From Chrysiogenes arsenatis DSM 11915 (GTDB lineage Bacteria > Chrysiogenota > Chrysiogenetes > Chrysiogenales > Chrysiogenaceae), in the NCBI RefSeq assembly GCF_000469585.1, contig NZ_AWNK01000004.1, forward strand, positions 40,311 to 104,310: DNA of 64,000 bases, in the 5' to 3' direction. Within the stretch, counting starts at the first letter, position 1; every line of letters starts with the position of its first letter. The notes beneath the pieces were generated by a model that saw only the letters and a program-made list of their open reading frames with translations, had not been told where the DNA came from and ran no database searches. The translations under genes and the position numbers were made by a program. Positions 1 through 64,000 of this stretch are shown here, piece by piece.

Positions 1-360
1 GTTCCAGAAGTTGAATTCGCTAAACTCGGAACCTACCACCATACCATCAGCTATATTTTAGCGCGGAGCTGGGGTGTTGCGCCGATGATTTCCGAAACGA
101 TCCTCTCCCATCACGAAAACGGTGCTGTGCGCGTCCCTGGCACAATGGCCATGGCGAAAGTTTCCGCTGCGCTCCAACTGGCCGACTATCTCGACTTGAT
201 TTATCAGCATAAGATTGGCAATATCACTGGGGTTGATACTTGGCCTGAAGAAGAATGGGCTGAAACACACGAAGAAACCCTTTTTCAACTTGATCTTGAT
301 GGCGCACAACTGAGCGACTTAATTGATGATTTTTTTATTTTCCTTGGTCAACAGGAGTAA
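1..360 (+). CDS. C-terminal fragment of an HDOD-domain signalling protein (5' end lies outside the window)
   Basis: Frame 1 is open from base 1 to the TAA at 358-360. Motifs resembling the C-terminal half of HDOD domains (..ILSHHEN.., ..LQLADYLDLIY..). The stop lies 3 nt before the next gene. Confidence 0.5.
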   Translation, partial: VPEVEFAKLGTYHHTISYILARSWGVAPMISETILSHHENGAVRVPGTMAMAKVSAALQLADYLDLIYQHKIGNITGVDTWPEEEWAETHEETLFQLDLDGAQLSDLIDDFFIFLGQQE

Positions 361-363
361 CGA

Positions 364-1320
364 TTGTCTAGCCAACCCGAACATTCGACGGAACAGAGCC
401 CCATCTATCCGCTCTGTTCCACGGCGCTTACGAAAAAATATCACGCATTTACCGCACTCCATCCACTTGATTTAACACTCAATTCTGGCGAAATCTTTGG
501 CCTTCTTGGACCGAATGGTGCGGGAAAAACTACGTTTATCTCCATGATTTCTGGCCTTATCGCACCGGATAGCGGCTCGATTACCATCGGTGGGTACAAT
601 CTTACAGAAAATCCAATTGAAGCGCGAATGCAGGTCGGCGTTGTACCACAGGAGATTGTTTCGCACGGTTTCTTTACCGTTAACCAGGTGTTGAATTTTC
701 ACTCCGGCTACTACGGCTTGCTGCGCAATCAAGAGCGGATTGATTATTTGTTGCATAAGTTGGCACTGTTTGAACACCGCAAAAAACTCGTACGTCAGCT
801 CTCAGGCGGCATGAAACGACGCTTGCTTATTGCTAAAGCGTTAGTTCACTTTCCACCTCTTTTACTCCTTGACGAACCAACGGCAGGTGTCGACGTTGAA
901 CTGCGTAATGATCTCTGGGAGTTTGTCGAAGAGCTCAATCGCGAACTGAAAACGACTATCCTCTTGACAACTCACTACCTTGAAGAGGCGGAAAAGCTCT
1001 GTCAACGCATTGGCGTGCTCCATCATGGTCGTTTGATTGCGCTTAATGATACCGCTGCGCTGATCCACCAGTTAACGTTGCGTCGTGTCACCTTAACGCT
1101 TGCCAACATTCCACCTCACCTGACGACGGTTGCGGGGATTTCATGTAATGGACACACGGTGAAGATCAACATCAAGCATGATGAAACGATTGGCCAACTC
1201 CTCAGTCGTCTTGCCATTCCATTGGACTCTCTCCACGACATTGTCGTGGATGAAGGTCGATTGGAAGAAGCCTTTAAAACGCTGATTCAGCAACATGGAA
1301 CAACAGGTGTACCACAATGA
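364..1320 (+). CDS. ABC transporter ATP-binding protein (ABC-2 type exporter ATPase)
   Basis: Walker A GPNGAGKTT, ABC signature LSGGMKRR, Walker B LLLLDEPT, H-loop TTHY. Probable TTG start with a CAGGAG RBS 6 nt upstream. Overlaps the downstream permease by 4 nt. Confidence 0.9.
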   Translation: MSSQPEHSTEQSPIYPLCSTALTKKYHAFTALHPLDLTLNSGEIFGLLGPNGAGKTTFISMISGLIAPDSGSITIGGYNLTENPIEARMQVGVVPQEIVSHGFFTVNQVLNFHSGYYGLLRNQERIDYLLHKLALFEHRKKLVRQLSGGMKRRLLIAKALVHFPPLLLLDEPTAGVDVELRNDLWEFVEELNRELKTTILLTTHYLEEAEKLCQRIGVLHHGRLIALNDTAALIHQLTLRRVTLTLANIPPHLTTVAGISCNGHTVKINIKHDETIGQLLSRLAIPLDSLHDIVVDEGRLEEAFKTLIQQHGTTGVPQ

Positions 1321-2105
1321 ATGGTCGAATTTTTGCTGGTTTCTACTCGCTCCTAAGCAAAGAAGTACTCCGTTTTTACCGCGTTGCCGGACAAACGATC
1401 TTTAGCCCGTTAATTAACGCGGCGCTTTACCTCCTGATTTTTGGTGTCAATCTGGCAGATAAAATTGACACGATGAATGGTGTAAATTATCTTCTTTTCA
1501 TCATCCCCGGCTTGATGGCGATGGCGCTGCTCAACAACGCCTTTCAAAATGCTTCCAGTTCGATAATCACGTCCAAATTTCATGGCGATTTTCAGGATCT
1601 GCGGGTCGTACCACTGCAACCGCTACAAATTGTCGCGGCGTACGGTCTGGCAGCGACGCTGCGCGGCGCCCTCGTTGGTGTCTGCGTTGGGATCGTGGGA
1701 CAACTCTTCCATTACAGCATGTATAGCACACTCATACCCATTGCAGCGCCTGGCTGGTTGCTCCTGTTTATGCTCATGGGTGGTTTGACTTTCGGCTTTT
1801 TGGGGCTATGTATTGCGATCTTCTCCACAAGTTTTGACCAAGTGAGTGCTATCAGCACCTTTGTGATTCTTCCACTTATCTACCTTGGCGGGGTGTTTTT
1901 CAGCATTGAATCAATGCACCCGTTCTGGCAGCATCTTTCGTACCTCAACCCACTATTTTATATCATTAATGGCGTTCGCTACGGAGTACTTGGTGTGAGC
2001 GATCTGGCGCCGTACGTGTCCATCATGTTGGCCACGGTTTTCATTCTGCTGGCAGGCAGTTTAGCCTTTTGGGCGGTAAAAAAAGGGAGCTACACAAAAT
2101 TCTAA
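1317..2105 (+). CDS. ABC-2 family transporter permease
   Basis: 262 aa, six hydrophobic helices, translationally coupled (ATGA overlap) to the upstream ABC ATPase. Typical ABC-2 permease size and topology. Confidence 0.8.
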   Translation: MNGRIFAGFYSLLSKEVLRFYRVAGQTIFSPLINAALYLLIFGVNLADKIDTMNGVNYLLFIIPGLMAMALLNNAFQNASSSIITSKFHGDFQDLRVVPLQPLQIVAAYGLAATLRGALVGVCVGIVGQLFHYSMYSTLIPIAAPGWLLLFMLMGGLTFGFLGLCIAIFSTSFDQVSAISTFVILPLIYLGGVFFSIESMHPFWQHLSYLNPLFYIINGVRYGVLGVSDLAPYVSIMLATVFILLAGSLAFWAVKKGSYTKF

Positions 2106-2163
2106 CGGATCATATTGTTGTGCAGTACACATTCTATTATGCGATAACGAAAAATCATATTCC

Positions 2164-2179
2164 GTCTCATATATGAGAC
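2164..2179. promoter_or_regulatory. Perfect 16-bp palindrome GTCTCATATATGAGAC, ~95 nt upstream of the hemerythrin-MCP start. Candidate operator.
   Basis: The reverse complement is identical to the forward sequence. It sits in the 167-nt intergenic region before the 2273 start (GGAGGG RBS at ~2260). Confidence 0.3.
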
Positions 2180-2272
2180 TTTCAGATTGCGTGCCGAAAG
2201 TGCTTCTGTTACATTTTTGCCTGCCAATATTGACGGCAGTCAATTGATCAAGTTCTATCTTGGAGGGGTACA

Positions 2273-3904
2273 ATGTCGGCATTCGGGAGAGTTATTGGTT
2301 TAGCAGGGGTAGCAACAGGGGTGATAACCATTGGGGTTTCGGTTCTCGCCACCATTATTGGAAGTAGTTCGCTTTGGATTCCGATTTTCATCACTGCACT
2401 CTTAGTATTCGGCGTATGTACCGTATTTGCCCAACAGGGTTTCAAAAAACAACTCAATGAACTTCAGCATGCCACGGAATCATTCCAAGCACATGGTACG
2501 ATTGACCTACGGGTGCAAATGAATTCAGGCAACAGCCGAGAGCTGGCAGAGTTCGACACCATTATCCGTTCGATTCACGATGGTGTTGCCAATGCGCAAG
2601 GAGCGGTTCACGAGATGAGTAACCTTGCGGCACCATTGGTTCATGATACCCGTGATGTCACCCATGAGTTTCGTTCCCATGTCGCTACCGTCAACTCAAT
2701 TGCGCAAGCGATGGGACAAATTGCTGCCAGCTCGCGCGATGTGATGGATACCCTGAATGAAATGATTCAGAAAACTGACTTCGCGAGTGGGCGCACTGAA
2801 GAAGGGAAGAGCCAGCTTGAGCTTGCCACCAGAAACATCGCGCTTATCCGTGACCGGACAGTCAAACTTTCCAGCACGATTCAGGAACTTTCCAACTCTT
2901 CTTCAAAAATCAACGCCATTTTAAATGTAATCAACGACATTGCCGATCAAACGAACCTGCTCGCGCTGAATGCGGCGATTGAAGCAGCACGTGCTGGTGA
3001 AGCAGGACGGGGATTCGCCGTTGTCGCTGATGAGGTGCGTAAACTGGCGGAACGGACGCAGAATGCCACCAAAGAGGTTTCCAGCATCATTGCTAATCTC
3101 TACAACGAAACCGAACTCGCCTTTAGTGAAATGGAACAATCTCGCAAAAGTGTTGAAGAAGGGGTTGAAGTTATCGGAAAAACCGAAACGATTTTTGCTG
3201 AAATTGTTGAATCGGTCAGCGAGATTGACCAAGGCAATGGGGTGATTGGCTTCGCTGTCCGCGAGCAGAACCAAACCATTCAGAAAATCAACGATTCATT
3301 GCAATCGATGGTCAGTGGCGTCGAACGGAGCACGTTAGCCCTGTCGACACTGGGCGATAGTGTCGATTCGCTGGCACACATTTCTCGCGAAGCTGAAGGG
3401 ATACTTGGTCAATTTACCGTTCATGGTGGCACAAAGTCACCATCGCCCGTAAGTTCAAGTAAATCAATGCGTCTTGTCAGCGGTGCGCACAAAGGTGGGC
3501 CGTTCATCGTCTGGAGCGATGCGCTCAATTCTGGGGTCAACTTTATTGATTCTGAACATAAACAACTGGTTAAAATAGTGAATAAATTAGCCGATGCCGT
3601 TCGCGCCGGTGCAGGGAAAGAAGTTCTTGGTAAAGTGTTTAACGAGTTACTCGGCTACACGGCGGATCACTTCAAAGATGAAGAGACCCATATGCACAAA
3701 TATCAGTATCCAGAGTACTCCGCGCATAAAGCAGAGCACGAAAAACTGGTGCAACAGGCTCTGACACTCAAAAGTAAGTTTGAAGCTGGAGACTTACTGG
3801 TCGCCAGCGATACGCTCGACTTTCTTAAAAGCTGGTTGACAGAACACATCATGGGCAGAGATATTAAACTTGGAGAATACCTCAGGAGTAAAGGAGTTAA
3901 ATAA
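2273..3904 (+). CDS. Methyl-accepting chemotaxis protein with a C-terminal hemerythrin-like domain (DcrH-like O2/iron sensor)
   Basis: Two N-terminal TM helices with no periplasmic domain. MCP signalling domain (..[32 protein letters not shown]..). The C-terminal ~130 aa carry hemerythrin His/Glu ligand spacing ([24 protein letters not shown]). Confidence 0.85.
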
Positions 3905-3912
3905 CGCACATC

Positions 3913-5379
3913 ATGCAAACATTTATTGTCGTCAACAACCCAGATGATTGGCTCTTTGATATTGATGGAGTAGAGGTTCTCTCTGCGTGGGAGTACCTTA
4001 CGAATCCGTACTACAGCAAACTTAAAGGGGTTCAACTCTTTAATCTCTGCCGTTCGTATATGTATCAGAGCTATGGCTACTATGTATCGTTGCTTGCATC
4101 ATCGCGAGGACATAAACCGTTGCCGACAGTAATGACAATGCAAGATCTTGCGACTCCTGGCCTCCTACGAGTAGCAACGCCTGAGCTTGACCATTTAATT
4201 CAAAAAACGCTCGAATCACTGCAACCAGATACCTTTACCCTTTCGATTTATTTCGGTCGTAATTTTGCGAAACGGTACGACAAACTCTGTCGCCATCTGT
4301 ATCGCTTATTTGAAGCACCCTTCGTGCGTGCCAATTTCGAGCGCATTGCGGGACGTTGGCATTTAACGCATATTGCGCCCATTTCGGCGAATAACGTCCC
4401 AGAAGACCATCGGGAATTTATTGCCCTCTCGGCGCAAGAGTACTTTAGTAAACGCCGCCAAAGTCTTCCACGTCGCAGTAAGTACCGCTATGACTTGGCG
4501 ATCTTGCATGACCCAGACGACCCTATGCCGCCATCTGACCCAAAAGCCATTGCAAAATTTATCAAGGCCGCTAATGCCTTAGGCATTGCCACGGAAATGA
4601 TTACCAAAGATGACTACAACCGCTTGAGTGAATTCGATATGCTCTTTATTCGCGAAACCACTCATGTGAACCATCATACGTACCAGTTCGCCAGAAGAGC
4701 AGAATCAGAAGGGCTGGTCACAATTGACGACCCGCAATCTATCCTGCGTTGCACCAATAAAGTGTACCTTGCCGAGCTATTGCAAACGAATCGCGTCCCA
4801 ACGCCGCATACCGTAATTGTCCATCGTGGCAATCTGGATAATGTGGAAGAGGAGCTCGACTATCCGATGATCCTGAAACAGCCTGATAGTTCTTTTTCGC
4901 AAGGGGTAAAAAAAGTCAATACCCCCAAAGAGTACCGTACCGTCGCGTTGCAAATGCTGGAAACATCTGCCCTGCTGATTGCGCAGGAGTTTATCCCAAC
5001 GACGTTTGACTGGCGCATTGGCGTGTTTGATCATCAGCCATTGTACGTGTGCAAATACTACATGGCGGCCAAGCACTGGCAAATCATTAAAAGCGATTCC
5101 AACGGGAAAGCGCAAGTCGGTCGATTCGAAGCAATAGCCGTCGAACACGCACCACCCAAAGTCATTAAAATGGCGCTGAAAGCCTGCGACCTGATTGGTG
5201 ACGGATTTTATGGAGTCGACATCAAGCAGGTAGATAACAAACTCTACCTGATTGAAGTCAACGATAATCCCAACATCGATGCGGGCGTGGAAGACTCTAT
5301 TGAAAAAGATGAGCTCTATTCACGAATTATGCGAATCATGCTACGCCGCGTGGAGCGGCGCAAAGAGCAACGCTACTAA
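3913..5379 (+). CDS. RimK-family ATP-grasp ligase with an N-terminal accessory domain
   Basis: C-terminal ATP-grasp fold (..MILKQPDSSFSQGVKKV.., ..GVDIKQVDNKLYLIEVNDNPNID..) preceded by a ~230-aa conserved N-domain. Starts 9 nt after the MCP stop, so likely co-transcribed. Confidence 0.7.
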   Translation: MQTFIVVNNPDDWLFDIDGVEVLSAWEYLTNPYYSKLKGVQLFNLCRSYMYQSYGYYVSLLASSRGHKPLPTVMTMQDLATPGLLRVATPELDHLIQKTLESLQPDTFTLSIYFGRNFAKRYDKLCRHLYRLFEAPFVRANFERIAGRWHLTHIAPISANNVPEDHREFIALSAQEYFSKRRQSLPRRSKYRYDLAILHDPDDPMPPSDPKAIAKFIKAANALGIATEMITKDDYNRLSEFDMLFIRETTHVNHHTYQFARRAESEGLVTIDDPQSILRCTNKVYLAELLQTNRVPTPHTVIVHRGNLDNVEEELDYPMILKQPDSSFSQGVKKVNTPKEYRTVALQMLETSALLIAQEFIPTTFDWRIGVFDHQPLYVCKYYMAAKHWQIIKSDSNGKAQVGRFEAIAVEHAPPKVIKMALKACDLIGDGFYGVDIKQVDNKLYLIEVNDNPNIDAGVEDSIEKDELYSRIMRIMLRRVERRKEQRY

Positions 5380-5396
5380 CCGATAGCGAGTTATTT

Positions 5397-7526
5397 TTAT
5401 TCCACAAATGGCAAGGTAAAGTAAAACGTAGACCCCTCGCCATACACTGAGTCAAAGCCTATCGTTCCACCCATTTTATGGATAATTTCACGCGAAATAG
5501 CCAGTCCCAGTCCGGTACCGCCTTTTGGGCGCGTATCGGATGAGTCGGCTTGCGAGAACCGTTTAAATATGCGCTCGCGAAACTCATCGGGAATGCCGCT
5601 CCCATAATCACGGATGGCCACCCGTACGTTCTGCCCTTCGCGCGTACAGTGAATTTCCACAGTACTTCCAGCCGGAGAGAATTTTGCAGCATTGGATAAA
5701 AGATTGGCTATCACCTGTTGCAGCCGCTTTTCATCAGCGTTCACGAACAAGTTATCGTCACGCGTCATCAGCACAAAGGTTGAGCTATGCTCTTGAGCAA
5801 AGGTTTGGTGCGTATTAATGGACTCGACAGCAATCGCCCCTACTTCAAGCCGTTTCATGGCGAATTCCATACGACCTGAGGCTATTTTTTCAATATCGAG
5901 AAGGTCGTTGATCAGTAAGGTGAGTCTGTCACTATTACTTTTCGCAATTTTTATCATTTGTGTTGCCTCGGGTGACAATTGGCCAAGTTGACCGCTGTCA
6001 ATCAACGTAATCGCGCCACGAATAGAGGTTAATGGCGTCCGCAGTTCGTGACTGACAGTGGAAATAAATTGGTTTTTCATCATTTCAACCCGTTTGCGCT
6101 CAGTAATATCAAGGTTTGTGCCGATCATGCGCACGGCCTTACCCTCCTCGTTGCGAATCACACACGCATCGGCCTGAATCCAACGGACGGTTATCCCATC
6201 GGGGTGAATGACACGAAATTCTGTTTTGAACTCCTTCCCCCCTTGTATAGCTTGTTGGATAAGAGCATGCGCTGATGCCGCATCATCTGGATGCAGCCCG
6301 TTTTGCCACGCTTCATAGGCAGCGCCAAAATTGCTTTTAGAAAGGCCGTAGAGCCGATACATATTGTCGTCCCACGTCAGTTTATTCTGGAGAATGTCAT
6401 AGTCCCAAATACCAATCCCAGTACCTGAAGTCGCCAGATAGAGGCGTTGTCGCTGTTCATCACGCGAAGCTAAAAGTCGGTTAAAAGCGCCAACCAGCTG
6501 ACCAACCTCATCATTTACGTGCACGGGGATCGCCTGAAATGCTTCTCGTTCATTCACCATCGAATCGATGGTCATAATTGACTGACGCAACGGCGCTAAA
6601 ATTCGCCCCAACTGCGAAATTAAGAGGAGAGCAAAAAGAGCTAGCAGTCCCAACGTCGATAGTGCAAGGTTAGAAACTAAATGCGCAACCGGAGCAAGTA
6701 CTTTTTCTTCTGGTAACGCCTTTACGACAATCCATCCCATTTGTGGCATCACAGCACTTGCATAAAGCAATTTTGTTCCATTACGCTCAGTAATAGCTCC
6801 ACTTTGCGACGTAGTTAAGGCAGCATCTATCAGTGGAATGATGCCATGCGGCGGTAAGGGTTGCATGGAGAGCGAAAAGTCGTGCGATGTAACAATCAAC
6901 TTATTAACGGGGTCAATAATATAGAGGAGCTCGTCCGAGCGCAGCACTTGGCCGCTAGGCACTAAAAAATTGTTGACTTCTAAAAAGGTGATACCGATTA
7001 AAAATCCAAGTACCCCTTCGGTTTCTGAAAGAATGGGGACATTGATGAAAAAACTTGGACGATTGGCACGCGAAGCGATTAACGGTTGCGTGATCACCGG
7101 TTGTTTGGTTTTTCGTGCTTCCTGAATATGTTCCCGTTGCGAGATATTTAACCCAATTCTACCACTGTTTTTTGGCGCTTCCCCGACACCAATACCCGCA
7201 GCATCGGCAACCATCAAACCACCGTTAAATGTCTGTCTTACCAGTACAATACCATCAAGCAATTGCGCCATCGAAGCTTCATCAAGTAATTTTCCTCCAT
7301 CTTGCAGGAGCGGCGCGAGTCGCATCAATAAGATTTTTCGCTCTTCTAATGCTTTTGACGCATACGTTACGAGCAACTGTGCTTTCTCTTGCTGTTCCGC
7401 AATCAGTAATTGTTTGACGTCACGTGAGACAGTGACTTGCATGAAAATCACTAATATAAATGCCGCAATGGCGAAAAAAAATAACGATGAGAGAATAATG
7501 CGCCGCGATATTGAGAGTTGCTTCAT
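5397..7526 (-). CDS. Sensor histidine kinase (periplasmic Cache-like sensor, HAMP, PAS, HisKA, HATPase)
   Basis: TM helix, ~260-aa periplasmic region, second TM, a PAS block (..IWDYDILQNKLTWDD..), H-box ..STVSHELRTPLTSIRG.., and N/G1/G2 boxes (..NLLSNAAKFS.., ..DYGSGIP.., GGTGLGLAI). Confidence 0.85.
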   Translation of the reverse strand: MKQLSISRRIILSSLFFFAIAAFILVIFMQVTVSRDVKQLLIAEQQEKAQLLVTYASKALEERKILLMRLAPLLQDGGKLLDEASMAQLLDGIVLVRQTFNGGLMVADAAGIGVGEAPKNSGRIGLNISQREHIQEARKTKQPVITQPLIASRANRPSFFINVPILSETEGVLGFLIGITFLEVNNFLVPSGQVLRSDELLYIIDPVNKLIVTSHDFSLSMQPLPPHGIIPLIDAALTTSQSGAITERNGTKLLYASAVMPQMGWIVVKALPEEKVLAPVAHLVSNLALSTLGLLALFALLLISQLGRILAPLRQSIMTIDSMVNEREAFQAIPVHVNDEVGQLVGAFNRLLASRDEQRQRLYLATSGTGIGIWDYDILQNKLTWDDNMYRLYGLSKSNFGAAYEAWQNGLHPDDAASAHALIQQAIQGGKEFKTEFRVIHPDGITVRWIQADACVIRNEEGKAVRMIGTNLDITERKRVEMMKNQFISTVSHELRTPLTSIRGAITLIDSGQLGQLSPEATQMIKIAKSNSDRLTLLINDLLDIEKIASGRMEFAMKRLEVGAIAVESINTHQTFAQEHSSTFVLMTRDDNLFVNADEKRLQQVIANLLSNAAKFSPAGSTVEIHCTREGQNVRVAIRDYGSGIPDEFRERIFKRFSQADSSDTRPKGGTGLGLAISREIIHKMGGTIGFDSVYGEGSTFYFTLPFVE

Positions 7527-7542
7527 GGTGTCCCTGCTTCGA

Positions 7543-8319
7543 TCAACTTTTTGCTATTGAAGGTTTTTGCTGCAGTGCACGGAGTATCTTGCCTATATTC
7601 TCCAACATAAAAGCATCTCGCTTGACAACATGATCAAGTGGAATGCAAGCCGGGATATTGGAAGTATCGCTCGCTAATACAACGGTTGATGTTGTGCGGT
7701 TGCGATTATCGGAATAACGGATGCCACACAACACACCAAAGGCGCTGATATCACTTAAATGGCGAGCCGTGATGATAAGGTCAAATTTCTCCAGCAGGAG
7801 AACTTCTAACGCTTTCATGCCGGTGGTGACGTGTGTTTCACGTGCATGATGCTCTTGCAGTACCTTGCGGTAGGAATGGGCAAAGGTTTTGGATGGTTCG
7901 ATAACTAACACGGATAATTCACCACCAGTTGCCGTCGCTAAAGAGTCAAGGGCTTCTTGAATCGATGTGATATTCCCGCGCTCACTCGCATCCCGTACTT
8001 GCAGCAAGAGGTCAACATATCGCAAGCTATTATCGGCAAAAGGAGGAGCATAATTCCCGTGAGCAGCAGTTAACGAATTTTCCAGTGCATGACAAATAGA
8101 TGTCACAATCGGCAACCCGAGTGTTCCACCTGTCCCTTTTAAACTATGTACTTTGCGGTACAGCTCATCAAAAATAACGGCATGATGCGCGGTGGGGTCT
8201 TCAAGCTTCAGCAACAACGCTTCGATTTGATAGCATTTTTCTGGAAGTTCATGCAGAAAAGAACCCGTCATTTGCAACATTAGAGCGGCGATAGCGTCGT
8301 GTCCGTTGGTCGCGCTCAT
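7543..8319 (-). CDS. Hpt domain fused to a receiver-like domain (phosphorelay intermediate)
   Basis: Hpt motif ..HSLKGTGGTLGL.., followed by a CheY-like fold with a D in the phospho-acceptor position (..FDLIITA..). I place the start at the ATG at 8319, which has a perfect AGGAGG RBS and an ATGA overlap with the upstream gene. The ORF-track start at 8349 is less likely. Confidence 0.7.
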   Translation of the reverse strand: MSATNGHDAIAALMLQMTGSFLHELPEKCYQIEALLLKLEDPTAHHAVIFDELYRKVHSLKGTGGTLGLPIVTSICHALENSLTAAHGNYAPPFADNSLRYVDLLLQVRDASERGNITSIQEALDSLATATGGELSVLVIEPSKTFAHSYRKVLQEHHARETHVTTGMKALEVLLLEKFDLIITARHLSDISAFGVLCGIRYSDNRNRTTSTVVLASDTSNIPACIPLDHVVKRDAFMLENIGKILRALQQKPSIAKS

Positions 8320-9968
8320 ACTGTTTCCTCCTTGCGGAGAGCGACACATACTTTATTTCTGCCGCTCCGTTTAGCGTCATACAAGGCACCATCAGCGGCT
8401 TCGAGAATAGAAAAATCGGGGTACTCAGTGTTCGTCGCCATGCCACTGCTCAGGGTGCAACTAAATGACAACTCATCGTGCATAAACGGGATCGCGGCAA
8501 ATTTTTCGCGAATATCATTCAGAATATCGCAGGCAGCTTCAACGGTACAGTTCAGGAGCACGGCGGCGAATTCCTCCCCTCCATAACGAGCCACAATATC
8601 GGTTTTTCGTAAGCGTTGTTTTAAAAGGTGCGCTAAAGCTTTGATGACACGATCCCCCATTCCATGTCCATAGGTATCATTCACTTTTTTAAAGTGGTCA
8701 ATATCGAACATGGCCACAACGAGTGGTTCTTGTGTGCGACGTGAACGCTCCAACTCTGTCACCAGCTGTTCTTTGAAATTGACGTGCTTCAGCAGTCCCG
8801 TCATGCTATCGCGTGAAATAAGGTTGTTCAGCTGCCGTGCACGCGCCACACGCGCCGTGACTGCGGCGATAAGATAATTATCAGCTATCGGTTTTGTCAG
8901 AAAATCGTCGCCACCATTCAGCATAGCCTTAATGTGCATCTGTAAATCAGTTTCAGCGGAAAGGTAGACAATAGGGACACCAAGCCACTCATCGCGCATA
9001 CGCAACATGCGGGCTAACTCCGTGCCAGAATATCCTGGCATATGGATATCCATTAAAATCAATTCAGGGCGCAACTCGTCTGCCGCAGCAAAAAGTTCGG
9101 TAGGTTCAGTAACGACACCGACTTCCATGCCTGCCCGTTGTAATACCAACTGGTAATGGCAGGCCAAATCGATATCATCATCAACAATCATAACGCGATA
9201 CGGAGCTACGTCACGTTGATTAAATGTTCTTTCTAAGCGATCAACCAGTTTGGGAATATCGACCGGTTTTTTAAAATATCCCTGCGCCCCGACACGAGCG
9301 GCCATGATTTGAGCGCGAAAATCATCACGATTGGAAATAAAAATGAACTCTGACGGTATTTCCCCTTGAAATAACTCGCGCCCATGCGCAAAATAGTCCG
9401 CAACATCAGCCGAAAAATCGGTATCAATAACAATTGCTTCGGGAATTTTTCCCTGTTTCAGTTCATTAAGATGTGCCGTGTACGTCAAAAAACTGGCTAC
9501 CGAATAGCCGAAGTTCACTAATTCCTTTTTGAGATCGTTCGCCGTTTCAACCTGTGTTGCTAACAGATGAATGGTTCTTGTCTCCGACAGCGAAGGGGGA
9601 ACACAGGCGGGCTTTTCCATTGTTTCTGGTTGGTTGACTGATTTTGCATGTTCGTGGAGTGCCGCAACGCGACTGACAAGATCATCCAGCACAGGCTTAT
9701 TGACCCCATCTTGTGTGTGCAGCAGGGCTTGTACTTGCGTTTCCAGTTCACGTGCCGCTTGACTGAGCTGGGGAAATCCAAACGTTCCACCTGACCCTGC
9801 CAGCTTGTGTAACTTTTGGTGCAGCTCGCTCAAAACTGATTCAATCTCTTGGCTATCCAAAAGAGTGTTTGCTAAGGTATTCAGTGACGCTAATTCGCTG
9901 GCGAGTTTAGCCGCATAGCTTTGCTTGAGCGCCACTAATTGCTGCTGTAATTGTTCTTGGTTATCCAT
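8316..9968 (-). CDS. Hpt-REC-REC-GGDEF diguanylate cyclase
   Basis: N-terminal Hpt (..HKLAGSGGTFGF..), two receiver domains (..MIVDDD.., ..LILMDIHMPGYSG..), then a C-terminal GGDEF domain with an intact GGEEF (..RYGGEEFAAVL..) and an RxxD I-site (RKTD) 5 residues upstream. Confidence 0.85.
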   Translation of the reverse strand: MDNQEQLQQQLVALKQSYAAKLASELASLNTLANTLLDSQEIESVLSELHQKLHKLAGSGGTFGFPQLSQAARELETQVQALLHTQDGVNKPVLDDLVSRVAALHEHAKSVNQPETMEKPACVPPSLSETRTIHLLATQVETANDLKKELVNFGYSVASFLTYTAHLNELKQGKIPEAIVIDTDFSADVADYFAHGRELFQGEIPSEFIFISNRDDFRAQIMAARVGAQGYFKKPVDIPKLVDRLERTFNQRDVAPYRVMIVDDDIDLACHYQLVLQRAGMEVGVVTEPTELFAAADELRPELILMDIHMPGYSGTELARMLRMRDEWLGVPIVYLSAETDLQMHIKAMLNGGDDFLTKPIADNYLIAAVTARVARARQLNNLISRDSMTGLLKHVNFKEQLVTELERSRRTQEPLVVAMFDIDHFKKVNDTYGHGMGDRVIKALAHLLKQRLRKTDIVARYGGEEFAAVLLNCTVEAACDILNDIREKFAAIPFMHDELSFSCTLSSGMATNTEYPDFSILEAADGALYDAKRSGRNKVCVALRKEETV

Positions 9969-10359
9969 TTCCGCGCTCCATATGCCCCCGCCACAATTGG
10001 CGTACCGTATCAGCTAATACCATAGCGTCAAATGGTTTTGCGATCACATCAATAGCGCCAAGTGCCTTATAATGGCTTACTTCTGGCGGCTGCACTTTCG
10101 CCGTCATGAATATCACGGGGATATCTTTCGTTTCTGGGTCGCAGCGCAAATTTTCCAGTGTAGTCGGGCCATCCATTTCAGGCATCATCACATCAAGCAG
10201 AATAAGATCGGGTTGAAAGATTTTTACTATCTCGAGTGCTTTTACCCCATGTTCAGCAACGGATACGGTAAATCCGCCCATCAACTCAAGAGTCATTTTG
10301 GCAATCGTTTGAATGTCCGGTTCATCCTCAACCAAAAGAATTTTATTGAGATCAGGCAC
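9961..10359 (-). CDS. Single-domain CheY-like response regulator (receiver)
   Basis: ..ILLVEDEPDIQ.., ..DLILLDVMMPEMDG.., ..IFMTAK... 132 aa. 8-nt overlap with the downstream Hpt-REC-REC-GGDEF gene. Confidence 0.85.
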   Translation of the reverse strand: MPDLNKILLVEDEPDIQTIAKMTLELMGGFTVSVAEHGVKALEIVKIFQPDLILLDVMMPEMDGPTTLENLRCDPETKDIPVIFMTAKVQPPEVSHYKALGAIDVIAKPFDAMVLADTVRQLWRGHMERGNG

Positions 10360-10373
10360 AAGAACACCTCTTA

Positions 10374-12278
10374 TTATTTCAGGTCGGTTAACGCTTCCGG
10401 AACATGCAAATGAAATCCCTGTAAGTAATCAATTCCAAGCTCGCGCGCTGCCCGTTCCACTTCAGCAGAGTGGACAAATTCGGCAACGGTACGTAACCCG
10501 AGTTCGCGAGCCAGACGAGTAATAGCGCGCACAATAGCATGAGAGTGTTGATCGCAATCCATGTTTTTAATCAGCGAACCGTCAATTTTTACAATATCGG
10601 CCTGCATCCGCAGGATATATTCAAAGTTAGAATAGCCACTTCCAAAATCATCAATAGCGATCAGGCAACCCGCCTCTTTAGCGCGTTGGATAAAAGATTC
10701 AACCTCAGGACTTTCGATAAATGATTGACTTTCGACCAATTCAAGAATGATTCGACCCTGGAAAACAGGATCATTAGCATACTGAAAAATCATTTCCACA
10801 ATCGACTCGTTATTGATGTCATCGAACGTGATATTGATCGAAAACTTCTGCTGATTCTGTCGAAAATATGCAAATAGCTTTTCCATCATTGCGGCTGAAA
10901 GTTTCCCGTAGAGTTTCGACCGTTTCGCCTGTTCTAAAAAAACATATGGGGCAATGACAGTTCCATCATTGCTCAAAATCCGCATCAGCGCTTCAATACG
11001 ATATTCACCACCACTCGCAGTAGCAAATATTTTTTGTCCATACGGAATAATCGCCCCTTTGCGCAATGCCTCTCGCACCATAGCGGTCACTTCAAGTGCA
11101 CGCTGGAGTTCACTTTGAATTTGCTGATTGTTGTCGTAATCAACGAACGAAAGCGTGTGCACTTTTGCATAGTGCATCGCCATATCGGCATTATGGTACG
11201 CCGCTTGACCCTGAGCGGCGGAAACTTTCACGGTTAAATGTAGCTCGTTATCGCCAATTCGGATTGGTTGGCTCTGAAAATGCTCGATAATACTGCTCGC
11301 CAGCATTTCGACATTACAGTAACACTCTACGTGCAGCTCACATTGATCAACGATGATAGCAAATTCGTCACCGACCACGCGATATAAGCGCCCGGCAGAG
11401 CCAATCAGAACACTGACTTGGCGCGCGACTTCTGCGATGACACGGTCGCCATTTTTTTGCCCATACGACTCGTTGATACTGCGGAAGCCATCGATATTCA
11501 CCAGCATGAGCGCGACATTGTCCAAAAGCTCGAGGTCTTCCAGTAGTTGCACTTTATTTGGCAAGTCAGTCAGGGAATCTGTCGTTTGGCGCAGTATCAC
11601 GTCCATCTGCTGAAAGAGGTCGGTAACGTCAGAACGGATGGATGTATACTCAACAAGCTGGTTGTGTTCATCGGTGATGGGGATAATTAACGATTTGACG
11701 TAATAGGCTTCGCCCGATTTCGCCCGATTCTTCGTCACACCACTCCATGTCTCACCATTTTTCAGTTTTTTCCACATCGCGCTAAAAACATGCGATGGCG
11801 TGTCGGGGTGGCGTACAATGCGGTGTGGTTGCCCGACAAGTTCTTCCCGCGAATAGCCGCTCCGTTTACAAAACTGGTCATTTGCATAGGTGATCACACC
11901 CTGAGGGTCAGCTTTAGAAACAATAAAATTATCGTCTATTGCTTGCGTATACTTATTCGTAAAACGGGTTTGCTGAAAATATTGTTCCATCGAGAGCGCC
12001 AAAGTTTTCCACTCATCGTCATGCTGTTTGAGCTGAGTGAGTTTTTCACTATTTAAGTGCTCTAACGCATGCGTCATTTGGAGAATAGGGACAACGGACA
12101 TGCGGTGCAACACGAACGAGAGGATAGCCCATGCAACAAATGTTACCATGGCAAAAGAAACCATATGGATAAAATTGAACAGCTCAGGATGCAACAATGC
12201 CACCCCAAGTACGACGAAAAGGAAATAAATCGCAAATATGATGGCTACCGGCAGGGCAATTTTTGAACGGTACTTCAT
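10374..12278 (-). CDS. Membrane-anchored PAS-GGDEF-EAL protein (probable c-di-GMP phosphodiesterase with a degenerate GGDEF)
   Basis: Two N-terminal TM helices and a PAS domain. GGDEF-like domain with RVVGDEF, so the first Gly of GGDEF is lost. EAL domain with EALMRIL, ..IAIDDFGSGYSN.., ..KIDGSLI... Confidence 0.85.
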   Translation of the reverse strand: MKYRSKIALPVAIIFAIYFLFVVLGVALLHPELFNFIHMVSFAMVTFVAWAILSFVLHRMSVVPILQMTHALEHLNSEKLTQLKQHDDEWKTLALSMEQYFQQTRFTNKYTQAIDDNFIVSKADPQGVITYANDQFCKRSGYSREELVGQPHRIVRHPDTPSHVFSAMWKKLKNGETWSGVTKNRAKSGEAYYVKSLIIPITDEHNQLVEYTSIRSDVTDLFQQMDVILRQTTDSLTDLPNKVQLLEDLELLDNVALMLVNIDGFRSINESYGQKNGDRVIAEVARQVSVLIGSAGRLYRVVGDEFAIIVDQCELHVECYCNVEMLASSIIEHFQSQPIRIGDNELHLTVKVSAAQGQAAYHNADMAMHYAKVHTLSFVDYDNNQQIQSELQRALEVTAMVREALRKGAIIPYGQKIFATASGGEYRIEALMRILSNDGTVIAPYVFLEQAKRSKLYGKLSAAMMEKLFAYFRQNQQKFSINITFDDINNESIVEMIFQYANDPVFQGRIILELVESQSFIESPEVESFIQRAKEAGCLIAIDDFGSGYSNFEYILRMQADIVKIDGSLIKNMDCDQHSHAIVRAITRLARELGLRTVAEFVHSAEVERAARELGIDYLQGFHLHVPEALTDLK

Positions 12279-12320
12279 ATCATTCCTGTGAGAGCGGGTT
12301 CTAAAGGCATATCGTGCACC

Positions 12321-12365
12321 GAAAAATAGTCCCCCAACGTGCCGCAGAATACGACACGCTGGGGG
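12321..12365 (-). terminator. Intrinsic terminator downstream of the haem-MCP gene
   Basis: 11-bp stem (CCCCCAACGTG / CACGCTGGGGG, one mismatch) with a 13-nt loop. On the minus-strand transcript it is followed by ACTATTTTTCGG. Confidence 0.5.
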
Positions 12366-12380
12366 TTGGTAACTGTGATG

Positions 12381-14192
12381 TTAGCGGTTGTGTTTCCCTT
12401 TGTATCCTTTGCCTGCAGGGAGAGCAAGTCCGGTATTGCCTTTCTGCGTAAAGCGGAACTCACTAACCGTATTGCTCATTTCGACGGCTTGGCGGGAAAG
12501 GTTATCAATAGACTGCGCCGACTCTTCTGCACTACTTGCCGTCGTTTCGGCAACATTTTTTACATTCTCAATGCTTTTGGCAATTTCACCAGTAGTGATC
12601 GATTGCTCTTCGCTGGCAGCGGCCACTTGCTGGAATTGATCATTGAGCGACTTCACGACATTGACAATTGTTTGCAGTGCTTCGGCCGCCTGCGTTGCTA
12701 GTTCCGAACCACGGTCAACGCGCGACTGAGTCGCCGTCATCGTTTTATTGGTACGTGCGGCTCCATCCTGAATGGATCGGATTTTATCCGCCACCTCTTT
12801 GGTCGCATTTTGTGTTTTTTCGGCCAGTTTGCGAACTTCATCGGCGACAACCGCAAACCCCCGTCCATGCTCACCAGCACGAGCGGCTTCAATCGCGGCG
12901 TTCAGTGCCAGCAGATTTGTTTGGTCGCTGACTTCGTTAATGACCTGAATAATTTGCCCAATTTCGCTGGCACTCTTATTCAACTGGTCGATCATTTGTG
13001 TCAGTTCTACACTGGCATCCTTCACCGAATTGATCTCGCCAACCGCATTGGCTACCACTCGTTGTCCGTCAGAAGCAATGGTGTTGGCTTCATTCGCTTG
13101 GTCTGCACTTTCAGAAATCAGGCGTGATATTTCAATAACTGTCGAACTCATCTCTTCGGCAGCGCTGGCAATTTGTGCGACTGCATCCGATAACTCATTG
13201 GCACCTTCGGCCATCATCGCCGTGTTTTCGTTCAATTCTGATGCCGCGCGTGCCACATGTGAGCTTGCATTCGTAATAGTCCCGAAAGAGTCGCCAATTT
13301 GATCGAAGGTTGTATTGATCGCGCGTGTCAGAACGCCAATCTCATCGTTTCCACCTTCAGGAGCCCGTTTTGAGAAGTCTTTATGCGATGCGGCGCTCAG
13401 AATTTCAACAACCGTGTTGATTTTATTCGTCAAGGCATTTCTAAGGAAAACCACCATGAAAATCCCCATCCCGATCAACATCACAAGCGCCACACCAATC
13501 GATTTCATCGTGGCAGACAAGACGGCGGACTGCATCGGCTCAAGTTTCATAATAACTTCGTAGGCACCATGAACATCGCCAATTTTCCACCCTTCCATGG
13601 TAAATCCGAGTGGGTCAATGCCGTCGCCATCAGGATCATCAGCTTTTACGCCGTGACACAACATACAAGACTGATTCATTACAATCGGCATCATGTAGTT
13701 CAGCGTATTCGTCTCGCGATTGAAACGGTACAGCTCTGGTAAACGTTTATTTTGGATTTCGCGAATCATTTCCGCTTCAAAAGCATTGGGCTCATTCACC
13801 GGATTACGTGCCTGAAATTTGGGTACGCGGAAGGTGTAGCCGCCCTTTTCAGCGGCATCCATCGCGACACGCCACCCGGCCACAATAGGAATGGTATAAT
13901 AGGCACCCATTTGGCGCAGCTCTTTCATCTTGGCTTCAAAAGGGAGATGCTTGACTTTTTCCAGTTCGCCAAAAAGCCTTTCGTCATTAAAGGCGTTATA
14001 CTTTCCACGCAGATCGCCGATATAGTTCCGCGAGTTTTCCGCCATTGCCGTTATGGCACGAGCACGGTCAACCAACATTTCTTCGGCAATAGCCTCAATT
14101 TCACCACGTGCGACAAAGATAAAAACCAGAGTCATCAGCACAAAACCGATTCCGACACCTAACTGAATGCGCGAGCCGAGTGAATTAAACAT
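12381..14192 (-). CDS. Methyl-accepting chemotaxis protein with a periplasmic c-type haem-binding (CxxCH) sensor domain
   Basis: TM1 (~res 10-32), a ~200-aa periplasmic region containing ..[14 protein letters not shown].. (CxxCH), TM2, HAMP, and an MCP signalling domain (..[32 protein letters not shown]..). Confidence 0.85.
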
Positions 14193-14287
14193 ACCACCTC
14201 CTCAAACGTACCGACTAAAAACCAGAATACATAAGAAATAGATACTACTCTTATTCATGAAAAAAAATCAATGGAAAGCACGTCTAC

Positions 14288-17188
14288 TTAGCTCTTCAAA
14301 CCGTAGGCTGAGGCTAAAATTTGTATTGGATGATGCCCATCTTTGCCACGTGCTAAATCTTGTATCTGCATGCGGCAGGTAGGACAGTCGGTGATACCAT
14401 CGGTGCCAATTGCTGCGATAGTTTCCCCAAGATTCTTCCCGATGGCGACCGATGTCGCATAATTTTGCTTTTTCATTCCCCAACTTCCACTCATACCACA
14501 ACACCCGGCTTGCAGAACATGGAATTGTAAGCCTGGAACCATGCGCAGTAAATCGACGCTGGTCGAACGAATTTTTTGCACTTTCAAATGGCAAGGGGTG
14601 TGATACGAAAAACTGGTAACCCGCTCAGGCATGGTGTACGAAAAATCGGTTTTTAGGAGATTTTCTTCGGCAAGCTTCAGGAGATATTCTGAAATGTGCC
14701 ACGTATTGCGCGCCACCAAATGCGTGTCGTCATTTTCAGTTGTATAGAGCCATTCTTCTTTCAGACTTAAATTACACGAGGTACAGGTCGTAATAATGTC
14801 GTACCCTTTTTTGACATAATAGGCAAAAATTCCCGCATTTGAAATGACATCGTACCGCGCTTCTTTCGCACTCCCATTGGAGAGCTTTGGCAGTCCGCAG
14901 CAGTGTTGCTCTGGAACTTCGACGTGAATGTTATTATGCTCCAACACCCGAATGGCAGCCTTGGCAACGTCAGTCTGCATATAATTGGCGGCACATCCGG
15001 TGAAGTAGACAACTTTACGTATCGGATTCGCCAAATGGCTACGCGTACTGGCATACTTCACCGCCGTTTCCTTATGAAAGATTAATGGCGAGCGCTCTTT
15101 AGCCACACCGACCGTGGCATCCATAACGGTGCGCATCAGTGTTGTTTTCAAGAGCGGATTGACAAGAGACGCCAATGAACTGTTGAGCCGCGCCGTCCGT
15201 TCCACCGCCGTCAGTACTTTATTCTGAAACGTCTGTCCATTCCGAGCCACGTAGCGGGCTTTCGCTTCCAGCATCAGTTTCGGAATATTGACGTTGGAAA
15301 CGCACTCATGATAGCAGCTTTGGCAGGTAATACATTGATCCATGATTTCTTTGGCTTCCGCCGAATACGGAAAGGTTGCGGGGTCTAGGTTCCCCTGAAT
15401 CAGATGGCGCAGCATGTTGGCTTTGGCTTTGGGGGCTGCTTTTTCGTCCCGCTTCAGTTTGTACATCGGGCACATCGTCACCACCGTGTCGACCGTCATA
15501 CACGTCGAACAGCCGTGGCACATTTCAATTTGGGCCTGGTAATCGGCACCCTCTTCTGCCCAATGCAGTACCGTCCGTTTCGTGTCCACCACGGGACGGT
15601 ACTCGGCACCGTAGCGCAGATTGCGGGTGTCGGCTTCATCGTCAGGATTTGTTTTTACGTCAGGATTCAGTAAATGTTTCGGATCAAAAATATCTTTAAT
15701 TTTTAAGAAGTAAGGAAAAAGATTCGGGTAAAGGCACTTGATATACCGTGACCGGACACGGCCATCACCATGTTCGCCACATGGCGTTCCATTTAAGCGC
15801 TCGACAACACGGAAAAGCTCCTGCGATATTTTGCGGAACTTCGCAATATCCTCGGGCTTTTTCATATTCAGAATAGGCCGGACGTGCAAAAGCCCTTTGC
15901 CGGCATGGCCATAGACGGAAAACTCAACGCCATGTCGTGCGGAACATTCATACACTTCACGGTAGTATTCGACAAGATTGTGCAGTGGAACCGCCGCATC
16001 TTCGACAAACCCGATCGCCTTCGCGTCACCCTTCAGCTTGTTCGCCAACGGAACCGCCGCCTTGCGGATTGCCCATAACGACTCCTGTTCTTGTGGCGTG
16101 CGTGCGCTATCAAAGCGGAACGCGTAGGTATTCGTTTCCATGATCTCTTTGCGTACCGCTTCGAGCAGGGCTTCGCATTCACCCAAATCGTCGCCATCAA
16201 ATTCGATCATTAAAACGTTATCGAGCTCTGCGGGAAGGTTTTTATCCAGCACCGGATCAACCGCCCGCGCTTTTTTGACGAGTGAACTATCAAGAATTTC
16301 GACCGCTGCAGCACCAGAGTTGACGGCAATCACCGTCGCTTCGCCACTTGATGCAATGTCGCGAAACATTGCCATACCAAGCACCGTGTGTTTCGGAATA
16401 GGGTTCAAGCGGATTTTTGCACGGACGATTGTTGCCAGCGTCCCTTCACTCCCGACAATCAGAGGAACCAGATTGATGACTCCATCTTGGTACACGCCGC
16501 GTAAATTATAGCCGCACACGTTATAGCGAATATCAGGATACCCGATGGCAATCAAATCACGGCATTCTTCGATCGTGGCCATGACACCGCGATAAATTGC
16601 CGCTTCCAGCGTATTCGCCGTCAGAATTGATTGCATTTCTATCGAATCGACTGGCCGTGGTTTCAGATGAATTTTTTCACCGTTATGCAGCACGACTTCG
16701 AGTTCTTCAACATACTCGCCGGTGATGCCATATTTGATCGAATGCGCACCACTGGTATTATTGGCGATCATCCCGCCAACTGTGCAGTAATTGCCGCTTG
16801 AAGGATCTGGCGGAAAGTACAAACCGTACTGCTTGGCCGCTTTATTTAAATCCGCGTACCGCACACCGGGTTCAACCCACGCGTATCCCGCACGGTTGAT
16901 TTCAAGAATAGCGTGACGATACTTCAGGAAATCCAACACAATGCCACAACCCAAACTTTGTCCGCCAATGGCACTTCCAGCACCACGAGCGTGAATCTGA
17001 ATCCCTTTTTGTGTCGCAAAACGGAGCACATGTTGAATATCGACATCATCTTTGGGGTAAACAACCCCGAGCGGCATTACTTGGTAAATTGAAGCATCGG
17101 TAGAGAAAAGACAGCGCGTGGCTTGATCGAAATATACATCACCCTGAATCAGGCTGTTGAGCTCTTCGGCTATGAGATTTGTATCCAT
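14288..17188 (-). CDS. FAD-linked oxidase fused to an Fe-S/CCG-domain oxidoreductase (YdiJ / GlcD-GlcF fusion type; 2-hydroxyacid dehydrogenase-like)
   Basis: 966 aa. N-terminal FAD-binding PCMH domain, then a central block with two 4Fe-4S-type Cys clusters (..CHGCSTCMTV..CPM.., ..CITCQSCYHEC..), then C-terminal CCG-type cysteine motifs (..CCGLP.., ..GCCGMSGSWG..). Confidence 0.85.
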   Translation of the reverse strand: MDTNLIAEELNSLIQGDVYFDQATRCLFSTDASIYQVMPLGVVYPKDDVDIQHVLRFATQKGIQIHARGAGSAIGGQSLGCGIVLDFLKYRHAILEINRAGYAWVEPGVRYADLNKAAKQYGLYFPPDPSSGNYCTVGGMIANNTSGAHSIKYGITGEYVEELEVVLHNGEKIHLKPRPVDSIEMQSILTANTLEAAIYRGVMATIEECRDLIAIGYPDIRYNVCGYNLRGVYQDGVINLVPLIVGSEGTLATIVRAKIRLNPIPKHTVLGMAMFRDIASSGEATVIAVNSGAAAVEILDSSLVKKARAVDPVLDKNLPAELDNVLMIEFDGDDLGECEALLEAVRKEIMETNTYAFRFDSARTPQEQESLWAIRKAAVPLANKLKGDAKAIGFVEDAAVPLHNLVEYYREVYECSARHGVEFSVYGHAGKGLLHVRPILNMKKPEDIAKFRKISQELFRVVERLNGTPCGEHGDGRVRSRYIKCLYPNLFPYFLKIKDIFDPKHLLNPDVKTNPDDEADTRNLRYGAEYRPVVDTKRTVLHWAEEGADYQAQIEMCHGCSTCMTVDTVVTMCPMYKLKRDEKAAPKAKANMLRHLIQGNLDPATFPYSAEAKEIMDQCITCQSCYHECVSNVNIPKLMLEAKARYVARNGQTFQNKVLTAVERTARLNSSLASLVNPLLKTTLMRTVMDATVGVAKERSPLIFHKETAVKYASTRSHLANPIRKVVYFTGCAANYMQTDVAKAAIRVLEHNNIHVEVPEQHCCGLPKLSNGSAKEARYDVISNAGIFAYYVKKGYDIITTCTSCNLSLKEEWLYTTENDDTHLVARNTWHISEYLLKLAEENLLKTDFSYTMPERVTSFSYHTPCHLKVQKIRSTSVDLLRMVPGLQFHVLQAGCCGMSGSWGMKKQNYATSVAIGKNLGETIAAIGTDGITDCPTCRMQIQDLARGKDGHHPIQILASAYGLKS

Positions 17189-17419
17189 GCACTCTCCATC
17201 CAGTAGGAATTTTCATTGTACATATTGAACAGTCAATTCTATCCCCTCGTTCGTAGAAACTCAACCGCGAAGTGATTGTAACGCCATTCGAAACGTTTCC
17301 CCATGCACCTTTTTTCGCATTAATAATTTTACATTTACAGCGATTCATTTGAGATTTACGTGTGTTAGTATTGCACCAATTTTCTTTACTTCGTTGAAAT
17401 AGGTACGGGGGTTACCACA

Positions 17420-18658
17420 ATGGCGCAACACTACTTGGCACGTCAGCCGATTTTGGATGAAACCAATACCATTCATGCATATGAAATTCTTTTTCGCCAA
17501 TCGCAAGGGATGAATCGGATGATCACGGATCATGACGCCGTCAATGAGCTGCTCATTCGCAACACATTGGGAACCTACACTCGTGAAGACCTGTTAGGGA
17601 CACACCTTGGCTTTATCAATGTCGACCACACTTTTTTTCTGCGCAATTATGGCACGTTATTCCCGAAGAAAAATTTTATCTTTGAAATTCTCGGTTCTAC
17701 ACAAGTCACCCCCGAACTGATCGCTTGCATCGCCTCGCTCCACAGCGAAGGGCACGTTTTTGCCCTCAGCGAGTTTGTTTTTGAAGAGTGGTATATCAAG
17801 AATTTTTCACCACTCTTCCGTTATGTTTCCTACATCAAAGTAGACTTACGCAAAAACAGCATGCAGCGCATTAAACTCTTAGCGGCGAATTTCCAGAAAA
17901 AACTGGGGTGTAAGATGGTCGCGGAAAAGGTTGAAAGCATTCAAGAGTTTGCGGCATGCAAGCAAATTGGCTTTCACTACTTTCAGGGGTATTTCTTTGC
18001 GCAACCACAATTGCTCAGCAAAGAGACGGTCGACCCATCGCTGACGAAGGTGCTGAATATTATCGCCATGCTCAACAGTGATGATACCGATACCGGTGCT
18101 ATTGTGAAGATATTCGAACAGTCGCCAGAACTTTCGCTTTCTTTAGTCAACTTCATGAACAGTGGCGCTTTTGGTTTACGACAAGCAATCCGTTCCATTC
18201 AACATGCCCTTACATTACTTGGCCGAAAAAAATTAGTGAGTTGGTTGACAGTGATTGCCTGCTCAGCTACCCCGAATGGCAAACGCCATCCAGCGCTGAT
18301 TACCGCTTTGGTTCGTGCGAAAATCATGGAATCACTGATGGAAATGTATGAAGACGGGAAATATCGCAATACTGCCGACAGTGCATTTTTTGTCGGCATG
18401 CTCTCTTTAGTCGACGTTATCCTTAACGTCCCCAAAGCACAAGTTTTGGAAAACATCAAAGCCCATGAAAAGATTTGTCAGGCCGTATTGCAAGGCGAAG
18501 GGACTCTGGGCCTCATGCTGCAGGCGATTATTTTCTATGAAAAGGAGGATTTTGCGGCAGCAGATGGAATTATGGAAAATCTTCTCATACCAGCGAAAGC
18601 GCTGAATGAGATTGTGTTGAAAAGCTATATTTGGGCAGATGCGATACTCGCAAGCTAA
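17420..18658 (+). CDS. EAL-like domain fused to an HDOD domain (probably a catalytically degenerate c-di-GMP binding/signalling protein)
   Basis: EAL-like N-terminus (..AYEILFRQ.., C-terminal EAL block ..EKVESIQEFAACKQIGFHYFQGYFF..). The DDFGTGYSS catalytic loop is not recognisable. C-terminal HDOD-like region (..ALTLLGRKKLVSWLTV..). Confidence 0.75.
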   Translation: MAQHYLARQPILDETNTIHAYEILFRQSQGMNRMITDHDAVNELLIRNTLGTYTREDLLGTHLGFINVDHTFFLRNYGTLFPKKNFIFEILGSTQVTPELIACIASLHSEGHVFALSEFVFEEWYIKNFSPLFRYVSYIKVDLRKNSMQRIKLLAANFQKKLGCKMVAEKVESIQEFAACKQIGFHYFQGYFFAQPQLLSKETVDPSLTKVLNIIAMLNSDDTDTGAIVKIFEQSPELSLSLVNFMNSGAFGLRQAIRSIQHALTLLGRKKLVSWLTVIACSATPNGKRHPALITALVRAKIMESLMEMYEDGKYRNTADSAFFVGMLSLVDVILNVPKAQVLENIKAHEKICQAVLQGEGTLGLMLQAIIFYEKEDFAAADGIMENLLIPAKALNEIVLKSYIWADAILAS

Positions 18659-18662
18659 TAAA

Positions 18663-18698
18663 AACGGGCGAGGATTTCGATTCCCCCGCCCGTTCTAC
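18663..18698 (-). terminator. Intrinsic terminator for gyrB (hairpin shared with the convergent EAL-HDOD gene)
   Basis: Perfect 8-bp stem AACGGGCG / CGCCCGTT (18663-18670 / 18687-18694). On the minus-strand transcript it is followed by TTTTTATTAG. It lies 10 nt downstream of the gyrB stop. Confidence 0.55.
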
Positions 18699-18708
18699 TG
18701 TTGCCCCT

Positions 18709-21192
<2,484 letters not shown>

Positions 21193-21209
21193 TCAATGAA
21201 TTCACAGAG

Positions 21210-22895
21210 TTACTCTTCTATAACAACCGCACTCACCTCAAGCACAAAAGCTATGCTGCCGTCAGGGAGAATCGTCGCACCAGCAAAATACGGAACATCC
21301 TGATAGAATTTTCCTAGCGGTTTGACCACAGCTTTCACTTCCCCGTAGAGATATTGTACCAGCAAACCAATCTGTCTACCGGAATGGCGCACAACAATAA
21401 TGTACTGATCCGCTTCGGCGGCTGAATATTCGACATGTAGCAGTCCACGAAGGCGCATACAGGGGAGCACAGCGCCGCGCAGGTTCGTATACCCGATTTC
21501 TTTCATTTTTCGTTCTTCAGCGGGAGATATTGCTATAGTTTCTTGAATCTGCGCTATCGGGATTACAATTTTTGTGGTGCCAACGCCAACCAAAAATGCG
21601 TCGACCACAGAGAGCGAAAGCGGAATGCGGATGGTAAAGCACGTGCCGCTCTGCGGTTCACTGGCAAGTTCCAAGTGCCCGCGCAACGCGCTAATGGTGG
21701 CGCGCACGACATCCATCCCAACACCGCGGCCAGATAACTTACTGGCGACTTCGGTCGTCGAAAATCCTTGCAAGCAGAGTATATCGAGCACTTCTCGATC
21801 GCTGAGTGCCCCTTCTGGCGATGCAATCAGCCCTTTTTGCACGGCACTTGCCACAATCCGCTCGCGCTGAATGCCCCGTCCATCGTCGCGCAACGAAATG
21901 ATCACGTAGCCCGCTTCTTGCGCAGCATGTAAACGGATGATCCCTTGTGTTTGTTTTCCTGACGTTTTTCTTTCCTGTGGCAGTTCCAGTCCATGATCGA
22001 GCGCATTGCGAATCATATGCAACAGTGGGTCGTAGAGTTTATCGGCGACATTTTTTTCCAGCTCCGTCTCGCCTCCATGAAAATGGAGCTGTACTTCCTT
22101 GCCAAGCTCCGCTGCTGTGGACTGCACAATGCGTGGGAAACGGCGAAATAAGGTATGAATTGGAACCATTCGAAACGACATCGTCTTTTCTTGTACCTGC
22201 TTCGCCAAGAGTGAAATGATCCCTACCCCTTCCAAAGCGCGCTGATTACGCTGCTCACGCAGAAGCGATTCAAGCATAGCGGTAGCGGTTACCATTTCGG
22301 CGGAGAGGTCGATTAGTTCATCAAGCCGCAGCGCATCAACGCGAATAAGCCGTTTTTCCTGATTCAGCACCGCATACGCATGTTCCGCATTGGGGCGAGA
22401 GGGAGCAACAATCGGCGGGCTATCCATATCAAATCCCGCCATTTCATCTTCAGAAAGGGTGGCGATTATCGTGTTCTTGTTGGCAACGTCGTGCATCGGC
22501 ACACTGTATTCCTGAATGCGCCGCACGACGTCGTCGTACTTTTGCAGCAGTGCAGCGTCTGATAGTTCAGGAGTATCCAATAATGCATTGATTAACGGAA
22601 TGGCGAGTTGATGAAATTCAACCAGCAAGAGGGTAAAAGGAACGGTCAGACATACCGATTTCTGCCGCAGGGAAACAAGGAGATATTCAACACTGTGACA
22701 CAGCTCTTCTAAGAGCGCAAAACCCATAATCGCGGCGGATCCTTTTAACGTATGCACCGCACGAAAAAGTTGATTCAGTGCTTCGCTATTAGCGTGATCG
22801 TCCTGCAGGCATTGCAAGGCATTTTCAATTTCTTCAAGCAGCTCGCCAACTTCTACGCTGAACGCATATCGTAGCTCCGCTTGTTCGTCCATCAT
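21210..22895 (-). CDS. cheA: Chemotaxis histidine kinase CheA (P1-P3-P4-P5, no P2 domain)
   Basis: Hpt/P1 (..HTLKGSAAIMGF..), dimerisation segment (..IRVDALRLDELIDLSAEMV..), HATPase (..HMIRNALDHGLE.., ..DDGRGI.., ..GRGVGMDVV..), and a C-terminal CheW-like domain. Confidence 0.85.
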   Translation of the reverse strand: MMDEQAELRYAFSVEVGELLEEIENALQCLQDDHANSEALNQLFRAVHTLKGSAAIMGFALLEELCHSVEYLLVSLRQKSVCLTVPFTLLLVEFHQLAIPLINALLDTPELSDAALLQKYDDVVRRIQEYSVPMHDVANKNTIIATLSEDEMAGFDMDSPPIVAPSRPNAEHAYAVLNQEKRLIRVDALRLDELIDLSAEMVTATAMLESLLREQRNQRALEGVGIISLLAKQVQEKTMSFRMVPIHTLFRRFPRIVQSTAAELGKEVQLHFHGGETELEKNVADKLYDPLLHMIRNALDHGLELPQERKTSGKQTQGIIRLHAAQEAGYVIISLRDDGRGIQRERIVASAVQKGLIASPEGALSDREVLDILCLQGFSTTEVASKLSGRGVGMDVVRATISALRGHLELASEPQSGTCFTIRIPLSLSVVDAFLVGVGTTKIVIPIAQIQETIAISPAEERKMKEIGYTNLRGAVLPCMRLRGLLHVEYSAAEADQYIIVVRHSGRQIGLLVQYLYGEVKAVVKPLGKFYQDVPYFAGATILPDGSIAFVLEVSAVVIEE

Positions 22896-23857
22896 TCTTG
22901 CGAAACCAACGGATTTTTATTGGAGGCATCAGCATGAAACTTCGGCGATATATTTCCCACCACAACACGGTTGCGCCCCTGGCGTTTCGCGAGATAGAGG
23001 GCATCGTCTGCCACACCGATCAACATTTCCAAGGTGTTCTCTGTACTCCCTGAATATTCGGCAACACCTATACTAACCGTAATGCGCAGATGAATATCAT
23101 TATAGGTAATGATCGCACATTCAATCGCGGAACGAAGCCGTTCTGCCAATATAAAAGCATTCTCAGCCGATGTTTCTGGCAAAATACAACAAAACTCTTC
23201 GCCCCCATACCGCCCAACAATATCCACAATGCGCACCGCTTGCTGTAAGATGGTCGCCATTTCGCGCAAAACATAATCACCACATAAATGACCGTGGGTA
23301 TCGTTGACCACCTTGAAATGGTCAATATCGATCATAAACAGGCAGATTGATTTACCAAACCGGCGCGCTCTGGCAATTTCTGCGGCAAGACAAGAATCAA
23401 GATGACTTCGGTTGTAAAGCCTCGTCAGATGATCGAGTTTGCTCATTTCAATCAGTCGGTGTTCGTACATGACGTAGTCAGTTGCGTCCTGAATGGTAAT
23501 AAAGATCCGTGTGATGACCCCGCTCTCATCACGAATCGGCCCCGCCGTGCAATTCTGCTGCATAGCAGGAAGATATTCGGCAGAACCATGAGGATTTTTC
23601 ATTGGAATCAGGTAGTGGTGAAGTTTTTGCGAAAAAGTAGAATAATTGCCGAACTGAAATACACTTTGCACAAAACGCTTAAACGCGGCGGTTTTTAATT
23701 CGGGATAAAATTCATAGATCTCTTTCCCGACAATATCCTCTTCGCGAATGCAACTATGCATCGTCATCCAACGGTTCCACGTCGTAACCCGCATTTCGCG
23801 ATCTAAGACGACGATACCCATACTGATGGTGGCAAAAATCTGTTGGTGCTCAAGCAT
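22892..23857 (-). CDS. PAS-GGDEF diguanylate cyclase
   Basis: N-terminal PAS, GGDEF with GGEEF (..RYGGEEFCCIL..) and an RIVD I-site. ATGA overlaps at both ends place it in the che operon. Confidence 0.85.
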   Translation of the reverse strand: MLEHQQIFATISMGIVVLDREMRVTTWNRWMTMHSCIREEDIVGKEIYEFYPELKTAAFKRFVQSVFQFGNYSTFSQKLHHYLIPMKNPHGSAEYLPAMQQNCTAGPIRDESGVITRIFITIQDATDYVMYEHRLIEMSKLDHLTRLYNRSHLDSCLAAEIARARRFGKSICLFMIDIDHFKVVNDTHGHLCGDYVLREMATILQQAVRIVDIVGRYGGEEFCCILPETSAENAFILAERLRSAIECAIITYNDIHLRITVSIGVAEYSGSTENTLEMLIGVADDALYLAKRQGRNRVVVGNISPKFHADASNKNPLVSQE

Positions 23858-24491
23858 ATTTTTCCAAATAGCTGGCGATAGCTTTTTTAAGCCAGTCTAA
23901 CGTAATATCGTTGCTGATTAAAAAGAGGTATCCGCTTGCATTAAAGTGTTCGAGGTGAAAAACCGTCTTAAAATAAATCGCATACGAATTCTGCACTTCA
24001 AAAGCAGAATTCAGCGATGTGTGAATTTGATCTTTCACAAAAAAACGGGGTGGCGAATACGTCACAACATCATCCAGCAACTCAGCAATTTTACTGATAC
24101 ATGCCCCGATGACGATATTACTTACTTCAATCAATCCCTCTTTTTCAAGCACATCGACATCAGGATAATCTGCGATAATGGTGTTGCTGCTGTCAAATAA
24201 CCGCAGAAGCTTCTTCCCTTCGCCATGGGGAAAGAGAAGCAGGCTTGAGCCGCTAAACTTACCACTGAAAAACTGCGTAATCATACTCATATCATTGACA
24301 TCGGGTATTTCTTTGCGAATGCAGCGGAATACCTCTGCAAATGGGATGACCTGAATGACAGGCACCGTCAGCGTGACATGCTGATCAATAACATCTGAAA
24401 TTCCGGCAGCCGCTTGCCCAAAAGAGATATTCATAATTTCTTGCAGAACATCCCGCTCTATTTCATTTAAGTAGCTTTTCTCTGCGTCCAT
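23850..24491 (-). CDS. cheC: CheC-family CheY-P phosphatase
   Basis: Two copies of the CheC signature [D/S]-x3-E-x2-N-x22-P. The first is DVLQEIMN followed by 22 residues then P. The second is EVSN followed by 22 residues then P. 213 aa. Confidence 0.75.
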   Translation of the reverse strand: MDAEKSYLNEIERDVLQEIMNISFGQAAAGISDVIDQHVTLTVPVIQVIPFAEVFRCIRKEIPDVNDMSMITQFFSGKFSGSSLLLFPHGEGKKLLRLFDSSNTIIADYPDVDVLEKEGLIEVSNIVIGACISKIAELLDDVVTYSPPRFFVKDQIHTSLNSAFEVQNSYAIYFKTVFHLEHFNASGYLFLISNDITLDWLKKAIASYLEKYA

Positions 24492-24500
24492 CGTAGCCTC

Positions 24501-24863
24501 CTACTGCGCCAGCACTTGTCGCAAGGCGTCTTGAACACTCTCCTTGACCGGTGGCTTCTTGAGCAGAGCAAATGCGCCAAGTTGCATCGCCCGTTCGGTC
24601 ACACGCTTTTGTATATCTGCAGTTACCACTATTACGTTCGCGGTAGGATGTTCTTGCATGATTTCATGCAGAACATCAAGACCATTCATGTCTGGCATGG
24701 TCAAGTCGAGAAATGTCACGTCAGGGGAAATCTGGCGAAAGGTTTCCAGCGCCGAAGCGCCATCTTTTGCTTCGGTAATTTCGTGCCCCTGATCTTTCGG
24801 GATGGCACTTTTAAGGCTCATGCGTGCCACAATGGAGTCATCAACGATTAAGATTTTAGCCAT
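24501..24863 (-). CDS. cheY: CheY-like single-domain response regulator
   Basis: ..ILIVDDSIVARM.., ..VTFLDLTMPDMNG.., ..VIVVTA.., ..K.. 120 aa. First gene of the cheY-cheC-GGDEF-cheA operon. Confidence 0.85.
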   Translation of the reverse strand: MAKILIVDDSIVARMSLKSAIPKDQGHEITEAKDGASALETFRQISPDVTFLDLTMPDMNGLDVLHEIMQEHPTANVIVVTADIQKRVTERAMQLGAFALLKKPPVKESVQDALRQVLAQ

Positions 24864-24943
24864 TATTTTTCCTTGGATGGGTAGAGATGACGCATCAAAC
24901 CTCTATCAGGATATCTCTATAATTCACGGCCCTTAGTAAACCG

Positions 24944-24973
24944 AAAAAGCCAGCATGAACCATGTTCATGCTG
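24944..24973 (-). terminator. Intrinsic terminator downstream of pnp
   Basis: Perfect 10-bp stem CAGCATGAAC / GTTCATGCTG with a 3-nt loop, followed on the minus-strand transcript by GCTTTTTCGG. Confidence 0.55.
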
Positions 24974-24993
24974 ACTCAGTGAAACGTTATTGC

Positions 24994-27216
24994 TTAGCGG
25001 TTTCGGTTGTAGCCACCGCGATCACCACGATCACGGTCGCCACCACGGTGGTCTCGATCACTGTGAGGGCGGCGTGGTGGACGTTCTCCGCCACCATGAC
25101 TTTCCTCTTCAGCCATCCCTTCAGGGCGCTCTAAGAGTTCCTTGCGGGAAAGTTTAAACTTGCCCGTGCGGCTATCTATCTCAATCAATTTAACATCAAT
25201 AACGTCGCCTTCATTCAGGACGTCAGTCACCTGCGCAATGCGACGGTGATCGATTTGCGAGATATGCAGCAGGCCGTCGGTGTTTGGCAGGAATTCAACG
25301 AAGGCGCCAAACTCAGCAATTTTTTTCACCGTACCACGGTAGACTTTCCCAATCTCAGGTTCGGTGAGAATTCCTTCGATAATGGCAACGGCACGACGGA
25401 GACTTTCGGCATTGCTCGAAGCCACGCGACACAGGCCGCTATCTTCGATATCGATCTTCGCGCCTGTCTCTTCCACAATGCCACGAATGATTTTCCCGCC
25501 GGTACCAATGATGTCACGAATACGATCTGGTTTGACTTGTATCGTAACAATCCGCGGCGCGTGTTCACTCATTTCCGCACGTGGCATAGCGAGTACGTCG
25601 TTCATTTTGCCAAGGATAAACATCCGCCCTTCATGCGCTTTGGCAATCGCGGCTTTCATAATATCGATGGTGATCCCTTCGACTTTGATATCCATCTGCA
25701 AGGCAGTTACGCCACGCGCTGTCCCAGCAACTTTAAAGTCCATATCACCAAGGTGATCTTCAAGACCAAGGATGTCGGAAAGGATAGAGTAGCGATCCCC
25801 TTCAAGAATCAGCCCCATCGCGATCCCAGAAACTGCGCCTGTGACAGGAACACCAGCATCCATCAGTGAAAGTGATGCGCCACAAGCGCTTGCCATGCTG
25901 GAAGAGCCATTTGATTCGGTGATTTCAGAAACAATGCGCAGCGTGTACGGGAAGCTGCCATCTTTCGGAAGAATCGGCTCGATGGCACGACGCGCGAGCG
26001 CCCCGTGGCCGATTTCGCGACGTCCCGGTGAGCGGAGAATGCCGCATTCGCCAACACTGTACGGCGGGAAGTTATAATGAAAGAGGTAGTTGGATTTTGA
26101 TTCCCCTTCGAGATTTTCGACGAATTGTTCATCAGAAGACGTCCCTAAGGTTGTCACAACTATGGCCTGAGTTTCGCCACGCGTAAAGAGAACGCTGCCG
26201 TGTACACGGGGGAGAAACGATGGCTCGATGGTAATCTGACGAATTTCGTCCAGCGCACGACCATCAACACGGCGGCTGTGATCAAGCACGTTCCAACGCA
26301 ACACGCGACGTTCAAGTTCACTGAAAGCGGCTTTATAGTGCTTTTTAAGCGGTTCAAAGGCTTCGGCACCAATCTGAGCGGTAAAGTATTCAGACACTTC
26401 ACTCTTCAGGCGGCTCAGCGCTTCGTAAGTTTCAAGTTTATTGCCAATGCTCAACGCATCGTTAATTTTCTGGCGGAACGCCACATCAACCTGATCCATG
26501 ATCTCGGTTGGAATCGTTAAGAGCGAGTATTCACGTTTTGGATTTCCCGCAATGCGTCGCAGTTCCTCTTGTGCGTCAAGCAGTTTACCAATGGCGTCAT
26601 GGCCATAGGCAATAGCCGCGACGATATCATCGTTCGGCACTTCGTTCGCACCCGCTTCTACCATCAGGATAGCGCCGCGTGTCGAAGCAAGGAAAATATC
26701 AATATCACTTTCGCGCATCTGAGCAAATGTGGGGTTCAGAACAAATTCTCCATTGATGCGACCAATGCGGCAGGCGCCGAGTGGGCCACCAAACGGGATG
26801 TCCGAAATATGGAGCGCACAGGCTGCGCCATACATGGCCAGCGCATCAGCAGGCGTTTCGCCATCGGACGCGAGTACCGTCGCAATCACTTGCGTTTCGT
26901 TAACATACCCTTCAGGGAAAAGTGGACGGAGCGGCCGGTCAATCAGACGGGAAATAAGTGTTTCCCCGTCTGATGGCATGCCTTCGCGCTTCTTGTAACC
27001 ACCAGGGACTTTTCCGGTGCTATACCTTTTCTCTTGGTAGTTTACGGTGAGTGGAAAAAAATCGATCCCGTCACGTGCACTTTTACTGCTTACCGCTGTG
27101 ACCAGCACAACGTTATCACCTTGTTTGACGAGGACTGCCCCATCGGCTTGACGAGCTACTTTGCCCGTTTCGATCTCGATAATTTTCCCGCCGAATTCTA
27201 CTGATACTGAATGCAT
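24994..27216 (-). CDS. pnp: Polyribonucleotide nucleotidyltransferase (PNPase)
   Basis: Two RNase PH domains, KH and S1 (..GKVYRGTVKKIAEFGAFVE..), and a C-terminal RG-rich tail. I place the start at the ATG at 27216 (MHSVSVEFGG..., AGGAG RBS) rather than 27231. Confidence 0.92.
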   Translation of the reverse strand: MHSVSVEFGGKIIEIETGKVARQADGAVLVKQGDNVVLVTAVSSKSARDGIDFFPLTVNYQEKRYSTGKVPGGYKKREGMPSDGETLISRLIDRPLRPLFPEGYVNETQVIATVLASDGETPADALAMYGAACALHISDIPFGGPLGACRIGRINGEFVLNPTFAQMRESDIDIFLASTRGAILMVEAGANEVPNDDIVAAIAYGHDAIGKLLDAQEELRRIAGNPKREYSLLTIPTEIMDQVDVAFRQKINDALSIGNKLETYEALSRLKSEVSEYFTAQIGAEAFEPLKKHYKAAFSELERRVLRWNVLDHSRRVDGRALDEIRQITIEPSFLPRVHGSVLFTRGETQAIVVTTLGTSSDEQFVENLEGESKSNYLFHYNFPPYSVGECGILRSPGRREIGHGALARRAIEPILPKDGSFPYTLRIVSEITESNGSSSMASACGASLSLMDAGVPVTGAVSGIAMGLILEGDRYSILSDILGLEDHLGDMDFKVAGTARGVTALQMDIKVEGITIDIMKAAIAKAHEGRMFILGKMNDVLAMPRAEMSEHAPRIVTIQVKPDRIRDIIGTGGKIIRGIVEETGAKIDIEDSGLCRVASSNAESLRRAVAIIEGILTEPEIGKVYRGTVKKIAEFGAFVEFLPNTDGLLHISQIDHRRIAQVTDVLNEGDVIDVKLIEIDSRTGKFKLSRKELLERPEGMAEEESHGGGERPPRRPHSDRDHRGGDRDRGDRGGYNRNR

Positions 27217-27258
27217 AGCTTCTCCTTCCAATCTCCTCTTTGTGGTTTCCTGCGCTGC

Positions 27259-27528
27259 TTACTTCCGGATGCCGAGTTTGGTAATCAAACTGCGGTAGCG
27301 CTCGATATCTTTCCCTTTCAGGTAGTCGAGCAACCGACGGCGTTTACCGACGAGCATCAGCAGACCACGACGTGAGTGGAAGTCGTGAATGTGCTCTTTA
27401 AAGTGTTCAGTAAGGTAGTTGATCCGCTCTGTGAGGATCGCTACCTGTACCTCGGGGGAGCCAGTGTCGCCACCAGCAAGACCGAATTGAGTAATGAGTT
27501 CGCCTTTGCGTTCTTTCGTGAGTGCCAT
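27259..27528 (-). CDS. rpsO: 30S ribosomal protein S15
   Basis: 89 aa (..[51 protein letters not shown]..). Classic rpsO-pnp arrangement. Confidence 0.95.
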
Positions 27529-27602
27529 TGAAACTACTCCTTGAAATATTAAATAAACCGTGAATATCTAACACGATGAAGCGTATCCGTAAAGTCCTTT
27601 TC

Positions 27603-28199
27603 TTATTGCGACACCATTGCTTCCTCTACCAAATCACAAAAAAGATGGATGAGCGTAATGTGCATTTCCTGAATGCGCGGCGTGTGGGGTGACGGTACCA
27701 CTAAGGCGTGATCAGCCATGGCGGCTATTTTTCCGCCATCACGCCCTGAAAGTGCAACCGTAATTCCCCCAAGGCGTTTTGCCTCTTCCAGCGCCAGTAC
27801 CACATTCGGCGAATTGCCTGACGTGCTTATACCAATCACAATATCTCCCGTCTGACACAACCCTTCAACCTGGCGACGAAACACCTGATCATATCCATAG
27901 TCATTGCCTATCGCCGTCAGCGCCGCATTATCGGCACAGAGCGCAATAGCGGGCCATGCGCGCCGTTCACGGCGAAAGCGGCCAATAATCTCACCCGCCA
28001 AGTGCATAGCGTCTGAGGCTGAACCACCATTACCCATCACCAATATTTTATTCCCTGCTTGCAGGGCAGCGACAGTCGCATGCACTACCTGAAGTAACGG
28101 CTCACTCAGTGCAATGCGTGTGGCGTTTGCTACGGCAAGGTGCTCGTTCCATTGATCATCAATATTGCCGGAAAACTGGTAATTTTCACTCATACACAC
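27603..28199 (-). CDS. gmhA: SIS-domain sedoheptulose-7-phosphate (phosphoheptose) isomerase
   Basis: Near co-linear with GmhA: ..VMGNGGSASDAMHLAGE.., ..IGISTSGNSPNV.., ..GRDGGKIA.., ..RIQEMHITLIH... Adjacent to a glycosyltransferase. A DiaA-like paralogue cannot be excluded. Confidence 0.7.
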   Translation of the reverse strand: MCMSENYQFSGNIDDQWNEHLAVANATRIALSEPLLQVVHATVAALQAGNKILVMGNGGSASDAMHLAGEIIGRFRRERRAWPAIALCADNAALTAIGNDYGYDQVFRRQVEGLCQTGDIVIGISTSGNSPNVVLALEEAKRLGGITVALSGRDGGKIAAMADHALVVPSPHTPRIQEMHITLIHLFCDLVEEAMVSQ

Positions 28200-29314
28200 A
28201 CTCCTCTTTGTTTACTGGCGATAACCGCCTGAATAACCGCTATTGTTTGTTCAACGTTGCTTTCGATGGAAAATTCCTCCGCGATGCATCGTGCTTGCGC
28301 GCCATGCTCGCGTGCTCGTGTGTGATCTAAAAATGGCTCCATTTTATTCGCCAACTCTTCAGGAGTAAAGTGCTCAAGCACTCCAGCATTGTGAAGAAGT
28401 TCCGATGCACCATTATTGCTCGACGTCAACACAGCCGTACCCCATGAAGCTGCTTCAAGACAAGTATTACTAAAAGGGTCGTAGTACGTTGGCAAAACAA
28501 AGAGGTTCGCCGCTGCATAGTACAACGCAGGTTCCTTCACGGGGCCGGTAAACGTCACGCGCTGTTCAATGCCAAGTGTGCGCGCTAACTTCTGGTATGG
28601 GCGGAGATCACCTTTGCCAACAATAAAAGCATGGCAAGGAGCCTTTAATAAGGCGAGACCTTGCAGGAACAACCCTACCCCTTTGCGTTCAAAACCACTC
28701 CCAACATAGGTAAAAATAGGCCTATCAGAGGGAATTCTTGCCTCTGTCAGCACCTGGGTACGCAGCTCATCCCGCGAAGCAATATCCGGCACAACAACAC
28801 CATTATAAATAACCTGTATCCGCTGCTCAGGAACGCCATAATGCTGCATCACATTGCGCTTTACCATTTGGCTATTCGCAATAATAACTGGAGTTTGCGC
28901 AAAGAGTTGCCTTTCTAACGTCAGGATTTCCCTATTCTTGGGATTCAACCACTCTTTCATCCAATTGCCACGCAAATGCTGACGTTTGATATTGAGCCAC
29001 TCGCGATGCACACCATCACCCGCACGGTAGATATCCTGACCAACGGTTCGCTCCAGACTGAACACCACATCAAACGCGTTGCGCGCAAGGATAGTTTCCA
29101 CTGCCATAGCAAAACGCTTCACGCCGCGCCAACGATGCTTTGACACGCGGTGCAACGTCATGTGCGGGACATCCTCCCAGCGCTCGGCAATCACGTGCTG
29201 ATCGTACCGACTCCCAAGTGTTTCGATGAGACGCGAAAGGTAGCGCTCGGCTCCCCCATATAACGAAAAGTGGCGGCGGATAAAACAGAGCGAAAATGGT
29301 TCATTCGGTGTCAC
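28190..29314 (-). CDS. Family-1 glycosyltransferase (LPS-core / heptosyltransferase-type neighbourhood)
   Basis: 374 aa with a GT-B C-terminal half carrying the EX7E-like region (..FVLPTYYDPFSNTCLEAASWGTAVLTS..). Overlaps gmhA by 10 nt. Confidence 0.8.
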   Translation of the reverse strand: MTPNEPFSLCFIRRHFSLYGGAERYLSRLIETLGSRYDQHVIAERWEDVPHMTLHRVSKHRWRGVKRFAMAVETILARNAFDVVFSLERTVGQDIYRAGDGVHREWLNIKRQHLRGNWMKEWLNPKNREILTLERQLFAQTPVIIANSQMVKRNVMQHYGVPEQRIQVIYNGVVVPDIASRDELRTQVLTEARIPSDRPIFTYVGSGFERKGVGLFLQGLALLKAPCHAFIVGKGDLRPYQKLARTLGIEQRVTFTGPVKEPALYYAAANLFVLPTYYDPFSNTCLEAASWGTAVLTSSNNGASELLHNAGVLEHFTPEELANKMEPFLDHTRAREHGAQARCIAEEFSIESNVEQTIAVIQAVIASKQRGVCV

Positions 29315-29374
29315 AACTGCTCCAAATATGTATCATTATCATTGCTTACAAGTAGCGTTTTGTTTCAAAGGCGG

Positions 29375-30661
29375 CTAACGCACAACGGGCAACTCATCCC
29401 ATTTTGTAGTATAACGCGGCGACAGGTTGACCTGTCGCGTATCCCACGTGTGCTCTTTGGGTTTCCCTTGGGCAGCAAACCAGATTGTGCCGCGTCCGCC
29501 ACGGTTAATACGATCAAGGGCTTGCATCAGTTGTTGGCTCTTTTGGATTTCCCCTTCGTCTTCAAAAAGACTCCGCACTTTACGGTGGCGTGGGAGTATT
29601 TCACCCAGCATAACTCCAGCTTTACTATACGCATGCCCTTCGCGCCAAATGCTTTGTAAGAGTGAGCTGGCAGCACTGATAATGTCACGACTATCGTCAG
29701 TGGCCATGCCAAGCGCCATACTTGCACTATTCGCATAATAAGGCTGGCTTTCACTAAAAGGGCTGGTTTGAAGAAAAATGGTAACGTGCTGGGTAAGAAG
29801 TTTTTGCTCGCGCAGTTTCGCTGTCGCATTTCCGGCATAAGTACAGACGGCTTCTTGCATATCAACGTTTGCCGTAATCCGTTTCCCAAAGGAGCGCGAA
29901 CAGATGAGTTGCTTTTGTATCGGAGGGCTTTCTTCGAAGGCAAAACACGGGATACCATTCAGTTCATGGATAGTACGCGACAGGGTTACGGAAAAGCGCC
30001 GCTTGATTTCTTGCGGGTTCGCCTGCGCTAGTTGCAGCGCGGTTTTAATGCCGTAGAGGTGCAGTTTTTCGGTGGTCTTTTTCCCGACACCCCACACATC
30101 TGAAACGGGGGTGATTTCCATCAGCTTTCTTTGACGTATAGAGTCGGTAAGATCGACGACACCATTCGTCGCAGGGTATTTTTTCGCAGCATAGTTGGCG
30201 AGTTTCGCAAGGGTTTTTGTAGGGCCGATCCCAATGCCTACCGTGATACCAATCCACTTGGATACAGTTTGGCGTACACGTTGCCCATATTCGGCAAGTG
30301 GTTCAACGTTGCCGATACCACTGACATCAAGGAACGCTTCATCGATCGAATATATTTCCATCCTCGGTGCAAGGGTTTCGAGAATCGCCATCATCCGTGC
30401 CGACATATCGGCGTAGAGTGGATAGTTGGAGGAAAACGCCACAATCCCATGCCGCTCAATTTCATTTTTGATTTGAAACGCAGGTACCCCCATTTTGATA
30501 CCTAATGCTTTGGCTTCCTTGGAACGAGCCACCACGCAACCATCGTTATTGGAAAAAACGACAACAGGAGTCTCTTTGAGATCAGGTCGAAAGATTTTTT
30601 CGCAACTGGCGTAAAAATTATTACCGTCGATCAAGGCATAGAGGGGCATTGGAGAAATCAT
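29375..30661 (-). CDS. umuC: Error-prone Y-family DNA polymerase V catalytic subunit UmuC
   Basis: ..YALIDGNNFYASCEKIFRPDLKETPVVVFSNNDGCVVARSKEAKALGIKMG.. is co-linear with the UmuC N-terminus. ATGA-coupled to the upstream S24-peptidase gene. Confidence 0.85.
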   Translation of the reverse strand: MISPMPLYALIDGNNFYASCEKIFRPDLKETPVVVFSNNDGCVVARSKEAKALGIKMGVPAFQIKNEIERHGIVAFSSNYPLYADMSARMMAILETLAPRMEIYSIDEAFLDVSGIGNVEPLAEYGQRVRQTVSKWIGITVGIGIGPTKTLAKLANYAAKKYPATNGVVDLTDSIRQRKLMEITPVSDVWGVGKKTTEKLHLYGIKTALQLAQANPQEIKRRFSVTLSRTIHELNGIPCFAFEESPPIQKQLICSRSFGKRITANVDMQEAVCTYAGNATAKLREQKLLTQHVTIFLQTSPFSESQPYYANSASMALGMATDDSRDIISAASSLLQSIWREGHAYSKAGVMLGEILPRHRKVRSLFEDEGEIQKSQQLMQALDRINRGGRGTIWFAAQGKPKEHTWDTRQVNLSPRYTTKWDELPVVR

Positions 30662-31095
30662 AACAGTCGCTTCACCGCATGAATAATAGTGGTGACAACC
30701 CCGAAGATATCAACGTCGGCGCCATCTGGCACCTCAATCGGAGCATAGAACGAATTCATGGGAACCAGTCGCACGGTTGGTCTCATTTCGAGTTTTTTCA
30801 CCGTCAGCTCTCCATGAAACCCGGCAACCACAATATCACCGTGCTGAGCCTCAAGCGAACGATCAACAATCAAAATATCGCCCGGAGCAATACCCGCTTC
30901 TCTCATCGAATCCCCTTCCGCACGGACAAAAAAAGTGGCCGTAGGGTTGCGAATACACAGCTCATTAAGATCAAGCATCTTCTCTATATAATCTTGCGCA
31001 GGGGATGGAAAACCTGCCCGCACCGCTTCTACATACAGCGGAATTTGCAATGGTTTATCAGGGAGTTGGCATGTGCCAAGTATGGCAATACTCAT
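30658..31095 (-). CDS. umuD: UmuD (LexA-like S24 self-cleaving peptidase, Pol V accessory subunit)
   Basis: 145 aa. Ser/Lys dyad context (..AEGDSMREAGI.., ..GDIVVAGFHGELTVKKL..). Sits directly upstream of, and overlapping, umuC. Confidence 0.85.
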   Translation of the reverse strand: MSIAILGTCQLPDKPLQIPLYVEAVRAGFPSPAQDYIEKMLDLNELCIRNPTATFFVRAEGDSMREAGIAPGDILIVDRSLEAQHGDIVVAGFHGELTVKKLEMRPTVRLVPMNSFYAPIEVPDGADVDIFGVVTTIIHAVKRLL

Positions 31096-31122
31096 GGAAA
31101 GCTCCTTAAGAGGGCAATGACG

Positions 31123-31548
31123 TTACGGCTGTAATTCCCGTACAGTCAGCCGGTTTTCATCAATAGCCATCACTTCGACTTTGGTTCCATCAGGAAATGG
31201 GACAGTACTTTGTGCATCGTATCGCCAAAGCGTTCCACTGTATTCCACGAATTCCCCCTTCACGATACCAATTCCATGTGTGTTGATGGCTTCTATTTCG
31301 GGATGCGGCGTGGTGTCAATAAACCGTTTGCGCAGCAAGAGGAGCAAGACCAGCCCGACGGCTGCCGCAAGGGCACTTTGCAATGCCCAGTGACCAAGCA
31401 GTGCTGGAAAAAGGGCGTGAATAAGTGCCGTTGCCGCAAATCCAGCTCCAAACCACATCATGACAAAAGTGCCAGGAAAAAAAATGAGTTCGATAATGAT
31501 CAACGCGGCGGCAATGCCACCAAGCCAGAGTGGTGCCAGTGGCATCAT
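31123..31548 (-). CDS. NfeD-family membrane protein (short form, C-terminal OB-fold)
   Basis: Three hydrophobic helices then a ~60-aa beta-rich C-terminus. 4-nt overlap with the upstream SPFH gene. Confidence 0.7.
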   Translation of the reverse strand: MMPLAPLWLGGIAAALIIIELIFFPGTFVMMWFGAGFAATALIHALFPALLGHWALQSALAAAVGLVLLLLLRKRFIDTTPHPEIEAINTHGIGIVKGEFVEYSGTLWRYDAQSTVPFPDGTKVEVMAIDENRLTVRELQP

Positions 31549-32456
31549 GGCTGTTTGCCTTTATTGAACAAGTCTGAAAGAAGGCCGATGCCGGATGCCA
31601 TGCTCGACATTTCGGCAGGGACGACCCATTTACTAACAGCATCATTTTTCGCAAGGGTATTCCAAGCGGCAATACGGTCTTTTTCGAGCAGGAACTGGGC
31701 CGCAAGTTGATTATCTTGCATCGCGCTGTTGATCATTTCCATCGCCGCTTTCTGCCCTTCGGCAGTAGCCTTTTGGGCAAAGGCATCAGCTTGCGCAAGA
31801 CGCTCTTGGGCTTCTGCTTTCTTTTGCGCCTGATAGAGATCCGCATCTGACTCTTTTTGCACCTTCACTTTATCCGCTTCGGCACGAGTTTCGATGGCTC
31901 GCTTTTCACGCTCGGCAGTCATTTGCATTTCCATCGCTCTTTTGACCTGATCGGGAACGGAAATTTCGCTCACTTCAACCCGCATGATTTTAGTACCCCA
32001 AGAACTTGAGGCGAGATCAAGCTGCATCATCACTTTGGTATTGATGACGTCGCGACCGGAAAGGATCTGGTCAAGATCCATTTCACCGATGACAGCCCGC
32101 ATATTGGTGATCGCAAGATTTGAAATAGAGCTGTAGAGATCGAGCACTTTATACGTCGCATCAACCGCATTATGGGTAACGATAAAACACACACCATCGA
32201 TAGTGATAGTAACGTTATCGCGCGTAATTACCGACTGCTTGGGAATATTCACCATCGCCTCTTTGGTAGAAATCTTACTTACTACTTTATCAACAAACGG
32301 GATAATAAGACTCAGCCCCGGCGCAAGCGTCCGATGATATTTTCCAAGGCGCTCTACAATCATGTAGTGCGCTTGGGGTACAATGCGAACCGCAAATGAC
32401 GTCACCAAAAAAAGTGCTGCCGCCAGCGTTACCCAAAACGTAAGTGATTCGTACAT
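31545..32456 (-). CDS. SPFH/band-7 (stomatin/prohibitin-like) membrane protein
   Basis: N-terminal TM helix, SPFH domain (..YMIVERLGKYHRTLAPGL.., ..ITRDNVTITIDGV..), and a coiled-coil Ala/Glu/Lys-rich C-terminus. I place the start at the ATG at 32456 (GGAGG RBS) rather than 32528. Confidence 0.8.
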   Translation of the reverse strand: MYESLTFWVTLAAALFLVTSFAVRIVPQAHYMIVERLGKYHRTLAPGLSLIIPFVDKVVSKISTKEAMVNIPKQSVITRDNVTITIDGVCFIVTHNAVDATYKVLDLYSSISNLAITNMRAVIGEMDLDQILSGRDVINTKVMMQLDLASSSWGTKIMRVEVSEISVPDQVKRAMEMQMTAEREKRAIETRAEADKVKVQKESDADLYQAQKKAEAQERLAQADAFAQKATAEGQKAAMEMINSAMQDNQLAAQFLLEKDRIAAWNTLAKNDAVSKWVVPAEMSSMASGIGLLSDLFNKGKQP

Positions 32457-32769
32457 CGCAAAACCTCCAGCAAAGAATAAAAACCATTTTTCAGCATAGT
32501 AACTGACCCATTCCTGACAGAACACCACAACAGACTAGTACGCTCAACAGCAGGAATCAACACTATTCATATTTCAGAAGAGTTGGTGAAGCACCTCCCC
32601 ACACCGAATATAAGACACATGAGAGTAAAGACATTAGGACTTGCGAAGCGGTATAAATCACTTATAGTACCCATGCGAAAAAGATCCACCACGCGGCAAC
32701 AAATCAAGATCCATTTATTTGACGCCTTTGTGCCGCCCAACCGAAACAAACTCAAGGAGTTTCCTAACC

Positions 32770-33540
32770 ATGCCACAACCGGTAGCCCTTATTACAGGAG
32801 CCGCCCAAACTATTGGGCGCAGTATTGTAGAGAAGCTGCGTCAACACCACTGGCGAGTGGCCGCACTTGACTGTGATGAGGACGCTATTGCGGACGCACA
32901 AAACACATGGGCTGCTGGTGATAATGAGATTCTGTGGCTCACCGCTGACGTGGCGAGTGAAACTGATGTGGCAAATTGCATTCAGCGCATAGTCAGCCAG
33001 TGGGAGCGGCTGGACGCCGTCGTGAACAATGCTGCCATAACGAACCCCGTTAGCGAACGGCCAGAAGACCTTCAGTTTGATTTCTGGCAACGGGTAATAG
33101 CGGTCAACCTGAGCGGATCATTTTTGGTATGCAAATACGCCATTCCCTTCTTAAAAAAATACAACGGCGCCATTATCAACATCGCCTCTACCCGCGCCTT
33201 ACAATCAGAACCCAACTGCGAAGCCTACGCCGCAAGTAAAGGAGGCCTACTCAGCCTGACCCATGCCCTTGCCGCATCGCTTGCCGGAAACGTACGCGTC
33301 AATGCCATTAGCCCCGGATGGATCGACACTGGGCCATGGAAATCTACCACCAAACGTCAGTCATTGCTGAGCAATCCTGCCGACCACGCATGGCATTGGA
33401 CTGGACGTATCGGATTACCCGAAGATGTCGCATCGATGGTGCATTATCTCTTTTCGCCAGCAGCAGGATTTATCACAGGGCAGAACTTTATTATTGATGG
33501 GGGAGTAACGCGCAAAATGGTTTACCCACCAGAAACATGA
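32770..33540 (+). CDS. Short-chain dehydrogenase/reductase (SDR)
   Basis: Rossmann TGAAQTIG, NNAG, catalytic S..YxxxK (..YAASKGG..). I place the start at the ATG at 32770 with an AAGGAG RBS 10 nt upstream; the ORF-track start at 32719 is less likely. Confidence 0.85.
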   Translation: MPQPVALITGAAQTIGRSIVEKLRQHHWRVAALDCDEDAIADAQNTWAAGDNEILWLTADVASETDVANCIQRIVSQWERLDAVVNNAAITNPVSERPEDLQFDFWQRVIAVNLSGSFLVCKYAIPFLKKYNGAIINIASTRALQSEPNCEAYAASKGGLLSLTHALAASLAGNVRVNAISPGWIDTGPWKSTTKRQSLLSNPADHAWHWTGRIGLPEDVASMVHYLFSPAAGFITGQNFIIDGGVTRKMVYPPET

Positions 33541-33696
33541 TTCACGCTGAGTTTGCATAGAGACAGTCACAATTGTGTTTAAAATAACGATATGAGACGG
33601 AGAGAGTGCTGGCAGAAATTTTGGACAATAAAACAGGCAGCGCCATAATAAACACTGCCCGTAGATAACCTAAATCGACTTTTTGCACACACCTCA

Positions 33697-34551
33697 TTAT
33701 TCCCGCAGGGATATTTCTTTGTCCCACTCCCAGTAAAACGTGAGGTAAGGTTCGTTTGGGCGCCTCCACCCGAGTGAGATATGGCCAAGCATGGCATCGG
33801 GAAATCTTGAGAGGATCTGGATCACCGATGCGCGGCGAGAAATACTCAAGATCTCAAAGCATTGATCCTGCACGCACGGTAAGATATCCCTAATGGCTAC
33901 GTTTAAATCATACACTCGCAAATCCACCCCTTGGCTCTGTGGCGGAGTGTTGACGTACAGAATGTCCAGTTTTTTTTCGCCATCCACAGTTGCGACACCA
34001 ATCCGATCAAGTAGGCTACCGAAGATCGGTTCAGTAACAACCTCAGGAAGCAGTAAGGGAATCGTGGCTATGGTAGCACCGGGAACCATGTGGTAAGAAG
34101 TCACGCGCTCAAGTTTCCCACTTCGAGCCCGCCATTTGTAGCCACGACACCACAATGCCGATGGTTGCCAATAAAGTTGTTCTCCAACTTGCGTGGACAA
34201 ATGAACGGGAAATTCAAGATAGAGCTTGATGACCTCTGGCGTCGCTGACGACACGTTTTCCGGAGAGACTACCGCCGATTCAATTGCCAGATAACAAAAA
34301 TTTGCACGATCCCAATCGGCAAGAATTGATTCAGATACTATGTTCGGAACACCGCCAATCTCCTGAAAATGGGAAAACAATTCCATAGGGTCGAGATTCT
34401 GTTTATCAAACCCAAAAAGCAATCTACTGCCATCAAAGCCATTTGGTGTAATTTGCAGCGAACGTTCCCACCCTACCACTCTTGAACCCAACCAATGAGC
34501 GATTTGATAATAAACATCAAGAGTCAGAAGCTTATTGGAGTGGTTACTCAT
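33697..34551 (-). CDS. Hypothetical protein, last gene of the export operon (no recognisable domain)
   Basis: 284-aa ORF overlapping the SecA-like gene by 8 nt. No TM helix or signal peptide is obvious and no motifs are recognised. Confidence 0.5.
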   Translation of the reverse strand: MSNHSNKLLTLDVYYQIAHWLGSRVVGWERSLQITPNGFDGSRLLFGFDKQNLDPMELFSHFQEIGGVPNIVSESILADWDRANFCYLAIESAVVSPENVSSATPEVIKLYLEFPVHLSTQVGEQLYWQPSALWCRGYKWRARSGKLERVTSYHMVPGATIATIPLLLPEVVTEPIFGSLLDRIGVATVDGEKKLDILYVNTPPQSQGVDLRVYDLNVAIRDILPCVQDQCFEILSISRRASVIQILSRFPDAMLGHISLGWRRPNEPYLTFYWEWDKEISLRE

Positions 34552-36502
34552 AACTGGTAAATGTCATCCTTTTTTGACTTTCGCGTGTTGCCGTGTTCAT
34601 AAATCGACGTAAGCGAAAGGCTTTTAACTCAGCTCGGTGCTGTGTAAGTCGAATCATTGTTGTCCATAATTTATTATGGGGCCAGTGTTCTGCCAAAGAA
34701 CACAGAACGCGCAAAACGCATTTTGGCAACACGGCTCGCATAATCCCATCCTCAAGCGAAACCAGTGGGTACGCTTCGCCCGGATTTCCCTGCCGCCCAG
34801 CGCGACCGAAAAGTTGCCAGTCAATGCGAGCCGACTCATGCGGCTCCATCATGATGACGCGTAACCCTCCTGCTGCCATTACTTCCCTCGAAAGCTTAAT
34901 GTCCGTTCCCCTTCCCGCCATGTTCGTCGCTATCGTGAGTTGCCCTTTCTCGCCTGCACGGGCAACAATATCGGCCTCTTCGGTGAGCTTTTTGGCGTTC
35001 AAGAGCTGATATTTTACCCTCTCCCGATCAAGCCGACCGGCAAGTTGTTCGCTATCTTCAATGGTACGTGTTCCTACCAGCACAGGAATCTCCCGCACAA
35101 GCAATTCCCGCAAAAGATTCAATAAACCAAGCTCTTTTTCCTGTTTCGTTACAAACAGCTGAAAAGGCTGCACGATCAGTTGCGATGGAAGTCGTGAAGG
35201 AATTCGGAGTGTGCGTATCCGATAGTTAAAAAACAGCTCATGAGCAATATTCTGCAGTGTGCCACTCGCACCCGTCAGGCGCACATAATGTTTAAAATAA
35301 TTCTGAAAACTCATCCGCGCTAACGTTTTATTCGGGTGAGTGAGTGGTACACCAGCGCGAGCCTCTACTGCTTGATGCAGGCCGTAGCTCCACGATCTAC
35401 CCGGCATAGGACGGCCAGTGCCTTCATCAACAATCACCACCTCGTCGTCAAGCACTACATAATGCTGATCCTGAAGAAAGTAATCACGCGCTAGCACAGC
35501 CTGCGTAAATAAATCATGGCGTCTATGTCGGCCTCGCCAAATAGGGGGAAGCTCTTGAGCCATCTTTTCCATTAACTGTTCACCATGTGTCGTCCAACGC
35601 ACATCTCGGTGCAGCGAACTACACTGATAATCTCGGGGCGACTGTAATCTATCGACCAGCGTGCGTGCGACAAGAATAGCTTCGTGTAGTACTGGATTAT
35701 GATCTGCTCCAGAAATAATCATCGGAGTAATGGCTTCATCAATCAAAATATTATCGGCTTCATCGACAATTGCGGTATGAATGCCGCGCATCAGTAATCG
35801 ATGTGCGGTTTGCCCTTGAAGCATACGCACACTCATGGTCAGAGGCGTCACGGAGCCGCCGAAAGTGATTTGATCGGTCAGATAGTCGGCTAAGAGCTGC
35901 TTGGCCGTTGAATACACAACATCGGCAAGATACTGCGTTGGCTTCTCTTCCTGAGTATGGGTTTGCAGCACCGTAGCAACGGAAACACTGCAAAATTCGT
36001 AGAGCGGTGCCAACTCAGTAGCGTCACGCTCGGCTAAGTAGTCATTGGCAGTAATGACGTGACAAGGTCGGTTGCTCCACCCGAAAAGAATAGCGAGTAA
36101 GCCAATCGTAAGAGTTTTCCCCTCCCCTGGTGCTAGCTGTACCAAATATCCATCAAACATGGCGAGAATGGCTGCCATTTGCACTTGATATGGTTCCATG
36201 CCCAGCAGTCGCACCGATGCAAGTTGAAGGAGAGCAAGTGTTTTATGCAATAACAACCGTTCTGCAGAGAGTTGACCGGCAAGCGCGTGCAAGCGCATTG
36301 CATTCAGCTGATGGATCAATGCTTCTGGAGTCAAATCAGCGAGAGCGCGATAGTGCCGACCAATACCATCTGCTTCTTGCAGATAGTCACTCACTAGTTT
36401 TTTTTCTCGCCAGCGATGCCGCACCAGATGCCATTTTACGATGCACCAATACGGCTCTTTCGGGAGTTTTTTTAACGATGGAAGTTGCAACGATGCGAGC
36501 AT
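34544..36502 (-). CDS. Truncated SecA-family ATPase (SecA DEAD motor, ~650 aa, lacks the C-terminal scaffold/wing/tail)
   Basis: Co-linear SecA motor motifs: ..LAPGEGKTLT.. (Walker A), ..HVITANDYLAERDA.., ..VDEADNILIDEAITPMIISG.., ..LTGASGTL.., ..VLVGTRTIEDSEQLAGRL.., ..LLNAKKLTEEADIVARAGEKGQLTIATNMAGRGTDIKL... The protein ends ~80 aa after the last motif. Confidence 0.8.
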   Translation of the reverse strand: MLASLQLPSLKKLPKEPYWCIVKWHLVRHRWREKKLVSDYLQEADGIGRHYRALADLTPEALIHQLNAMRLHALAGQLSAERLLLHKTLALLQLASVRLLGMEPYQVQMAAILAMFDGYLVQLAPGEGKTLTIGLLAILFGWSNRPCHVITANDYLAERDATELAPLYEFCSVSVATVLQTHTQEEKPTQYLADVVYSTAKQLLADYLTDQITFGGSVTPLTMSVRMLQGQTAHRLLMRGIHTAIVDEADNILIDEAITPMIISGADHNPVLHEAILVARTLVDRLQSPRDYQCSSLHRDVRWTTHGEQLMEKMAQELPPIWRGRHRRHDLFTQAVLARDYFLQDQHYVVLDDEVVIVDEGTGRPMPGRSWSYGLHQAVEARAGVPLTHPNKTLARMSFQNYFKHYVRLTGASGTLQNIAHELFFNYRIRTLRIPSRLPSQLIVQPFQLFVTKQEKELGLLNLLRELLVREIPVLVGTRTIEDSEQLAGRLDRERVKYQLLNAKKLTEEADIVARAGEKGQLTIATNMAGRGTDIKLSREVMAAGGLRVIMMEPHESARIDWQLFGRAGRQGNPGEAYPLVSLEDGIMRAVLPKCVLRVLCSLAEHWPHNKLWTTMIRLTQHRAELKAFRLRRFMNTATRESQKRMTFTSYE

Positions 36503-36504
36503 GC

Positions 36505-38652
36505 TTACTGGATCTGATAGCGTGATTGTAATAGCTGCCGCACTGCCAGAGCTATTTGCTCCAGAAGCGGTCTGGGCGACAATGCAATACGCATGACACC
36601 AGGAGCACCATCATAGAAAGCCGTTGGTGATTCTGAAAAACGCGCAATCACCTCAAAAAACGGCTCATCAGTTCGTAATCTCCCTTGAGCATCAGCTTGA
36701 GCAAAGAGCGTACCACCTCCTTGAAGTGCGAGTGCCGAAGAAGGGAGCTCGTGCTTCTGATACGGAATAAACTGCAGATCATGACTCTCCAGTGGCGAAG
36801 TAAACTGCCCAGGCAGACGGATTTCGGCACGTAGCAAGTTCGATCCGAAAAGATCTCCTGCCTGCTCTTGGGTAACAACACCGACAAACTGCTGCTTGCC
36901 CGGAGTAATCATTACCCCTAAACGCTCTCCACGCATAAAATGCGAATTGACCCGCGCCGGCATCACATCACTTACCCAGATCCCATCAGTCGGTGCCACC
37001 GTCTTGAGTCGATCAAGTCGTTTGTCAAGTTCATCCAGACGCCCCACCAGAAACGACTCGCGGTCATAGAGCGCTTTTAAATCACCCTGCTTACCATCCG
37101 TTGCTTTGCGGATAAGCCAACGAGTTTCCACCAATTGTTGCCCTGTCAGTTCATACTCCAGTTCTAATTCTGGATTGATAAACTCCATCAACACACTGCC
37201 TTGCTGCACGGTATCGCCAGAACGAACGACCAGCGCTGTCAAGGTTCCACCGGCTTCCGCATACAACGGCATCCGCTGCTCAGACAAAAGCACCCCCGGC
37301 GCAACAAGGGCATACGGCAGAGGAAATGTTGCCAATACCAGCAGAATGAGCAGCGGGGTAACGGCAGAAACAACGATGGCACGACGGCGATTCTGCCGTA
37401 ATTCGCTGCTTTTACGAAGATATTGCACGAGTTTCAACGTGGGGCCAATGAGCCACATGTAGCACATTGCGAGTAACATTAAAACACCGAGAAACAGTGA
37501 AAGGTCGGCCATATAAAGCAAAATCGCCACCATAACGAACAGGCGGTAACCAAAACTTGCGGCACCATACCCATAATACCAGTAACGTTCGTTACGGTTT
37601 TCCGCCGGCTCCTGCGCATCTTTGGTGCCAAGAAGTACTACGTTCGCAATATAATGCCACTGACGCCCCGCTTTCTGATAGAGATTCGGCAAATCAATCA
37701 GATCGGAGAGGACATAATAGGCATCAAATTTCAGCAACGGATTTCCATTAAAAACAAAACTCGAAATAGAACCAATAATCATGATGTTAAAAGCAAGACC
37801 ATTGACAAACCCGGGTGCTGTCAACCCCCAAACAATCGCCGCCAACGCCGCAAAAAACAACTCAACATACAGACCAGAGACTCCGACAAATGCGCGGTGC
37901 CACTTACTGCGCATTGACCATGACGAGCTCACATCAATGTAAGGAAGCGGAGCCAGCGCGATAAACATCACCCCAAGCGTATAGACATCACCACCAGAAC
38001 GGCGACATGCTATTGCATGCCCCATTTCATGAAGAAATTTCAAGAGAAACATGGCGACATAAAGCCACAAAAGGTTATCGACGGCTAAAATCCCTTGTGC
38101 CTGACTCGTAAACGATCCGAAATGGTCAATCACCGACTTCGCACCAAACAAAACCACAAGCAACCAACCAACAAAAGACCATCGCGAAAAAAAACGTTGC
38201 AGCCATCCGATATTGTTCTTCAGAAATTCATTCGGATTCCAAAGTGGAATTCTAAAATAGAGAAATGCCAGCAGGTGAGAAAGCTTTTCCTTGCGCCGCT
38301 GCTCCGCGTAGCGCTCGAAAATTGATTCGCTCTTGCCCTGTGAGCGGAAGAACAGAAGGCTCATCTGATGCAGTTGGGATAATAACATAATGACGGCATC
38401 TTGACTCGGTGCATCTTCGGGATACTCTTCCGTAAATGCTATCCAAAGCTCTTCAACCGTTCTTTCCGGAGTAAGGCGCGCAAGGAACAGATACGCCGGT
38501 TCCTGAACGCGGTAGTACTTCTCAGAACAACTATCTTGCAGCACATACCAGACCTGATCGCGATAGATCTGTTTATGAATGCGGATCGTCGGCAGTAAAC
38601 CAAGCCGCAGTGTCGCAACCTGATACCAAGATTCGCTGAATGTCGCAGACAA
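36505..38652 (-). CDS. Fusion of a site-2-protease-like M50 intramembrane metalloprotease and an HlyD-type periplasmic adaptor (MFP)
   Basis: ~170-aa cytoplasmic N-domain. Polytopic region with HExxH (..LHEMGHAIAC..) and a downstream NPLLKFD (third zinc ligand). A later TM helix and a ~300-aa C-terminal region with biotinyl/lipoyl-like and beta-barrel MFP character (..GTLTALVVRSGDTVQQGSVLMEF..). Confidence 0.75.
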   Translation of the reverse strand: MSATFSESWYQVATLRLGLLPTIRIHKQIYRDQVWYVLQDSCSEKYYRVQEPAYLFLARLTPERTVEELWIAFTEEYPEDAPSQDAVIMLLSQLHQMSLLFFRSQGKSESIFERYAEQRRKEKLSHLLAFLYFRIPLWNPNEFLKNNIGWLQRFFSRWSFVGWLLVVLFGAKSVIDHFGSFTSQAQGILAVDNLLWLYVAMFLLKFLHEMGHAIACRRSGGDVYTLGVMFIALAPLPYIDVSSSWSMRSKWHRAFVGVSGLYVELFFAALAAIVWGLTAPGFVNGLAFNIMIIGSISSFVFNGNPLLKFDAYYVLSDLIDLPNLYQKAGRQWHYIANVVLLGTKDAQEPAENRNERYWYYGYGAASFGYRLFVMVAILLYMADLSLFLGVLMLLAMCYMWLIGPTLKLVQYLRKSSELRQNRRRAIVVSAVTPLLILLVLATFPLPYALVAPGVLLSEQRMPLYAEAGGTLTALVVRSGDTVQQGSVLMEFINPELELEYELTGQQLVETRWLIRKATDGKQGDLKALYDRESFLVGRLDELDKRLDRLKTVAPTDGIWVSDVMPARVNSHFMRGERLGVMITPGKQQFVGVVTQEQAGDLFGSNLLRAEIRLPGQFTSPLESHDLQFIPYQKHELPSSALALQGGGTLFAQADAQGRLRTDEPFFEVIARFSESPTAFYDGAPGVMRIALSPRPLLEQIALAVRQLLQSRYQIQ

Positions 38653-38655
38653 TTC

Positions 38656-40536
38656 CTACCTCCAGAGCGCAAGACGGATACGATTCAGCGTCTTGTGTGT
38701 ATAGATCCAGAAGTACGACCGTGGTTGCACATGAATTTTTGCCACCCCAGTCATACCAGGGCGCCACCACGTTTCACCATCCTCTTCAAGTTGAGCAATC
38801 ACGGTAAACCGCGCCCCCTCCTGCGACTTCACCTCAGCCATTGGAATTACGCGACTGATTCGCAGGGGAATTTTCCGCCCTGGCTGGCTGACCAGCGCAA
38901 ATTCGCCAATACTCCCCTCGCGCACATGGTGAATGTCGTCATGCGCTACTTCAACTACCACATATACATCTTCGGTTTGTGCAATACGCAGCAGGGGTTG
39001 CCCTTTGGAAACAGGTGCTGAAATCAGCTCGCGCCGCTCCCCTTCGACCACTACCCCAGTAAAGGGAGCGTGCATATGTGCTTGCGAAAGCTGATAATTC
39101 ACCCGCTCCATACGGGCTTTCACCTGCTCAATCCGTGCCAAAGCAATCGCCAAGTCCACACTGGTAAACTCTGCCCGAGCCCGATCAGCTTCGGTTACGT
39201 TTCGCTGTAACTCCGCTTGGAGTTCGGCAAGTTGCATCAGCAAATCTTGCACATCAAGCGTCAGCAACGGATCACCTTCCACCACCTCGTCACCACTGGT
39301 GACATAGGCATCGATGATCACCCCCTCAAAAGGGGCCGTAATGAGCCGAGTATTGTCCGTAACAAACTGCCCAGTCCCTTCAACAGTATGCATGGTGGAG
39401 AATGTCAGCGAGCCAAACAACAGTAAAGATCCAGCCAGTACCAACGACTTAACCAGCAGATTTTCTGCCCCCGCAAGACGGCCAATTGTGCGCAGAGCAA
39501 CCGTCCGCAACCGATCGCGCCATTCGGCATCTTGCAAATACAATTGTTCCAGCCGCGGCATCACGGTTCGTGCCAGAAAGTGCACCGCCTCGCAAGGAAG
39601 TTCCGGCAAATCATCACGGTAGTTGACGAGTGTCAATGCGAACACGGTATGGCCGTGAGAGTTCACAAGCGGAAAAGTCATAATAGATCGTGCCGCAAGG
39701 TGGGTTTGTAGTTGTTGATGAGCAAGGGTAATTACCTTTCCATCCGAAGCACGGTGACTTGAATAATGAATGGCGGCAACCTGATCCACCGACTCCTCTA
39801 AAGCCGCTTCAAACAGTCTAACGGTATCGGTTTTTTGCTCAAAGCGCTCATAGTGGCTGATCCCCTTTACCCGTGTATACGCCCCCTCTTTCCAGCCCAG
39901 CACGACCTGATCAAAGGCGCTCTGGTAATTAACGATGCCATTGGCTAACGCATACACAGCCGCTTGAAAGTTTTCGGATTGATATATTTCGCTCAGCAAG
40001 TCGAGCAAGCTTGCGAGCATGTTTTCGTGCGCCGTTTTCCGCGCATCAACTGCTTTTGACTCTGTACCTAACAACGCTGACGTGTTCAAGACGGACTCAT
40101 CCTGCACAAAGTCGAGCATTAACTGGGCACGCACAAGAATGTCGTTCAAACGTGTTGCAGCATCACAATCAATCGCTAAAATCAAAAAATATGGGGTAGG
40201 ACACAACGCACGGAGCGCGACGAAGCCGATTGACCCATCGATATGGGGATGGGGTGGACGGTGGGCAAATCCACTGGCTTCGGCCCGCTGCAGAAAAAGG
40301 AAAAATTCCTGCGTGTCTAACAAAGGCTTTGACGGGCTTTTCTGTTCTAAATCGCTGGTAGCAACCAAAAGCAGTTGATGTTCCTGTACCAAAATGAGTT
40401 CCGCACTCGGCACACGGCATACGTTCTTGACGAGCACCAGATAATCTATCCACGATGCTTGACCTGCTTGAGACTGAGTGACCCGTACGTGGTATAATTC
40501 CTGTAATCGTTGGCGAAATGCTTCTTTAGAGGCCAT
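38656..40536 (-). CDS. HlyD-type periplasmic adaptor with a large (~370 aa) N-terminal cytoplasmic sensory-like domain (GAF-like; uncertain)
   Basis: Single TM helix (..LLVKSLVLAGSLLLFGSLTF..) followed by a coiled-coil and MFP lipoyl/beta-barrel segments (..APFEGVIIDAYVTSGDEVVEGDPLLTLD.., ..APFTGVVVEGE..). The N-terminal 370 aa are soluble and alpha/beta-like. Confidence 0.7.
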   Translation of the reverse strand: MASKEAFRQRLQELYHVRVTQSQAGQASWIDYLVLVKNVCRVPSAELILVQEHQLLLVATSDLEQKSPSKPLLDTQEFFLFLQRAEASGFAHRPPHPHIDGSIGFVALRALCPTPYFLILAIDCDAATRLNDILVRAQLMLDFVQDESVLNTSALLGTESKAVDARKTAHENMLASLLDLLSEIYQSENFQAAVYALANGIVNYQSAFDQVVLGWKEGAYTRVKGISHYERFEQKTDTVRLFEAALEESVDQVAAIHYSSHRASDGKVITLAHQQLQTHLAARSIMTFPLVNSHGHTVFALTLVNYRDDLPELPCEAVHFLARTVMPRLEQLYLQDAEWRDRLRTVALRTIGRLAGAENLLVKSLVLAGSLLLFGSLTFSTMHTVEGTGQFVTDNTRLITAPFEGVIIDAYVTSGDEVVEGDPLLTLDVQDLLMQLAELQAELQRNVTEADRARAEFTSVDLAIALARIEQVKARMERVNYQLSQAHMHAPFTGVVVEGERRELISAPVSKGQPLLRIAQTEDVYVVVEVAHDDIHHVREGSIGEFALVSQPGRKIPLRISRVIPMAEVKSQEGARFTVIAQLEEDGETWWRPGMTGVAKIHVQPRSYFWIYTHKTLNRIRLALWR

Positions 40537-40548
40537 AAAACCACACCA

Positions 40549-41433
40549 TCACAGCTGCACTCGCGCTTTTAATCCTGGCCGAAACCGATTATCCACGTTG
40601 CGATATTCAACCTTCACTTCGACTAATCCACTTGCCGGATCAGCTACTGGTGAGAGAAAAGAAATCGCCCCTTGTGCGCGCGTGGATTCCACTGCAAAAT
40701 CAACTTTTTGCCCTATCGTAAGCTTCGCTGCGATAGCACTCGGAATACTGATGCGGATGTAAATATACGAAGTATCAACCAGTTCGATGATCGGCTCACC
40801 CGCCTGAGCCCATTCCCCTTTTTTGAGGCGAATTTGGGTGATAAATCCTTTACTGGGCGCGAGTAGAGTCCGTTGGGCAAGGACTTGTCGGCCAATTTTA
40901 TAATCGTAGTCTTGTTTTTTTTCTTCTAACTCAAGCAGTGCAACTTCGCTCTCTGTTGTGACTCTATTGATGATCATTTGATTGAGCTCATCAAGACTGA
41001 TTGATCTACTTTCATGGTACAACTCAAGAGCGGATTTTACTTGCTCCACTTGCAGCAGTAACCGAGCGCGAGCCCCGTCCAATGCACTCTTGTCCCGCAT
41101 CAGCGTTTCAAGGCGCGACAGTTCAAGTTGCTCAATATGTTGCTCCAGCACCAAGAGCGGTGTTCCCTGATCGACGTAGGCTCCTTCTGCGATCTTGACT
41201 TCACTGACCACACCGCTAACCGCCATTGCGAGCAAGTAGCGCTCACGAGGGTACACCACACCTACCATCGCATCACTTATTGCAACCGTCTCATGTGGAC
41301 TCACCTCTGGACTAAATGAACGGAAATCGCCACGCGAACGAGTGCTTGGAGCCTCGCTCGCTATAGCGAATACATTCAAGGACAAAAACAGCAGGAAAAA
41401 AATACAGTTGGTCAATCGCATAGTGCCCTTCAA
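40549..41433 (-). CDS. HlyD/RND-type periplasmic adaptor subunit (membrane fusion protein), secreted or lipid-anchored
   Basis: N-terminal signal/anchor (..CIFFLLFLSLNVFAIA..), lipoyl motif (..ISDAMVGVVYPRERYLL.., ..APSKGFITQIRLKKGEWAQAGEPIIEL..), and an alpha-hairpin. Confidence 0.8.
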   Translation of the reverse strand: MKGTMRLTNCIFFLLFLSLNVFAIASEAPSTRSRGDFRSFSPEVSPHETVAISDAMVGVVYPRERYLLAMAVSGVVSEVKIAEGAYVDQGTPLLVLEQHIEQLELSRLETLMRDKSALDGARARLLLQVEQVKSALELYHESRSISLDELNQMIINRVTTESEVALLELEEKKQDYDYKIGRQVLAQRTLLAPSKGFITQIRLKKGEWAQAGEPIIELVDTSYIYIRISIPSAIAAKLTIGQKVDFAVESTRAQGAISFLSPVADPASGLVEVKVEYRNVDNRFRPGLKARVQL

Positions 41434-41437
41434 AATT

Positions 41438-43060
41438 CTACAGTGCTTCTACGTCAAACTGAATGCCGAGTTCCTGCAACAGGCTACCATCCGAAAGCTG
41501 AAGACTGATTTTTGCCAGTTCATATTGAATCTCGGCATCCACCATACGGATTATACCCACGTTGAGATTATCTTCGCGCTCAATCATATCAATGTAGCGC
41601 GCTACACCGCGGTCAAACCGTTCCCGCTCAATTTCAAGCAGTTCCTTGAGGACAGTGGTATTCTGCCGATGACGATCCAACTCTTGATACGCTTGATCTA
41701 CCTGTGCAAGCCGCAACTGAAGTTGATTTGAAAGGTCTACCTTTACCGCTTCAGCCTGATATTGATTTTGGGTAATTCGTGAAAGCGCTATGGATTCTTT
41801 CGAACGCGCACTTTGATTACCACCTAAAGGGATGGAAAACTCAACACCAGCATACCAGTTGGGATAACGCTCCGAAAATGCTTCTTCAAAAGTTCTGCCG
41901 TAGCGCTCATCATACCGAAGGCTACTTTGGCCATAGCCCGCAACAAAATCGAGTTTTGGACGCAACTCATCGCGGGCTATCGCCAGAGAATGTTCTTCCA
42001 GCGCAATACGTTCTATTGCAATTCCGTAATTCGGCCAAACACTGAGAACCTGCTCAAAGTAAGTCTGAAAACTTTCCGGCTGTTGCCACGCGGTAGTGTC
42101 AGGCTCTGAAGTCGTCTGAAAAACAACGTGCTGATATTCATTGGCTGAGAGGTTGAGAACCCCCTTAATCGCACTTTTCACTTGTTCATACCCGCGCTCT
42201 ACGACAAATGATTCTGCCTGACGAAGTAGAAGGGTAGAACGGGCTTCGGTCATAGCAGTTTGCGGTAAGCGCCCAGCTTGCACGCGCCGCTCAATATCGG
42301 TGAGGATATTATTCGCATTTTTCAATGAATCTGCATTCAAAGCTTTCATCTGTTCGGCACGGTACAGCCGCCAGTAGAGGCTGAGCGCATCGTATGACTT
42401 ACTCAGAATCTGTTGCTGAGTTTCCTGTTTGCGGATTTCAATCTGTTTTTCTGATTGTGCGATCCGATTCTCAATTTGAGCCGCCCCAAATCCGCGCAAA
42501 ATTGGTTGACGGATACGGAAATTCAGCGAACCGACATTGTCGTTAATCCCAGTAGGATCATTCACCGAGCTCGTATTATTATAGCGTTTATGCCCTTCAT
42601 ATTCGACAGAGACCTCAGCCCCAGAAACGACTAACGTGCGCACGCCAAACTGAAAACGACCATTGCGGTCTATCGTCGTGTCATTAGGGGCTAACGGATT
42701 ATTTTCGGTTTTTCGCTCATCAGCACGGAGTATTGAAAAAAATTCCATCTCGTATGCGGCGCGATCATGCTGTAGTTGCGCCTCAGCAATTTTTTTCTGC
42801 TCTGCACTTACGAGCACCTCAGGATTGCGTAGGAGCACAAGGTGCACGAAAGACTCTTTATTTAGAGCCACAGCACCTTGTTGTATTTGCGTCAGCACTT
42901 GTTCGTGGCGATTCATGTCACCATGAGAAGGTTGACTCTCGGCCCACGCGGGAATGGCCAGACACGCTGCCGAAACCGCTAAACCTGCAAAAACTTTTTG
43001 GGGGCAAGAAAGTATATTCCGTATCATCGTCAACCTCTTTGTATCGGCATAGATGGCCAT
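41438..43060 (-). CDS. TolC-like outer-membrane efflux factor
   Basis: Signal peptide. 540 aa with the two-fold repeated helical/beta structure and coiled-coil-rich Q/L/E/R repeats typical of outer-membrane factors. 4 nt upstream of the MFP gene. Confidence 0.85.
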   Translation of the reverse strand: MAIYADTKRLTMIRNILSCPQKVFAGLAVSAACLAIPAWAESQPSHGDMNRHEQVLTQIQQGAVALNKESFVHLVLLRNPEVLVSAEQKKIAEAQLQHDRAAYEMEFFSILRADERKTENNPLAPNDTTIDRNGRFQFGVRTLVVSGAEVSVEYEGHKRYNNTSSVNDPTGINDNVGSLNFRIRQPILRGFGAAQIENRIAQSEKQIEIRKQETQQQILSKSYDALSLYWRLYRAEQMKALNADSLKNANNILTDIERRVQAGRLPQTAMTEARSTLLLRQAESFVVERGYEQVKSAIKGVLNLSANEYQHVVFQTTSEPDTTAWQQPESFQTYFEQVLSVWPNYGIAIERIALEEHSLAIARDELRPKLDFVAGYGQSSLRYDERYGRTFEEAFSERYPNWYAGVEFSIPLGGNQSARSKESIALSRITQNQYQAEAVKVDLSNQLQLRLAQVDQAYQELDRHRQNTTVLKELLEIERERFDRGVARYIDMIEREDNLNVGIIRMVDAEIQYELAKISLQLSDGSLLQELGIQFDVEAL

Positions 43061-43081
43061 GGCTCAAAAAAATATAAACTT

Positions 43082-43120
43082 ACCACCGTAAACTCCATTT
43101 ATTATAGAGATTACGGTGGT
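43082..43120 (-). terminator. Strong hairpin between sapC and the tolC-like gene. Candidate intra-operon attenuator or partial terminator.
   Basis: Perfect 10-bp inverted repeat ACCACCGTAA / TTACGGTGGT with a 19-nt loop. The minus-strand transcript continues AAGTTTATATTTTTTTGAG. Confidence 0.4.
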
Positions 43121-43128
43121 GAATGTTT

Positions 43129-43875
43129 TTATGACTCAGCGATTACAGGCTCTGTTTCACCTGGCTTCAGGCTCGTCTGCCCATCTTTTAGCATCGCCAA
43201 GCGTTCAAGTTGGCTGAGTGAGGTTAAATGAGCAAAGATAGGCGCAAAGTAGCGCTTTTCGCGTATTTCAAGAAAGCGCTTATCGGAAAGATTATTCAAA
43301 CGCTCCTCATTGATCACATAACAACCAGTTACGTTGCGAATCTGCCCACCGTAGCGCACACGCATACTGAGCGGAGTAAAGAGATTATTTTCAGCCATGA
43401 ACGTACAGAATGCCTTCGTGAAGATCTCCATTTGTTGCATTTCGCCAAGGTATTTTTTTACATTGTCGATGATCACGGTTGGCTCACCTTTTTCAAACAA
43501 CGCTTGGCCATCTTTTGTCCCAACACAGTCCGCATCTTCATCAATGCAAACTGTAAATTGATCAGCTTGATCACTTTTAGCGAGGGCAAAAGGGTAACGG
43601 CGGATAATGGCTGGCACATATGAAGCCTTCCAACTCCCATCTTCAGCGATAAATAGATTTTCTCCGGCATCAAGGCCAAACATCACAACAGGCTTAAATT
43701 CATCCTGCTCTTTGTCTTCAAGGAAAACAATCGGATACACCGATGCCGCCCGAGCAAATTCATGCACCATGAGTGACGCAATATGAAACTTACTGGCAAA
43801 GGCAAAGCTGCTAATAGGTGTCACTTTTGTCTTCGCATGTTTGTCCTTGTTAAGCGGAACCAATTTTTTAAACAT
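43129..43875 (-). CDS. SapC-family protein
   Basis: 248 aa, co-linear with SapC-family (PF07277-type) proteins (..FARAASVYPIVF.., ..AIIRRYPFAL..). GGAGG RBS. 26 nt downstream of the giant gene. Confidence 0.7.
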   Translation of the reverse strand: MFKKLVPLNKDKHAKTKVTPISSFAFASKFHIASLMVHEFARAASVYPIVFLEDKEQDEFKPVVMFGLDAGENLFIAEDGSWKASYVPAIIRRYPFALAKSDQADQFTVCIDEDADCVGTKDGQALFEKGEPTVIIDNVKKYLGEMQQMEIFTKAFCTFMAENNLFTPLSMRVRYGGQIRNVTGCYVINEERLNNLSDKRFLEIREKRYFAPIFAHLTSLSQLERLAMLKDGQTSLKPGETEPVIAES

Positions 43876-43901
43876 TCTTGTCCTCCATAACGATATGAAA
43901 T

Positions 43902-46900
43902 TTAAAACTCAAATTCTTCCTCTGTGTAGAAGTCGAAAATGAAACTATCTTGAATACTTGAGCCAAAGCTCGAAAACTGGAAGTCTCCATAGAAGTTAAC
44001 CACCTTGCTGGAAGTATACGGCATTTGCAGGTTGAAACCTGGCTCTAAGCCTACTGGCGCTTGCTGCATAAATCCAAAGTCGAAGTTGATGCCACCAAAC
44101 ATTCCGTCAGAGATGCCAAGATCGCTCAAGTTCATAAAGGAACTCATGGTGGCTTTCTGTAAACGTGACAAGCTTGCATGATCAAGGAATGTTGTCGCAT
44201 TGTGCAAACGCAGAGCATCCATATTTTCTATCGATAATTCTTGGATTGTTTTACTTGCACTAGCCGAAGCGCCTCCCCCTTGAGATCCACTGAAGCGCAC
44301 TGACTCAAAAGCACTCAATTTGAATTCCGCTCTCACTGGACCATGAACAACGGCGTGATTACCCACAGAAATCACGTACACTCGCTGATCAATACCACGG
44401 ATACCAAATATATAGCTATCACCAGTAGCATCATCAACAACACTATACAGTTGCCCAGGACCGACAATGCCATGAATCTGCGCTGCATCTATCTTCAGTA
44501 AGTCAGCGCGGATAGCTTCAAGTTGAGGTATCAGGCTTGCTACTGGCTGATCAATAAAAAACGGTATCGTCTTGATAAACACCTGATTGGCAACAATATT
44601 GGCTGCTTGTGTCCCGAGCGAACTCTGGATACGATATTCCGAACTTTCAAGCCACACATCACCACCCGTCGCAACGTGAGCAATCAACAAAATACTATCG
44701 GTCGAGGTAAAGTAAATATCGCCTCGCTCTGATAATGTCTGTGCACTTGCTTTCATCTCTATGACCGGAGCCGTGTAACGAACTTCCCCCTGCCCCGTCA
44801 GCGACAGAGTGGCCTCTTGCACAATACTTTTTCCAGATGAAAGGACAACGGTACTATCGACGCCTGAGATATTCATAGCAAGAATCAGTGAACCATGTAC
44901 GGCATGGAGTTCGATAGTGCCATGACTACTCGTTCCATTCAGCATTGAATCCGTAATTTCTTCAACAAGAGCTTCATTGGTCATCCGCAGCACCGTTAGC
45001 TCACCGAACTGGTCATTATCACCAATGCGCAAATCTTCTTGGGCGGCAAGGAAGATACCACCATGACCAATATCCGCACTCAGTGAATCGACTTCAACCA
45101 CAAAAGGACGCCCTGATTCACCAAGTTGACTACCAGTAACCCGCAGATACTTTGCTAGGATATTCACGGTACTTGAAGGAGCACTGGTTATGACGCCACC
45201 AACCAGACTGACCGCAGTTGGAGTTGTTACATGAGAGATGGACATACTGTGAGTTGCTTCGATGCGAATATTGTTCTGAGTTTGCAATAGAGCTTTAGCT
45301 GTCATGGAGACTGATTGGGCACTAATGTCGAGCGTCGCATCTCCTGTAATATGAACCAGACTGTCGATAAACTCCACATTGCCGTTCCGCGCTAACAACG
45401 ACACATTACCACTGCTGGCAATGTCGCTCTGCACGATAATGGATCCATTTTCAACTTCTATTTGTAAGTGCTCGCCAGAGAAATTCAACGCACCATCAAG
45501 TATAAAGTTTCGCTGCTCACCGGAAACGCCTGCCTGCACCATTATGACAGTTACGGTGTCGGTTGCCAATTCAAGCTCAGACAAACGCAGATCACCACTA
45601 GTGGTAATGGTATTTAACCCCGCTATGGTGAATACCCCCTGCAGGGTAGTAGTCCCGCCACTGTGAGCACTTAGATCGCCACCAACCGTGAGGTTTCCTT
45701 CAATTGTCAAAGTTTCATCGGTTTTGATAGTCGTGTCACCGGTGATAGTGATTGCATCGCTGAGTATTACTGCTCCGGTTCCGGTGATAGCAAGGTCGCC
45801 GCCAATCTCTAGTGTGCCTTCGACGGTAGTTGCTCCGCCGACTGTCAGGGTAACATTGGCGCTGGTGAAAGTTCCTTCTATCAGCAGGGCATCGGTTGAT
45901 GTTAGTTCAGTACTTCCTTCAACGATAAAGATTCCGTCTAGGATGCTCTCGCCTGCACTGCTTGTGGTAAGGGCGCCACCAACAGTGAAGTTTCCTTCAA
46001 GTGTCAGGTCAGCATCGGTCTCGATAGTCGCGTCACCAATAATAGTGATTGTATCGTTGAGCATCACCGCTCCGGTTCCGGTGATAGCAAGGTCGCCGCC
46101 AATATCTAGTGTGCCTTCGACGGTAGTTGCTCCGCCGACTGTCAGGGTAATGTTGGCGCTGGTGAAAGTTCCTTCTATCAGCAGGGCACCGGTTGATGTT
46201 AGTTCAGTACTTCCTTCAACGATAAAGGTTCCATCTAGGATGCTCTTGCCAACACTGCTTGTGATGAGGGCGCCACCAACAGTGAAGTTTCCTTCAATCG
46301 TCAGGTCGGCATCGGTCTCGATAGTCGCGTCACCGCTAATGGTGATTGCATCGCTGAGCATCACCGCTCCAGTTCCGGTGATAGCAAGGTCGCCGCCAAT
46401 ATCGAGCGTACCTTCGACTGTAGTTGCTCCACCGACTGTCAGGGTGACGTTGGCACCGCTGAAGGTTCCGGTAATCGATAAGTCTGCTTTCGCATCGATA
46501 GTCGTGTCACCGCTAATGGTGATTGCATCGCTGAGTATTACTGCTCCGGTTCCAATGATAGCAAGGCTGCCTGCAACATCCAGCTCACCTTCGATAGTGG
46601 TTGTTCCGCCGATTGTCAGGGTGACATTGGCGCTGGTGAAAGTTCCTTCTATCAGCAGGGCACCGGTTGATGTTAGTTCAGTACTTCCGTCAACGATAAA
46701 GGTTCCATCTAGGATGCTCTTGCCAACACTGCTTGTGATGAGGGCGCCACCAACAGTGAAGTTTCCTTCAAGTGTCAGGTCGGCATCAGTCTCGATAGTC
46801 GCGTCACCGCTAATGGTGATTGCATCGCTGAGCATCACCGCTCCGGTTCCGGTGATAGCAAGGTCGCCGCCAATATCTAGTGTGCCTTCGACGGTAGTTG

Positions 46901-49900
46901 CTCCGCCGACTGTCAGGGTAACGTTGGCGCTGGTGAAAGTTCCTTCTATCAGCAGGGCACCGGTTGATGTTAGTTCAGTACTTCCGTCAACGATAAAGGT
47001 TCCGTCTAGGATGCTCTTGCCAACACTGCTTGTGATGAGGGCGCCACCAACAGTGAAGGTTCCGGTAATCGATAAGTCTGCTTTCGCATCAATGTTGATG
47101 TCACCGTCAATGGCTATTGCATTACTGAGTATCACCGCTCCGGTTCCAGTGATATCAAAGTTGCCAGCAACATCCAGCTCACCTTCAATAGTGGTTGCTC
47201 CACCAACTGTCAGGGTGACGTTGGCACCGCTGAAGGTTCCAGTAATCGATAAGTCTGCTTTCGCATCGATGTTGGTGTCACCGTCAATGGCGATTGCATT
47301 ACTGAGTATCACCGCTCCGGTTCCAGTGATGCCAAGGTTGCCAGCAACATCCAGCTCACCTTCGATAGTGGTTGTTCCGCCGACTGTCAGGGTGACCTTG
47401 GCACCGCTGAAGGTTCCGGTAATCGATAAGTCTACTTTCGCATCGATGTTGGTGTCTCCGTCAATGGCGATTGCATTACTGAGTATCACTGCTCCGGTTC
47501 CAGTGATATCAAAGTTGCCAGCAACATCCAGCTCACCTTCAATGGTAGTTGTTCCTCCGACAGTCATGGTGACGTTGGCACCGTTGAAATCTCCGTCAAT
47601 CGTCAGGGCTGCATCAGTATCGATAGTCGTGTCACCGGTGATAGTGATCGAATCGCTGAGCATTACCGCTCCAGTTCCGGTGATGCCAAGGTTGCCGCTA
47701 ATATCCAATGTGCCAGCGACTGCGGTTGTTCCACCGACTGCCAAGGTGACGTTGGCGCCAGTAAAGGTTCCGATAATCGCCAAGCCTGCTTTCGCATCGA
47801 TGGTCGTGTCACCGGTGATAGTGATCATATCGCTGAGCGTTACCGCTCCGGTTCCGGTGATGCCAAGGTTGCCGCTAATATCCAGTGTACCAGCGACTGC
47901 GGTTGTTCCACCGACTGTCAGGGTGACATTGGCACCGCTGAAGGTTCCGATAATCGCCAAGCCTGCTTTCGCATCGATAGTCGTGTCACCGCTAATGGTG
48001 ATTGCATCGCTGAGCGTTACCGCTCCGGTTCCGGTGATAGCAAGGTTGCCTGCAACATCCAGCTCACCTTCAATAGTGGTTGCTCCACCGACTGTCAGGG
48101 TGACGGCGGCGCCGGTAAAGTCTCCTTCTATCAGCAGGGCACCGGTTGATGTTAGTTCAGTACTTCCTTCAACGATAAAGGTTCCGTCTAGGATGCTCTT
48201 GCCAACACTGCTTGTGATGAGGGCGCCACCAACAGTGAAGTTTCCTTCAAGTGTCAGGTCGGCATCGGTCTCGATAGTCGCGTCACCGCTAATGGTGATT
48301 GTATCGCTGAGCATCGCCGCTCCGGTTCCGGTGATAGCAAGGTCGCCGCCAATATCGAGCGTACCTTCGACGGTAGTTGTTCCTCCGACTGTCATGGTGA
48401 TGTTGACACCAGTGAAATCTCCATCTATCGTCAAGTCTGCTTTCGCATCGATGTTGGTGTTGCCGTCAATGGTGATTGCATTGCTAAGTGCAACGTTTCC
48501 GGTTCCGGTGATGCCAAGGTCGCCGGTACTCACCAGCCTACCTTCGACGTTAGTTGCGCCTCCGACAGTCATGGTGACACCACCGCCGGTGTATCTCCCT
48601 TTAAGTGTTAAATCATTTGTGGCAGAAAGGTTGCTACTTCCTGTTGTGCTAAAAGTACCGCGCAAGATACTTGCACCATCGCTGTTCGCGACGAAGTCGC
48701 CAGCAACGGTTAACTCGCCTATGATTGTCAGGTCTGCTTTCGAATCGATGGTCGTGTCACTGCGCAGCTTGAAATCACCAATAAGAACCATATTGCCCTG
48801 ACTGTTGATTGTACTGGTGCCGCTTACCGTGAGTGACAGCGCACTTGCCTGATTGCTGGTGAGCGCTCCAAGGGTATCAATGTGCAACGTTCCGGCAACT
48901 GCATTTCTACCAAAGAGGTACGTGTCGCCATCTATAAAGAGCGTCGCATCACCGTTGAGCGTAGTGACGTTCAGGCTCGCAATGCGCACCTCGCTCTGAG
49001 TATTTGCGCCAAGGGAAATATCGCCATTGGTGGCGCGCATGGTGGTTTTGCCACCAAGTCGCAATACATCATCGGTATCATTGGCCAGTGCTATTGATTG
49101 GGCGGTGAATGAGTTATCGCCCGTCACGATAAGCTGTGTACTGGCGCCAGCGGTAATACTCTCTGGCGTAGTCACATTAAGGCGTCCCGCCGTATTGCTG
49201 CCTACAAACGTCACGGCATTATCAAGTTCCAATACCACTGCGCCAGCACTGTTGACCGTCAAGGTTCCGGCAGAGAAAAAGTCACCAACAGCATTGCCAA
49301 GACGAATTTCCCCGCCAGAGAATGCGGCATGACCTGTAATCGTAAGTTGTGCTTGCGTCAGGTTGGAAAGCACATTGACCGCTTGCGCACGAAGATCTCC
49401 ACCGACAGTGATATTCGATAGGGTTAAATTGTTGGCAGCCTTCAAATGGACATTTTTGGCTTGATGCACCGTCACGGCACCACCAAAGTTATGACTATTG
49501 TCAAATACAATATCCGATGCCGCATCAGCCGTGAGCTTTGTGATTCCCGTGACCGACAACTTGCCCGTCGCGCCATCATTAAGAGAACCCGATACCACCA
49601 GTTCTAGTGTTTTAGCAGTGCTTTCCCCCGCTAACACCATATCGCCATCGTGTGTTATGCGCACATTGCCATTGCTCACAAAGGTCAGAGTGCCAGTAGT
49701 GAAGGAATCGGTATCGATAGTAACGGCACTGCCTGAGAAACGGGAATTCTCTTCAACCGCAATCTGCGCCCCCTCTAGAGTACTCAGCTCATGAACCGCT
49801 GTCGCAACAAGATTGCCGGTGACGGTCAGATTTGCCAGTGTCAAGGTATTCACATCGCTGAGTGTTACATTCCGAGCGCCGAGCACGGTCACTGCGCCAC

Positions 49901-52900
49901 CAAAGTTGTGCGCGTTATCCAAAATGATATCGGCAGTCTCCGTTGCCTGCAGTGTTGTGGAGCCTGTAACCGTCAGGGTAGCATCAGTTCTGTTGGTAAC
50001 GGTGCCTTGTGCCGTCAAAGAAAGATTACCGCCGGCAAAGCTTGCACCGGCTAAGGTGAGCGGTGCGCTTTGGGTAATCACAACATTGCCAGTGGTACTG
50101 AATTGGAGTGCACCAAACGTAACATTTGATTCCGTGCCAATCACAATATCCGAACCGTCGCCAACCAGCAACGCTACCACACCAGCGACATCAATAGTCA
50201 CGTTAGCTTCGGTTTCAATACTTCCATCCGTTTCTAGGATAAGATCATTCGTCACATTCACAGCACCAAGATGAATAGACTGGGTATTTTTTAACGCCAC
50301 ATCATACGCATTGGTTATATGAATCGCACCACCCAGACTATGATTATTGTCAAGGTGGATAGCTTTTTCGTCTGCCACACGAAGTAATGTAGCGTTGATA
50401 ACGTGAAGCACACCGGTATCACCATCCGTGATATTGCCCGTCGCATGTAACGTCAGTTGCTGAGTAGAACTCGCTTGCAACAGGAGTAGATCACCCGTGT
50501 GAGAGATCTCAACCGCACCCGTCGTCGTAAATTGCAGCGAGCCAAAACGTGCCGTTACCGGCTCATCAATCGTAATATCTGCCCCACTGCCCGCCGTGAA
50601 AGAGGCGTGACCAAGTACGGTAATAATTGTTTCATTGCGTGTACCGATCGCACCATCCACTGTCGTCAGCACCAGTGACCCGGCTGTATTATTACCTGTC
50701 ATGATGGCATCAGCACCAGCCGCTACGTTTACAATAACCTCGCCCTCACTGGAAAACCGCATGGTTTCGGTGCTAAAATTATTCTCAATACCCAAAGTAA
50801 TGCTGGCAGCGGTAACATCTGTCAATCCACCAACTTCAATGGTATCCACTTGGCTTACGTGCCCGCCAGCATGAACTTTCAAATCACTATTGCTAGTAAT
50901 TGCGCCTAGCTTTACGTCATCAATATCAGCAATCGAAATGGCATGCTCGCCATCATTCAAAATCAATACAACGCCAGTAAAGTTATTTGTACTATTAGTT
51001 AAAGCAATCTCACCCGCCTGAGTGGTAAACGTTACCAAACCAGCATTGAGAGCTTGTACCAATGCGCCCGTTTGCGTTATGGCACCGGTGGCCGCAATGG
51101 TTAACGACCCACTCCCCACACTTGATGTCCCCAACTCCAGTGCTCCATCCTGCGTCAGCGTAACCGCATAGTCACCAGAGTTATGTAAATGCACCGTACT
51201 CGCGAACTGATTCGAAGTATCATCAAGTGTTATAACCCCAGCACCCGCGCTCAGGTGTGCCACTCCACCCACCGTAATGGCGCCAGACTGCACAATTCCT
51301 TGACCAGCTACGCGCAAGTCACCACGTATCGATGAGACACCCAATTCAAGTTGCTCATTTGTTGCTACCGTGACATTCGCACCTATCAACGCCACCGCAC
51401 CAACAAAGCGGTTTTGCGCATCAGTCAGCGTGATGTCAAATCGTTCATCACCACTTGCGGCAGTGATGCGACTCTCACCACTAATCACCATAACCCCTGC
51501 TTGCGAAATCACACCATGAGCATAAATATCCATATCACCTGTTATCGTAAGCTCTCCAAGTTCCAGCGCACGGTTGTTCACAATGTTAGCGCTCGCTGCC
51601 ACAAGGGACACATTACCCGAAAACTCGTTTGCTAGATTCTCAAGTACAACCGACCCCGTTGCATGGAGTGCCATATCACCACTGACGTCTAACGCGCCAG
51701 ATTGTGTAATATTTCCTGCTGTCACAACGGTGAAGTCGCCACTTATGGTTGATGCACTCAGTTGAGTGTTCAACATATTGTGCACGGTTACATTGTGCGC
51801 ATTAGCAAACGTCACAGAACCGGCCAGGCGATTATTTTCATTTTCCAGAAGAACATTCGATCCCGCCGTGACCGTGAGTAGCGTCGTACCACCCACCTCT
51901 AGCCAAGCCGCAGTATTTGCTAAAATTCCACCAACCGTTGACGAGAGAGCGACACCTCCTGTCACCACACTCTGCCCCGTGAGGGTGATCGCCGAACCCG
52001 TATCGCAAAGCGTAACGTCCGTTGCCTTCAATTGCAGTAATCCGGACGTGAACCCATCGCTATCATCAATTCCCAGTGTAATATCAGTTGTGGCCGTCAA
52101 GTCAGCAAGCCCCGCCACACTAATAGCCGTTCCGGTAGCCTGTATAATCGCACCAGCAGTCGCATCGAGTGTGAGCGAGCCACTGAGCGTCACATTCGCC
52201 AGCGAGACTGACTGATCCACGAGAGATGCATTTTTGCCACGCAAGGCCACTGAGCCAGTAAAGTTATTGCCTACATGAGTTAAGGTAATATCATAATCGG
52301 TTATGCCATCAAGACTACGAGCCTCTATCTCACTCCAACCGGTAACAGTAAGTGAACCACTTTGAGTAATATCGCCCGCCGCACTTATATCGAGATCTCC
52401 ACCAACCTGACTTTCAAGCAGTGTCAACGCCTGTTGATTCTGCAACGTTACATTTCCGCTGACATCAAGCTGTAAACTATCCGTTGCCAGTGTTGTCCCT
52501 GAAGCCTGTGCCACATCACCAGTGGCTAGAATAGTTAGGTTTCCATCAACTACGGTATTGCCGAGTGTAAGCCCGTGCGTCGTAATCAGGCTCAGATTGC
52601 TGGCAGAAGTCGCGACAGCTTTCAGAGTAAGCGTGGTGCCATACACGGTAGTGTCCGTATGTAACATTGCAGCCGCATCCAGCGACGCGCCCACAGTAAC
52701 CACACCACTAGCCGTTTCGTTGCCCTGCCATTCACCTCCGGCCTTTTCAAGATGACCGAAAATGAACTGGCTAAAGCCATGAGAATTTGCCAGCATCGAA
52801 TTGCTGATATTCAGCGCATCGCCAGCACTTACGCCAATATTCACGTTGCGCTCAGCGCTATACGCTCCGATGATCAACTCGGAACCATCACTTCCGGTGA

Positions 52901-55900
52901 AAGTTTTCCCGTCTGCCAAATGAACAGCATCGACGATAAGAGTCAGATCCTCAGAGACCGACACATTATCGTTGAAATTCGCAACCGTGGCACCGGTGAT
53001 CGCCAGTGTTGCCGCTTGTACTTTCGCATTGAATTTGATCGTGCCACCATTGAGGGCAATATTCAAATCAGCATCGGCGGTCACAATGTCAGCGGTAATG
53101 GCAATATTCCCCGCCGTGCTGCCACTGAGCGTCACCATGCCACTACCAAAGCCTACCGTTCCACCTATAATCGTCAATGAACCGCCATCCAGCAGGGTTA
53201 CACCTTTTTTGAAAATGACATCGCCCGTCGCATTGATGACCAGATCGCCAGCTATCGTCACCGCTTCTTCAAAGGTGACGTCGCTTGCACCGGTGATGTT
53301 CATACCAGCCAAATACCCTGTGGCCGGAGCCGTACCACTGCCTGAGCCCACTTCGCTCCAAACAATGACACGACCACCATCACTGAGATTTAGATTGAAT
53401 GTCGTCTCCACCCCGCCACTATTCGCGGCTAAGTAGTAACCAGCACTCTCACCACCCAGTGTAATATCGCCCCCACTGGTTACCGACACGCTGGAACCTA
53501 CGATCCGTAACGAGTCATGAATCGTATACTCTCCGGCAAATAAGTGTCTTCCACTAAGGTTGGTAGTTGCACCAGAACCGGTGATATTCAGCGATCCACC
53601 TTGAACCGTTCCACCCAAGTAGGTGGTATCGGAGTTCACTACAAAATCCCCTGCACCAACATTGATATCGCCATCGAGTTTTAATACCGTGTCGCCACTA
53701 TTGTCGACGGTCAAACCTTCGGACTTCAGCTGCGTCACGGTGAGCTGATTCGCGTTATTGCCCGTCAGGTTCAGTGCAACCGTTTTGGTTGTTTCCAGAT
53801 TCAGTGCGCCCGTCGCACCAGTAGAGACCTCGCCACTGATATTCAATGCCGCATTACTACGAATATGCGTATTGGCATTGGCCGAATTTACCCCATTGAG
53901 GGTGACAGACGTATTCGTACTATCGGCAAGAGTAAAGTCAACTTTCAGCTCCGCACCACCAGCACTGCTATTGGTGAGATTGGTTAACTGAGCATTACCA
54001 GAAACCTGTAAATTCAGGCTTCCCCCTTGCATCGCTACCGTACCACCAGCTAAATCCCCCTGTTGTTGAACGGTGAGTGCCACACCCGCCGTCGCCTGAG
54101 TATTCAGGTTTAAGTTCGCCGTTTGCGTACTCAGGGTCGTATCTTGCGTCACGGCAACGGTTAGATTTTTTGCAGTAATGGTGCCCGAAGAGAGGACGGT
54201 ATTCCCCGTCAGACTAATATCTGAATTTCCAGTACCAACGTTACTTCCGAGCACAATATCGCCACCAGAACTTGCTAAGTCGAGTGACTGCCCATCTCCC
54301 AATGGCAAATCGGTTACCCATATGTTGCCAGTAGCCGTAGCGGTTAGCGGTACATATCCATCACCACCTAAACCCACCTGCGAGTTCAGAATCGGTTTCG
54401 GGATACTCACCACGTAATCGCCTTGCACGTCTGTTTCCAGTTGCGCCAAGCTCAATGCAGATTGAGAGACCATGTTACGAGTAAATTCACCGCTGGAGGT
54501 TGCAATATTGAGAGTATCCAAAGCCCCAGTTGCACCAAGGATAGACACCGTATCCCCTACAATATGCACCGCACCACTTGGGGCGGCTTCCATGCGCTGA
54601 ATAGTGCCAATGGTATCCAACGTCACAGCACCGGCGGGCGCCGACACAAGACCAACTTTAATATCCCCTAAAGTTGCAACCGAAATGGTGTTCGTAACGC
54701 TATTGGTCATAGAACGGACATCAACCAGTGTCAAATCATCCTTCGTGCGGAGGTCGATCGCCCCATTGCCCGTGATCATTTGCTCGACTTTCAGCACACC
54801 GCTCTGCCGCACGGTGAGGTTACCGGAGTCCGTCTGCACATCTAACGACTTGACATTGGTAAACAGTGTCACATCGTCGGTTGCCCTTACCCGCAGTGTC
54901 TCTGACTTCAGCAATCCGCCCGTATTCATACTGATACGGTCGGCATGGAGTTCAATCAAGCTACTCGCATTGATGACACCGGCGGCTAAGTTGAGGTGCG
55001 CCGCTTCTATTTTAAGCGAATTTAGTGGCTCTAAACTTGTCAGACCGGCGATAACGCCATTGAGATAGAGATCATTCGTGGTTGCAATAGAGACACTTTC
55101 TTTGGCGCGCATATCCAGCACATGAACCATCAGCGTTGGTGCAATTACCCGAATAAAACCGCTTGGGCTACTTTCTGTAGGAGAACCTTCAGTTGGTGTA
55201 CCTGGATTTTCCCCTTCAAGATTCACCACGGCAATATCTGACAATCCCGATGCCCGCATTACCAATTTATCTATTTTTCCGGCTGGATTATCCAAACGGA
55301 GCAGATCTCCCTCGAACATGATGTTGGCATCTGACACCAGCTCTACCAGAGCATTGGCACGGATGGCAGCGTTGAGAGTGAGTGTTTGACCAGAATCATC
55401 GACACCAGTACCCGAATGCACCGCATGGATAATAACCTTGTCCGCCGACATATCCTCATCAAAGCTTGTCACTTGACTACCCGCATTACCAAAGGCAAAG
55501 GCGCTGGCACGGTATTCCAACGTACCGGCCGCCTGATTAAACTGACGGTAGAGGTTGACACTCCCTTGCGTAGCTACCAATGCCAGATTGGTATAGCCGG
55601 TAACCGAGTCATCGGCACTACTGCTCCAACCATCCGGTTTTTCGACCAGTACATTGCCCTCTTCCGACTGTAAACGGATCGTGTGGCCACTTACCTGAGC
55701 CTCTTTATCGAGACGCACATCATCCTGCGCACTTATATGCAAAAGGCCAGAACCTTGTAATGCTACCGTACCAAGTAACAGTCCGGGTGAAGTTTGCCCC
55801 GCTAACGAACGGTCGCGTACAATCAAATCGCCGCTGTCACTACTGGCTTGTAGGTGATTGACCGCTACCTCTAGCCCACTTACACCAGTACCAGCATCCA

Positions 55901-58900
55901 GAATTAACTGGTCGGCACGGATCATAGCCTGATCAACAGTGGCGCCTACAATATCTGCCGTAGTGGTTACGCTGACGAAGTCACGCACGCCATTATTACC
56001 ACCGCGAATCCAGATATTTTCGACCACCAAACGGTCATTACTGACAACCGCTACGTTGCCTGCATCAAGGAGGATATCCCCCAGAATCAGGGCACGGCCA
56101 CTTTGATTCAGTGTCAGATCGCCAGAGGCCAATTCTGCATCAATACGACCCGCTTGCGTGCGCAAACTCGTAGCCGTCCCCAACGACAAGTGCAGCTGCT
56201 CTACCGCAATGGCTGGGGTATTTTCATCGATATTTTGCACCCTACCCGGTGTGATCAAATGCACGTAACCACTACTAACAAGAGTGCCAATAGCAATTTG
56301 CGCCTGAGCCGCGTTCACGGCAACCGTGTCACCAACATTGAAGCCCTCACCCAGCACCGTCTGCACTTCCAGCGTCAGGCGATTCTGGCTCACATCACCA
56401 CTCAGTTGAGCGTCTACTACCCGCAAATTGCCGGTATTTGTCAGGGTGACCAGCATGTCCACCGCATTGACAAGCGAAAGATCAAGGTTGCCCACATGGC
56501 TGATATCCATAGTGCTCCCCGTGCCAGAAAGCTTCAGCGACTGAACATCGTTCAGCACCAGCGTTGCTGTACCACCAGCCGCAAGGTGGAGCGTTTCGCC
56601 CTGCAAGTAAGCCCGTGCCATCAAAGTATCACCAGTAAAGCTCGCTTGCTGTATCAGATCCCCTTGGGTACTGATAAGCGTAACGGTATTTCCCGCACCA
56701 ATCCCTTCGACAAAGCTACTGGCATCCAGTACGATATCACCCGTATTGGCCTGCAGGGTAATATGGTGGGCATATACCTCACCCAAAATATGCAGATGGT
56801 GCTGCGCCTCCACTACCACTTGGCCGTCAACCAGCGCGGCACTACCAATTTGGCCTGCGAGCGAAGCATCTTGCGCACTGTTCAGGCTAATGTTGCTCGC
56901 CAGCAGGGTGGAAGTATTCGCAAGCGCAAGCTCACCAGCGATTAAGGACAAACTCTCTGCCGTTAAAATCGATTGCGAAGCAAGTACGCCCGAACCTTCC
57001 ACGGCCGCTTGCCCCTGCACACTCAGCAATCCACCAGCTTCCACTGTCAGCGCCTGTGTCGCCGTTACTAAGCCGCGCAAATCGACAGCACCGGCACTCT
57101 CCAAACGGATATTCCCCGCCTGCAATGATTGCCCCGCAAAAGCCGCTTGTTCTTGCACCTGACTTTCAAACCCAGGCACCTGCTCTGCACGCCCCTCTAA
57201 ACCATACGTATTCTGTGTTTCCCACTGAGTTACCGTTTCATCTACAACGGTAGCGACTTGGGTTGTAATGGCGCCATACTGCGAAACAAGCTGGGTGACA
57301 TCGTTCGGCTCGTACACCACCTGATAATGTAATTTCATACGCTGATCGCGCAAATCTGTGGTATTCGAAGTCCAGTCATAGGTGTAATCGGTAAAGGTTT
57401 CAAGTGGGGCATTTTTCGTTTGCCAGTCATCAATATGATAGAAAATTGACAACGTCGTATCGAGGCCAGTACCTGGAACTAATGCAGTATCATGATGTTT
57501 CCAAGAGAAACCAATTTGTAGAGTTCCATAAAGGTCACCACTAACTAGGCGACTAAATATATCAAGCTTTTCTCTTAACGATACATGACCACTTGCAACG
57601 TGCGAAGCGTGGTCTTGAATAGAATTGCTAAAATTATCAATAGAATTAAAATAATGGGCTGTATAAATATGACGAGGACTCATACTTGTGTTCCATGAAT
57701 ATGTAACAAGTCTGTCGATTAAATTGGAGTACAGTGTACTTTGGGTAGCGTCAAGTGTTGCAATACTTGTATTAGGATCAAGTTCAGCATCAAGTAGTGT
57801 AGAAAAATTCTGTTTCAATAACTCCATCATGCTTCCAGCAGTTGGAGTTGTGTAGTTTTCCCCTACTATAACTATATAGATTGCGCTTGTTTCTGGTGTA
57901 TAGAGATCAGCTATGCGATAGCTCCCCGCATACTGATTACTACGCGGAGTAGTAACCACTACGTTCATATTGCCCGTATTATTAATGAGCGCCTCTACAA
58001 AACGGTTATCGGCGCGGATGAGCTGGGTTGCCGGTTCACTAGGAGTAAACCCTGCCGTTACAACATTTGAATTGATTCCATAGTCCACTGCCCACGTTGG
58101 CAGTAGACCGGAACTGAATCCAGCGCTACCCACGACGCTATATTCGCGACTACCACCACCCACATAGGTTACATCCCAATAGGCAGGGTCATTACCATCA
58201 ATCACCTCATTGGCGGCGCTAATGATATCAGGAAAAGGAATAACACCCGTCCACTGCGATGCTGCCTGAGTATATTTAACCTGCGCAACGTCTTTGAAGT
58301 TTCCAACGAATTCACCCAAAAGATCGCCACCAGCTACCGGTGAGCTAAACAGCGGTACATACCCCAGCGTGTCGGCGACTGCCATTTTCTGCGCGTCGCT
58401 TAAAGCGGCAAAAGTTGTTCCAGCGGTGGGCGCACTGAGGCCATAGTTCCCCCAGACAATATTCTCATTGGTGTAGTGCGTTCCGTGCACAAAGCTCGCT
58501 TGAGTGTGACCAACGGCATTGCGATAAGTGACAGTAACCCCAAGTTCAGCCGCCGATTTCCATGTGCCACTATTATTGCCATTCATTGTGGTGTCGTTTA
58601 CCAGATATTGTGGCCCACCTTGCGACACAACGCGCAAGATATCGGCCTCAGCTCCCTGCGGCAGGCTGATCAACATATCGCGCCAACCGGCAACATCGAC
58701 GGAAGTCACCTGTTGCGCATTCCCATGCCATGACGGAGTATGGGCAGTAGCCGTCGCGGTGCCGTTCGTAACCGTCACTTTCTGTGCATTGCTGTAACTG
58801 AACTGAAACAGTGGCTTGTACCCCAGATAGTTAAGCACAGCCTGACGTTGCGCCTCGTTTAACTGGTCAAAACGGGTGTTGGCACTTGGTGCCGTCGCCG

Positions 58901-61900
58901 TGCGGTTCGGCAGGAGTTCGGTAGCCGCATTGTTCCAGTTGACTACACTGTTCTGATAATCCTGCCCTTCGATAAAGAATTCTTTGAAGTTGGTGCCATT
59001 ATGGTAGCCGGTCTGCTCCAGCGCGACATTCATCATGACATATTCGTAGCCGACCGTCACACGCGACTGCGAGACTATTTCCATCCTGGTGGTTTCCGAC
59101 CAGACAATTTTGGGAATGGTTATCGTGCCAACAGCAACACTCTGCGTGCCGGTTACAATTGGCACAAAAGTTATTTGCGTGATCAAGGTTGGCACACGGA
59201 TCGTCCGCTCCTGGGTGCCAGCAATACTCGCTTGGAGTATCAAATCGCCTCCGGTCTGAATATTGAGGTCACGGGCGGCGGTGGCTCCGCCGATACCCAG
59301 CACATACACATTACCAGCCGCCTGCAGGCTCGCGGTGGTTTGTGCCGCTTGCAATGCAACATGACCAAGGCTGAGGTCGACACCAGCACGGATATCGATA
59401 TCTCCGCTTGAATCAAGCAGCCCATTCAATACCAGTTGCCCTGCAGTGTTGATTAACAGCCGGGCTACGTTTTCGCCACTTGGGAGATCAGTCACTTTCA
59501 CCTCGCCATTTATGGCGATCGCCTGACTGAGGAGGTGGAGCAATGCACCGGACTGCAAGCGAGCGGAACCGTCTATCAGCAATTCGGCATCAGCTTGGGC
59601 GCGAAGCGTGCTCCCCGTGCCTGTGGTTTCGACCAGTGCGGCCGCAAGTATATTCAGTTGCTGAGCGGCATGGAGCGCAATGGTGTTGGCCGCATGGAGT
59701 TGACCGGCATGGGCGGCTATGCCTTCGCCATCGACGATACCATCGCCGATATAAATGCTGCCAGCACTGGAGTGTAGATGTATGTCGCTGACGAGATGGA
59801 GATACTCTCCACCCTCATTGATTTCAGCACCAAGGCGGGTTTTTACAAAAATATCATCTACTGCGGTGAGTGTCAGCGTGCCGCCAGCGACCCGCAACGT
59901 ATGCCCCGCTTCAACCAATAAGCCAAGATCTGGGTGGCTCGAAACGCCTGTGCCGCCGTGGAGTTCTAGGCTCGTGGTTGCCCAAACTTCGCCCCCAGCC
60001 ATCCAGAGCAAACCACTGGTTGTGATGGTGACATTATTACCCACTATGCGGCTAAAAGGGTTGAATTTCAAAAGGTCATCGGTGCTATCCAGGCCCGTTT
60101 GAAGCTGAATGTTGCCACTCGCCTGAATCAGCGCCAAGCTCGCTACGAGTTCGTTTGTAGTGGTGTTTAATACTTGACCACCCATTTGCAATTGTCCGTC
60201 AAGATTGAATGTCACGTGGGCGATGTTTCCAGCCGACCAGTCGGCTTCGGTTGGGTTTTCCGCGTCAAAGCGGGCACCAGCATAGGCTTGACCGACCCAG
60301 AAGGCATCGTGTGCCGTCACGGTGAGTTCACTGCCATCACCACGGAGGTAGAGCGCTGCATTTCCTGCTAAGTGCAACGTTGCCCCGGCATCAATGTGCA
60401 AATCATTAGCAACTTGTATGGTCACACTGCTTGGATCTAGCTGGCCAACGTGTGGCGTAGTGTTGCCGATATTGATATCGTTTCCAGCCTTCAGCGTTAA
60501 TGATTGCAAGAGGGCAGCGGCTTCAGTCACGTCGGTCTGGTGCGTACTGCGGACGCCAAGCATGGCATTGGCCAGCGACAGGGTATCGCCTGCTTCTAGC
60601 ATTATGGTTCCACCGCGCACATTCCCAGAGAGGGTCAGATTTTCACTGGCAAAGAGTGTTGAGATCACAGAACTGGTGGCGTTGCGGACGACGAGTGCCC
60701 CCTGGAAGTCAATAGTGCGCCCACTTAAACTGACGGCATCGTCGGCTATCAGGTAGCCGTCCGTCGTTACGGTAATGTCGCCTTGGCTCTGAAGCGAGAG
60801 GTGGGTAACGCCAAAGTCACTTCCATCAAGCGTTGAGTTAATGATCAGGTTTTGAGTTGAACCAATTTGCAGTCCGCCAGCCGCCACAATTTGACCAGCA
60901 CCCAACTCCATTTGCGCCGTGGTAGCAACTATAATCTTAACACTTCCGGCAGACTGGACGGTTGCGGGGTCACCGCTGTTGGCTTTCGGCTGTATAACGG
61001 TGCGCCCTTCAGACTCTAACCGGATGGTACTGTGAGCTTCGCTTGTTTTGAGTAGCGCCGCTCCACCAATGGTAATGGTATCCGTAGCGATCAGCGAAAT
61101 ATCGCTATTTGCTCGCACAGTGCCAAGCACGGTGAGAGTTCCGTCAACTTCAAAATGGACGGCTCCGCTCGCTCCGGCATGTTGGGTGTAGAGCGCATCG
61201 ATCTGTTCTCCGTCGGCATTGTAAATAGGTTGTAACTCGCCACCGCTCGCGGCAAAGCCCCAGATTTGCGCATCGGCATCGGCAATCATTTTAAGGATGC
61301 CATCGGGATTTTTCACGACGGCAACGGCGGTTGCTGGCATTTTAATGGCGAGGTTATCATCGCCCGCTCCGTGATTGCGGCCACTGCCACCCTGCAAGGT
61401 CATGGCACCTCCGGCACGCAGGGTACCGCCAACTTCGATTGTGCCGCCACCGGTTGCAGCGGCCTTGCCTCCGAGATAGAGTTGCCCCAGAGCTACAATA
61501 GTCATGGTGGCTTCGGTATTGATCCAGTGAATGCTTTCGGTTGGTACACCACCAGCAATAGTACGGTTTACGCTGCCACCAGCCAGCAGGTTGCCCATCA
61601 CTTCAATATGTCCAGCCGTGGTGAGCGTCAGTGTGCCCGTCTGCGTGTTTGGTTGCGGCGTAGCGCTGATACCCCCGCCAACGGTGATCCCTCCGGCAGC
61701 CGTTACTTGTATGCCAACGCCATCATAAATGCTGTTTTGTGGTATCCCGGCACGTATTTCGGCATTGCCAGACGCCGCGAGTCCGGAATCGATACGGACT
61801 TGTTGATGAAGCGATTCAAGGTAAAGACGATTATTGGCAGCGTTAAAGACAAAACCAGTGCTACCAATATTTCCGCCTGCCACGATTTCGCCGTTTGTGT

Positions 61901-64000
61901 GCACCGTTTGCGAGCCGATCAGTCTGATTTCGCTCCCGCTGCCGGTCGTGGTGATTTGACTGGTGCGAGCGATCAGAATACTCACGCCATCGCTGTTTGC
62001 TCCGTTAAGGTCTATCAGCTCAATACCGCTTTTGCGCACGCCACCGTAAATTTCGACGTTGCCGCTAATGGCGGTCTGCCCTTCCCAATAGACCCAGTGG
62101 TCGGATTGTAAAGAGAGGTCGGCATTAAGCCCGCGAGTTTCAATATTGCCCAGCATAAAGAGGGCGCCTGCTCCGCCAATGTGGATATCCGCATTGTTCC
62201 CAAGCGTCGTGAGTGTGCCCGTGAGCAAGAAACCAAAGTTTGGTTGGGCACTGCCCGTCGCTTGGTAGAGTGGGTGGGGAGTGCCGAGCGTGCTAAAATA
62301 CGCATCAACATAATTTACACTCGAAGCGATACCGGCACGTGGCGTCCCCATATCAAGCGTAAGTTGGCCGCTGGCACTCACGGTGCCAGCAATCCACATT
62401 TCCGCTTGCGAGTAGAGGTAGACACTGGCCTGCGCCCCTGTTTGGTAGGCAATTGATTCATTGAAGGCCACGCCAGCATTGATGGCCGAACCACTGCCGA
62501 TGATCATGGCCTGGCTTGATTCAAGGTAAATGCTGGAATTTTGTGCGAGTGCCGAGATTTCGGATTGAGCGTTCAGGATAAGTTCACCACCCGAAACCAA
62601 ACGGATAGTGCCGCCATTCGGGTTGGTGGCTACGATGCTATCAACAATAACGCTCTGGTTAGTTTGGATAATGACGTCGTCACCACGTGCGGTGAGTCCG
62701 CTCGCGTTTGGATCATTAAAGCCGATATTGACGTCCTCGGCCACTTGCAACACGAGGCTATCAATGCGGTATTTATTGGCAATGAGCATACCCGATTCTA
62801 ACGCCAGTGTGCCGCCATCGGTTGCATCATCGGCAATAATTTGCTGCCAAATATTGGTATTGGAAAAATCTTGTTTACTCAAATCAAGAGTCGCTGCGGC
62901 TCCAACATACTCGTACAGGCCGTATTCGGACTTGGAGTATTGCACTTGCACCAGTGCACCCGTATTGAGGCCCAGCGCACTGTTTTGGCTGCTTTCGGTG
63001 CGTCGATCGGTACCAGTACTATAATCAGCAGTAATGCGTTGCCAAAGAGTCGTATTGTCAAAGGGATTTTCTAGCGTGGTTAGATCGACCTGCTCATTCG
63101 AGCCGAGATAGCGATACAATTCATACGCCACGCCAATGACATCACCGGCTCCGGCGCTAGCCAAGGCGCGTTGTTCGGCGACACTCAGTTCGTCAAAGCG
63201 ATGTGGTGCGGTAATGACGAGCACGTCACCAAGTTGACCAACTTGTCCACCGCCCCACGCTTCAGCGATAACGCTATTGGCTTTGATGTTGAGGAAATCG
63301 TTCGAGGTGGCTGCGCCGAGCTGACGGGTATCAATATGTGGGTTCAGGAACCCAGCAAAGCCCGCATTGAGGCGATATTGGGCACGCGAACTTGATATGC
63401 CAGACTCTACTATTAAACTGGCAACACCAGCATTCACCTGATTGGCATTTGTTTGTACACCATTGGCACCATCAATTATGGAACCGCTAAGAGTAATTAA
63501 CGTTACATTGCCGTTCTCTGAAGCTACCGAGGCGGCGGCATTCTCCCACGCTGTGGGGCGTACCAACACCATATCACCTTCAGTTTGGGTAATGCGGACA
63601 TTGCCTTCGGCACGCACCGCTAATCCACCGTCGCCCTGTGTATTGCTGACGAGATGGATATGGCTCACTTCACCGTTAATGGCATCAAGGTGTACTACGT
63701 TACCCCGAATGCTCATGTACTCAGTTTCACCCTGCCCTTGGCTGACTATCCCCTCTGCAGCGCGGATAGTGACATCGCCGGTAGTTGATTCAACTTTAGT
63801 AGCTTGGAAGAGACTGCTCAGGTTATCGCTCGATATAACTTGAACGAAAATATCATCGCCTGCGGTGATACTGGCAAAGCCTCTATTCCCTTCCATCATC
63901 AAAGTGACACTGCCACCGGCCGTAATGCTCGGCGCTATCCCATAATACGCAGCGCCGTCAGCAAAAGTAACATTGCCCTGGCTGTTTATCGCCATGAACA
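43902..64000 (-). CDS. Giant repeat-rich beta-helical surface protein (putative adhesin/S-layer-like filament, probable cargo of the adjacent export genes). More than 6,697 aa, with the 5' end outside the window.
   Basis: A single uninterrupted minus-strand frame of 20.1 kb ends with TAA at 43902-43904. Composition is T/G/S/A/V/N/I/L-rich with hundreds of degenerate ~20-25-aa beta-strand repeats (..TLTVGGATTVEGTLDIGGDLAITGTG..). Beta-helix repeats run to the window edge, so the N-terminus is further upstream. No RTX GGxGxD nonapeptides are seen. Confidence 0.85.
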   Translation of the reverse strand, partial: FMAINSQGNVTFADGAAYYGIAPSITAGGSVTLMMEGNRGFASITAGDDIFVQVISSDNLSSLFQATKVESTTGDVTIRAAEGIVSQGQGETEYMSIRGNVVHLDAINGEVSHIHLVSNTQGDGGLAVRAEGNVRITQTEGDMVLVRPTAWENAAASVASENGNVTLITLSGSIIDGANGVQTNANQVNAGVASLIVESGISSSRAQYRLNAGFAGFLNPHIDTRQLGAATSNDFLNIKANSVIAEAWGGGQVGQLGDVLVITAPHRFDELSVAEQRALASAGAGDVIGVAYELYRYLGSNEQVDLTTLENPFDNTTLWQRITADYSTGTDRRTESSQNSALGLNTGALVQVQYSKSEYGLYEYVGAAATLDLSKQDFSNTNIWQQIIADDATDGGTLALESGMLIANKYRIDSLVLQVAEDVNIGFNDPNASGLTARGDDVIIQTNQSVIVDSIVATNPNGGTIRLVSGGELILNAQSEISALAQNSSIYLESSQAMIIGSGSAINAGVAFNESIAYQTGAQASVYLYSQAEMWIAGTVSASGQLTLDMGTPRAGIASSVNYVDAYFSTLGTPHPLYQATGSAQPNFGFLLTGTLTTLGNNADIHIGGAGALFMLGNIETRGLNADLSLQSDHWVYWEGQTAISGNVEIYGGVRKSGIELIDLNGANSDGVSILIARTSQITTTGSGSEIRLIGSQTVHTNGEIVAGGNIGSTGFVFNAANNRLYLESLHQQVRIDSGLAASGNAEIRAGIPQNSIYDGVGIQVTAAGGITVGGGISATPQPNTQTGTLTLTTAGHIEVMGNLLAGGSVNRTIAGGVPTESIHWINTEATMTIVALGQLYLGGKAAATGGGTIEVGGTLRAGGAMTLQGGSGRNHGAGDDNLAIKMPATAVAVVKNPDGILKMIADADAQIWGFAASGGELQPIYNADGEQIDALYTQHAGASGAVHFEVDGTLTVLGTVRANSDISLIATDTITIGGAALLKTSEAHSTIRLESEGRTVIQPKANSGDPATVQSAGSVKIIVATTAQMELGAGQIVAAGGLQIGSTQNLIINSTLDGSDFGVTHLSLQSQGDITVTTDGYLIADDAVSLSGRTIDFQGALVVRNATSSVISTLFASENLTLSGNVRGGTIMLEAGDTLSLANAMLGVRSTHQTDVTEAAALLQSLTLKAGNDINIGNTTPHVGQLDPSSVTIQVANDLHIDAGATLHLAGNAALYLRGDGSELTVTAHDAFWVGQAYAGARFDAENPTEADWSAGNIAHVTFNLDGQLQMGGQVLNTTTNELVASLALIQASGNIQLQTGLDSTDDLLKFNPFSRIVGNNVTITTSGLLWMAGGEVWATTSLELHGGTGVSSHPDLGLLVEAGHTLRVAGGTLTLTAVDDIFVKTRLGAEINEGGEYLHLVSDIHLHSSAGSIYIGDGIVDGEGIAAHAGQLHAANTIALHAAQQLNILAAALVETTGTGSTLRAQADAELLIDGSARLQSGALLHLLSQAIAINGEVKVTDLPSGENVARLLINTAGQLVLNGLLDSSGDIDIRAGVDLSLGHVALQAAQTTASLQAAGNVYVLGIGGATAARDLNIQTGGDLILQASIAGTQERTIRVPTLITQITFVPIVTGTQSVAVGTITIPKIVWSETTRMEIVSQSRVTVGYEYVMMNVALEQTGYHNGTNFKEFFIEGQDYQNSVVNWNNAATELLPNRTATAPSANTRFDQLNEAQRQAVLNYLGYKPLFQFSYSNAQKVTVTNGTATATAHTPSWHGNAQQVTSVDVAGWRDMLISLPQGAEADILRVVSQGGPQYLVNDTTMNGNNSGTWKSAAELGVTVTYRNAVGHTQASFVHGTHYTNENIVWGNYGLSAPTAGTTFAALSDAQKMAVADTLGYVPLFSSPVAGGDLLGEFVGNFKDVAQVKYTQAASQWTGVIPFPDIISAANEVIDGNDPAYWDVTYVGGGSREYSVVGSAGFSSGLLPTWAVDYGINSNVVTAGFTPSEPATQLIRADNRFVEALINNTGNMNVVVTTPRSNQYAGSYRIADLYTPETSAIYIVIVGENYTTPTAGSMMELLKQNFSTLLDAELDPNTSIATLDATQSTLYSNLIDRLVTYSWNTSMSPRHIYTAHYFNSIDNFSNSIQDHASHVASGHVSLREKLDIFSRLVSGDLYGTLQIGFSWKHHDTALVPGTGLDTTLSIFYHIDDWQTKNAPLETFTDYTYDWTSNTTDLRDQRMKLHYQVVYEPNDVTQLVSQYGAITTQVATVVDETVTQWETQNTYGLEGRAEQVPGFESQVQEQAAFAGQSLQAGNIRLESAGAVDLRGLVTATQALTVEAGGLLSVQGQAAVEGSGVLASQSILTAESLSLIAGELALANTSTLLASNISLNSAQDASLAGQIGSAALVDGQVVVEAQHHLHILGEVYAHHITLQANTGDIVLDASSFVEGIGAGNTVTLISTQGDLIQQASFTGDTLMARAYLQGETLHLAAGGTATLVLNDVQSLKLSGTGSTMDISHVGNLDLSLVNAVDMLVTLTNTGNLRVVDAQLSGDVSQNRLTLEVQTVLGEGFNVGDTVAVNAAQAQIAIGTLVSSGYVHLITPGRVQNIDENTPAIAVEQLHLSLGTATSLRTQAGRIDAELASGDLTLNQSGRALILGDILLDAGNVAVVSNDRLVVENIWIRGGNNGVRDFVSVTTTADIVGATVDQAMIRADQLILDAGTGVSGLEVAVNHLQASSDSGDLIVRDRSLAGQTSPGLLLGTVALQGSGLLHISAQDDVRLDKEAQVSGHTIRLQSEEGNVLVEKPDGWSSSADDSVTGYTNLALVATQGSVNLYRQFNQAAGTLEYRASAFAFGNAGSQVTSFDEDMSADKVIIHAVHSGTGVDDSGQTLTLNAAIRANALVELVSDANIMFEGDLLRLDNPAGKIDKLVMRASGLSDIAVVNLEGENPGTPTEGSPTESSPSGFIRVIAPTLMVHVLDMRAKESVSIATTNDLYLNGVIAGLTSLEPLNSLKIEAAHLNLAAGVINASSLIELHADRISMNTGGLLKSETLRVRATDDVTLFTNVKSLDVQTDSGNLTVRQSGVLKVEQMITGNGAIDLRTKDDLTLVDVRSMTNSVTNTISVATLGDIKVGLVSAPAGAVTLDTIGTIQRMEAAPSGAVHIVGDTVSILGATGALDTLNIATSSGEFTRNMVSQSALSLAQLETDVQGDYVVSIPKPILNSQVGLGGDGYVPLTATATGNIWVTDLPLGDGQSLDLASSGGDIVLGSNVGTGNSDISLTGNTVLSSGTITAKNLTVAVTQDTTLSTQTANLNLNTQATAGVALTVQQQGDLAGGTVAMQGGSLNLQVSGNAQLTNLTNSSAGGAELKVDFTLADSTNTSVTLNGVNSANANTHIRSNAALNISGEVSTGATGALNLETTKTVALNLTGNNANQLTVTQLKSEGLTVDNSGDTVLKLDGDINVGAGDFVVNSDTTYLGGTVQGGSLNITGSGATTNLSGRHLFAGEYTIHDSLRIVGSSVSVTSGGDITLGGESAGYYLAANSGGVETTFNLNLSDGGRVIVWSEVGSGSGTAPATGYLAGMNITGASDVTFEEAVTIAGDLVINATGDVIFKKGVTLLDGGSLTIIGGTVGFGSGMVTLSGSTAGNIAITADIVTADADLNIALNGGTIKFNAKVQAATLAITGATVANFNDNVSVSEDLTLIVDAVHLADGKTFTGSDGSELIIGAYSAERNVNIGVSAGDALNISNSMLANSHGFSQFIFGHLEKAGGEWQGNETASGVVTVGASLDAAAMLHTDTTVYGTTLTLKAVATSASNLSLITTHGLTLGNTVVDGNLTILATGDVAQASGTTLATDSLQLDVSGNVTLQNQQALTLLESQVGGDLDISAAGDITQSGSLTVTGWSEIEARSLDGITDYDITLTHVGNNFTGSVALRGKNASLVDQSVSLANVTLSGSLTLDATAGAIIQATGTAISVAGLADLTATTDITLGIDDSDGFTSGLLQLKATDVTLCDTGSAITLTGQSVVTGGVALSSTVGGILANTAAWLEVGGTTLLTVTAGSNVLLENENNRLAGSVTFANAHNVTVHNMLNTQLSASTISGDFTVVTAGNITQSGALDVSGDMALHATGSVVLENLANEFSGNVSLVAASANIVNNRALELGELTITGDMDIYAHGVISQAGVMVISGESRITAASGDERFDITLTDAQNRFVGAVALIGANVTVATNEQLELGVSSIRGDLRVAGQGIVQSGAITVGGVAHLSAGAGVITLDDTSNQFASTVHLHNSGDYAVTLTQDGALELGTSSVGSGSLTIAATGAITQTGALVQALNAGLVTFTTQAGEIALTNSTNNFTGVVLILNDGEHAISIADIDDVKLGAITSNSDLKVHAGGHVSQVDTIEVGGLTDVTAASITLGIENNFSTETMRFSSEGEVIVNVAAGADAIMTGNNTAGSLVLTTVDGAIGTRNETIITVLGHASFTAGSGADITIDEPVTARFGSLQFTTTGAVEISHTGDLLLLQASSTQQLTLHATGNITDGDTGVLHVINATLLRVADEKAIHLDNNHSLGGAIHITNAYDVALKNTQSIHLGAVNVTNDLILETDGSIETEANVTIDVAGVVALLVGDGSDIVIGTESNVTFGALQFSTTGNVVITQSAPLTLAGASFAGGNLSLTAQGTVTNRTDATLTVTGSTTLQATETADIILDNAHNFGGAVTVLGARNVTLSDVNTLTLANLTVTGNLVATAVHELSTLEGAQIAVEENSRFSGSAVTIDTDSFTTGTLTFVSNGNVRITHDGDMVLAGESTAKTLELVVSGSLNDGATGKLSVTGITKLTADAASDIVFDNSHNFGGAVTVHQAKNVHLKAANNLTLSNITVGGDLRAQAVNVLSNLTQAQLTITGHAAFSGGEIRLGNAVGDFFSAGTLTVNSAGAVVLELDNAVTFVGSNTAGRLNVTTPESITAGASTQLIVTGDNSFTAQSIALANDTDDVLRLGGKTTMRATNGDISLGANTQSEVRIASLNVTTLNGDATLFIDGDTYLFGRNAVAGTLHIDTLGALTSNQASALSLTVSGTSTINSQGNMVLIGDFKLRSDTTIDSKADLTIIGELTVAGDFVANSDGASILRGTFSTTGSSNLSATNDLTLKGRYTGGGVTMTVGGATNVEGRLVSTGDLGITGTGNVALSNAITIDGNTNIDAKADLTIDGDFTGVNITMTVGGTTTVEGTLDIGGDLAITGTGAAMLSDTITISGDATIETDADLTLEGNFTVGGALITSSVGKSILDGTFIVEGSTELTSTGALLIEGDFTGAAVTLTVGGATTIEGELDVAGNLAITGTGAVTLSDAITISGDTTIDAKAGLAIIGTFSGANVTLTVGGTTAVAGTLDISGNLGITGTGAVTLSDMITITGDTTIDAKAGLAIIGTFTGANVTLAVGGTTAVAGTLDISGNLGITGTGAVMLSDSITITGDTTIDTDAALTIDGDFNGANVTMTVGGTTTIEGELDVAGNFDITGTGAVILSNAIAIDGDTNIDAKVDLSITGTFSGAKVTLTVGGTTTIEGELDVAGNLGITGTGAVILSNAIAIDGDTNIDAKADLSITGTFSGANVTLTVGGATTIEGELDVAGNFDITGTGAVILSNAIAIDGDINIDAKADLSITGTFTVGGALITSSVGKSILDGTFIVDGSTELTSTGALLIEGTFTSANVTLTVGGATTVEGTLDIGGDLAITGTGAVMLSDAITISGDATIETDADLTLEGNFTVGGALITSSVGKSILDGTFIVDGSTELTSTGALLIEGTFTSANVTLTIGGTTTIEGELDVAGSLAIIGTGAVILSDAITISGDTTIDAKADLSITGTFSGANVTLTVGGATTVEGTLDIGGDLAITGTGAVMLSDAITISGDATIETDADLTIEGNFTVGGALITSSVGKSILDGTFIVEGSTELTSTGALLIEGTFTSANITLTVGGATTVEGTLDIGGDLAITGTGAVMLNDTITIIGDATIETDADLTLEGNFTVGGALTTSSAGESILDGIFIVEGSTELTSTDALLIEGTFTSANVTLTVGGATTVEGTLEIGGDLAITGTGAVILSDAITITGDTTIKTDETLTIEGNLTVGGDLSAHSGGTTTLQGVFTIAGLNTITTSGDLRLSELELATDTVTVIMVQAGVSGEQRNFILDGALNFSGEHLQIEVENGSIIVQSDIASSGNVSLLARNGNVEFIDSLVHITGDATLDISAQSVSMTAKALLQTQNNIRIEATHSMSISHVTTPTAVSLVGGVITSAPSSTVNILAKYLRVTGSQLGESGRPFVVEVDSLSADIGHGGIFLAAQEDLRIGDNDQFGELTVLRMTNEALVEEITDSMLNGTSSHGTIELHAVHGSLILAMNISGVDSTVVLSSGKSIVQEATLSLTGQGEVRYTAPVIEMKASAQTLSERGDIYFTSTDSILLIAHVATGGDVWLESSEYRIQSSLGTQAANIVANQVFIKTIPFFIDQPVASLIPQLEAIRADLLKIDAAQIHGIVGPGQLYSVVDDATGDSYIFGIRGIDQRVYVISVGNHAVVHGPVRAEFKLSAFESVRFSGSQGGGASASASKTIQELSIENMDALRLHNATTFLDHASLSRLQKATMSSFMNLSDLGISDGMFGGINFDFGFMQQAPVGLEPGFNLQMPYTSSKVVNFYGDFQFSSFGSSIQDSFIFDFYTEEEFEF
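45650..48850. repeat. About 3.2 kb of near-identical tandem DNA repeats (units ~300 bp and ~180 bp) inside the giant gene
   Basis: Example: 45781-45950 versus 46081-46250 versus 46852-47020 are almost base-for-base identical. They encode alternating ~99-aa and ~60-aa modules (..ETDADLTLEGNFTVGGALITSSVGKSILDGTFIVEGSTELTSTGALLIEGTFTSANVTLTVGGATTVEGTLDIGGDLAITGTGAVMLSDAITISGDATI.. and ..DAKADLSITGTFSGANVTLTVGGTTTIEGELDVAGNLGITGTGAVILSNAIAIDGDTNI..). Confidence 0.8.

Follow-up and report, generated by a model that had tools for sequence, protein, structure and literature searches.

A conserved gene cassette joining a short SecA-family ATPase, an M50 protease-adaptor fusion and a TolC-like factor: a candidate exporter of giant surface proteins

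In the stretch of Chrysiogenes arsenatis DNA analyzed here (64,000 nt, in the following the window), we find an operon whose core is widely conserved yet undescribed. It places a SecA-type motor and a membrane protease where the usual pump stands. The core encodes a TolC-like outer-membrane factor (OMF), three HlyD-type adaptors (MFPs), one of them fused to an M50 protease, and a short SecA. We assign a probability of roughly 0.6 to the reading that this cassette is a dedicated, envelope-spanning, type-I-like exporter, which moves the adjacent giant protein in one step and is driven by the SecA-derived ATPase. That is, the cassette probably exports its giant surface-protein neighbor.

Organization of the locus

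The features of the locus are as follows.

43902-63995, minus strand: giant ORF, candidate cargo (6697 aa or more), 5' end not within the window
43905-43943, minus strand: acidic/aromatic tail at the very C-terminus of the giant, ...FIFDFYTEEEFEF-COOH, putative secretion signal
43129-43875, minus strand: SapC (PF07277)
41438-43060, minus strand: TolC-like OMF (OEP)
40549-41433, minus strand: MFP1 (HlyD_3, HlyD_D23)
38656-40536, minus strand: MFP2 (GAF-MFP), HlyD part at residues 385-606
36505-38652, minus strand: RRE-M50 protease-MFP fusion (M50-MFP)
38017-38031, minus strand: HEMGH zinc-binding motif, M50 residues 208-212, invariant in 36 homologues
37723-37743, minus strand: NPLLKFD motif with third zinc ligand, M50 residues 304-310; N304, P305, L306 and D310 invariant
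34544-36502, minus strand: short SecA, 652 aa (SecA_DEAD, SecA_PP_bind, P-loop)
33697-34551, minus strand: 284-aa ORF, its start overlapping the SecA stop by 8 nt
33633-33662, minus strand: terminator-like hairpin with a 12-bp stem and a T run behind it

The gene order (giant, SapC, OMF, MFP, sensory-MFP, M50-MFP, SecA, 284-aa protein) is that of the first-pass annotation, and all genes lie on the minus strand. A single operon with gaps of 2-26 nt had also been claimed. The operon itself stands, given the tight gene spacing and the hairpin 35 nt past the last stop codon, which is the operon end. The gap range does not, i.e., the successive intergenic gaps are 26, 68, 4, 12, 3, 2 and -8 nt. Profile searches with Pfam and NCBIfam bear out the OMF, MFP, M50 and SecA calls in the C. 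arsenatis operon. The putative RRE domain, the probable GAF identity of the MFP2 cytoplasmic region and the prenyltransferase-like nature of the last gene had been missed by the first reading.

The giant protein and its C-terminal tail

No stop codon precedes the giant ORF up to the window end, i.e., the ORF runs off the window; a Sec signal peptide may be encoded in the N-terminal part that lies outside. The encoded part is free of Cys, rich in G, T, A, L and S, and carries 14 DUF5649 repeats in its C-terminal half; GGxGxD RTX repeats are absent from its 6697 aa. At the equivalent position, other genomes encode giants of 8555-13361 aa.

The giants share a C-terminal motif, [FY][DEN][FYL]W-x-[ED][DEN][LIVM]-x-[LIF]-COOH, e.g., FEYWIEDVVF-COOH. 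Among the 1808 ORFs of 95 loci, 19 end in this motif and all 19 are cassette-adjacent giants. This exclusiveness ties the cargo to the machine and strengthens the earlier proposal of the adjacent giant as cargo. Two observations count against the exporter reading: the C. arsenatis tail is a variant of the motif with Y replacing W, and some loci have no giant gene adjoining the cassette.

The short SecA

The operon's only NTPase had been called a truncated SecA, which fits the 652-aa protein found. It matches SecA_DEAD (4.5e-71), the preprotein-binding domain PPXD (SecA_PP_bind, 6.5e-23, residues 278-380) and a P-loop model (2.3e-44) of Pfam. NBD1, PPXD and NBD2 are followed by the start of the scaffold helix, about 40 residues into which the protein terminates; the alignment ends at residue 558 of B. 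subtilis SecA and residue 639 of T. maritima SecA. There is no wing domain, two-helix finger or C-terminal linker. Thus, the motor and preprotein domain of the SecA equivalog are present while finger, wing and a full-length score are not (450 bits, cut-off 814), and the SecA2 models are matched with 315-395 bits against cut-offs of 725-1100. When aligned with B. subtilis SecA, the Walker A (GEGKT), DEAD, TNMAGRGTDI and GRxGRQG motifs are kept; given their intact catalytic motifs, the short SecA and the M50 protease are probably active enzymes. The C-terminal tail of the short SecA (...RQR..L....LSF) is conserved in 50 loci. Relatives amount to 7920 at E<=1e-20, and the best 120 of these 7920 are all 471-707 aa long.

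Such a protein could also work in two steps, i.e., as a SecA2-like ATPase that drives the giant through SecYEG, with the MFPs and OMF serving only the path from periplasm to outside and M50 removing a signal anchor. Gram-positive bacteria are known to devote SecA2 paralogues to very large adhesins, S2P proteases cleave helices that are embedded in the membrane, and the short SecA is a genuine homologue of SecA whose preprotein-binding domain is intact. We nevertheless consider this route unlikely. Canonical SecA inserts its two-helix finger into SecY, and the short SecA has neither this finger nor the wing domain. Neither SecY2 nor Asp genes are found in the window or in any of the listed neighborhoods, the conserved putative signal is C-terminal instead of N-terminal, and the close linkage with two MFPs that carry cytoplasmic domains suggests docking there.

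Conservation of the cassette and absence of a pump

The core of OMF, MFP1, MFP2, M50-MFP and short SecA is present in Chrysiogenota, Gamma- and Betaproteobacteria, Desulfobacterota and Verrucomicrobiota. Desulfosarcina, Eth-SRB1, Oceanospirillum, Marinomonas and, in permuted form, Hydrogenophaga show the complete order giant-(SapC)-OMF-MFP1-MFP2-M50MFP-SecA. Loci that at first seemed to be without OMF and MFP1 contain divergent copies of both. MFP2 is found in 84/86 related loci. The short SecA gene adjoins the M50-MFP gene in 58/60, counting loci from several phyla with at least 2.3 kb of downstream DNA, so that the co-occurrence anticipated for this gene pair is indeed observed.

It had further been stated that no inner-membrane transporter is encoded. 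In agreement, ABC, RND and MFS genes are absent from the C. arsenatis operon and from the 31 kb that follow it downstream; as for ABC genes, the window contains just an ABC-2 pair on the opposite strand (364-2105). The surroundings of the cassette are poor in ABC genes in general: 1.19 Mb of flanks (10 kb each, 95 loci) hold one ABC ATPase, that of an Opp importer, where both these flanks and the window end inside giant genes. No RND or MFS transporter is found in the operon or the annotated neighborhoods, i.e., a conserved ABC or RND partner, which had been named as a possible neighbor, does not occur within 10 kb in the 95 loci. The claim of an uncharacterized pathway holds as well, since NCBIfam, Pfam and full-text literature searches return no family or description matching the cassette. 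Co-occurrence, pump absence and lack of prior description thus all agree in supporting the type-I-like secretion machine that had been proposed.

Still, the cassette might belong to a conventional type I secretion system (T1SS) whose ABC gene lies upstream of the giant or unlinked, with the short SecA merely acting as cytoplasmic unfoldase or targeting chaperone. Components of T1SS can be unlinked, e.g., tolC in E. coli, and the upstream side is uncovered where the 10-kb flanks end inside giant genes. Unlinked T1SS parts are also invoked for SapC/TolC-flanked giants in the Chlorochromatium preprint (bioRxiv 10.64898/2026.03.19.712371). Set against this are the single ABC ATPase around the 95 cassettes and the absence of ABC genes also from the permuted or divergent arrangements (L010, L015, L007). 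Moreover, T1SS MFPs normally pair one-to-one with an adjoining ABC gene, and the inner-membrane slot is already filled by three MFPs with membrane or cytoplasmic domains of their own. We therefore deem a distant ABC transporter quite improbable.

The M50 protease-MFP fusion and the last gene

The M50-MFP consists of an RRE/PqqD-like domain (about residues 7-102), an intramembrane M50 (S2P) domain (about 141-442) and an MFP domain (444-712). HEMGH and NPLLKFD, reported as intact in the first-pass annotation, can be read from the sequence and their zinc ligands are invariant. With HExxH and NxxPxxxxD motifs in TM helices and an S2P core fold, the protein has the hallmarks of Peptidase M50/site-2 proteases, and its predicted active site is intact and invariant. 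The best NCBIfam matches are daptide and YydH/LiaK RiPP proteases (top match 6.8e-45, residues 23-401), with scores below the respective cut-offs (153.8 vs. 300 bits for daptide, 23.7 vs. 225 bits for YydH-type proteases). The RRE-like fold matches the leader-binding lasso-peptide B1 proteins. In two loci (L056, L065), the M50-MFP is present without SecA or MFP2, which counts against the exporter reading and indicates that the protease-MFP can function in another context. Both of these have a homologue of the 284-aa gene downstream of M50-MFP.

The 284-aa protein itself is predicted to be cytoplasmic and has no match in Pfam or NCBIfam. A profile of 35 homologues, compared to the PDB, returned only cyanobactin prenyltransferases (9vtd 7.6e-4, DciF 0.013, PagF 0.1; about 50 N-terminal residues aligned) besides one chance match (E 1.3). 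The family's E-x-S-x-K...R motif is aligned therein such that the invariant E29 and R43 face E51 and R65 of PagF, which we take to be its catalytic Glu/Arg. A single-sequence AF2 model was unusable (pLDDT 44). By this alignment, the protein appears to be a distant relative of the ABBA-fold cyanobactin peptide prenyltransferases (PatF/LynF/PagF). Other cassette loci repeatedly carry APH-like kinases.

These resemblances allow for a RiPP-like system, in which the RRE would bind a small, unannotated precursor peptide that is then prenylated (here) or phosphorylated (in other genomes), cleaved by M50 and exported via MFP and OMF, the giant being a mere neighbor. The RRE-like fold, the top NCBIfam matches, the prenyltransferase-like gene, the recurrent kinases and the two SecA-less loci all point this way. 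We hold it to be very doubtful, though: operon gaps of at most 68 nt leave no space for a precursor gene, and none is present in the C. arsenatis operon; radical-SAM, cyclodehydratase and other core RiPP enzymes are absent; a SecA-type motor has no known role for short peptides; and the cassette-specific motif sits on the giants themselves.

OMF, adaptors and SapC

The OMF matches OEP in two stretches (Pfam, 6.3e-27) and TIGR01844 with 44.9 bits (7.9e-12), under the 225-bit cut-off. Judged by these matches, it is a divergent member of the TolC family; a hydrophobic segment at residues 23-41 predicts a signal peptide. Three distinct HlyD-type adaptors had been proposed and MFP folds are indeed found in MFP1, MFP2 and M50-MFP, all three under the TIGR01843 (type_I_hlyD) cut-off. 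MFP1 (294 aa; HlyD_3 1.9e-18, HlyD_D23 about 2e-18) scores 95.4 bits against the TIGR01730 cut-off of 94.9 and has an N-terminal signal or anchor (TM/signal segment at 7-25). SapC (PF07277, E 3e-69) is a putative accessory. It shows neither TM segment nor signal peptide, i.e., is predicted cytoplasmic, and its gene has the same position in L002, L014, L015, L016, L018 and other loci.

MFP2 combines a cytoplasmic N-terminal region of about 359 aa with a periplasmic MFP domain (385-606), the two being joined by one TM helix (360-378). The 'sensory-like' domain noted before is thus present and cytoplasmic, while its identity is corrected to a probable divergent GAF domain at about residues 175-340. 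GAF_2 is matched by 2/9 aligned homologues (3.1e-8), the C. arsenatis protein itself gives no match, the L013 homologue shows weak GAF matches, and an hhalign comparison of the region with one GAF protein lent no support. Sequence matches of MFP2 include the structure of the TriA-TriB fusion (6vej). NCBI annotates the protein as RND efflux adaptor.

This label might suggest a device for small-molecule efflux without giant export. Alternatively, since small ligands are what GAF domains usually sense and signaling cascades are where S2P proteases usually act, the cassette might serve signaling or quality control by coupling GAF sensing to regulated intramembrane proteolysis, again without giant export. 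We regard both as highly improbable: the cassette is linked to neither a transcription factor nor an anti-sigma substrate, it lacks a small-molecule pump driven by protons or ATP, and the synteny with giant genes as well as the tail motif would be left unexplained.

Proposed mechanism

For the favored one-step exporter, we infer the following scheme, which the predicted topology of the cassette proteins fits. A trimer of the TolC-like OMF would form the outer-membrane duct and the three unlike MFPs the periplasmic tube and inner-membrane base. To these, MFP1 would contribute its periplasmic part only, MFP2 one TM helix and the cytoplasmic GAF-containing domain, and M50-MFP the multi-helix M50 membrane domain and the cytoplasmic RRE domain. 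The cargo's acidic/aromatic C-terminal tail would be recognized in the cytoplasm, most likely by the RRE, whose fold is one for leader-peptide binding; the preprotein clamp of SecA and the GAF domain may share this role. Because finger and wing are missing, the short SecA may bypass SecYEG and dock on the MFP2/M50-MFP platform, where it would thread the unfolded polypeptide into the portal at the expense of ATP. M50 may either cut off the signal or free the cargo. The variable accessories (SapC, the prenyltransferase-like protein here, the APH-like kinase elsewhere) probably chaperone or modify the cargo. What counts against this scheme is that no recognized protein-conducting channel is found in the cassette, and a portal built from M50 and MFP TM helices is, to our knowledge, without precedent.

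Comparison with known systems

The T1SS of giant adhesins (LapA/LapEBC, SiiE/SiiCDF, MpIBP) share with the cassette a TolC-type OMF and a HlyD-type MFP, an apparatus-adjacent giant that is a repetitive, Cys-poor surface protein, and a signal, putative for the cassette, at the extreme C-terminus; neither implies a periplasmic intermediate. In contrast, the cassette has no dedicated ABC transporter but a SecA-family ATPase as only NTPase, three different MFPs, two of which are fusions with additional membrane or cytoplasmic domains, and a candidate cargo without RTX GGxGxD repeats and with a different C-terminal motif. A protease or substrate-docking domain within the inner-membrane part of an MFP/OMF exporter, by which recognition, cleavage and export are coupled, is also a trait of the C39-ABC exporters of bacteriocins and of RTX exporters with C39-like domains. 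The protease of the cassette is instead an intramembrane M50 zinc enzyme with an RRE-like domain, fused to an MFP and not to an ABC protein, and its cargo cleavage is putative.

As in the SecA2/SecY2 systems of serine-rich repeat adhesins, the gene of a dedicated SecA paralogue lies by that of a very large adhesin-like protein, whereas SecY2 and Asp are absent here, the SecA is much shorter (652 aa), the host is a diderm and an OMF is included. In the daptide HExxH protease and YydH/LiaK, an RRE/PqqD-like domain stands at the N-terminus, ahead of an HExxH intramembrane protease, a layout that M50-MFP appears to share; the cassette protease differs by its MFP fusion, its linkage to SecA and OMF, and the absence of RiPP core enzymes and precursor.

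SapC-associated loci that can be likened to the cassette are sapCDEF of Campylobacter fetus and Cag_662-665 of Chlorobium chlorochromatii. The C. fetus SapDEF includes an ABC transporter, unlike the cassette. In C. chlorochromatii, giant beta-helical proteins without known signal have SapC and a TolC-like gene as neighbors and are co-expressed with a 'secA' acquired by horizontal transfer, Cag_1676 (bioRxiv 10.64898/2026.03.19.712371). That study supposes a T1SS-like pathway whose HlyD is unlinked, and neither an M50-MFP nor a short SecA is described in it. TriABC-OpmH provides a precedent for hetero-oligomeric adaptor rings, but is RND-driven, exports small molecules and has two instead of three MFPs, neither of them enzyme-fused.

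Finally, giants of Omnitrophota and Actinobacteria embed a truncated SecA, i.e., SecA_DEAD and preprotein-binding domain without scaffold and wing, for which the authors suggest a role in exporting its own giant protein (bioRxiv 10.1101/2023.11.21.568195). There, the SecA domain resides inside the giant polypeptide and OMF, MFP or M50 partners are undescribed, whereas here it forms a separate protein of 650 aa within a five-gene cassette.

Operon layout and surroundings

Eight minus-strand genes of the window follow one another head to tail, with the giant ORF first and the 284-aa ORF last.

Genes of the operon and its putative terminator (window coordinates)
43902-63995 (-), giant ORF, candidate cargo; no stop upstream, runs past the window edge
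43129-43875 (-), SapC (PF07277, 3e-69)
41438-43060 (-), TolC-like OMF with two OEP repeats (6e-27)
40549-41433 (-), MFP1, a small adaptor just reaching the RND_mfp cut-off
38656-40536 (-), MFP2, region with a putative GAF domain, TM helix and MFP domain
36505-38652 (-), M50-MFP, a three-part fusion of putative RRE/PqqD-like domain, intramembrane M50 (S2P) protease and MFP
34544-36502 (-), short SecA, a SecA homologue with motor motifs
33697-34551 (-), 284-aa ORF, last gene
33662-33633 (-), hairpin with 12-bp stem and T tail, after the last stop codon

From the giant to the 284-aa ORF, successive genes are spaced by 26, 68, 4, 12, 3, 2 and -8 nt. The next gene past the hairpin is a convergent SDR, followed by unrelated genes (SPFH/NfeD, UmuDC, others). 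The spacing, the hairpin and the unrelated genes beyond are most naturally read as a single operon. Re-reading the ORFs returned the gene coordinates and order of the first-pass annotation; its gap range of 2-26 nt was slightly off, i.e., the actual range is -8 to 68 nt. The base composition of the operon is not distinct from its surroundings. A 1037-aa plus-strand ORF (45688-48801) lies antisense within the giant gene and was discarded as most likely an artefact of frame and repeat composition.

A block of signalling genes occupies 2273-14192 and 21210-24491 of the window. It encodes two MCPs (one with a hemerythrin domain), a hybrid histidine kinase, Hpt proteins, GGDEF and GGDEF-EAL proteins, a CheA-CheW fusion, a PAS-GGDEF protein and CheC/CheX, and c-di-GMP control of the adjoining surface-protein operon is conceivable. 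Two housekeeping genes, gyrB and pnp, are found between signalling genes and operon together with a umuDC pair (18709-21183, 24994-27231 and 29375-31095, all on the minus strand).

In the following, OMF, MFP1, MFP2, M50-MFP and short SecA are referred to as the cassette. Our main reading is one-step, type-I-like export of the giant protein by a SecA-driven OMF/MFP machine, and we assign a probability of about 0.6 to this proposed mechanism as a whole.

Conservation of the cassette

The survey set comprises 95 non-redundant loci from scans of genome and metagenome contigs. The genome-contig scan used two narrow peptide patterns and returned 9 loci only; the survey draws on the metagenome scan instead. 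A relative is encoded on at least 519 metagenomic stretches, and more than 1,300 M50-MFP clusters exist. The best 120 short-SecA relatives measure 471-707 aa, and the best M50-MFP relatives about 715 aa.

The pairing of a short SecA with an M50-HlyD fusion, pointed out in the window by the first-pass annotation, recurs almost throughout. In 58 of the 60 loci whose DNA extends 2.3 kb or more downstream of the M50-MFP, a short SecA adjoins it. MFP2 is found in 84/86 testable loci. For some loci, OMF and MFP1 are seemingly missing by tblastn, and divergent copies are present there. The two exceptions without short SecA (L056 and L065) come from a single sample; here, the M50-MFP is followed by a 271-aa gene and the rest of the set is absent.

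Annotated neighbourhoods show the cassette in Marinomonas, Thiomicrospira and Oceanospirillum, in Desulfosarcina ovata (with SapC and a giant of 9627 aa), in Desulfobacteraceae Eth-SRB1 (giant of 13222 aa), in Hydrogenophaga (permuted order, giant of 13361 aa) and in another, 6-Mb genome (giant of 8555 aa). The cassette is real and conserved across phyla. Just past the cassette of a Hydrogenophaga locus, a gene for a ShlB/POTRA two-partner-secretion transporter is encoded on the opposite strand (L015, 17955-19562, minus strand).

NCBI names for the parts are generic ('SapC family protein', 'efflux RND transporter periplasmic adaptor subunit', 'hypothetical protein'). A full-text search, with most subscription journals outside its reach, found no description of the combination. 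The cassette is thus apparently not previously described, and within the literature searched the earlier statement that it is not a characterised pathway holds.

The M50-MFP fusion and the short SecA

With 36 homologues as input, AF2 gives a confident model of the M50-MFP (pLDDT 82.8), in which the three parts are resolved. The M50-MFP family shows no variation in HEMGH or NPLLKFD, and the protease is therefore predicted to be active. It is similar to the RiPP proteases of the daptide and YydH types, with scores under their cut-offs.

The short SecA aligns to residues 33-558 of B. subtilis SecA, a stretch that covers every motor motif as well as the preprotein-binding domain, and ends after about 40 residues of the scaffold helix. 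Wing domain, two-helix finger and C-terminal linker are absent, while a tail of the form RQR..L....LSF is kept in 50 loci. Against full-length SecA and SecA2 models it reaches 315-450 bits, compared to cut-offs of 725-1493. A SecA2-like two-step route via SecYEG would be in keeping with the retained motor and preprotein-binding domain; weighed against the missing domains, we consider it unlikely.

Search for an inner-membrane pump

We scanned all ORFs in 1.19 Mb of locus DNA for the ABC Walker-A and signature motifs; the flanks span 10 kb and in every case stop within the giant gene. This returned a single ABC ATPase, part of an Opp-type importer encoded at 9 kb distance from the cassette in L014. 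The Pfam lists of the annotated neighbourhoods contain no RND or MFS transporter. The absence of a pump noted for the operon extends to the related loci, with no conserved ABC partner in the scanned flanks and no RND or MFS partner in the annotated neighbourhoods.

The sole ABC genes of the window form an ABC-2 type pair of ATPase and permease at 364-2105 (plus strand). We rejected the idea that this pair supplies the pump, since it is 31 kb away on the opposite strand, belongs to the wrong ABC type and has no conserved counterpart near other cassettes. An ordinary type I system with its ABC gene elsewhere would agree with the OMF and MFP modules and could place that gene beyond the flanks; given the scan results, we regard this as quite unlikely.

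The giant protein and its C-terminal motif

The window giant is free of Cys, rich in G/T/A/L/S and carries 14 DUF5649 repeats, a domain listed among the stalk domains of fibrillar adhesins (PMC8286594). Its in-window sequence shows no RTX repeats, and a homologue search with the C-terminal 700 aa gave no match, the giant itself included. A similar open-ended Cys-free ORF leads into the cassette in about 19 loci.

The extreme C-termini of the giants are alike (e.g., FEYWIEDVVF, FDYWLEDLVI, FEYWTEELSI, FDFWLEDLML). The pattern W-x-[ED]-[DEHNGS]-[LIVM]-x-[LIFVR] is found at the C-terminus of 19 of the 1808 ORFs of at least 150 aa (all frames, all loci), and all 19 are giants. The tail of the window giant, ...FIFDFYTEEEFEF, is a variant of similar acidic/aromatic character, and the Marinomonas group ends in ...DEESILESIL. 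No NCBIfam model covers the giant C-terminal tails. Because the tail motif is exclusive to giant ORFs in these loci, it provides the strongest evidence that the giants may be substrates recognised via their C-termini as in type I secretion. The earlier suggestion of the adjacent giant as cargo is backed by this confinement.

In a verrucomicrobial locus (L007), the large neighbour of 2713 aa (1-8140, minus strand) is divergently transcribed, starts with an N-terminal LEPRVLLS (LEPR-type) and has different repeats; the cargo may differ there or lie elsewhere.

Accessory genes

The 284-aa protein has no conserved counterpart in other full cassettes. Its family is rare (55 representative relatives among 1.84 billion clusters), and the gene after the M50-MFP in L065 is homologous (BLASTP 3e-10).

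Genes of the 284-aa family
window 33697-34551 (-), last gene of the operon
L065 6876-7694, following the M50-MFP
L056 5075-5890, following the M50-MFP

Compared to the PDB, a 35-homologue profile matches cyanobactin peptide prenyltransferases only (LynF/TruF/PatF 9vtd at 7.6e-4, then DciF and PagF), besides one chance match at E 1.3. The invariant Glu29 and near-invariant Arg43 of the family align with Glu51 and Arg65 of PagF, which we take to be its catalytic and diphosphate-binding residues. The protein is thus a putative distant relative of cyanobactin prenyltransferases, with membership unproven because only about 50 residues align. A single-sequence AF2 model (pLDDT 44) is too low for a fold search. 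We rejected a diverged APH-like kinase, to which BLAST finds no similarity.

Kinase-like genes of the APH/EcKL/choline-kinase type occur in or beside the cassette of several Gammaproteobacteria. The copies are mutually homologous with 30-46% identity.

APH/EcKL-like kinase genes
L014 6639-7625
L012 12922-13839
L005 1696-2691
L009 4679-5641
L042 10123-10908 (-)

About 18 loci contain a SapC gene. A lipoprotein in which a Cys precedes a stretch of Gly residues recurs beside the cassette (L013 14144-16693, L026 3022-5715, L071 3213-4748, L022 414-2081). Those of L013 and L026 share the motif GTVSDGPIxNARVxLD, and neither scan nor recorded matches assign these two a Pfam family.

By analogy, RRE, leader-type protease and variable modifying enzymes would give a RiPP-maturation logic applied to the giant protein. 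The same parts might instead form a peptide system of the RiPP type, the giant being a bystander, and M50-MFP plus 284-aa-family gene in L056 and L065, with SecA and MFP2 absent nearby, may represent a separate, simpler system. For the full cassette, where the tail motif marks the adjacent giants, we hold the bystander role to be very unlikely.

SapC, OMF, MFP1 and MFP2

SapC is encoded without signal peptide or TM segment, and the OMF carries a signal peptide. Some MFP1 have an extra SH3_3 or SPOR domain (L002 4808-5995, L016 4748-5911, L034 4662-5996); such domains usually bind peptidoglycan.

MFP2 consists of a 359-residue cytoplasmic N-terminal region, one TM helix (360-378) and a periplasmic MFP domain (385-606). 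The N-terminal region of the window protein has no Pfam match, 2/9 aligned homologues match GAF_2 at 3e-8, and weak GAF matches are on record for the Eth-SRB1 homologue. An hhalign comparison of the MFP2 profile with a single GAF protein gives a probability of 0.7%. Because of the Pfam matches in homologues, we predict the membrane-proximal part (about 175-340) to be a divergent GAF domain, and 'sensory-like' was a fair description. A non-secretory role in signalling or efflux would suit this domain and the adaptors, and is highly improbable in view of the giants' shared C-termini.

Proposed mechanism

In the proposed one-step export, an OMF trimer and a mixed ring of the three MFPs would form the duct, with the TM parts of M50-MFP and MFP2 as inner-membrane base. 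The C-terminal tail would be bound by the RRE, perhaps also by the GAF domain and the SecA clamp. The short SecA is presumably unable to engage SecY in the usual way and so would dock on the M50-MFP/MFP2 base and push the unfolded chain through; afterwards, the M50 site would trim the signal or free the protein. Two observations count against this model, namely that the cassette holds no known protein-conducting channel and that the M50-MFP is also found without SecA (L056, L065).

A more far-reaching reading, which we offer tentatively as somewhat short of an even chance, is an unrecognised diderm secretion class. Here, a SecA-derived ATPase working without SecYEG, ABC, RND or MFS would move giant, unfolded proteins in one step via an M50-MFP/GAF-MFP portal and a TolC duct, with cargo selected by a new C-terminal sorting motif that the RRE reads. 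Such a class would apply to proteins of about 10,000 aa a leader-peptide logic borrowed from RiPPs.

Significance and comparison with known systems

Tripartite OMF/MFP machines are taught with three inner-membrane engines, i.e., ABC, RND and MFS. If the export model is true, a SecA motor with an intramembrane protease would alter this picture as a fourth engine, and SecA-type motors would be shown to act apart from SecYEG. It would also explain how proteins of 8,000-13,000 aa, among the largest known from bacteria, exit the cell; they include candidates for mediating contact between cells of syntrophic and symbiotic consortia (Desulfosarcina, Eth-SRB1, possibly Chlorochromatium). The C-terminal motif would allow cargo to be predicted from sequence and might also serve as an export tag, and a large family (more than 1,300 M50-MFP clusters, at least 519 metagenomic loci) at present carries only generic annotation.

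Two published observations come nearest. Truncated SecA domains are embedded in giant Omnitrophota proteins (bioRxiv 10.1101/2023.11.21.568195). Giants of Chlorobium chlorochromatii are flanked by SapC/TolC, and co-expression of Cag_1676, a 'secA' gained by horizontal transfer, with the giants Cag_663 and Cag_665 is reported (bioRxiv 10.64898/2026.03.19.712371). Cag_1676 could be a short SecA of the cassette family; the supplement of that preprint holds no details on it.

Type I secretion, to which the proposed mode of action is similar, has the OMF and MFP modules in common with the cassette. It is defined by its ABC transporter, of which the scanned flanks show none as a partner, and the window giant lacks RTX repeats. 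We class the cassette as a variant of the tripartite OMF/MFP machines.

Follow-up and report, generated by a model that had tools for sequence, protein, structure and literature searches.

A short SecA paralogue in an MFP/OMF operon of Chrysiogenes: candidate motor of a T1SS-like exporter without an ABC transporter

The operon and its envelope components

The 64-kb window considered here (the whole stretch of Chrysiogenes arsenatis DNA that was analysed, 64,000 nt) carries on its minus strand a compact operon for envelope proteins and a short SecA paralogue, next to the genes for a SapC-family protein and a giant repeat protein. The features are as follows, in order of coordinates.

33633..33662, minus strand: terminator-like hairpin (12 bp, 6 G-C pairs, T-run) closing the operon
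33697..34551, minus strand: unnamed ORF of 284 aa, last gene of the operon, sharing 8 nt with the 3' end of short secA (ATGAGTAA)
34544..36502, minus strand: short SecA paralogue ('secondary SecA_DEAD domain protein'), intact ORF of 652 aa with an ATG start
36505..38652, minus strand: PqqD-like/M50/MFP fusion, 715 aa (Pfam, AF2, Foldseek)
38656..40536, minus strand: GAF-TM-MFP-type protein, 626 aa (Pfam HlyD_D23 and HlyD_3; TM scan)
40549..41433, minus strand: small periplasmic MFP, 294 aa (Pfam HlyD_3 and HlyD_D23; RND_mfp)
41438..43060, minus strand: TolC-type OMF, 540 aa (Pfam OEP, E 6.3e-27, in two stretches)
43129..43875, minus strand: SapC-family protein, 248 aa (Pfam SapC, E 3.3e-69), directly after the giant gene
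43902..63995, minus strand: giant repeat protein of >6,697 aa, putative cargo, with its N-terminus beyond the window
43905..43949, minus strand: acidic-aromatic extreme C-terminal tail of the giant (...DSFIFDFYTEEEFEF-COOH), candidate secretion or recognition tag

Intergenic distances in the operon are gaps of 2-4 nt or overlaps. The junction between the M50 fusion gene and short secA reads TAA-GC-ATG, and the initial annotation was right to describe the latter as coupled, across a 2-nt gap, to an M50-MFP fusion. The question it raised of conserved MFP/M50 neighbours can be answered positively: short secA lies directly after the PqqD-like/M50/MFP fusion gene in 72 of 72 informative loci, and the GAF-TM-MFP gene directly upstream of the fusion in 70 of 74. 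The small MFP, the TolC-type OMF and SapC (47-70% identity) were found in 52, 48 and 30 of 82 loci, respectively, and among species-representative genomes at least 594 stretches contain a relative of the M50 fusion. No ABC exporter is encoded in the operon; the rest of the window has only an ABC-2 pair, unrelated and at a distance of 32 kb, and an ABC NBD match was obtained in only 3 of 82 related loci, always >2.5 kb from the cluster and never inside it. One more gene, the 284-aa ORF, follows short secA in the operon. It has no Pfam or NCBIfam match and gave no tblastn match in 82 other loci; the closest relative (L083) has a homologue at this position (37% identity, E 7e-27), and the ORF is a lineage-specific accessory gene. 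The hairpin, the longest stem in the scan, is located 35 nt past the stop of this ORF, before a convergent SDR gene.

The 715-aa fusion combines a cytoplasmic PqqD/RRE-like domain (~17-102), a multi-helix membrane domain of the M50 (site-2-protease) type (~109-442) and, in the periplasm, an MFP domain (444-712) that includes an alpha-hairpin. Its AF2 model has a pLDDT of 84.4, and Foldseek retrieved MacA, MexA and AcrA at E ~1e-12 to 1e-11. The Pfam M50 score of the window protein, 24.7, is slightly under the gathering score of 27.2; the model is matched by all 53 fusion relatives (E <= 0.01), and PqqD by 21 of the 53 and by the isolated N-terminus of the window fusion (E 2.6e-4). The M50 motifs are HExxH (208-212) and NxNPLLxFD (302-310), and residues H208, E209, H212, N302, N304, P305 and D310 are invariant in the 53 M50-fusion sequences. 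Judged by its sequence, the fusion thus has the zinc-ligand motif of a site-2 protease (Peptidase M50). The 626-aa protein has ~358 aa of divergent GAF type on the cytoplasmic side, then one TM segment (359-382) and, in the periplasm, an HlyD/MFP domain; no significant GAF match was obtained in the window's own protein, and homologues carry GAF at ~190-330 in 7 of 10 diverse loci. The 294-aa MFP begins with a signal-peptide-like hydrophobic segment (5-29) and scores 95.4 bits with NCBIfam RND_mfp (cut-off 94.9).

The short SecA and its family

Short SecA starts with a basic helix, followed by NBD1, which carries an insertion of ~17 aa specific to the family, and then by PPXD, NBD2, one long helix (610-647) and a conserved terminal [LM][ST]F motif. 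All the SecA motifs that the initial annotation had quoted for this 652-aa protein were located, and in the order given: GEGKTL (126-131), HVITANDYLAERDA (148-161), VDEAD (246-250), IDEAITPMIISG (254-265), TGASGTL (410-416) and TNMAGRGTDIKL (526-537). Its estimate that the protein ends ~80 residues past the last motif is correct when counted from motif VI, GRAGRQG (566-572), and incorrect for TNMAGRGTDIKL, from which 115 residues remain. Pfam detects SecA_DEAD (E 4.5e-71), SecA_PP_bind (E 6.5e-23) and P-loop_SecA (E 2.3e-44), and phmmer aligns residues 51-600 with residues 33-558 of the 841 of Bacillus subtilis SecA at 33-35% identity; the retained subdomains are NBD1, PPXD and NBD2. In the AF2 model (pLDDT 89.9), only helices 594-606 and 610-647 lie beyond NBD2. 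The helical wing domain, the two-helix finger and the zinc tail are absent according to Pfam, alignment and model alike, and Pfam SecA_SW and SEC-C match neither short SecA nor any of the 66 family members. The proposed loss of scaffold, wing and Zn-binding tail is therefore upheld, the scaffold helix being kept in its first stretch only.

Three other identities were rejected. Short SecA is not a housekeeping SecA: a full-length HSD, the HWD and the two-helix finger are missing, and the NCBIfam SecA models, matched only at positions ~9-555, give scores under the equivalog cut-offs (450 bits vs 814 for NF009538; 433.5 vs 800 for TIGR00963). Nor is it a SecA2 of an accessory Sec system, in agreement with the earlier proposal that the two are distinct, since all four NCBIfam SecA2 models score far below their cut-offs (376.6/930, 344.4/725, 395/1085 and 314.8/1100) and the operon contains no SecY2 or Asp genes. 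A DEAD-box RNA helicase is rejected on the significant PPXD match and on Foldseek, where the best matches are SecA structures (E ~1e-49) and DEAD-box helicases are weaker (E ~1e-10, TM-score <= 0.41). Short SecA is neither a pseudogene nor a generic helicase. No second secA was found within the 64-kb window.

Homologues of 640-700 aa with 43-60% identity and invariant ATPase motifs occur in many phyla, and relatives of equal length number >100. The range of this ~650-aa family covers Gamma- and Betaproteobacteria, Desulfobacterota, Campylobacterota, Verrucomicrobiota, Planctomycetota and Chrysiogenes. In the alignment of 66 sequences, the Walker A residues G126-T130, D247, E248, D250, R531/G532/D534, R567/R570 and F648 are invariant. 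[quoted passage not shown] These authors reported a canonical SecA to be present, the secondary SecA_DEAD protein being a second copy, and proposed that the SecA_DEAD ATPase replaces the ABC component and that the M50 protein is the membrane part of a T1SS-related module. The only expression data, from M. extorquens, indicated little or no expression, and we found no experimental follow-up of the hypothesis in the literature since 2015.

The window closely resembles the module described there. In both, SecA_DEAD and PPXD are kept and scaffold and wing (SecA_SW) are lost, and the neighbours are an M50-like/HlyD protein and HlyD/biotin-lipoyl proteins, sometimes with OEP, and no ABC transporter; the window has both MFP and OEP. 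The module of Kamneva et al. also includes a GAF-HlyD protein, of which the 626-aa protein, with its HlyD part, matching position and size and no significant GAF match, is the probable orthologue. The idea of a short SecA in a T1SS-like machine is therefore not new, and these authors reached the hypothesis that the ATPase replaces the ABC component independently. However, Chrysiogenes and Chrysiogenota were not among their genomes, and SapC, the giants and any cargo go unmentioned. New here are the PqqD-like domain, the invariant protease residues, the conserved tail of the giants and the 284-aa downstream gene.

A giant neighbour and its C-terminal tail

The giant ORF runs off the window, since the codon upstream of its first ATG is TTC. 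Its product contains 14 stretches of DUF5649 fibrillar 'stalk' repeats (adhesin-type), with tandem repeats in the DNA at 45677-48578, and is very acidic and Cys-poor (essentially Cys-free). It lacks RTX repeats, with no GG.G.D motif. The protein ends in the tail FDFYTEEEFEF, and in at least 16 loci, spread over different classes, giant ORFs have a tail of this kind, with a consensus of roughly [FY]-[DE]-[FY]-[WFY]-x-[DE]-[DE]-x-x-[LF]-COOH. Compared with the body of these proteins, the last 15 aa are enriched in D+E (29% vs 11%) and F+W+Y (22% vs 6%) and depleted in K+R (1% vs 6%). A HMMER search with the last 250 aa of the giant returned 7 matches, the six strongest of which (E <= 1e-10) stop at the final residue of the target. 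Two of these six were looked up, and both adjoin SapC and an operon of the same type. The reciprocal search from the tail thus retrieves proteins ending in it, with SapC-OEP-MFP-MFP-M50 behind them. The SapC gene follows the gene of a tail-bearing protein in the window and in loci L001, L083, L084 and L085, and SapC is, by this sequence evidence, a putative accessory protein. No Sec-type signal peptide was found in the one complete tail-bearing protein examined, of 1,287 aa.

Giant ORFs on the same strand adjoin the operon in about 20-25 of 83 loci. There is none within 10 kb in most of the Planctomycetota and Verrucomicrobiota loci, where the cargo may therefore be a different one or have its gene elsewhere. 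When the components were tested for divergence specific to tail type, neither the PqqD-like domain nor another component stood out as the tail's reader. Sequence and position designate the adjacent giant DUF5649 protein, whose gene precedes that of SapC, as the likely cargo of the short SecA system.

Possible routes of export and comparison with known systems

Gene context supports the recruitment of a SecA motor to a non-Sec export machine. We consider it fairly probable that short SecA is the dedicated ATPase of a T1SS-like, envelope-spanning exporter devoid of an ABC transporter, and export of the giant surface protein encoded next door is probably powered by it. Several lines of evidence argue for such an exporter: the SecY-coupling parts are lost in 66 of 66 relatives while the motor is intact by its motifs; gene coupling is strict and ABC exporters are absent; the fusion unites an MFP fold with an invariant HExxH...D; and giants with a common tail lie beside the operon, to which the tail search leads back. 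Against it stands the absence from short SecA of the finger for force transmission, since canonical SecA inserts its two-helix finger into the channel. To our knowledge, M50/S2P proteins have not been described as protein-conducting pores. The absence of a giant beside most of the loci, a divergence test that designated no reader of the tail, the missing GAF match in the window's 626-aa protein and the little or no expression in M. extorquens likewise weigh against it.

The exporter would be built from the TolC-type OMF, the small periplasmic MFP, the GAF-TM-MFP protein, the PqqD-like/M50/MFP fusion and short SecA. Both inner-membrane proteins would assemble around the OMF through their MFP domains, like the MFP hexamers of known tripartite pumps, and their membrane domains, mainly the M50 helices, would form the inner-membrane conduit. 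Short SecA would dock on the cytoplasmic domains of the M50 and GAF proteins rather than on SecY, hold the unfolded giant in its PPXD/NBD2 clamp and feed it forward in ATP-driven steps with no periplasmic intermediate. The acidic-aromatic C-terminal tail would be the recognition tag; its reader may be SapC or the PqqD-like domain, which would bind it as a peptide, and the M50 active site may clip it. The GAF domain may gate the activity of the system.

The missing finger is also an argument for an alternative that we regard as unlikely, in which short SecA, as a cytoplasmic holdase/unfoldase or targeting factor, prevents the giant from folding and delivers it to the membrane complex, the drive coming from elsewhere, e.g. 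the proton-motive force or extracellular folding. Folding outside the cell is an established ratchet for T1SS adhesins and RTX proteins. A chaperone-like activity of SecA is known (PMC2248683). However, the ATPase motifs are strictly invariant and the conserved core has no other energising component. This alternative overlaps the ABC-less exporter, and sequence alone separates neither from the other.

About as unlikely is a SecA2-like motor acting on SecYEG, alone or with the housekeeping SecA, and moving the giant or the system's own components, the MFP and OMF then serving a second step from the periplasm. NBD1, PPXD and NBD2 are indeed kept at ~33-35% identity to SecA, Foldseek finds SecY-bound, closed-clamp SecA structures to be the nearest to the predicted conformation (6itc, TM-score 0.79; 5eul, 0.78; 3dl8, 0.77), and the tree of Kamneva et al. 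(PMC4452313) places the clade beside actinobacterial SecA2. Yet the scaffold/wing and the two-helix finger, which contact and enter SecY, are absent, every SecA2 cut-off is missed, no secY2 or asp genes accompany the operon, the adjacency to the M50-MFP fusion is strict (72/72) and the one complete tail-bearing cargo lacks a signal peptide.

A RiPP-like system, with the PqqD-like domain binding a leader, M50 removing it, the MFP and OMF exporting a small peptide and the giant being a mere neighbour, is improbable as well. The database family name, 'putative peptide zinc metalloprotease', and the PqqD/RRE-like N-terminal domain detected by Pfam point in this direction, as do the best NCBIfam matches of the fusion, RiPP intramembrane metalloproteases of the daptide and YydH/LiaK types; these scores are, however, far under the cut-offs (153.8 bits vs 300 and 23.7 vs 225). 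Modification enzymes are absent from the operon, a PPXD-bearing SecA motor would be unnecessary for a small peptide, and tail-bearing giants and SapC recur beside the system, where the tail search returns. Finally, a decayed or frameshifted housekeeping secA, or a DEAD-box helicase mis-read as SecA, to which a length 150-250 residues below that of canonical SecA and weak Pfam DEAD and Helicase_C matches (E 1.5e-4) might point, is effectively refuted by the intact ORF, the invariant catalytic motifs, the conserved neighbourhood, the family conserved at full length across phyla, the SecA-specific PPXD with its structural matches to SecA, and the report of such proteins as second copies beside canonical SecA (PMC4452313).

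More tentatively, the ABC-less exporter may be one case of a widespread unrecognised pathway, in which a SecA-derived motor, an active S2P-type protease-MFP fusion and a GAF-MFP protein replace the ABC transporter of a T1SS, and giant fibrillar proteins would be exported in one step via TolC, with an acidic-aromatic tag read by the PqqD-like domain or SapC and possibly cleaved. In Chlorochromatium, the giant genes and sapC are co-expressed with a 'secA' acquired horizontally, and the record-size proteins encoded there may take the same route. If the inferred ABC-less exporter is real, the use of SecA extends beyond the Sec translocon, and a reduced form of this motor takes over from an ABC transporter in driving export through TolC; many Gram-negative-type phyla would have a distinct secretion route, and the exit of some of the largest bacterial proteins from the cell would be explained. 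The conserved cargo tail offers a direct way of testing the system and a possible export tag, and a protease-MFP fusion with catalytic residues intact by sequence raises a new mechanistic question. The value of the present work lies in a sharper, testable model of the family described in 2015, not in its first discovery.

Short SecA shares with canonical SecA/SecYEG the NBD1-PPXD-NBD2 motor and all ATPase motifs (Foldseek E 5.6e-49), but it lacks the helical wing domain, the two-helix finger/IRA1, the C-terminal linker and the zinc finger, and its gene is strictly linked to an MFP/OMF operon. It is similar in this respect to SecA-N68, an engineered Escherichia coli truncation found among the Foldseek matches (PDB 5k9t), the ATPase of which is de-repressed because IRA1 is missing. 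The SecA2 systems of mycobacteria, Listeria, Clostridioides and streptococci (SecA2/SecY2) likewise involve a second, specialised SecA paralogue with restricted cargo; SecA2, however, keeps scaffold and wing and acts with SecYEG or SecY2, whereas short SecA has no SecY2/Asp neighbours and comes from Gram-negative-type phyla. The fusion recalls the RiPP M50 metalloproteases (daptide, YydH/LiaK) and PqqD-type RREs in its HExxH M50 core and PqqD-like N-terminal domain, but it has a C-terminal MFP and a SecA-like ATPase partner and no RiPP modification enzymes nearby. With the classical T1SS (HlyBD-TolC, LapBCE for giant adhesins, Campylobacter fetus SapCDEF) the window has in common an OMF and MFP and an acidic, Cys-poor, repeat-rich giant as putative cargo, which may also resemble T1SS cargo in having no evident N-terminal signal and in carrying information at its C-terminus; in the C. 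fetus sap locus, too, a SapC-family gene adjoins the transporter genes. The window system differs in that the HlyB-type ABC transporter is absent, apparently replaced by short SecA, M50-MFP and GAF-MFP, in its three different MFP-type proteins, in a cargo without RTX repeats and in a C-terminal tail far more conserved than T1SS signals. SecA_DEAD/PPXD modules have also been reported inside giant Omnitrophota and Actinobacteriota proteins and proposed to export the giant itself (West-Roberts et al., bioRxiv 10.1101/2023.11.21.568195). These proteins are likewise reminiscent of short SecA in their motor and PPXD without scaffold or wing and in the association with a giant protein, but there SecA is fused in cis within a membrane-anchored giant, near type II secretion-like genes, whereas in the window it is a free-standing protein of 652 aa encoded in a TolC/MFP operon.

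A SecA motor core without scaffold and wing

The short SecA is encoded by an ATG-started ORF of 652 codons on the minus strand (34544..36502), and a homology search returned an identical sequence among the Chrysiogenes arsenatis database entries. All the SecA motifs quoted in the initial annotation are present, in the order given there. The C-terminus had been placed ~80 residues after the last motif; this distance is correct from motif VI, but not from TNMAGRGTDIKL, which is followed by 115 residues. Pfam recognizes SecA_DEAD (E 4.5e-71), the preprotein cross-linking domain (PPXD, E 6.5e-23) and the SecA P-loop/NBD2 domain (E 2.3e-44), and gives no match to SecA_SW (scaffold/wing) or SEC-C. 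In the phmmer alignment, residues 51-600 correspond to residues 33-558 of the 841 residues of Bacillus subtilis SecA, where the alignment stops. The loss of the scaffold, the wing and the zinc tail is thus upheld. In NCBIfam, the housekeeping SecA models and those of four SecA2 types are all matched far below their cut-offs (e.g. 450 bits vs 814) and only over model positions ~9-555 of ~800, which also sets the protein apart from SecA2, as had been proposed.

An AlphaFold2 model built on 66 relatives (pLDDT 89.9, pTM 0.86) has just two helices beyond NBD2, a short one and a long one (610-647), the latter being the counterpart of the start of the scaffold helix. In Foldseek searches this model retrieves SecA structures at E ~1e-49 and DEAD-box helicases only at ~1e-10. 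Together with the PPXD, this identifies a SecA, as annotated, and the reading as a generic helicase is effectively excluded. The highest TM-scores are with SecY-bound, closed-clamp forms of SecA. Based on the motif, Pfam, NCBIfam, phmmer, AlphaFold2 and Foldseek results, the observation of a truncated SecA is therefore confirmed, with the one small correction concerning the last motif.

The protein belongs to a family of more than 100 proteins of ~640-700 aa (43-60% identity) from Oceanospirillales, Marinomonas, Marinobacter, Thiomicrospira, Vreelandella, Desulfosarcina, Azohydromonas, Leptothrix and many metagenomes. In the 66-sequence alignment, the Walker A motif (GEGKT), the DEAD box, the NBD2 motifs and the arginines of motif VI are invariant, and none of the 66 members matches SecA_SW or SEC-C. 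A pseudogene is effectively excluded by these same-length relatives and invariant motifs. In comparison with B. subtilis SecA, the phmmer alignment reveals a family-specific insertion of ~17 residues in NBD1 (residues ~212-235, window ~35800-35870, minus strand), with the consensus GGxxxRLxxxLxxLxG kept across the family. Directly past the long C-terminal helix is a terminal [LM][ST]F motif (34544-34560, minus strand), which reads MTFTSYE in the window and, for instance, QLSFTD, ALSFTG or FLGFAG in other members. This motif may serve for docking, since its phenylalanine (F648) is invariant across the 66 sequences and the segment has a low pLDDT in the model.

Conserved neighbors of the short SecA

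The genes of the operon are all on the minus strand and are separated by very small gaps or overlap:

43902..63995 (-), giant ORF of >6,697 aa extending beyond the window; 26 nt to SapC
43129..43875 (-), SapC; 68 nt to the OMF
41438..43060 (-), TolC-type outer-membrane factor (OMF); 4 nt to the 294-aa MFP
40549..41433 (-), 294-aa membrane-fusion protein (MFP); 12 nt to the 626-aa MFP
38656..40536 (-), 626-aa MFP; 3 nt to the M50 fusion
36505..38652 (-), 715-aa fusion of PqqD-like, M50 protease and MFP parts (M50 fusion); 2 nt to the short SecA, as first reported
34544..36502 (-), short SecA; overlaps the 284-aa ORF by 8 nt
33697..34551 (-), 284-aa ORF, the last gene before the terminator

The operon ends at a strong terminator-like hairpin (33662..33633). 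The 284-aa ORF has no Pfam match, even at a lax threshold, and no family assignment. Its homolog in the closest metagenomic relative (37% identity) occupies the same position, but 82 other loci yielded none. The ORF has the look of an accessory gene restricted to its lineage.

With the M50 fusion as bait against a single genome for each species, relatives turned up in at least 594 stretches, and 82 loci were surveyed (80 fetched among these matches and two obtained earlier). All 72 loci with enough downstream sequence have the short secA gene directly downstream of the M50 fusion, and a homolog of the 626-aa protein, referred to as GAF-MFP, is directly upstream in 70 of 74. Across the 82 loci, a small MFP occurs in 52, an OMF in 48 and SapC in 30. 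An ABC nucleotide-binding domain was detected in only three loci, never within the cluster, and there is none in the operon of the window.

The AlphaFold2 model of the M50 fusion (pLDDT 84.4) has three parts. The N-terminal domain of three strands and three helices is Pfam-related to PqqD (E 2.6e-4 for the isolated domain; match in 21 of 53 relatives), a peptide-binding fold of the RiPP-recognition-element (RRE) type. The multi-helix membrane domain carries HExxH and NxNPLLxFD, and the periplasmic domain, alpha-hairpin included, retrieves MacA, MexA and AcrA in Foldseek. The protease is probably active, since all 53 sequences compared keep its zinc ligands and catalytic residues (H208, E209, H212 and D310). 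The 626-aa protein comprises ~358 cytoplasmic residues, one transmembrane segment and a periplasmic HlyD domain. In 7 of 10 diverse loci, its homolog contains a GAF domain; for the window's copy, Pfam matches nothing in the cytoplasmic region even at a lax threshold, the sequence being too divergent to score as GAF.

In the flank of the operon, two regions of the window (5397-12278 and 21210-24491, minus strand) are dense in signaling genes (GGDEF, GGDEF-EAL, response-regulator-GGDEF, CheA-like kinase, CheC/CheX, MCPs). In LapA-type systems, giant adhesins are under cyclic-di-GMP control. A UmuD-like (Peptidase_S24)/UmuC-like (IMS) pair (29375-31095, minus strand) and an NfeD/SPFH (Band 7) pair (31123-32528, minus strand) lie between the neighborhood of the operon and pnp; they are ordinary housekeeping or stress genes.

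The giant protein and its C-terminal tail

A giant gene and sapC head the same gene order in Desulfosarcina ovata, where the giant has 9,627 aa, and in the closest metagenomic relative (L083). About 20 further loci have a same-strand ORF of at least 1,000-2,300 aa, truncated by the 10-kb flank. The giants have little in common in sequence. Pfam finds DUF5649 alone in the giant of the window, and neither its tail nor giant fragments from five other loci have a Pfam or NCBIfam match. DUF5649 is listed among the stalk repeats of fibrillar adhesins. The window giant has 675 acidic vs 245 basic residues, practically no cysteine and no RTX motifs. Such a composition is typical of type I secretion substrates exported unfolded in one step. 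Nested DNA tandem repeats within its gene (45677-48578; periods of 177, 297 and 474 nt; 63-89% matches) mirror the repeats of the protein. A plus-strand ORF of 1,037 codons inside them (45688-48801) is most likely an antisense artefact.

The extreme C-termini of the giants share an acidic-aromatic tail:

C-terminal tails of giants in the window and in related loci
Window: ...FDFYTEEEFEF
L009: ...FEYWTEDVVL
L010 and L012: ...YEYWSDDDELSI
L015: ...FDYWVENLTL
L024: ...FEYWIENMMF
L028: ...FDYWVESLTL
L037: ...VDWWLESVEL

Composition of the last 15 residues of 16 tails compared with the body
D+E: tail 29%, body 11%
F+W+Y: tail 22%, body 6%
K+R: tail 1%, body 6%

The motif is absent from the ~150 other long ORFs of these loci. 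A second tail, ...L[LV]RSTGQ[LV][LV]..S.W...., ends giant ORFs next to the system in a set of Comamonadaceae genomes (L033, L052, L053, L054 and L059), and this second conserved tail suggests that at least two tag classes exist. When the last 250 residues of the window giant were used as an exhaustive HMMER query, seven proteins were found, mostly fragments, and the six strongest matches (E <= 1e-10) reach the final residue of the target. Gene context was obtained for two of these six: in L085, SapC comes next, then OEP-MFP-MFP-M50, and in L084 a SapC fragment comes next, at the contig end. The complete 1,287-aa tail-bearing member lacks a Sec-type signal peptide. A word-indexed search with the last 300 aa returned no match, itself included, as that collection seemingly lacks or caps very long proteins. 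The giant is the probable cargo of the short-SecA system.

Proposed export route and known systems

The comparative evidence supports the initial suggestion that a SecA motor may have been recruited to a non-Sec exporter. Anatomy, conservation and linkage are established, and from them we infer the following as the most likely mechanism. The MFP domains of the M50 fusion and of the GAF-MFP would contact the OMF trimer and may form a mixed hexamer; the small MFP would be one more component on the periplasmic side. Passage through the inner membrane would rely on the membrane helices of these two proteins, chiefly the M50 domain; we know of no M50 protein acting as a pore, which counts against this model. 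The short SecA, which has lost all SecY-coupling parts while keeping clamp and motor, would dock on the cytoplasmic domains of the M50 fusion and GAF-MFP, with its basic N-terminal helix, its C-terminal helix and the invariant terminal motif as candidate contacts, and would thread the unfolded giant through in ATP-dependent steps, although it lacks the two-helix finger. A chaperone or targeting factor devoid of motor function is inseparable from this threading motor by sequence alone.

The conserved tail would be the address tag, with the PqqD-like domain and SapC as candidate readers. However, when within- and between-type identities were compared for the two tail types, no domain stood out (ratios of 0.68 for PqqD-like, 0.60 for PPXD and 0.89 for SapC), the lowest ratios belonging to fast-evolving domains. 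Moreover, most planctomycete and verrucomicrobial loci have no giant gene within their 10-kb flanks. The invariant protease site may cut off the tag or clear stalled substrate, and the GAF domain suggests ligand control. The PqqD-like domain and the similarity of the M50 fusion to daptide/YydH-type proteases also suggest a RiPP-like system for peptide processing and export, but the operon has no modification enzymes and the cargo link is to giants. A SecA2-like role on SecYEG is disfavored by the missing SecY-coupling parts and the strict M50 linkage.

[quoted passage not shown] These proteins are co-encoded with Peptidase_M50-like/HlyD, GAF-HlyD, HlyD/biotin-lipoyl and sometimes OEP proteins, and one Chlorobi species has a secondary SecA; cargo, giant proteins, SapC and Chrysiogenes are not mentioned. 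For experimental or later descriptions of short-SecA systems, we found only that paper and a preprint on Omnitrophota (bioRxiv 10.1101/2023.11.21.568195). The latter reports a thematically related variant, in which SecA_DEAD and PPXD, without scaffold/wing, are embedded in cis within giant proteins. In the Chlorochromatium epibiont, a horizontally acquired 'secA' (Cag_1676) is co-expressed with giant genes and sapC (bioRxiv 10.64898/2026.03.19.712371), and this cluster may represent the same system. The Chrysiogenes locus thus adds a new member to a kind of system described in 2015. Beyond the 2015 paper, it contributes a probable cargo and a conserved C-terminal tail, and this link makes the hypothesis of short-SecA export directly testable.

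Follow-up and report, generated by a model that had tools for sequence, protein, structure and literature searches.

Organization of the gene cluster

The window (the whole 64,000-nucleotide stretch of Chrysiogenes arsenatis DSM 11915 DNA analyzed here) carries on its minus strand a cluster encoding a three-domain membrane protein, a SecA-like ATPase, two further periplasmic adaptors (MFPs), a TolC-like channel and a giant repeat protein:

33697..34551, minus strand: 284-aa ORF, overlapping the stop of the SecA-like gene by 8 nt
34544..36502, minus strand: SecA-like ATPase, 652 aa, comprising NBD1, a preprotein cross-linking domain and NBD2 (Pfam SecA_DEAD 4.5e-71, SecA_PP_bind, P-loop_SecA)
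36505..38652, minus strand: RRE-M50-MFP fusion gene, 715 aa, an uninterrupted 715-codon ORF with a TTG start and its stop at 36505..36507
38656..40536, minus strand: long MFP, 626 aa (Pfam HlyD_D23 and HlyD_3 at residues 385-594)
40549..41433, minus strand: short MFP, 294 aa, with an N-terminal anchor or signal (Pfam HlyD_3, HlyD_D23; NCBIfam RND_mfp 95.4 bits)
41438..43060, minus strand: TolC-like outer-membrane factor, 540 aa (Pfam OEP 6.3e-27, two repeats)
43129..43875, minus strand: SapC-family protein, 248 aa, no transmembrane (TM) segment (Pfam SapC 3.3e-69)
43902..63995, minus strand: 3' part of a giant repeat-protein gene, the presumed substrate, at least 6,697 codons in an ORF that leaves the window

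The fusion gene lies on the minus strand; the plus-strand reading of 36505..38652 is riddled with stops and was ruled out. Its TTG start at 38652 follows a GGAGG 6 nt upstream, lies 3 nt past the stop of the preceding gene, and is supported by homologues that begin at the same position (MSxTFSESW); the product is 100% identical to a C. arsenatis hypothetical protein. The long MFP and the fusion share a reading frame and are separated by a single stop (TAG GAA TTG). Read-through of this stop was rejected: the junction occurs in 24 of 73 loci, the one-third expected by chance, and the product would be topologically inconsistent. The long MFP consists of a cytoplasmic domain of about 350 aa, for which a family search gave no assignment, one TM segment (around 356-382) and a periplasmic MFP part. 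The idea that it is a degenerate paralogue of the fusion was also discarded, as BLASTP similarity is confined to the MFP part (E=0.2).

The 284-aa ORF is probably co-transcribed with the SecA-like gene and is outside the conserved system, its homologues being absent from 80 related loci. It has no match in Pfam or NCBIfam and is not the APH-like kinase found in other loci; a weak resemblance to designed PPR repeats was observed.

Conservation of the cluster was assessed in a sample of 80 genome loci, 42 of which had enough flank for counting the short MFP (present in 38/42), the TolC-like gene (35/42) and SapC (24/42). In 67/67 loci the SecA-like gene directly follows the fusion gene, and in 67/71 a long MFP of around 620 aa directly precedes it. 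Since SapC and TolC are absent from some loci, certain components of the apparatus may have their genes at other sites. The same gene set is found in Oceanospirillum, Desulfobacteraceae, Hydrogenophaga and Thiomicrospira, further carriers include Vreelandella aquamarina and Marinomonas, and the fusion family extends to at least 594 species genomes and at least 5,507 clusters at 50% identity (E<=1e-30), where databases label it just 'hypothetical' or 'site-2 protease family'. We found no published description of the M50-MFP fusion or the gene set in open-access papers and bioRxiv.

The partners named in the first-pass annotation are encoded in the same operon as the fusion: the giant protein, the SecA-like ATPase and, as the outer-membrane factor linked to the adaptors, the TolC-like OEP. 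An ABC transporter, the inner-membrane energizer of a T1SS, was not found: neither the window cluster nor any of the 80 related clusters contains an ORF combining Walker A and LSGGQ, and none is annotated in loci L001-L004.

Domain architecture of the fusion protein

Sequence profiles and fold searches support three domains in the fusion protein, which are a PqqD/RRE-type domain, an M50/site-2-protease (S2P) core and a periplasmic MFP domain, and its AlphaFold models have pLDDT values of 82.6 and 80.7. The first-pass annotation had described an M50 protease joined in frame to an HlyD-type adaptor. The in-frame fusion stands, a single polypeptide carrying both the periplasmic MFP domain and an intact S2P/M50 site within the inner membrane; the count of two domains does not, as the RRE makes a third. 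The features of the protein are as follows:

38347..38604, minus strand: PqqD/RRE-like peptide-recognition domain, cytoplasmic, residues ~17-102
37633..38184, minus strand: S2P (M50) membrane core, residues ~157-340, TM1-TM4 with a re-entrant beta-hairpin at 226-239
38017..38031, minus strand: HEMGH zinc-binding/catalytic motif, residues 208-212, at the cytoplasmic end of TM2, invariant in homologues
37723..37749, minus strand: NGNPLLKFD, residues 302-310, the S2P NxxPxxxxD motif with the third zinc ligand
37327..37596, minus strand: three further TM helices, residues ~353-442 (hydropathy; model helices H353-384, H386-414 and H422-442)
36508..37323, minus strand: periplasmic MFP domain, residues 444-715, with lipoyl halves, alpha-hairpin, beta-barrel and C-terminal helix

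The N-terminal domain has the winged-helix fold of an RRE, with a three-stranded sheet and three helices. This fold binds RiPP leader peptides. Its third helix and third strand are highly conserved (mean column identity 0.78 and 0.73), compared with 0.47-0.59 for the MFP part.

The central region shows the S2P core fold. Across 25 homologues of 40-61% identity from several phyla, residues H208, E209, H212, N302, P305 and D310 never vary, nor do N304 and L306 within NGNPLLKFD, and no part of the protein is better conserved than segment 303-319 (mean column identity 0.85). The HEMGH motif stands at the end of model helix 191-218, with the corresponding hydropathy segment at 188-206, so that both approaches put it at the end of TM2, in agreement with the intramembrane position first assigned to it. 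The Pfam family Peptidase_M50 (PF02163) matches all 25 family members at E<0.01 (best 7.5e-9), which together with the invariant zinc ligands and catalytic glutamate argues that the HExxH is no coincidence. For the window protein itself the score is 24.7 bits (E=1.8e-5), under the gathering cut-off of 27.2, and the family profile matches solved S2Ps weakly (3b4r, E=0.098). These two scores would fit a vestigial HExxH in an M50 part that cleaves nothing and only holds the MFP domain in the membrane, as its scaffold or anchor; we consider this highly improbable, given that the zinc ligands and catalytic glutamate do not vary in at least 25 sequences from several phyla and that the active-site segment is the best-conserved part of the protein. 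The sequence conservation points instead to a putative zinc-dependent intramembrane protease.

Hydropathy and the model helices predict seven TM helices with the N-terminus inside and the C-terminus outside. The last of these (422-442) runs in-to-out, follows the cytoplasmic stretch RQNRRRA and anchors the MFP domain. This topology places the MFP domain in the periplasm, as had been proposed at the outset, and the modeled active site is accordingly predicted to face the cytoplasm.

In the model, the C-terminal half consists of lipoyl halves (444-492 and 550-561), an alpha-hairpin (494-547) and a beta-barrel (577-695). Its assignment as an MFP fold is borne out by the family profile, which finds MacA in the PDB at E=3.9e-8 along with EmrA, MexJ and LipC, by Foldseek matches to MexA, MacA and AcrA (E of about 1e-12 over about 270 columns), and by Pfam HlyD_D23, HlyD_3 or Biotin_lipoyl_2 hits in 10-13 of 25 family members. 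The label 'HlyD-type' is valid at the superfamily level only, because the model of the T1SS HlyD subfamily (TIGR01843) gives 17.0 bits against a cut-off of 208.65.

The neighboring SecA-like ATPase

The SecA-like ATPase retains intact GEGKT and DEAD motifs in alignment and corresponds to residues 33-558 of the 778 of B. subtilis SecA, ending about 50 residues later; it is without most of the helical scaffold, the wing, the two-helix finger and the C-terminal parts of SecA, and scores far under the cut-offs of all SecA equivalog models. A SecA without scaffold and two-helix finger is not known to translocate proteins, which speaks against the export model proposed below. West-Roberts et al. (bioRxiv 10.1101/2023.11.21.568195) described SecA DEAD and preprotein-binding domains without scaffold and wing, and suggested a role in the export of giant proteins.

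The constant adjacency of the SecA-like gene could be taken to mean that the N-domain of the fusion docks this ATPase, the protease having a substrate different from the giant protein, such as a small RiPP-like peptide sent through the same duct. Consistent with such a substrate, the closest curated family is that of a RiPP protease (daptide_HExxH, E=6.8e-45), and JGI names the fusion family 'putative peptide zinc metalloprotease', after YydH. However, no conserved small ORF or RiPP-modifying enzyme was found in the window cluster and four annotated loci, and little space separates the genes of the cluster. A long polypeptide is the substrate to be expected from the preprotein cross-linking domain of the SecA-like protein, and the N-domain has the fold of an RRE, which is no known SecA-binding fold. 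The last point also speaks against the suggestion in the first-pass annotation that an N-domain of about 170 aa could be the docking site for the ATPase. We regard this combination of docking and a small substrate as improbable.

Terminal motifs of the giant proteins

Ten DUF5649 repeats are present in the window's giant protein. The ATG at 63995 was rejected as the start of its gene, since no stop lies upstream before the window ends and the true N-terminus is beyond it; its LEPR-XLL leader is thus assumed from other loci. A homologue search with the last 600 aa of this protein had no hits, the protein itself included. In other phyla, the corresponding position is taken by giant genes of 13,222 and 13,361 aa.

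In 13 loci, a LEPR-XLL motif is found near the N-terminus of the giant protein, around 10-25 residues from the start, with the consensus [FY]xLExLExRxLLS[AG]D (for example MAGSDPDRQFELEALEQRIMLSADPLVG); 12 of these 13 ORFs run off the end of the locus. The NCBIfam model LEPR-8K (NF012209) matches three visible giant N-termini above its cut-off (E 3.5e-8 to 3.7e-7). At the opposite end, the giant proteins of the system share a second motif, which in the window reads:

43905..43949, minus strand: extreme C-terminal tail of the giant protein, DSFIFDFYTEEEFEF, aromatic-acidic

The tail consensus, F-E-Y-W-V-E-x-L-x-L at the C-terminus, is seen in 15 loci including this window. When the pattern [FYW][DE][YFLWD][WFY]x[ED] is required within the last 16 aa, 15 of 2,212 ORFs carry it, each of them the 3' end of a giant gene adjacent to the system. 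Searches of the giant C-termini against NCBIfam and Pfam returned no known T1SS C-terminal target domain and no RTX repeats, the only match being DUF5649 in the window's giant. Both LEPR-XLL and the C-tail are candidate recognition or cleavage signals, and LEPR-XLL is a candidate ligand of the RRE, identified by association only.

The same apparatus could operate from the other end of its substrate, with the RRE-M50 part recognizing and perhaps trimming the C-terminal tail as a T1SS-like secretion signal, and LEPR-XLL engaging SecA or retaining the protein, say. The specificity of the tail for the system's giant genes would fit this arrangement; moreover, classical T1SS signals are C-terminal, and the M50 enzymes TglG and TmoG of RiPP pathways cleave the C-termini of their substrates (PMC10885120). 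We nevertheless consider it unlikely.

A different function for the conserved catalytic residues would be release or quality control, in which the M50 cuts a stalled or jammed substrate, or frees the giant protein by severing its last tethered segment, much as RseP clears remnant signal peptides or LapG releases LapA. S2Ps such as RseP clear leftover membrane peptides (PMC8144685), and giant T1SS adhesins such as LapA stay tethered in TolC until cut. Release or quality control leaves unexplained why a highly conserved RRE of the leader-binding type is fused to the protease, and why the substrate has a short conserved N-terminal motif; we give it a small chance of being the main function.

A model for export of giant proteins

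We propose, with moderate confidence, that the fusion is the inner-membrane hub of a TolC-dependent exporter dedicated to giant LEPR-XLL proteins, operating without an ABC, RND or MFS transporter, in which the RRE captures the leader and the M50 core cleaves it. In this model the cytoplasmic RRE domain would catch the giant protein by its short N-terminal LEPR-XLL leader, which the cytoplasm-facing S2P/M50 active site would remove. The SecA-like motor, an ATPase with a preprotein clamp and no SecY-docking scaffold or wing, would then push the unfolded chain N-to-C, possibly co-translationally, and the MFP domain of the fusion would form with the long and short MFPs a tunnel docking on the TolC-like channel. 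Recognition and cleavage of an N-terminal leader at the membrane would allow such N-to-C, possibly co-translational threading into the TolC duct. The fusion alone would do the jobs that bacteriocin and RTX exporters divide between a C39 peptidase domain and HlyD. Within this scheme we infer the binding of the leader by the RRE, its cleavage and the cleavage site, the direction of transport, the inner-membrane route and the stoichiometry of the three MFPs.

Several observations count against the hub model. LEPR-XLL is not a transmembrane segment, unlike a classical S2P substrate, and the system has no recognizable inner-membrane protein-conducting channel; we know of no S2P fold that conducts proteins. 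The C-terminal cuts made by TglG and TmoG also weigh against it, as the giant proteins bear a conserved C-tail as well.

The strict pairing of the fusion with a truncated motor of the SecA type and with genes for giant surface proteins suggests a widespread and unstudied ABC-free export route. More broadly, it is an almost even prospect that this is a distinct, widespread envelope-spanning pathway for LEPR-XLL proteins of 6,000 to >36,000 aa, the largest in bacteria, in which a SecA-derived motor and the RRE-S2P-adaptor fusion replace the T1SS ABC transporter, an N-terminal leader is cleaved at the membrane, and a three-adaptor TolC duct leads outward.

These data bear on the question of how bacteria export proteins of 6,000-36,000 residues, for which they give a concrete parts list (the M50-adaptor fusion, a truncated SecA, two more adaptors, TolC and SapC) and two candidate substrate signals, the N-terminal LEPR-XLL and the C-terminal aromatic-acidic tail. 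If the model is correct, TolC tripartite machines could run on engines other than the ABC, RND and MFS transporters named in a 2021 review, an intramembrane protease could be built into a secretion channel, and the RRE peptide-recognition module would be used outside RiPP biosynthesis.

Comparison with known systems

The closest curated family is that of the daptide intramembrane metalloprotease (NF041824), which has the same RRE and S2P core, aligned over residues 23-401. The equivalog cut-offs are far from reached (153.8 vs 300 for NF041824, and 23.7 vs 225 for the YydH/EpeP/LiaK family NF058609), and by sequence the fusion is related to these families and a member of neither. Compared with the RiPP M50 peptidases, it adds three TM helices and a periplasmic MFP domain of 270 residues, and its genomic context is one of giant proteins, a SecA-like ATPase and TolC rather than RiPP-modifying enzymes. 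One RiPP M50 protease, EpeP, is thought to both cleave and export its peptide (PMC10885120), a precedent for the proposed model. RseP, SpoIVFB and the M. jannaschii S2P have PDZ or CBS domains that are absent from the fusion, where substrate selection would fall to an RRE instead; unlike them, the fusion has a C-terminal MFP domain, and its presumed substrate motif is not a TM helix.

A second, specialized SecA-type motor is likewise known from the SecA2 accessory systems and from SecA_DEAD domains in giant Omnitrophota and Actinobacteria proteins. Here the SecA is a separate protein of 652 aa paired with the M50-MFP fusion, not inside the giant protein, and has no SecY2 link. Among tripartite machines, MacAB-TolC, EmrAB-TolC and TriABC-OpmH are the relevant comparisons, MacA, MexA and EmrA being the best matches of the C-terminal domain, and TriABC-OpmH likewise has several MFP genes and one outer-membrane factor in its operon (PMC4446572). 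In contrast to these pumps, the present system has three different MFPs, two of them with large cytoplasmic or membrane domains, and no ABC, RND or MFS partner.

The giant proteins Cag_663 and Cag_665 of Chlorochromatium have a similar context, whose genes may be orthologues of those described here, and they give the export model an independent lead. These proteins of 36,806 and 20,647 aa have LEPRxLL N-termini and are encoded beside sapC and tolC, and their expression coincides with that of a secA gained by horizontal transfer (bioRxiv 10.64898/2026.03.19.712371). The same study proposed a 'sap-like T1SS', naming SapC, TolC and an unlinked HlyD; it identified no M50-MFP fusion and gave no role to the co-expressed secA.

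The PCATs, in which a C39 or C39-like domain is carried on a transporter of the HlyB/ComA/LagD type together with HlyD and TolC, tie the recognition or cleavage of a leader to MFP-TolC export, as is proposed for the fusion. In PCATs and T1SSs, as here for the presumed substrate, the substrate gene adjoins the machinery, and giant repeat substrates occur in some T1SSs (LapA type). The PCAT protease is a cytoplasmic cysteine C39 peptidase on the transporter, whereas here it would be an intramembrane zinc S2P on the adaptor; energy comes from an ABC transporter in PCATs and T1SSs, and here would come from the SecA-like ATPase, with no ABC transporter in 80 clusters. The analogy with the C39 peptidase domain, drawn when the fusion was first noticed, is reasonable, and it is strengthened by the conserved terminal motifs that the neighboring giant proteins carry.

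The fusion gene and its operon

The gene at 36505..38652 (minus strand) is a single unbroken ORF of 715 codons, the product of which is 100% identical to a Chrysiogenes arsenatis hypothetical protein. It starts at a TTG codon, with GGAGG 6 bases 5' of it and the stop of the preceding gene 3 bases away; homologues share this start position and open with MSxTFSESW. The gene lies within a compact minus-strand operon, which is flanked by housekeeping genes.

Genes and features of the operon in the window
minus strand; giant repeat-protein gene, at least 6,697 aa, ORF extending past the window end
43902..52901, minus strand; ten DUF5649 repeats within the last 3,000 residues of the giant protein (Pfam E=4.9e-132)
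minus strand; SapC gene
minus strand; TolC-like outer-membrane factor gene
minus strand; short membrane-fusion-protein (MFP) gene, 294 aa
38656..40536, minus strand; long MFP gene, 626 aa, cytoplasmic domain and one TM helix
36505..38652, minus strand; fusion gene
minus strand; SecA-like ATPase gene, 652 aa
33697..34551, minus strand; 284-aa ORF, 8-nt overlap with the SecA-like stop codon

Pfam offers no family for the 3,700 giant-protein residues ahead of the DUF5649 repeats. Searching for homologues of the last 600 residues (43905..45704, minus strand) yielded zero matches, the Chrysiogenes protein itself included; the protein collection may lack proteins of giant size or retrieve them poorly.

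The Desulfobacteraceae orthologue of the long MFP gives faint matches to GAF domains. The long-MFP and fusion genes are in the same frame, with only TAG GAA between them before the TTG (38650..38658, minus strand). Such a single-stop junction is seen at 24 of 73 related loci, a share equal to the one-third that chance predicts; it looks like tight coupling rather than read-through from one gene into the other. For residues 1-350 of the long MFP, its cytoplasmic N-terminal domain, Pfam gives nothing even at a threshold of E<=1; this domain might serve in regulation or in docking the motor.

The SecA-like ATPase aligns with residues 33-558 of B. subtilis SecA, a stretch that takes in NBD1, the preprotein cross-linking domain and NBD2; the ATPase keeps intact GEGKT and DEAD motifs. 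It stops soon after the aligned part, and thus most of the helical scaffold, the wing and the C-terminal region are missing. The 284-aa ORF matches no family and lacks a counterpart in 80 related loci; its weak similarity to designed pentatricopeptide-repeat proteins suggests that it may be a helical-repeat protein.

Domain architecture, topology and conservation

The first-pass annotation had described an intact fusion of an M50 protease with a periplasmic adaptor, and this is borne out, with three domains rather than two.

Domains and motifs of the fusion protein
residues ~17-102; PqqD/RRE (peptide-recognition) winged helix, Pfam PqqD
residues ~157-340; site-2-protease core, Pfam Peptidase_M50
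residues 208-212; HEMGH motif
residues 302-310; NGNPLLKFD motif
residues 444-715; MFP domain with lipoyl, alpha-hairpin (494-547) and beta-barrel parts

The fusion protein itself scores 24.7 bits, slightly below the Peptidase_M50 cut-off of 27.2, and all 25 aligned homologues match. Six residues of the two motifs (H208, E209, H212, N302, P305 and D310) are invariant in these alignments. The NCBIfam daptide intramembrane metalloprotease model spans residues 23-401 (E=6.8e-45) with a score below its cut-off, which makes the protein a relative of the RRE-bearing RiPP proteases rather than a member.

The N-terminal domain, previously put forward as an unassigned dock for the SecA-like ATPase, is instead a PqqD/RRE winged helix; the Pfam PqqD match of the protein is weak (E=3e-3), and 12 of 25 homologues match. 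We consider it quite improbable that the substrate is a small peptide and this domain a SecA dock.

The MFP fold is recovered by profile, where the fusion family matches MacA (E=3.9e-8) and also EmrA, MexJ and LipC, and by Foldseek, where the full-length model (pLDDT 82.6) finds MexA, MacA and AcrA at about 1e-12 over ~270 columns. The T1SS-type HlyD model gives 17 bits where its cut-off is 208. Judged by these profiles, the earlier 'HlyD-type' label is right at superfamily level only, and the domain is not a T1SS HlyD in the narrow sense.

Hydropathy and model helices indicate seven TM helices, a cytoplasmic N-terminus, the sequence RQNRRRA just before the last helix, and active-site motifs where TM2 and TM4 end on the cytoplasmic side. 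This arrangement places the MFP domain in the periplasm, as had been proposed. Column conservation peaks at the active site (0.85), with 0.78 and 0.73 in RRE elements a3 and b3 and the lowest values (0.47-0.59) in the MFP part, which argues that the protease and the peptide-binding domain are both functional. A vestigial protease is barely credible, being contradicted by the invariant catalytic residues and the conservation peak at the active site.

Distribution and synteny

More than 1,355 close homologues have the full-length architecture (~715 aa), which is carried by at least 594 species genomes, including Gamma- and Betaproteobacteria, Desulfobacterota, Campylobacterota, Verrucomicrobiota, Planctomycetota and others; the full scan gave 5,507 50%-identity clusters at E<=1e-30. 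Database labels are generic (hypothetical, site-2 protease family, PqqD family chaperone, 'putative peptide zinc metalloprotease'). The window gene set recurs in annotated loci of four distant genera, beside giant genes of 13,222 and 13,361 aa. Synteny counts were drawn from 80 genome loci, and whole-locus counts from the 42 with enough flanking sequence.

Neighbours of the fusion gene in related loci
SecA-like gene; directly downstream; 67/67 loci with sequence available
long MFP; directly upstream; 67/71 loci, close by in the remaining four
SecA-like gene and long MFP; anywhere in locus; each 42/42
short MFP; anywhere in locus; 38/42
TolC; anywhere in locus; 35/42
SapC; anywhere in locus; 24/42

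Two annotated loci, from Oceanospirillum and Thiomicrospira, have an APH/choline-kinase-like gene of ~305-328 aa (6639..7625 in L001 and 12922..13839 in L004). It is placed within the cluster or at its end and is missing from the window.

Candidate signals on the giant proteins

Where the 5' end is visible, large ORFs beside the system carry, roughly 10-14 residues in from the start, [FY]xLExLExRxLLS[AG]D. This LEPR-XLL motif was found in 13 loci (~15270..15380 in L008, ~12480..12600 in L064/L024, ~10640..10740 in L051, and ten more), and 12 of the 13 ORFs continue past the locus end. The three N-termini tested scored above the cut-off of NCBIfam NF012209 (LEPR-XLL, 'LEPR-8K'). The signal lacks a hydrophobic core, and we found no experimental description of it in the literature.

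The 3' ends of giant genes encode a common aromatic-acidic tail, F-[DE]-Y-W-[VI]-E-x-[LIM]-x-[LF]-COOH, as in FEYWIEDVVF, FDYWVENLTL and, in the window, DSFIFDFYTEEEFEF (43905..43949, minus strand); it also occurs at 5197..5226 in L002 and in loci L016, L017, L026, L030, L041, L064 and L079. Fifteen of 2,212 ORFs have the pattern in their last 16 residues, and all 15 are giant-gene ends. One Comamonadaceae group has a different tail, ...RSTGQLLTESDWTLLPQ. That the C-terminal tail is the signal recognised or cleaved finds a precedent in the M50 enzymes TglG and TmoG, which cleave at C-termini (PMC10885120), and we regard it as unlikely here.

In L064 (Hydrogenophilaceae), giant genes flank the machinery on both sides (3..974 and 12435..17708), the upstream one ending in FEYWVESLSL and the downstream one opening with LEPR-XLL, so that a single apparatus may have several substrates.

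A model for export of the giant proteins

We lean towards TolC-dependent export of the LEPR-XLL giant proteins by a machine that has other components in place of the ABC transporter of a T1SS. The N-terminal leader would be caught by the RRE and removed by the cytoplasm-facing M50 site, the truncated SecA motor would drive the chain N-to-C, and the periplasmic tunnel to TolC would be built by the fused MFP domain together with the long and short MFPs. What the sequences show is the architecture, the conservation, the topology, the synteny and the motifs, with binding, cleavage, direction of transport and the path through the inner membrane inferred. With an N-terminal signal and a SecA-type motor, export of a 6,000-36,000-residue chain could start before translation ends. 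A protease acting in release or quality control instead seems doubtful.

Comparison with known systems

A full-text search of literature outside subscription-only papers returned no description of the M50-MFP fusion or its gene set. Giant Omnitrophota proteins contain truncated SecA domains without scaffold and wing (bioRxiv 10.1101/2023.11.21.568195). Chlorochromatium giant proteins have LEPRxLL N-termini with sapC and tolC adjoining, are without known transport signals according to the authors, and a horizontally acquired secA (Cag_1676) is co-expressed with Cag_663/665 and sapC (bioRxiv 10.64898/2026.03.19.712371); Cag_1676 and the SecA-like gene beside the fusion gene might be counterparts.

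The RRE-bearing RiPP M50 proteases are closest to the protease half of the fusion protein, and one of them, EpeP, is believed both to cut its own peptide and to export it (PMC10885120). The proposed analogy with the C39 peptidase stands, as do the fusion and its topology, while the N-domain role and the narrow HlyD label do not. The fusion protein is functionally like the C39 peptidase and HlyD functions of peptidase-containing ABC exporters. In contrast to a T1SS, the defining ABC transporter is missing, with no ABC-type ATPase within any of the 80 clusters, and the system, which belongs to the tripartite TolC-dependent theme, is possibly a distinct secretion pathway.

Follow-up and report, generated by a model that had tools for sequence, protein, structure and literature searches.

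A periplasmic adaptor with a predicted tandem-GAF cytoplasmic region, a possible coupling or gating module of a TolC-dependent exporter without an ABC transporter

Why does a periplasmic adaptor protein carry a large soluble region in the cytoplasm, and could this region gate export in response to a signal? The question is raised by one open reading frame (ORF) in the window, i.e., the whole 64-kb stretch of Chrysiogenes arsenatis DNA that was analysed. The ORF runs exactly from an ATG start codon through a stop codon at 38656-40536 on the minus strand, and its product is 100% identical to a C. arsenatis NCBI protein annotated as 'efflux RND transporter periplasmic adaptor subunit'. The start codon is supported because the alignments of homologues begin at residue 1. 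Hydropathy analysis revealed a single transmembrane (TM) segment at residues 359-379, and the N-terminus lacks a signal peptide. An Arg-rich stretch, WRDRLRTVALRTIGR, precedes the TM helix, and an N-in topology therefore fits. About 358 residues were measured ahead of the TM helix, in line with the approximately 370 soluble residues of the original prediction. A second TM helix at residues 103-122 was weighed and discarded: the hydropathy there is marginal, and in the AF2 model these residues form a high-confidence buried beta-hairpin within the first domain, GAF-A. The layout of the protein is as follows.

38656..40536, minus strand: whole ORF, 626 aa, comprising GAF-A, GAF-B, the TM helix, a MacA-like membrane-fusion (adaptor) domain and a C-terminal helix
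40102..40536, minus strand: GAF-A, residues ~1-145 (AF2 secondary structure, Foldseek, conservation)
40042..40101, minus strand: variable, low-confidence inter-domain linker, residues ~146-165 (pLDDT, conservation)
39529..40041, minus strand: GAF-B, residues ~166-336 (conservation, Pfam GAF/GAF_2 matches of homologues, fold)
39466..39528, minus strand: juxtamembrane Arg-rich helix, residues 337-357 (DSSP helices, sequence)
39400..39465, minus strand: TM helix, residues ~358-379 (hydropathy, conservation)
38716..39399, minus strand: periplasmic adaptor with lipoyl/barrel-sandwich, alpha-hairpin (430-484) and beta-barrel (Pfam, NCBIfam, Foldseek)
38656..38715, minus strand: conserved C-terminal amphipathic helix, residues 608-625, and stop codon (AF2, conservation)

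The periplasmic part is that of a membrane fusion protein (MFP), with the lipoyl, hairpin and barrel elements of a periplasmic adaptor. A Pfam search matched residues 385-594 to HlyD_D23 (6.8e-18) and HlyD_3 (3.5e-14), both clearing the cut-off, and to Biotin_lipoyl_2, and the hairpin at 430-484 and the beta-barrel are visible in the AF2 model. The adaptor scored 79.7 against TIGR01730, under the cut-off of 94.9. A Foldseek search with the periplasmic part gave MacA, Spr0693, EmrA and MexA as the best matches, with E values of 1e-14 to 1e-12 for MacA, EmrA and MexA. A WWRPGMxG motif (residues 590-597) lies in this part, and the C-terminal amphipathic helix carries the conserved residues W610, H614, R621 and W625.

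The original prediction held that the N-region looks like tandem GAF-like folds, and AF2, Foldseek and the Pfam GAF matches of homologues agree on this point. The two AF2 models had pLDDT values of 89.1 and 86.6. When the N-region was searched against the PDB with Foldseek, the best 50 matches all contained GAF domains (probability 1.0, E values of 6e-9 to 5e-7); residues 1-350 matched CyaB2 (1ykd) and PDE2/5/6 through their tandem GAF modules, as well as the PAS-GAF-PHY modules of phytochromes. The TM-scores against tandem-GAF structures were low (about 0.3, with an rmsd of 17-20 Å) because the relative domain orientation differs. The 345 cytoplasmic residues are thus predicted to consist of two GAF-fold domains and do not form a coiled coil.

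Sequence searches gave a sparser picture. No Pfam match was found for the N-region of the query itself at E values up to 10. Using the GAF families PF01590 and PF13185, we found matches in six of 22 homologous N-domains, and four homologues (P0014, P0062, P0064 and P0065) matched in the GAF-B-equivalent region with 28-39 bits (cut-off 22.4). A profile built from the 22 N-domains retrieved a spurious glyoxalase match alone from the PDB sequences (E value of 0.29), and when the GAF-B segment of P0062 was searched at sequence level against solved structures, no GAF domain came up. An hhalign comparison of GAF-A with GAF-B was in register and insignificant (probability 5%), leaving an internal duplication unsupported. 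The two domains are joined by a linker with pLDDT below 50 at residues 148-162 and a mean conservation of 0.13. GAF-A has the topology alpha-alpha-beta-beta-alpha-beta-beta-beta-alpha and is poorly conserved, with just L17, R18 and W29 reaching 85% or more; it is best explained as a degenerate domain with a structural or dimerising role.

GAF-B carries a striking set of conserved residues. In a set of 182 family representatives (clusters at 50% identity or less), S227 (100%), N199 (99%) and E248 (98%) were close to invariant, and H228, F232, E243, E247, D251, Q252 and H273 were kept in 85-94%; G214, W215 and L329 complete the near-invariant set. Many of these residues fall in two motifs, ISHxxRFExK and EAALEExxDQ. 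The AF2 model places the conserved residues on helix alpha3, on the loop that leads to it from beta2, and at the beginning of alpha4. In canonical GAF domains, the ligand pocket is walled by these elements. This conservation pattern marks GAF-B as a nearly invariant candidate polar binding site. From the end of GAF-B, near-continuous helices (312-336, 339-355 and 360-378 by DSSP on the AF2 model) run into the TM helix, within which K363 is kept in 97% of the 182 representatives.

The ORF belongs to an operon that adjoins a giant ORF, with the following neighbours.

33697..34551, minus strand: final operon gene, 284-aa protein of no assigned function
34544..36502, minus strand: SecA-like ATPase, 652 aa (SecA_DEAD, PPXD and NBD2 domains)
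36505..38652, minus strand: M50-like/HlyD fusion, 715 aa (Pfam, NCBIfam, hydropathy)
40549..41433, minus strand: short periplasmic MFP with signal peptide, 294 aa
41438..43060, minus strand: TolC-family outer membrane factor (OEP), 540 aa
43129..43875, minus strand: SapC-family protein, 248 aa
43902..63995, minus strand: giant beta-helical protein, at least 6697 aa, its reading frame reaching the window edge

The genes for the GAF-MFP, M50-HlyD, SecA-like, short MFP and TolC proteins are packed tightly, with gaps of 2-12 nt or overlap. From N- to C-terminus, the 715-aa partner comprises a weak PqqD/RRE-like region, a polytopic M50-like metalloprotease (motifs HEMGH and NPLLKFD) and an HlyD-like periplasmic domain. 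The SecA-like ATPase has intact Walker A (GEGKT) and DEAD motifs and lacks both the scaffold/wing domain and a TM segment. There is an 8-nt overlap between the SecA-like gene and the gene for the 284-aa protein, homologues of which occur in just six of 166 loci. No ABC, RND or MFS transporter gene was found in the operon or across 160 related loci; the sole ABC genes in the window (364-2105, ABC-2 type) lie 30 kb off.

The giant protein is likely the cargo of this system. It is rich in Gly, Thr and Ala and contains no Cys; a Pfam search of its last 1199 aa found no RTX repeats and gave weak DUF5649 and haemagglutinin-repeat matches. Giant ORFs adjoin many related loci, and an extreme C-terminal tail (...YDFYxEEEFEF) is common to the giant proteins of this and related loci. 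SapC goes together with the export module in proteobacterial loci.

The GAF N-domain and its partners form an obligate association. The order TolC, short MFP, GAF-MFP, M50-like/HlyD fusion and truncated SecA-like ATPase is conserved, often adjoining giant beta-helical proteins and SapC. When loci were gathered independently via the neighbouring M50-like gene, the GAF N-domain was present in 61 of 63, so that it is essentially constant in orthologous clusters, as the prediction required. Conversely, GAF-anchored loci contained the M50-HlyD gene in 72-74 of 80 and the SecA-like gene in 58 of the 63 that had enough flank; the OEP/TolC gene was found in 49/80 and 48/80 loci, many flanks being truncated. 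Searches with the N-domain profile retrieved 393 family clusters (50% identity) at E values of 1e-30 or less and about 1,800 at 1e-10 or less, and nearly all of the best 150 matches were proteins of 600-645 aa with the N-domain at positions 1 to ~340. The loci come from at least eight phyla, with carriers in Proteobacteria, Verrucomicrobiota, Planctomycetota, Terriglobia, Spirochaetota, Omnitrophota, Nitrospirota and Desulfobacterota. Methylobacterium extorquens AM1 (META1p2399-2402), Thiomicrospira cyclica and isolates of Spiribacter or Marinomonas are among the carriers.

We propose that the adaptor is the inner-membrane-anchored MFP of a conserved TolC-dependent export machine without an ABC transporter, whose other parts would be the polytopic M50-like/HlyD metalloprotease, the truncated soluble SecA-like ATPase, the short periplasmic MFP and TolC. 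Binding at GAF-B may be relayed through the near-continuous helix to the periplasmic adaptor, where the signal could license assembly or opening of the adaptor-TolC conduit. The analysis establishes the domain architecture, the fold, the logic of the topology, the conserved site and the obligate linkage to the operon; that the module gates export, which way the signal travels and what is carried are inferred. We give the reading of the tandem-GAF adaptor as a cytoplasmic coupling or gating module of a TolC-dependent, ABC-free exporter about an even chance of being right. The gating by a cytoplasmic sensor envisaged in the original prediction thus stands in part: the near-invariant GAF-B site and the near-continuous helix to the TM segment are compatible with inside-out signalling, but the c-di-GMP/cNMP link did not hold.

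A more elaborate version is tentative. The operon may encode a distinct, as yet unnamed class of double-membrane protein secretion machine in which an ABC transporter is replaced by the SecA-type motor and the M50-like protein; these two would deliver giant beta-helical proteins to a conduit of three adaptors and TolC. The tandem-GAF adaptor would then be an allosteric inside-out gate, opened by a small molecule or by the conserved C-terminal tail of the substrate.

What might bind to GAF-B? We weighted a cytoplasmic component of the machine and a small molecule or ion about equally. Candidate protein binders are the SecA-like motor, the conserved C-terminal tail of the substrate and the RRE-like region at the N-terminus of the M50 protein. 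Polar residues that are close to 100% invariant in different phyla more typically mark a small-molecule, metal or catalytic site than a protein interface, and this counts against the protein-partner version. The acidity of the site (E243, E247, E248 and D251) speaks against anionic nucleotides unless they are metal-bridged.

It is possible, if doubtful, that GAF-B senses some small molecule or ion other than a cyclic nucleotide, for example a metal, a nucleotide-Mg complex or a metabolite, by which the state of the cell would be reported, and acts as an allosteric gate of the exporter. Several features fit such a sensor: polar and charged residues are conserved almost absolutely over many phyla, as is typical where a ligand or metal binds; the fold is that of a GAF domain; and the helix leading to the TM segment resembles the signalling helices of sensor proteins. 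However, no nearby conserved biosynthetic or sensory gene was found from which a ligand could be inferred, and co-conserved protein partners account for the conservation equally well.

We consider it rather unlikely that the tandem GAF is a passive scaffold, serving adaptor oligomerisation and/or tethering the SecA-like ATPase to the membrane without regulatory switching. Tandem GAFs commonly dimerise, and the degenerate GAF-A would suit this role. The SecA-like protein has no scaffold/wing domain or TM segment and would therefore need a membrane dock, and more than 90% of loci have both the GAF-MFP and the SecA-like gene. However, the constellation of invariant polar residues in GAF-B exceeds what is expected for a purely structural domain, and the fact that every lineage has retained both domains points to more than tethering.

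The original prediction favoured c-di-GMP or a cyclic mononucleotide as the ligand, such that display of the giant adhesin would follow second-messenger state by a LapD-like logic; this now appears very unlikely. CyaB2 and PDE2/5/6, whose tandem GAFs bind cNMPs, have the closest folds, the invariant site lies within pocket-forming elements, and the window does contain four genes for GGDEF/EAL proteins, as had been noted (8316-9968, 10374-12278, 17420-18658 and 22892-23857). However, these genes lie 10-25 kb from the adaptor operon, inside chemotaxis or two-component operons, and are separated from it by pnp, gyrB, a umuC-like gene and others. Among related loci, GGDEF/EAL genes occurred within ~8-10 kb of only 1/80 and 3/80 (4/160 in total), and no cyclase or c-di-GMP family recurred among the neighbours. 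The cNMP-binding GAF subfamily (PDE2/5/6/10/11 and CyaB1/2) carries the NKFDE signature, N-K/R ... F-x3-D-E. This motif is absent from GAF-B, in which N199 is followed by G200 and F232 by E-Q-K-T236-D237, i.e., F-x3-T-D, and the GAF-A sequence contains no candidate for it. Sites for c-di-GMP are usually Arg-rich, whereas that of GAF-B is acidic and His-rich, and to our knowledge no GAF domain has been established as a c-di-GMP receptor. A c-di-GMP link to the adaptor is not supported, and either c-di-GMP or a cNMP is unlikely as the specific ligand of GAF-B.

If the gating is real, a cytoplasmic sensor domain would control a periplasmic adaptor, and this protein would be where a widespread, envelope-spanning exporter is regulated; the system would also be an example of SecA-type motors used outside SecYEG. 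This exporter appears to dispense with an ABC transporter while moving proteins that are among the largest in bacteria. The invariant residues of GAF-B (S227, H228, E248, H273 and others) offer targets for mutagenesis and ligand screening.

This protein family and its locus were described in silico by Kamneva, Poudel and Ward in 2015 (PLoS One, PMC4452313) as a type-I-secretion-related locus with a GAF/HlyD protein and a 'secondary SecA_DEAD'. Its partners were a Peptidase_M50-like/HlyD protein, a SecA_DEAD protein without C-terminal domains, an HlyD protein and, in many cases, OEP (PMC4452313). [quoted passage not shown] The GAF plus HlyD/biotin-lipoyl architecture is the same here, and all five components are present. 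The architecture is real and was already noted in 2015, and the value of our analysis is mainly confirmatory. It differs in recognising two GAF domains in tandem, the second of them (GAF-B) with a defined invariant site; in a wider phyletic range including Chrysiogenota; and in a link to giant beta-helical proteins and SapC that is absent from PMC4452313. A literature search found no experimental work on this protein family, and the export system is not mentioned in those parts of a 2021 Chem Rev review of tripartite pumps that were available.

Structurally, the periplasmic part is closest to MacA of MacAB-TolC (9qgy_G, 3fpp and 5nik_D; E value of ~1e-14), which also has a TM anchor at its N-terminus and a hairpin of similar length. 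However, MacA has just a short cytoplasmic tail, works with the ABC partner MacB and has ~18-19% sequence identity. HlyD of the E. coli haemolysin system likewise combines a cytoplasmic N-domain, one TM helix and a TolC-engaging lipoyl/hairpin/barrel adaptor. The cytoplasmic N-domain of HlyD, ~60 aa long, is functional in substrate recognition and substrate-triggered recruitment of TolC, so that the original contrast with MFPs having only a few cytoplasmic residues was overstated. The gating that we propose would be an enlarged counterpart of this role in type I secretion. In HlyD, however, this domain is not a GAF and the partner is the ABC transporter HlyB, missing here; the adaptor also scored 40.8 against TIGR01843 (type_I_hlyD), far under the cut-off of 208.

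LapD/LapG-LapA and PelD, both gated by c-di-GMP, offer a likeness in concept: the cytoplasmic sensory domain of an inner-membrane protein controls whether a large extracellular product is displayed or exported. PelD, however, binds c-di-GMP via a degenerate GGDEF domain and not a GAF domain, and unlike the LapD/LapG system, our operon contains no GGDEF/EAL/HAMP receptor or LapG-type protease and has no conserved association with c-di-GMP genes. Readings of the locus as a classical type I system (HlyB-HlyD-TolC) or a LapD/LapG system were rejected because an ABC transporter, LapD and LapG are absent from the operon. The tandem GAF-A/GAF-B proteins CyaB2 and PDE2/PDE5/PDE6 are the best fold matches to the N-region, and in them long helices carry allosteric signals to a C-terminal output. 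Sequence identity is ~10%, the domain orientation differs and the adaptor lacks the NKFDE motif; their output is an enzyme, whereas here it would be a transmembrane adaptor.

GAF-MFP, the adaptor studied here, is an N-in single-pass protein with a cytoplasmic tandem GAF. Its gene lies in a tightly packed minus-strand operon, with gaps of 2-12 nt or overlaps between neighbours. Upstream, in order, are the genes of a giant protein (at least 6697 aa), SapC, TolC and a short signal-peptide MFP, and three further genes lie downstream; no ABC, RND or MFS transporter gene was found in the operon.

43902-63995, minus strand: giant ORF, 6697 aa, with 12% Gly, 12% Thr and no Cys
38656-40536, minus strand: GAF-MFP, single ORF, 626 aa
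36505-38652, minus strand: M50-like metalloprotease (M50-HlyD), 715 aa, intact HEMGH and NPLLKFD motifs, about 6 TM segments
34544-36502, minus strand: SecA-like ATPase, 652 aa, intact Walker A and DEAD motifs, PPXD domain
33697-34551, minus strand: 284-aa protein, 8-nt overlap with the end of the SecA-like gene

GAF-MFP matches, at 100% identity, a protein of Chrysiogenes arsenatis that carries the annotation of an RND-type periplasmic adaptor, and a Pfam search placed HlyD_D23, HlyD_3 and Biotin_lipoyl_2 at residues 385-594. Hydropathy revealed one TM segment (359-379) with an Arg-rich stretch just before it, and no signal peptide was seen in the sequence. About 358 soluble residues therefore precede the TM segment on the cytoplasmic side, as the original prediction had proposed. 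Because homologues align from residue 1, this long N-region is not a start-codon artefact.

AlphaFold2 models of the full-length protein (48-sequence alignment, pLDDT 89.1) and of residues 1-350 (22-sequence alignment, pLDDT 86.6) both contained two alpha/beta domains, GAF-A (~1-145) and GAF-B (166-336), with the order alpha-alpha-beta-beta-alpha-beta-beta-beta-alpha and a low-confidence linker between them. A Foldseek search of the N-domain model against the PDB gave 349 matches at E <=1e-3, of which the best 50 all contain GAF domains. Among these 50 are CyaB2, a cyanobacterial cyclase with tandem GAFs (1ykd, E 6e-9), PDE6, PDE2A, PDE5 and phytochrome PAS-GAF-PHY modules. The alignments cover both halves, with TM-scores of only ~0.3 because the inter-domain orientation differs. 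No Pfam family matched the N-region sequence of GAF-MFP itself; in distant homologues, the stretch corresponding to GAF-B scores above the Pfam GAF threshold. The suspected tandem of GAF-like folds is thus correct, and no extended coiled coil was found. For the periplasmic part, which has a hairpin of ~27 residues per helix, the closest Foldseek match was MacA of MacAB-TolC, followed by Spr0693, EmrA and MexA (E 1e-14 to 1e-12).

Conservation, taken as the frequency of the commonest residue in each column, was examined in 182 full-length representatives, one per 50%-identity cluster. GAF-A is weakly conserved (column mean 0.33), and only L17, R18 and W29 reach >=85%. GAF-B carries a polar constellation of N199 (99%), S227 (100%) and E248 (98%), together with H228, F232, E243, E247, D251, Q252 and H273. 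In the AlphaFold2 model these residues occupy the beta2-alpha3 loop, one side of alpha3 and the beginning of alpha4, the elements that wall the ligand pocket of canonical GAF domains. The invariant site is linked to the membrane by a nearly unbroken helix series, from the last GAF-B helix (312-336) through a juxtamembrane helix (339-355) to the TM helix (360-378), and the modelled geometry resembles that of the signalling helices of sensor proteins. Other unusual conserved features are K363 within the TM helix (39400-39465, minus strand; 97% among the 182 representatives), a WWRPGMxG motif (590-597) and a C-terminal amphipathic helix (38656-38715, minus strand; W610, H614, R621, W625), the latter two being some of the most highly conserved segments of GAF-MFP. 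All three may contact the M50-like membrane protein.

The N-region of the M50-like protein has a weak PqqD/RRE-like match (E 0.003), its C-terminal end is a fused HlyD domain, and it shows a sub-threshold match (6.8e-45) to the daptide RiPP protease family. These sequence matches hint that this intramembrane metalloprotease might recognize and cleave a leader or signal of the cargo. The SecA-like ATPase lacks a scaffold/wing domain (SecA_SW) and any TM segment, and the 284-aa protein has no match in Pfam or NCBIfam. The giant ORF, which has weak haemagglutinin-repeat and DUF5649 matches, comes to within 5 nt of the edge of the window at its 5' side, and no stop codon precedes it, so its N-terminus is probably cut off and its true length is at least 6697 aa. 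Five related loci (L001, L006, L007, L010 and L012) have giant ORFs upstream of SapC that share homology with the C-terminal region of this ORF, and the C-terminal extremity (...QPxFNLxxP..S.VVN.YGDFQF.S.G....F.YDFYxEEEFEF) is clearly common to L006, L007 and L010. Judging from sequence, this conserved tail is a possible secretion signal.

An N-domain profile, searched against a representative library of 1.84 billion proteins, matched 2812 proteins at E <=1e-3, 1816 at <=1e-10 and 393 at <=1e-30. Nearly all of the best 150 of the 2812 are 600-645 aa long with the N-domain at 1 to ~340, indicating a fixed architecture. Among 80 genome loci anchored on the GAF motif (from Gamma-/Betaproteobacteria, Verrucomicrobiota, Planctomycetota, Terriglobia, Spirochaetota, Omnitrophota, Nitrospirota and Desulfobacterota), M50-HlyD occurs in 72-74, and the SecA-like gene in 58 of the 63 with enough flank. 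The usual order is TolC, short MFP, GAF-MFP, M50-HlyD, SecA-like. Several betaproteobacterial loci, mostly of Burkholderiales (L020, L021, L025, L027, L028, L066, L088, L120), have the permuted order TolC, M50-HlyD, SecA-like, short MFP, GAF-MFP, so the five genes stay together despite rearrangement. To avoid ascertainment bias, 80 metagenome loci were also anchored on the M50-like protein. The GAF N-domain was present in 61 of the 63 with >=2.2 kb upstream of the M50 gene, so the domain is retained in orthologous clusters; the other two lack the SecA-like gene too. GAF-MFP co-occurs obligately with four partners: the M50-like/HlyD protein, the SecA-like ATPase that has no TM segment, TolC and a second MFP. 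Two loci of metagenome Ga0272440 (L117 and L128) have M50-HlyD homologues with neither GAF-MFP nor SecA-like genes in several kb of flank, and may belong to an independent sub-family or to a split system.

Every ORF from the 165 retrieved loci and the window (166 loci in total) was clustered. Recurrent non-core neighbours were SapC (28), two giant-protein families (23 and 13), an Lcl_C lipoprotein (18), a 7TMR-DISM histidine kinase (10) and the 284-aa protein (only 6, e.g., behind the SecA-like gene in L006 and L085); the module often adjoins giant beta-helical proteins. The recurring kinase suggests that transcription is controlled through a two-component system and not through second-messenger enzymes. 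Examples of the kinase and Lcl_C neighbours are L005:839-2836, L156:594-2618 and L027:1563-2963, and in L005 a response regulator accompanies the kinase.

GAF-B may bind a protein (the motor, an RRE-like domain or the substrate tail), a candidate favoured by the co-conserved partner proteins and the lack of a linked ligand-metabolism gene; the extreme invariance of the site favours another candidate, a small molecule or ion, metals included. The original prediction invoked c-di-GMP or cNMP, citing four GGDEF/EAL proteins in the window. These are present, as parts of chemotaxis or two-component operons 10-25 kb away from the end of the export operon; genes for pnp, gyrB, a umuC-like polymerase, a band-7 protein and glycosyltransferases lie in between. 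One is the following:

22892-23857, minus strand: PAS-GGDEF gene, between CheC/CheX-like (23850-24491) and CheA (21210-22895) genes

Given this position, the gene probably encodes a diguanylate cyclase linked to chemotaxis, with no relation to the export operon. Sensing of c-di-GMP or cNMP by GAF-B is unlikely, because GGDEF/EAL genes flank only 1/80 and 3/80 related loci, no cyclase or c-di-GMP enzyme recurs among the neighbours in the 166 loci, and the conserved site is acidic and His-rich, not Arg-rich. The cNMP-type NKFDE motif is also absent from the GAF-MFP sequence. Neither this link nor the proposed likeness to LapD holds; what stands of the original prediction is the GAF fold, the fact that it is constantly present, and a sensory role as a plausible function.

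The same locus was described in silico by Kamneva, Poudel and Ward 2015 (PMC4452313), with GAF+HlyD, Peptidase_M50-like+HlyD, secondary SecA_DEAD, HlyD/biotin-lipoyl and OEP proteins; in their proposal the SecA_DEAD protein is the source of ATPase activity and the M50-like protein may be the membrane pore, and giant substrates are not mentioned. The observation on GAF-MFP is confirmed, and since the family is already known from this in-silico study, the protein is a further member of it, from a phylum not listed before. We found no follow-up experiments on the family or locus in the literature, and the system does not appear in the searched text of a 2021 Chem Rev review that covers tripartite pumps and T1SS. 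A 2026 Chlorochromatium preprint places SapC and TolC beside giant proteins, and a term search of it returned no discussion of the present machinery. The whole export system, for which no experimental work was found, is of more interest than this one family member.

We propose that the export machine would move the neighbouring giant protein, and that the tandem GAF would couple binding on the cytoplasmic side to the conduit of adaptor and TolC. In classical T1SS, this coupling is performed by the short cytoplasmic domain of HlyD, and the tandem GAF of GAF-MFP would follow the same logic.
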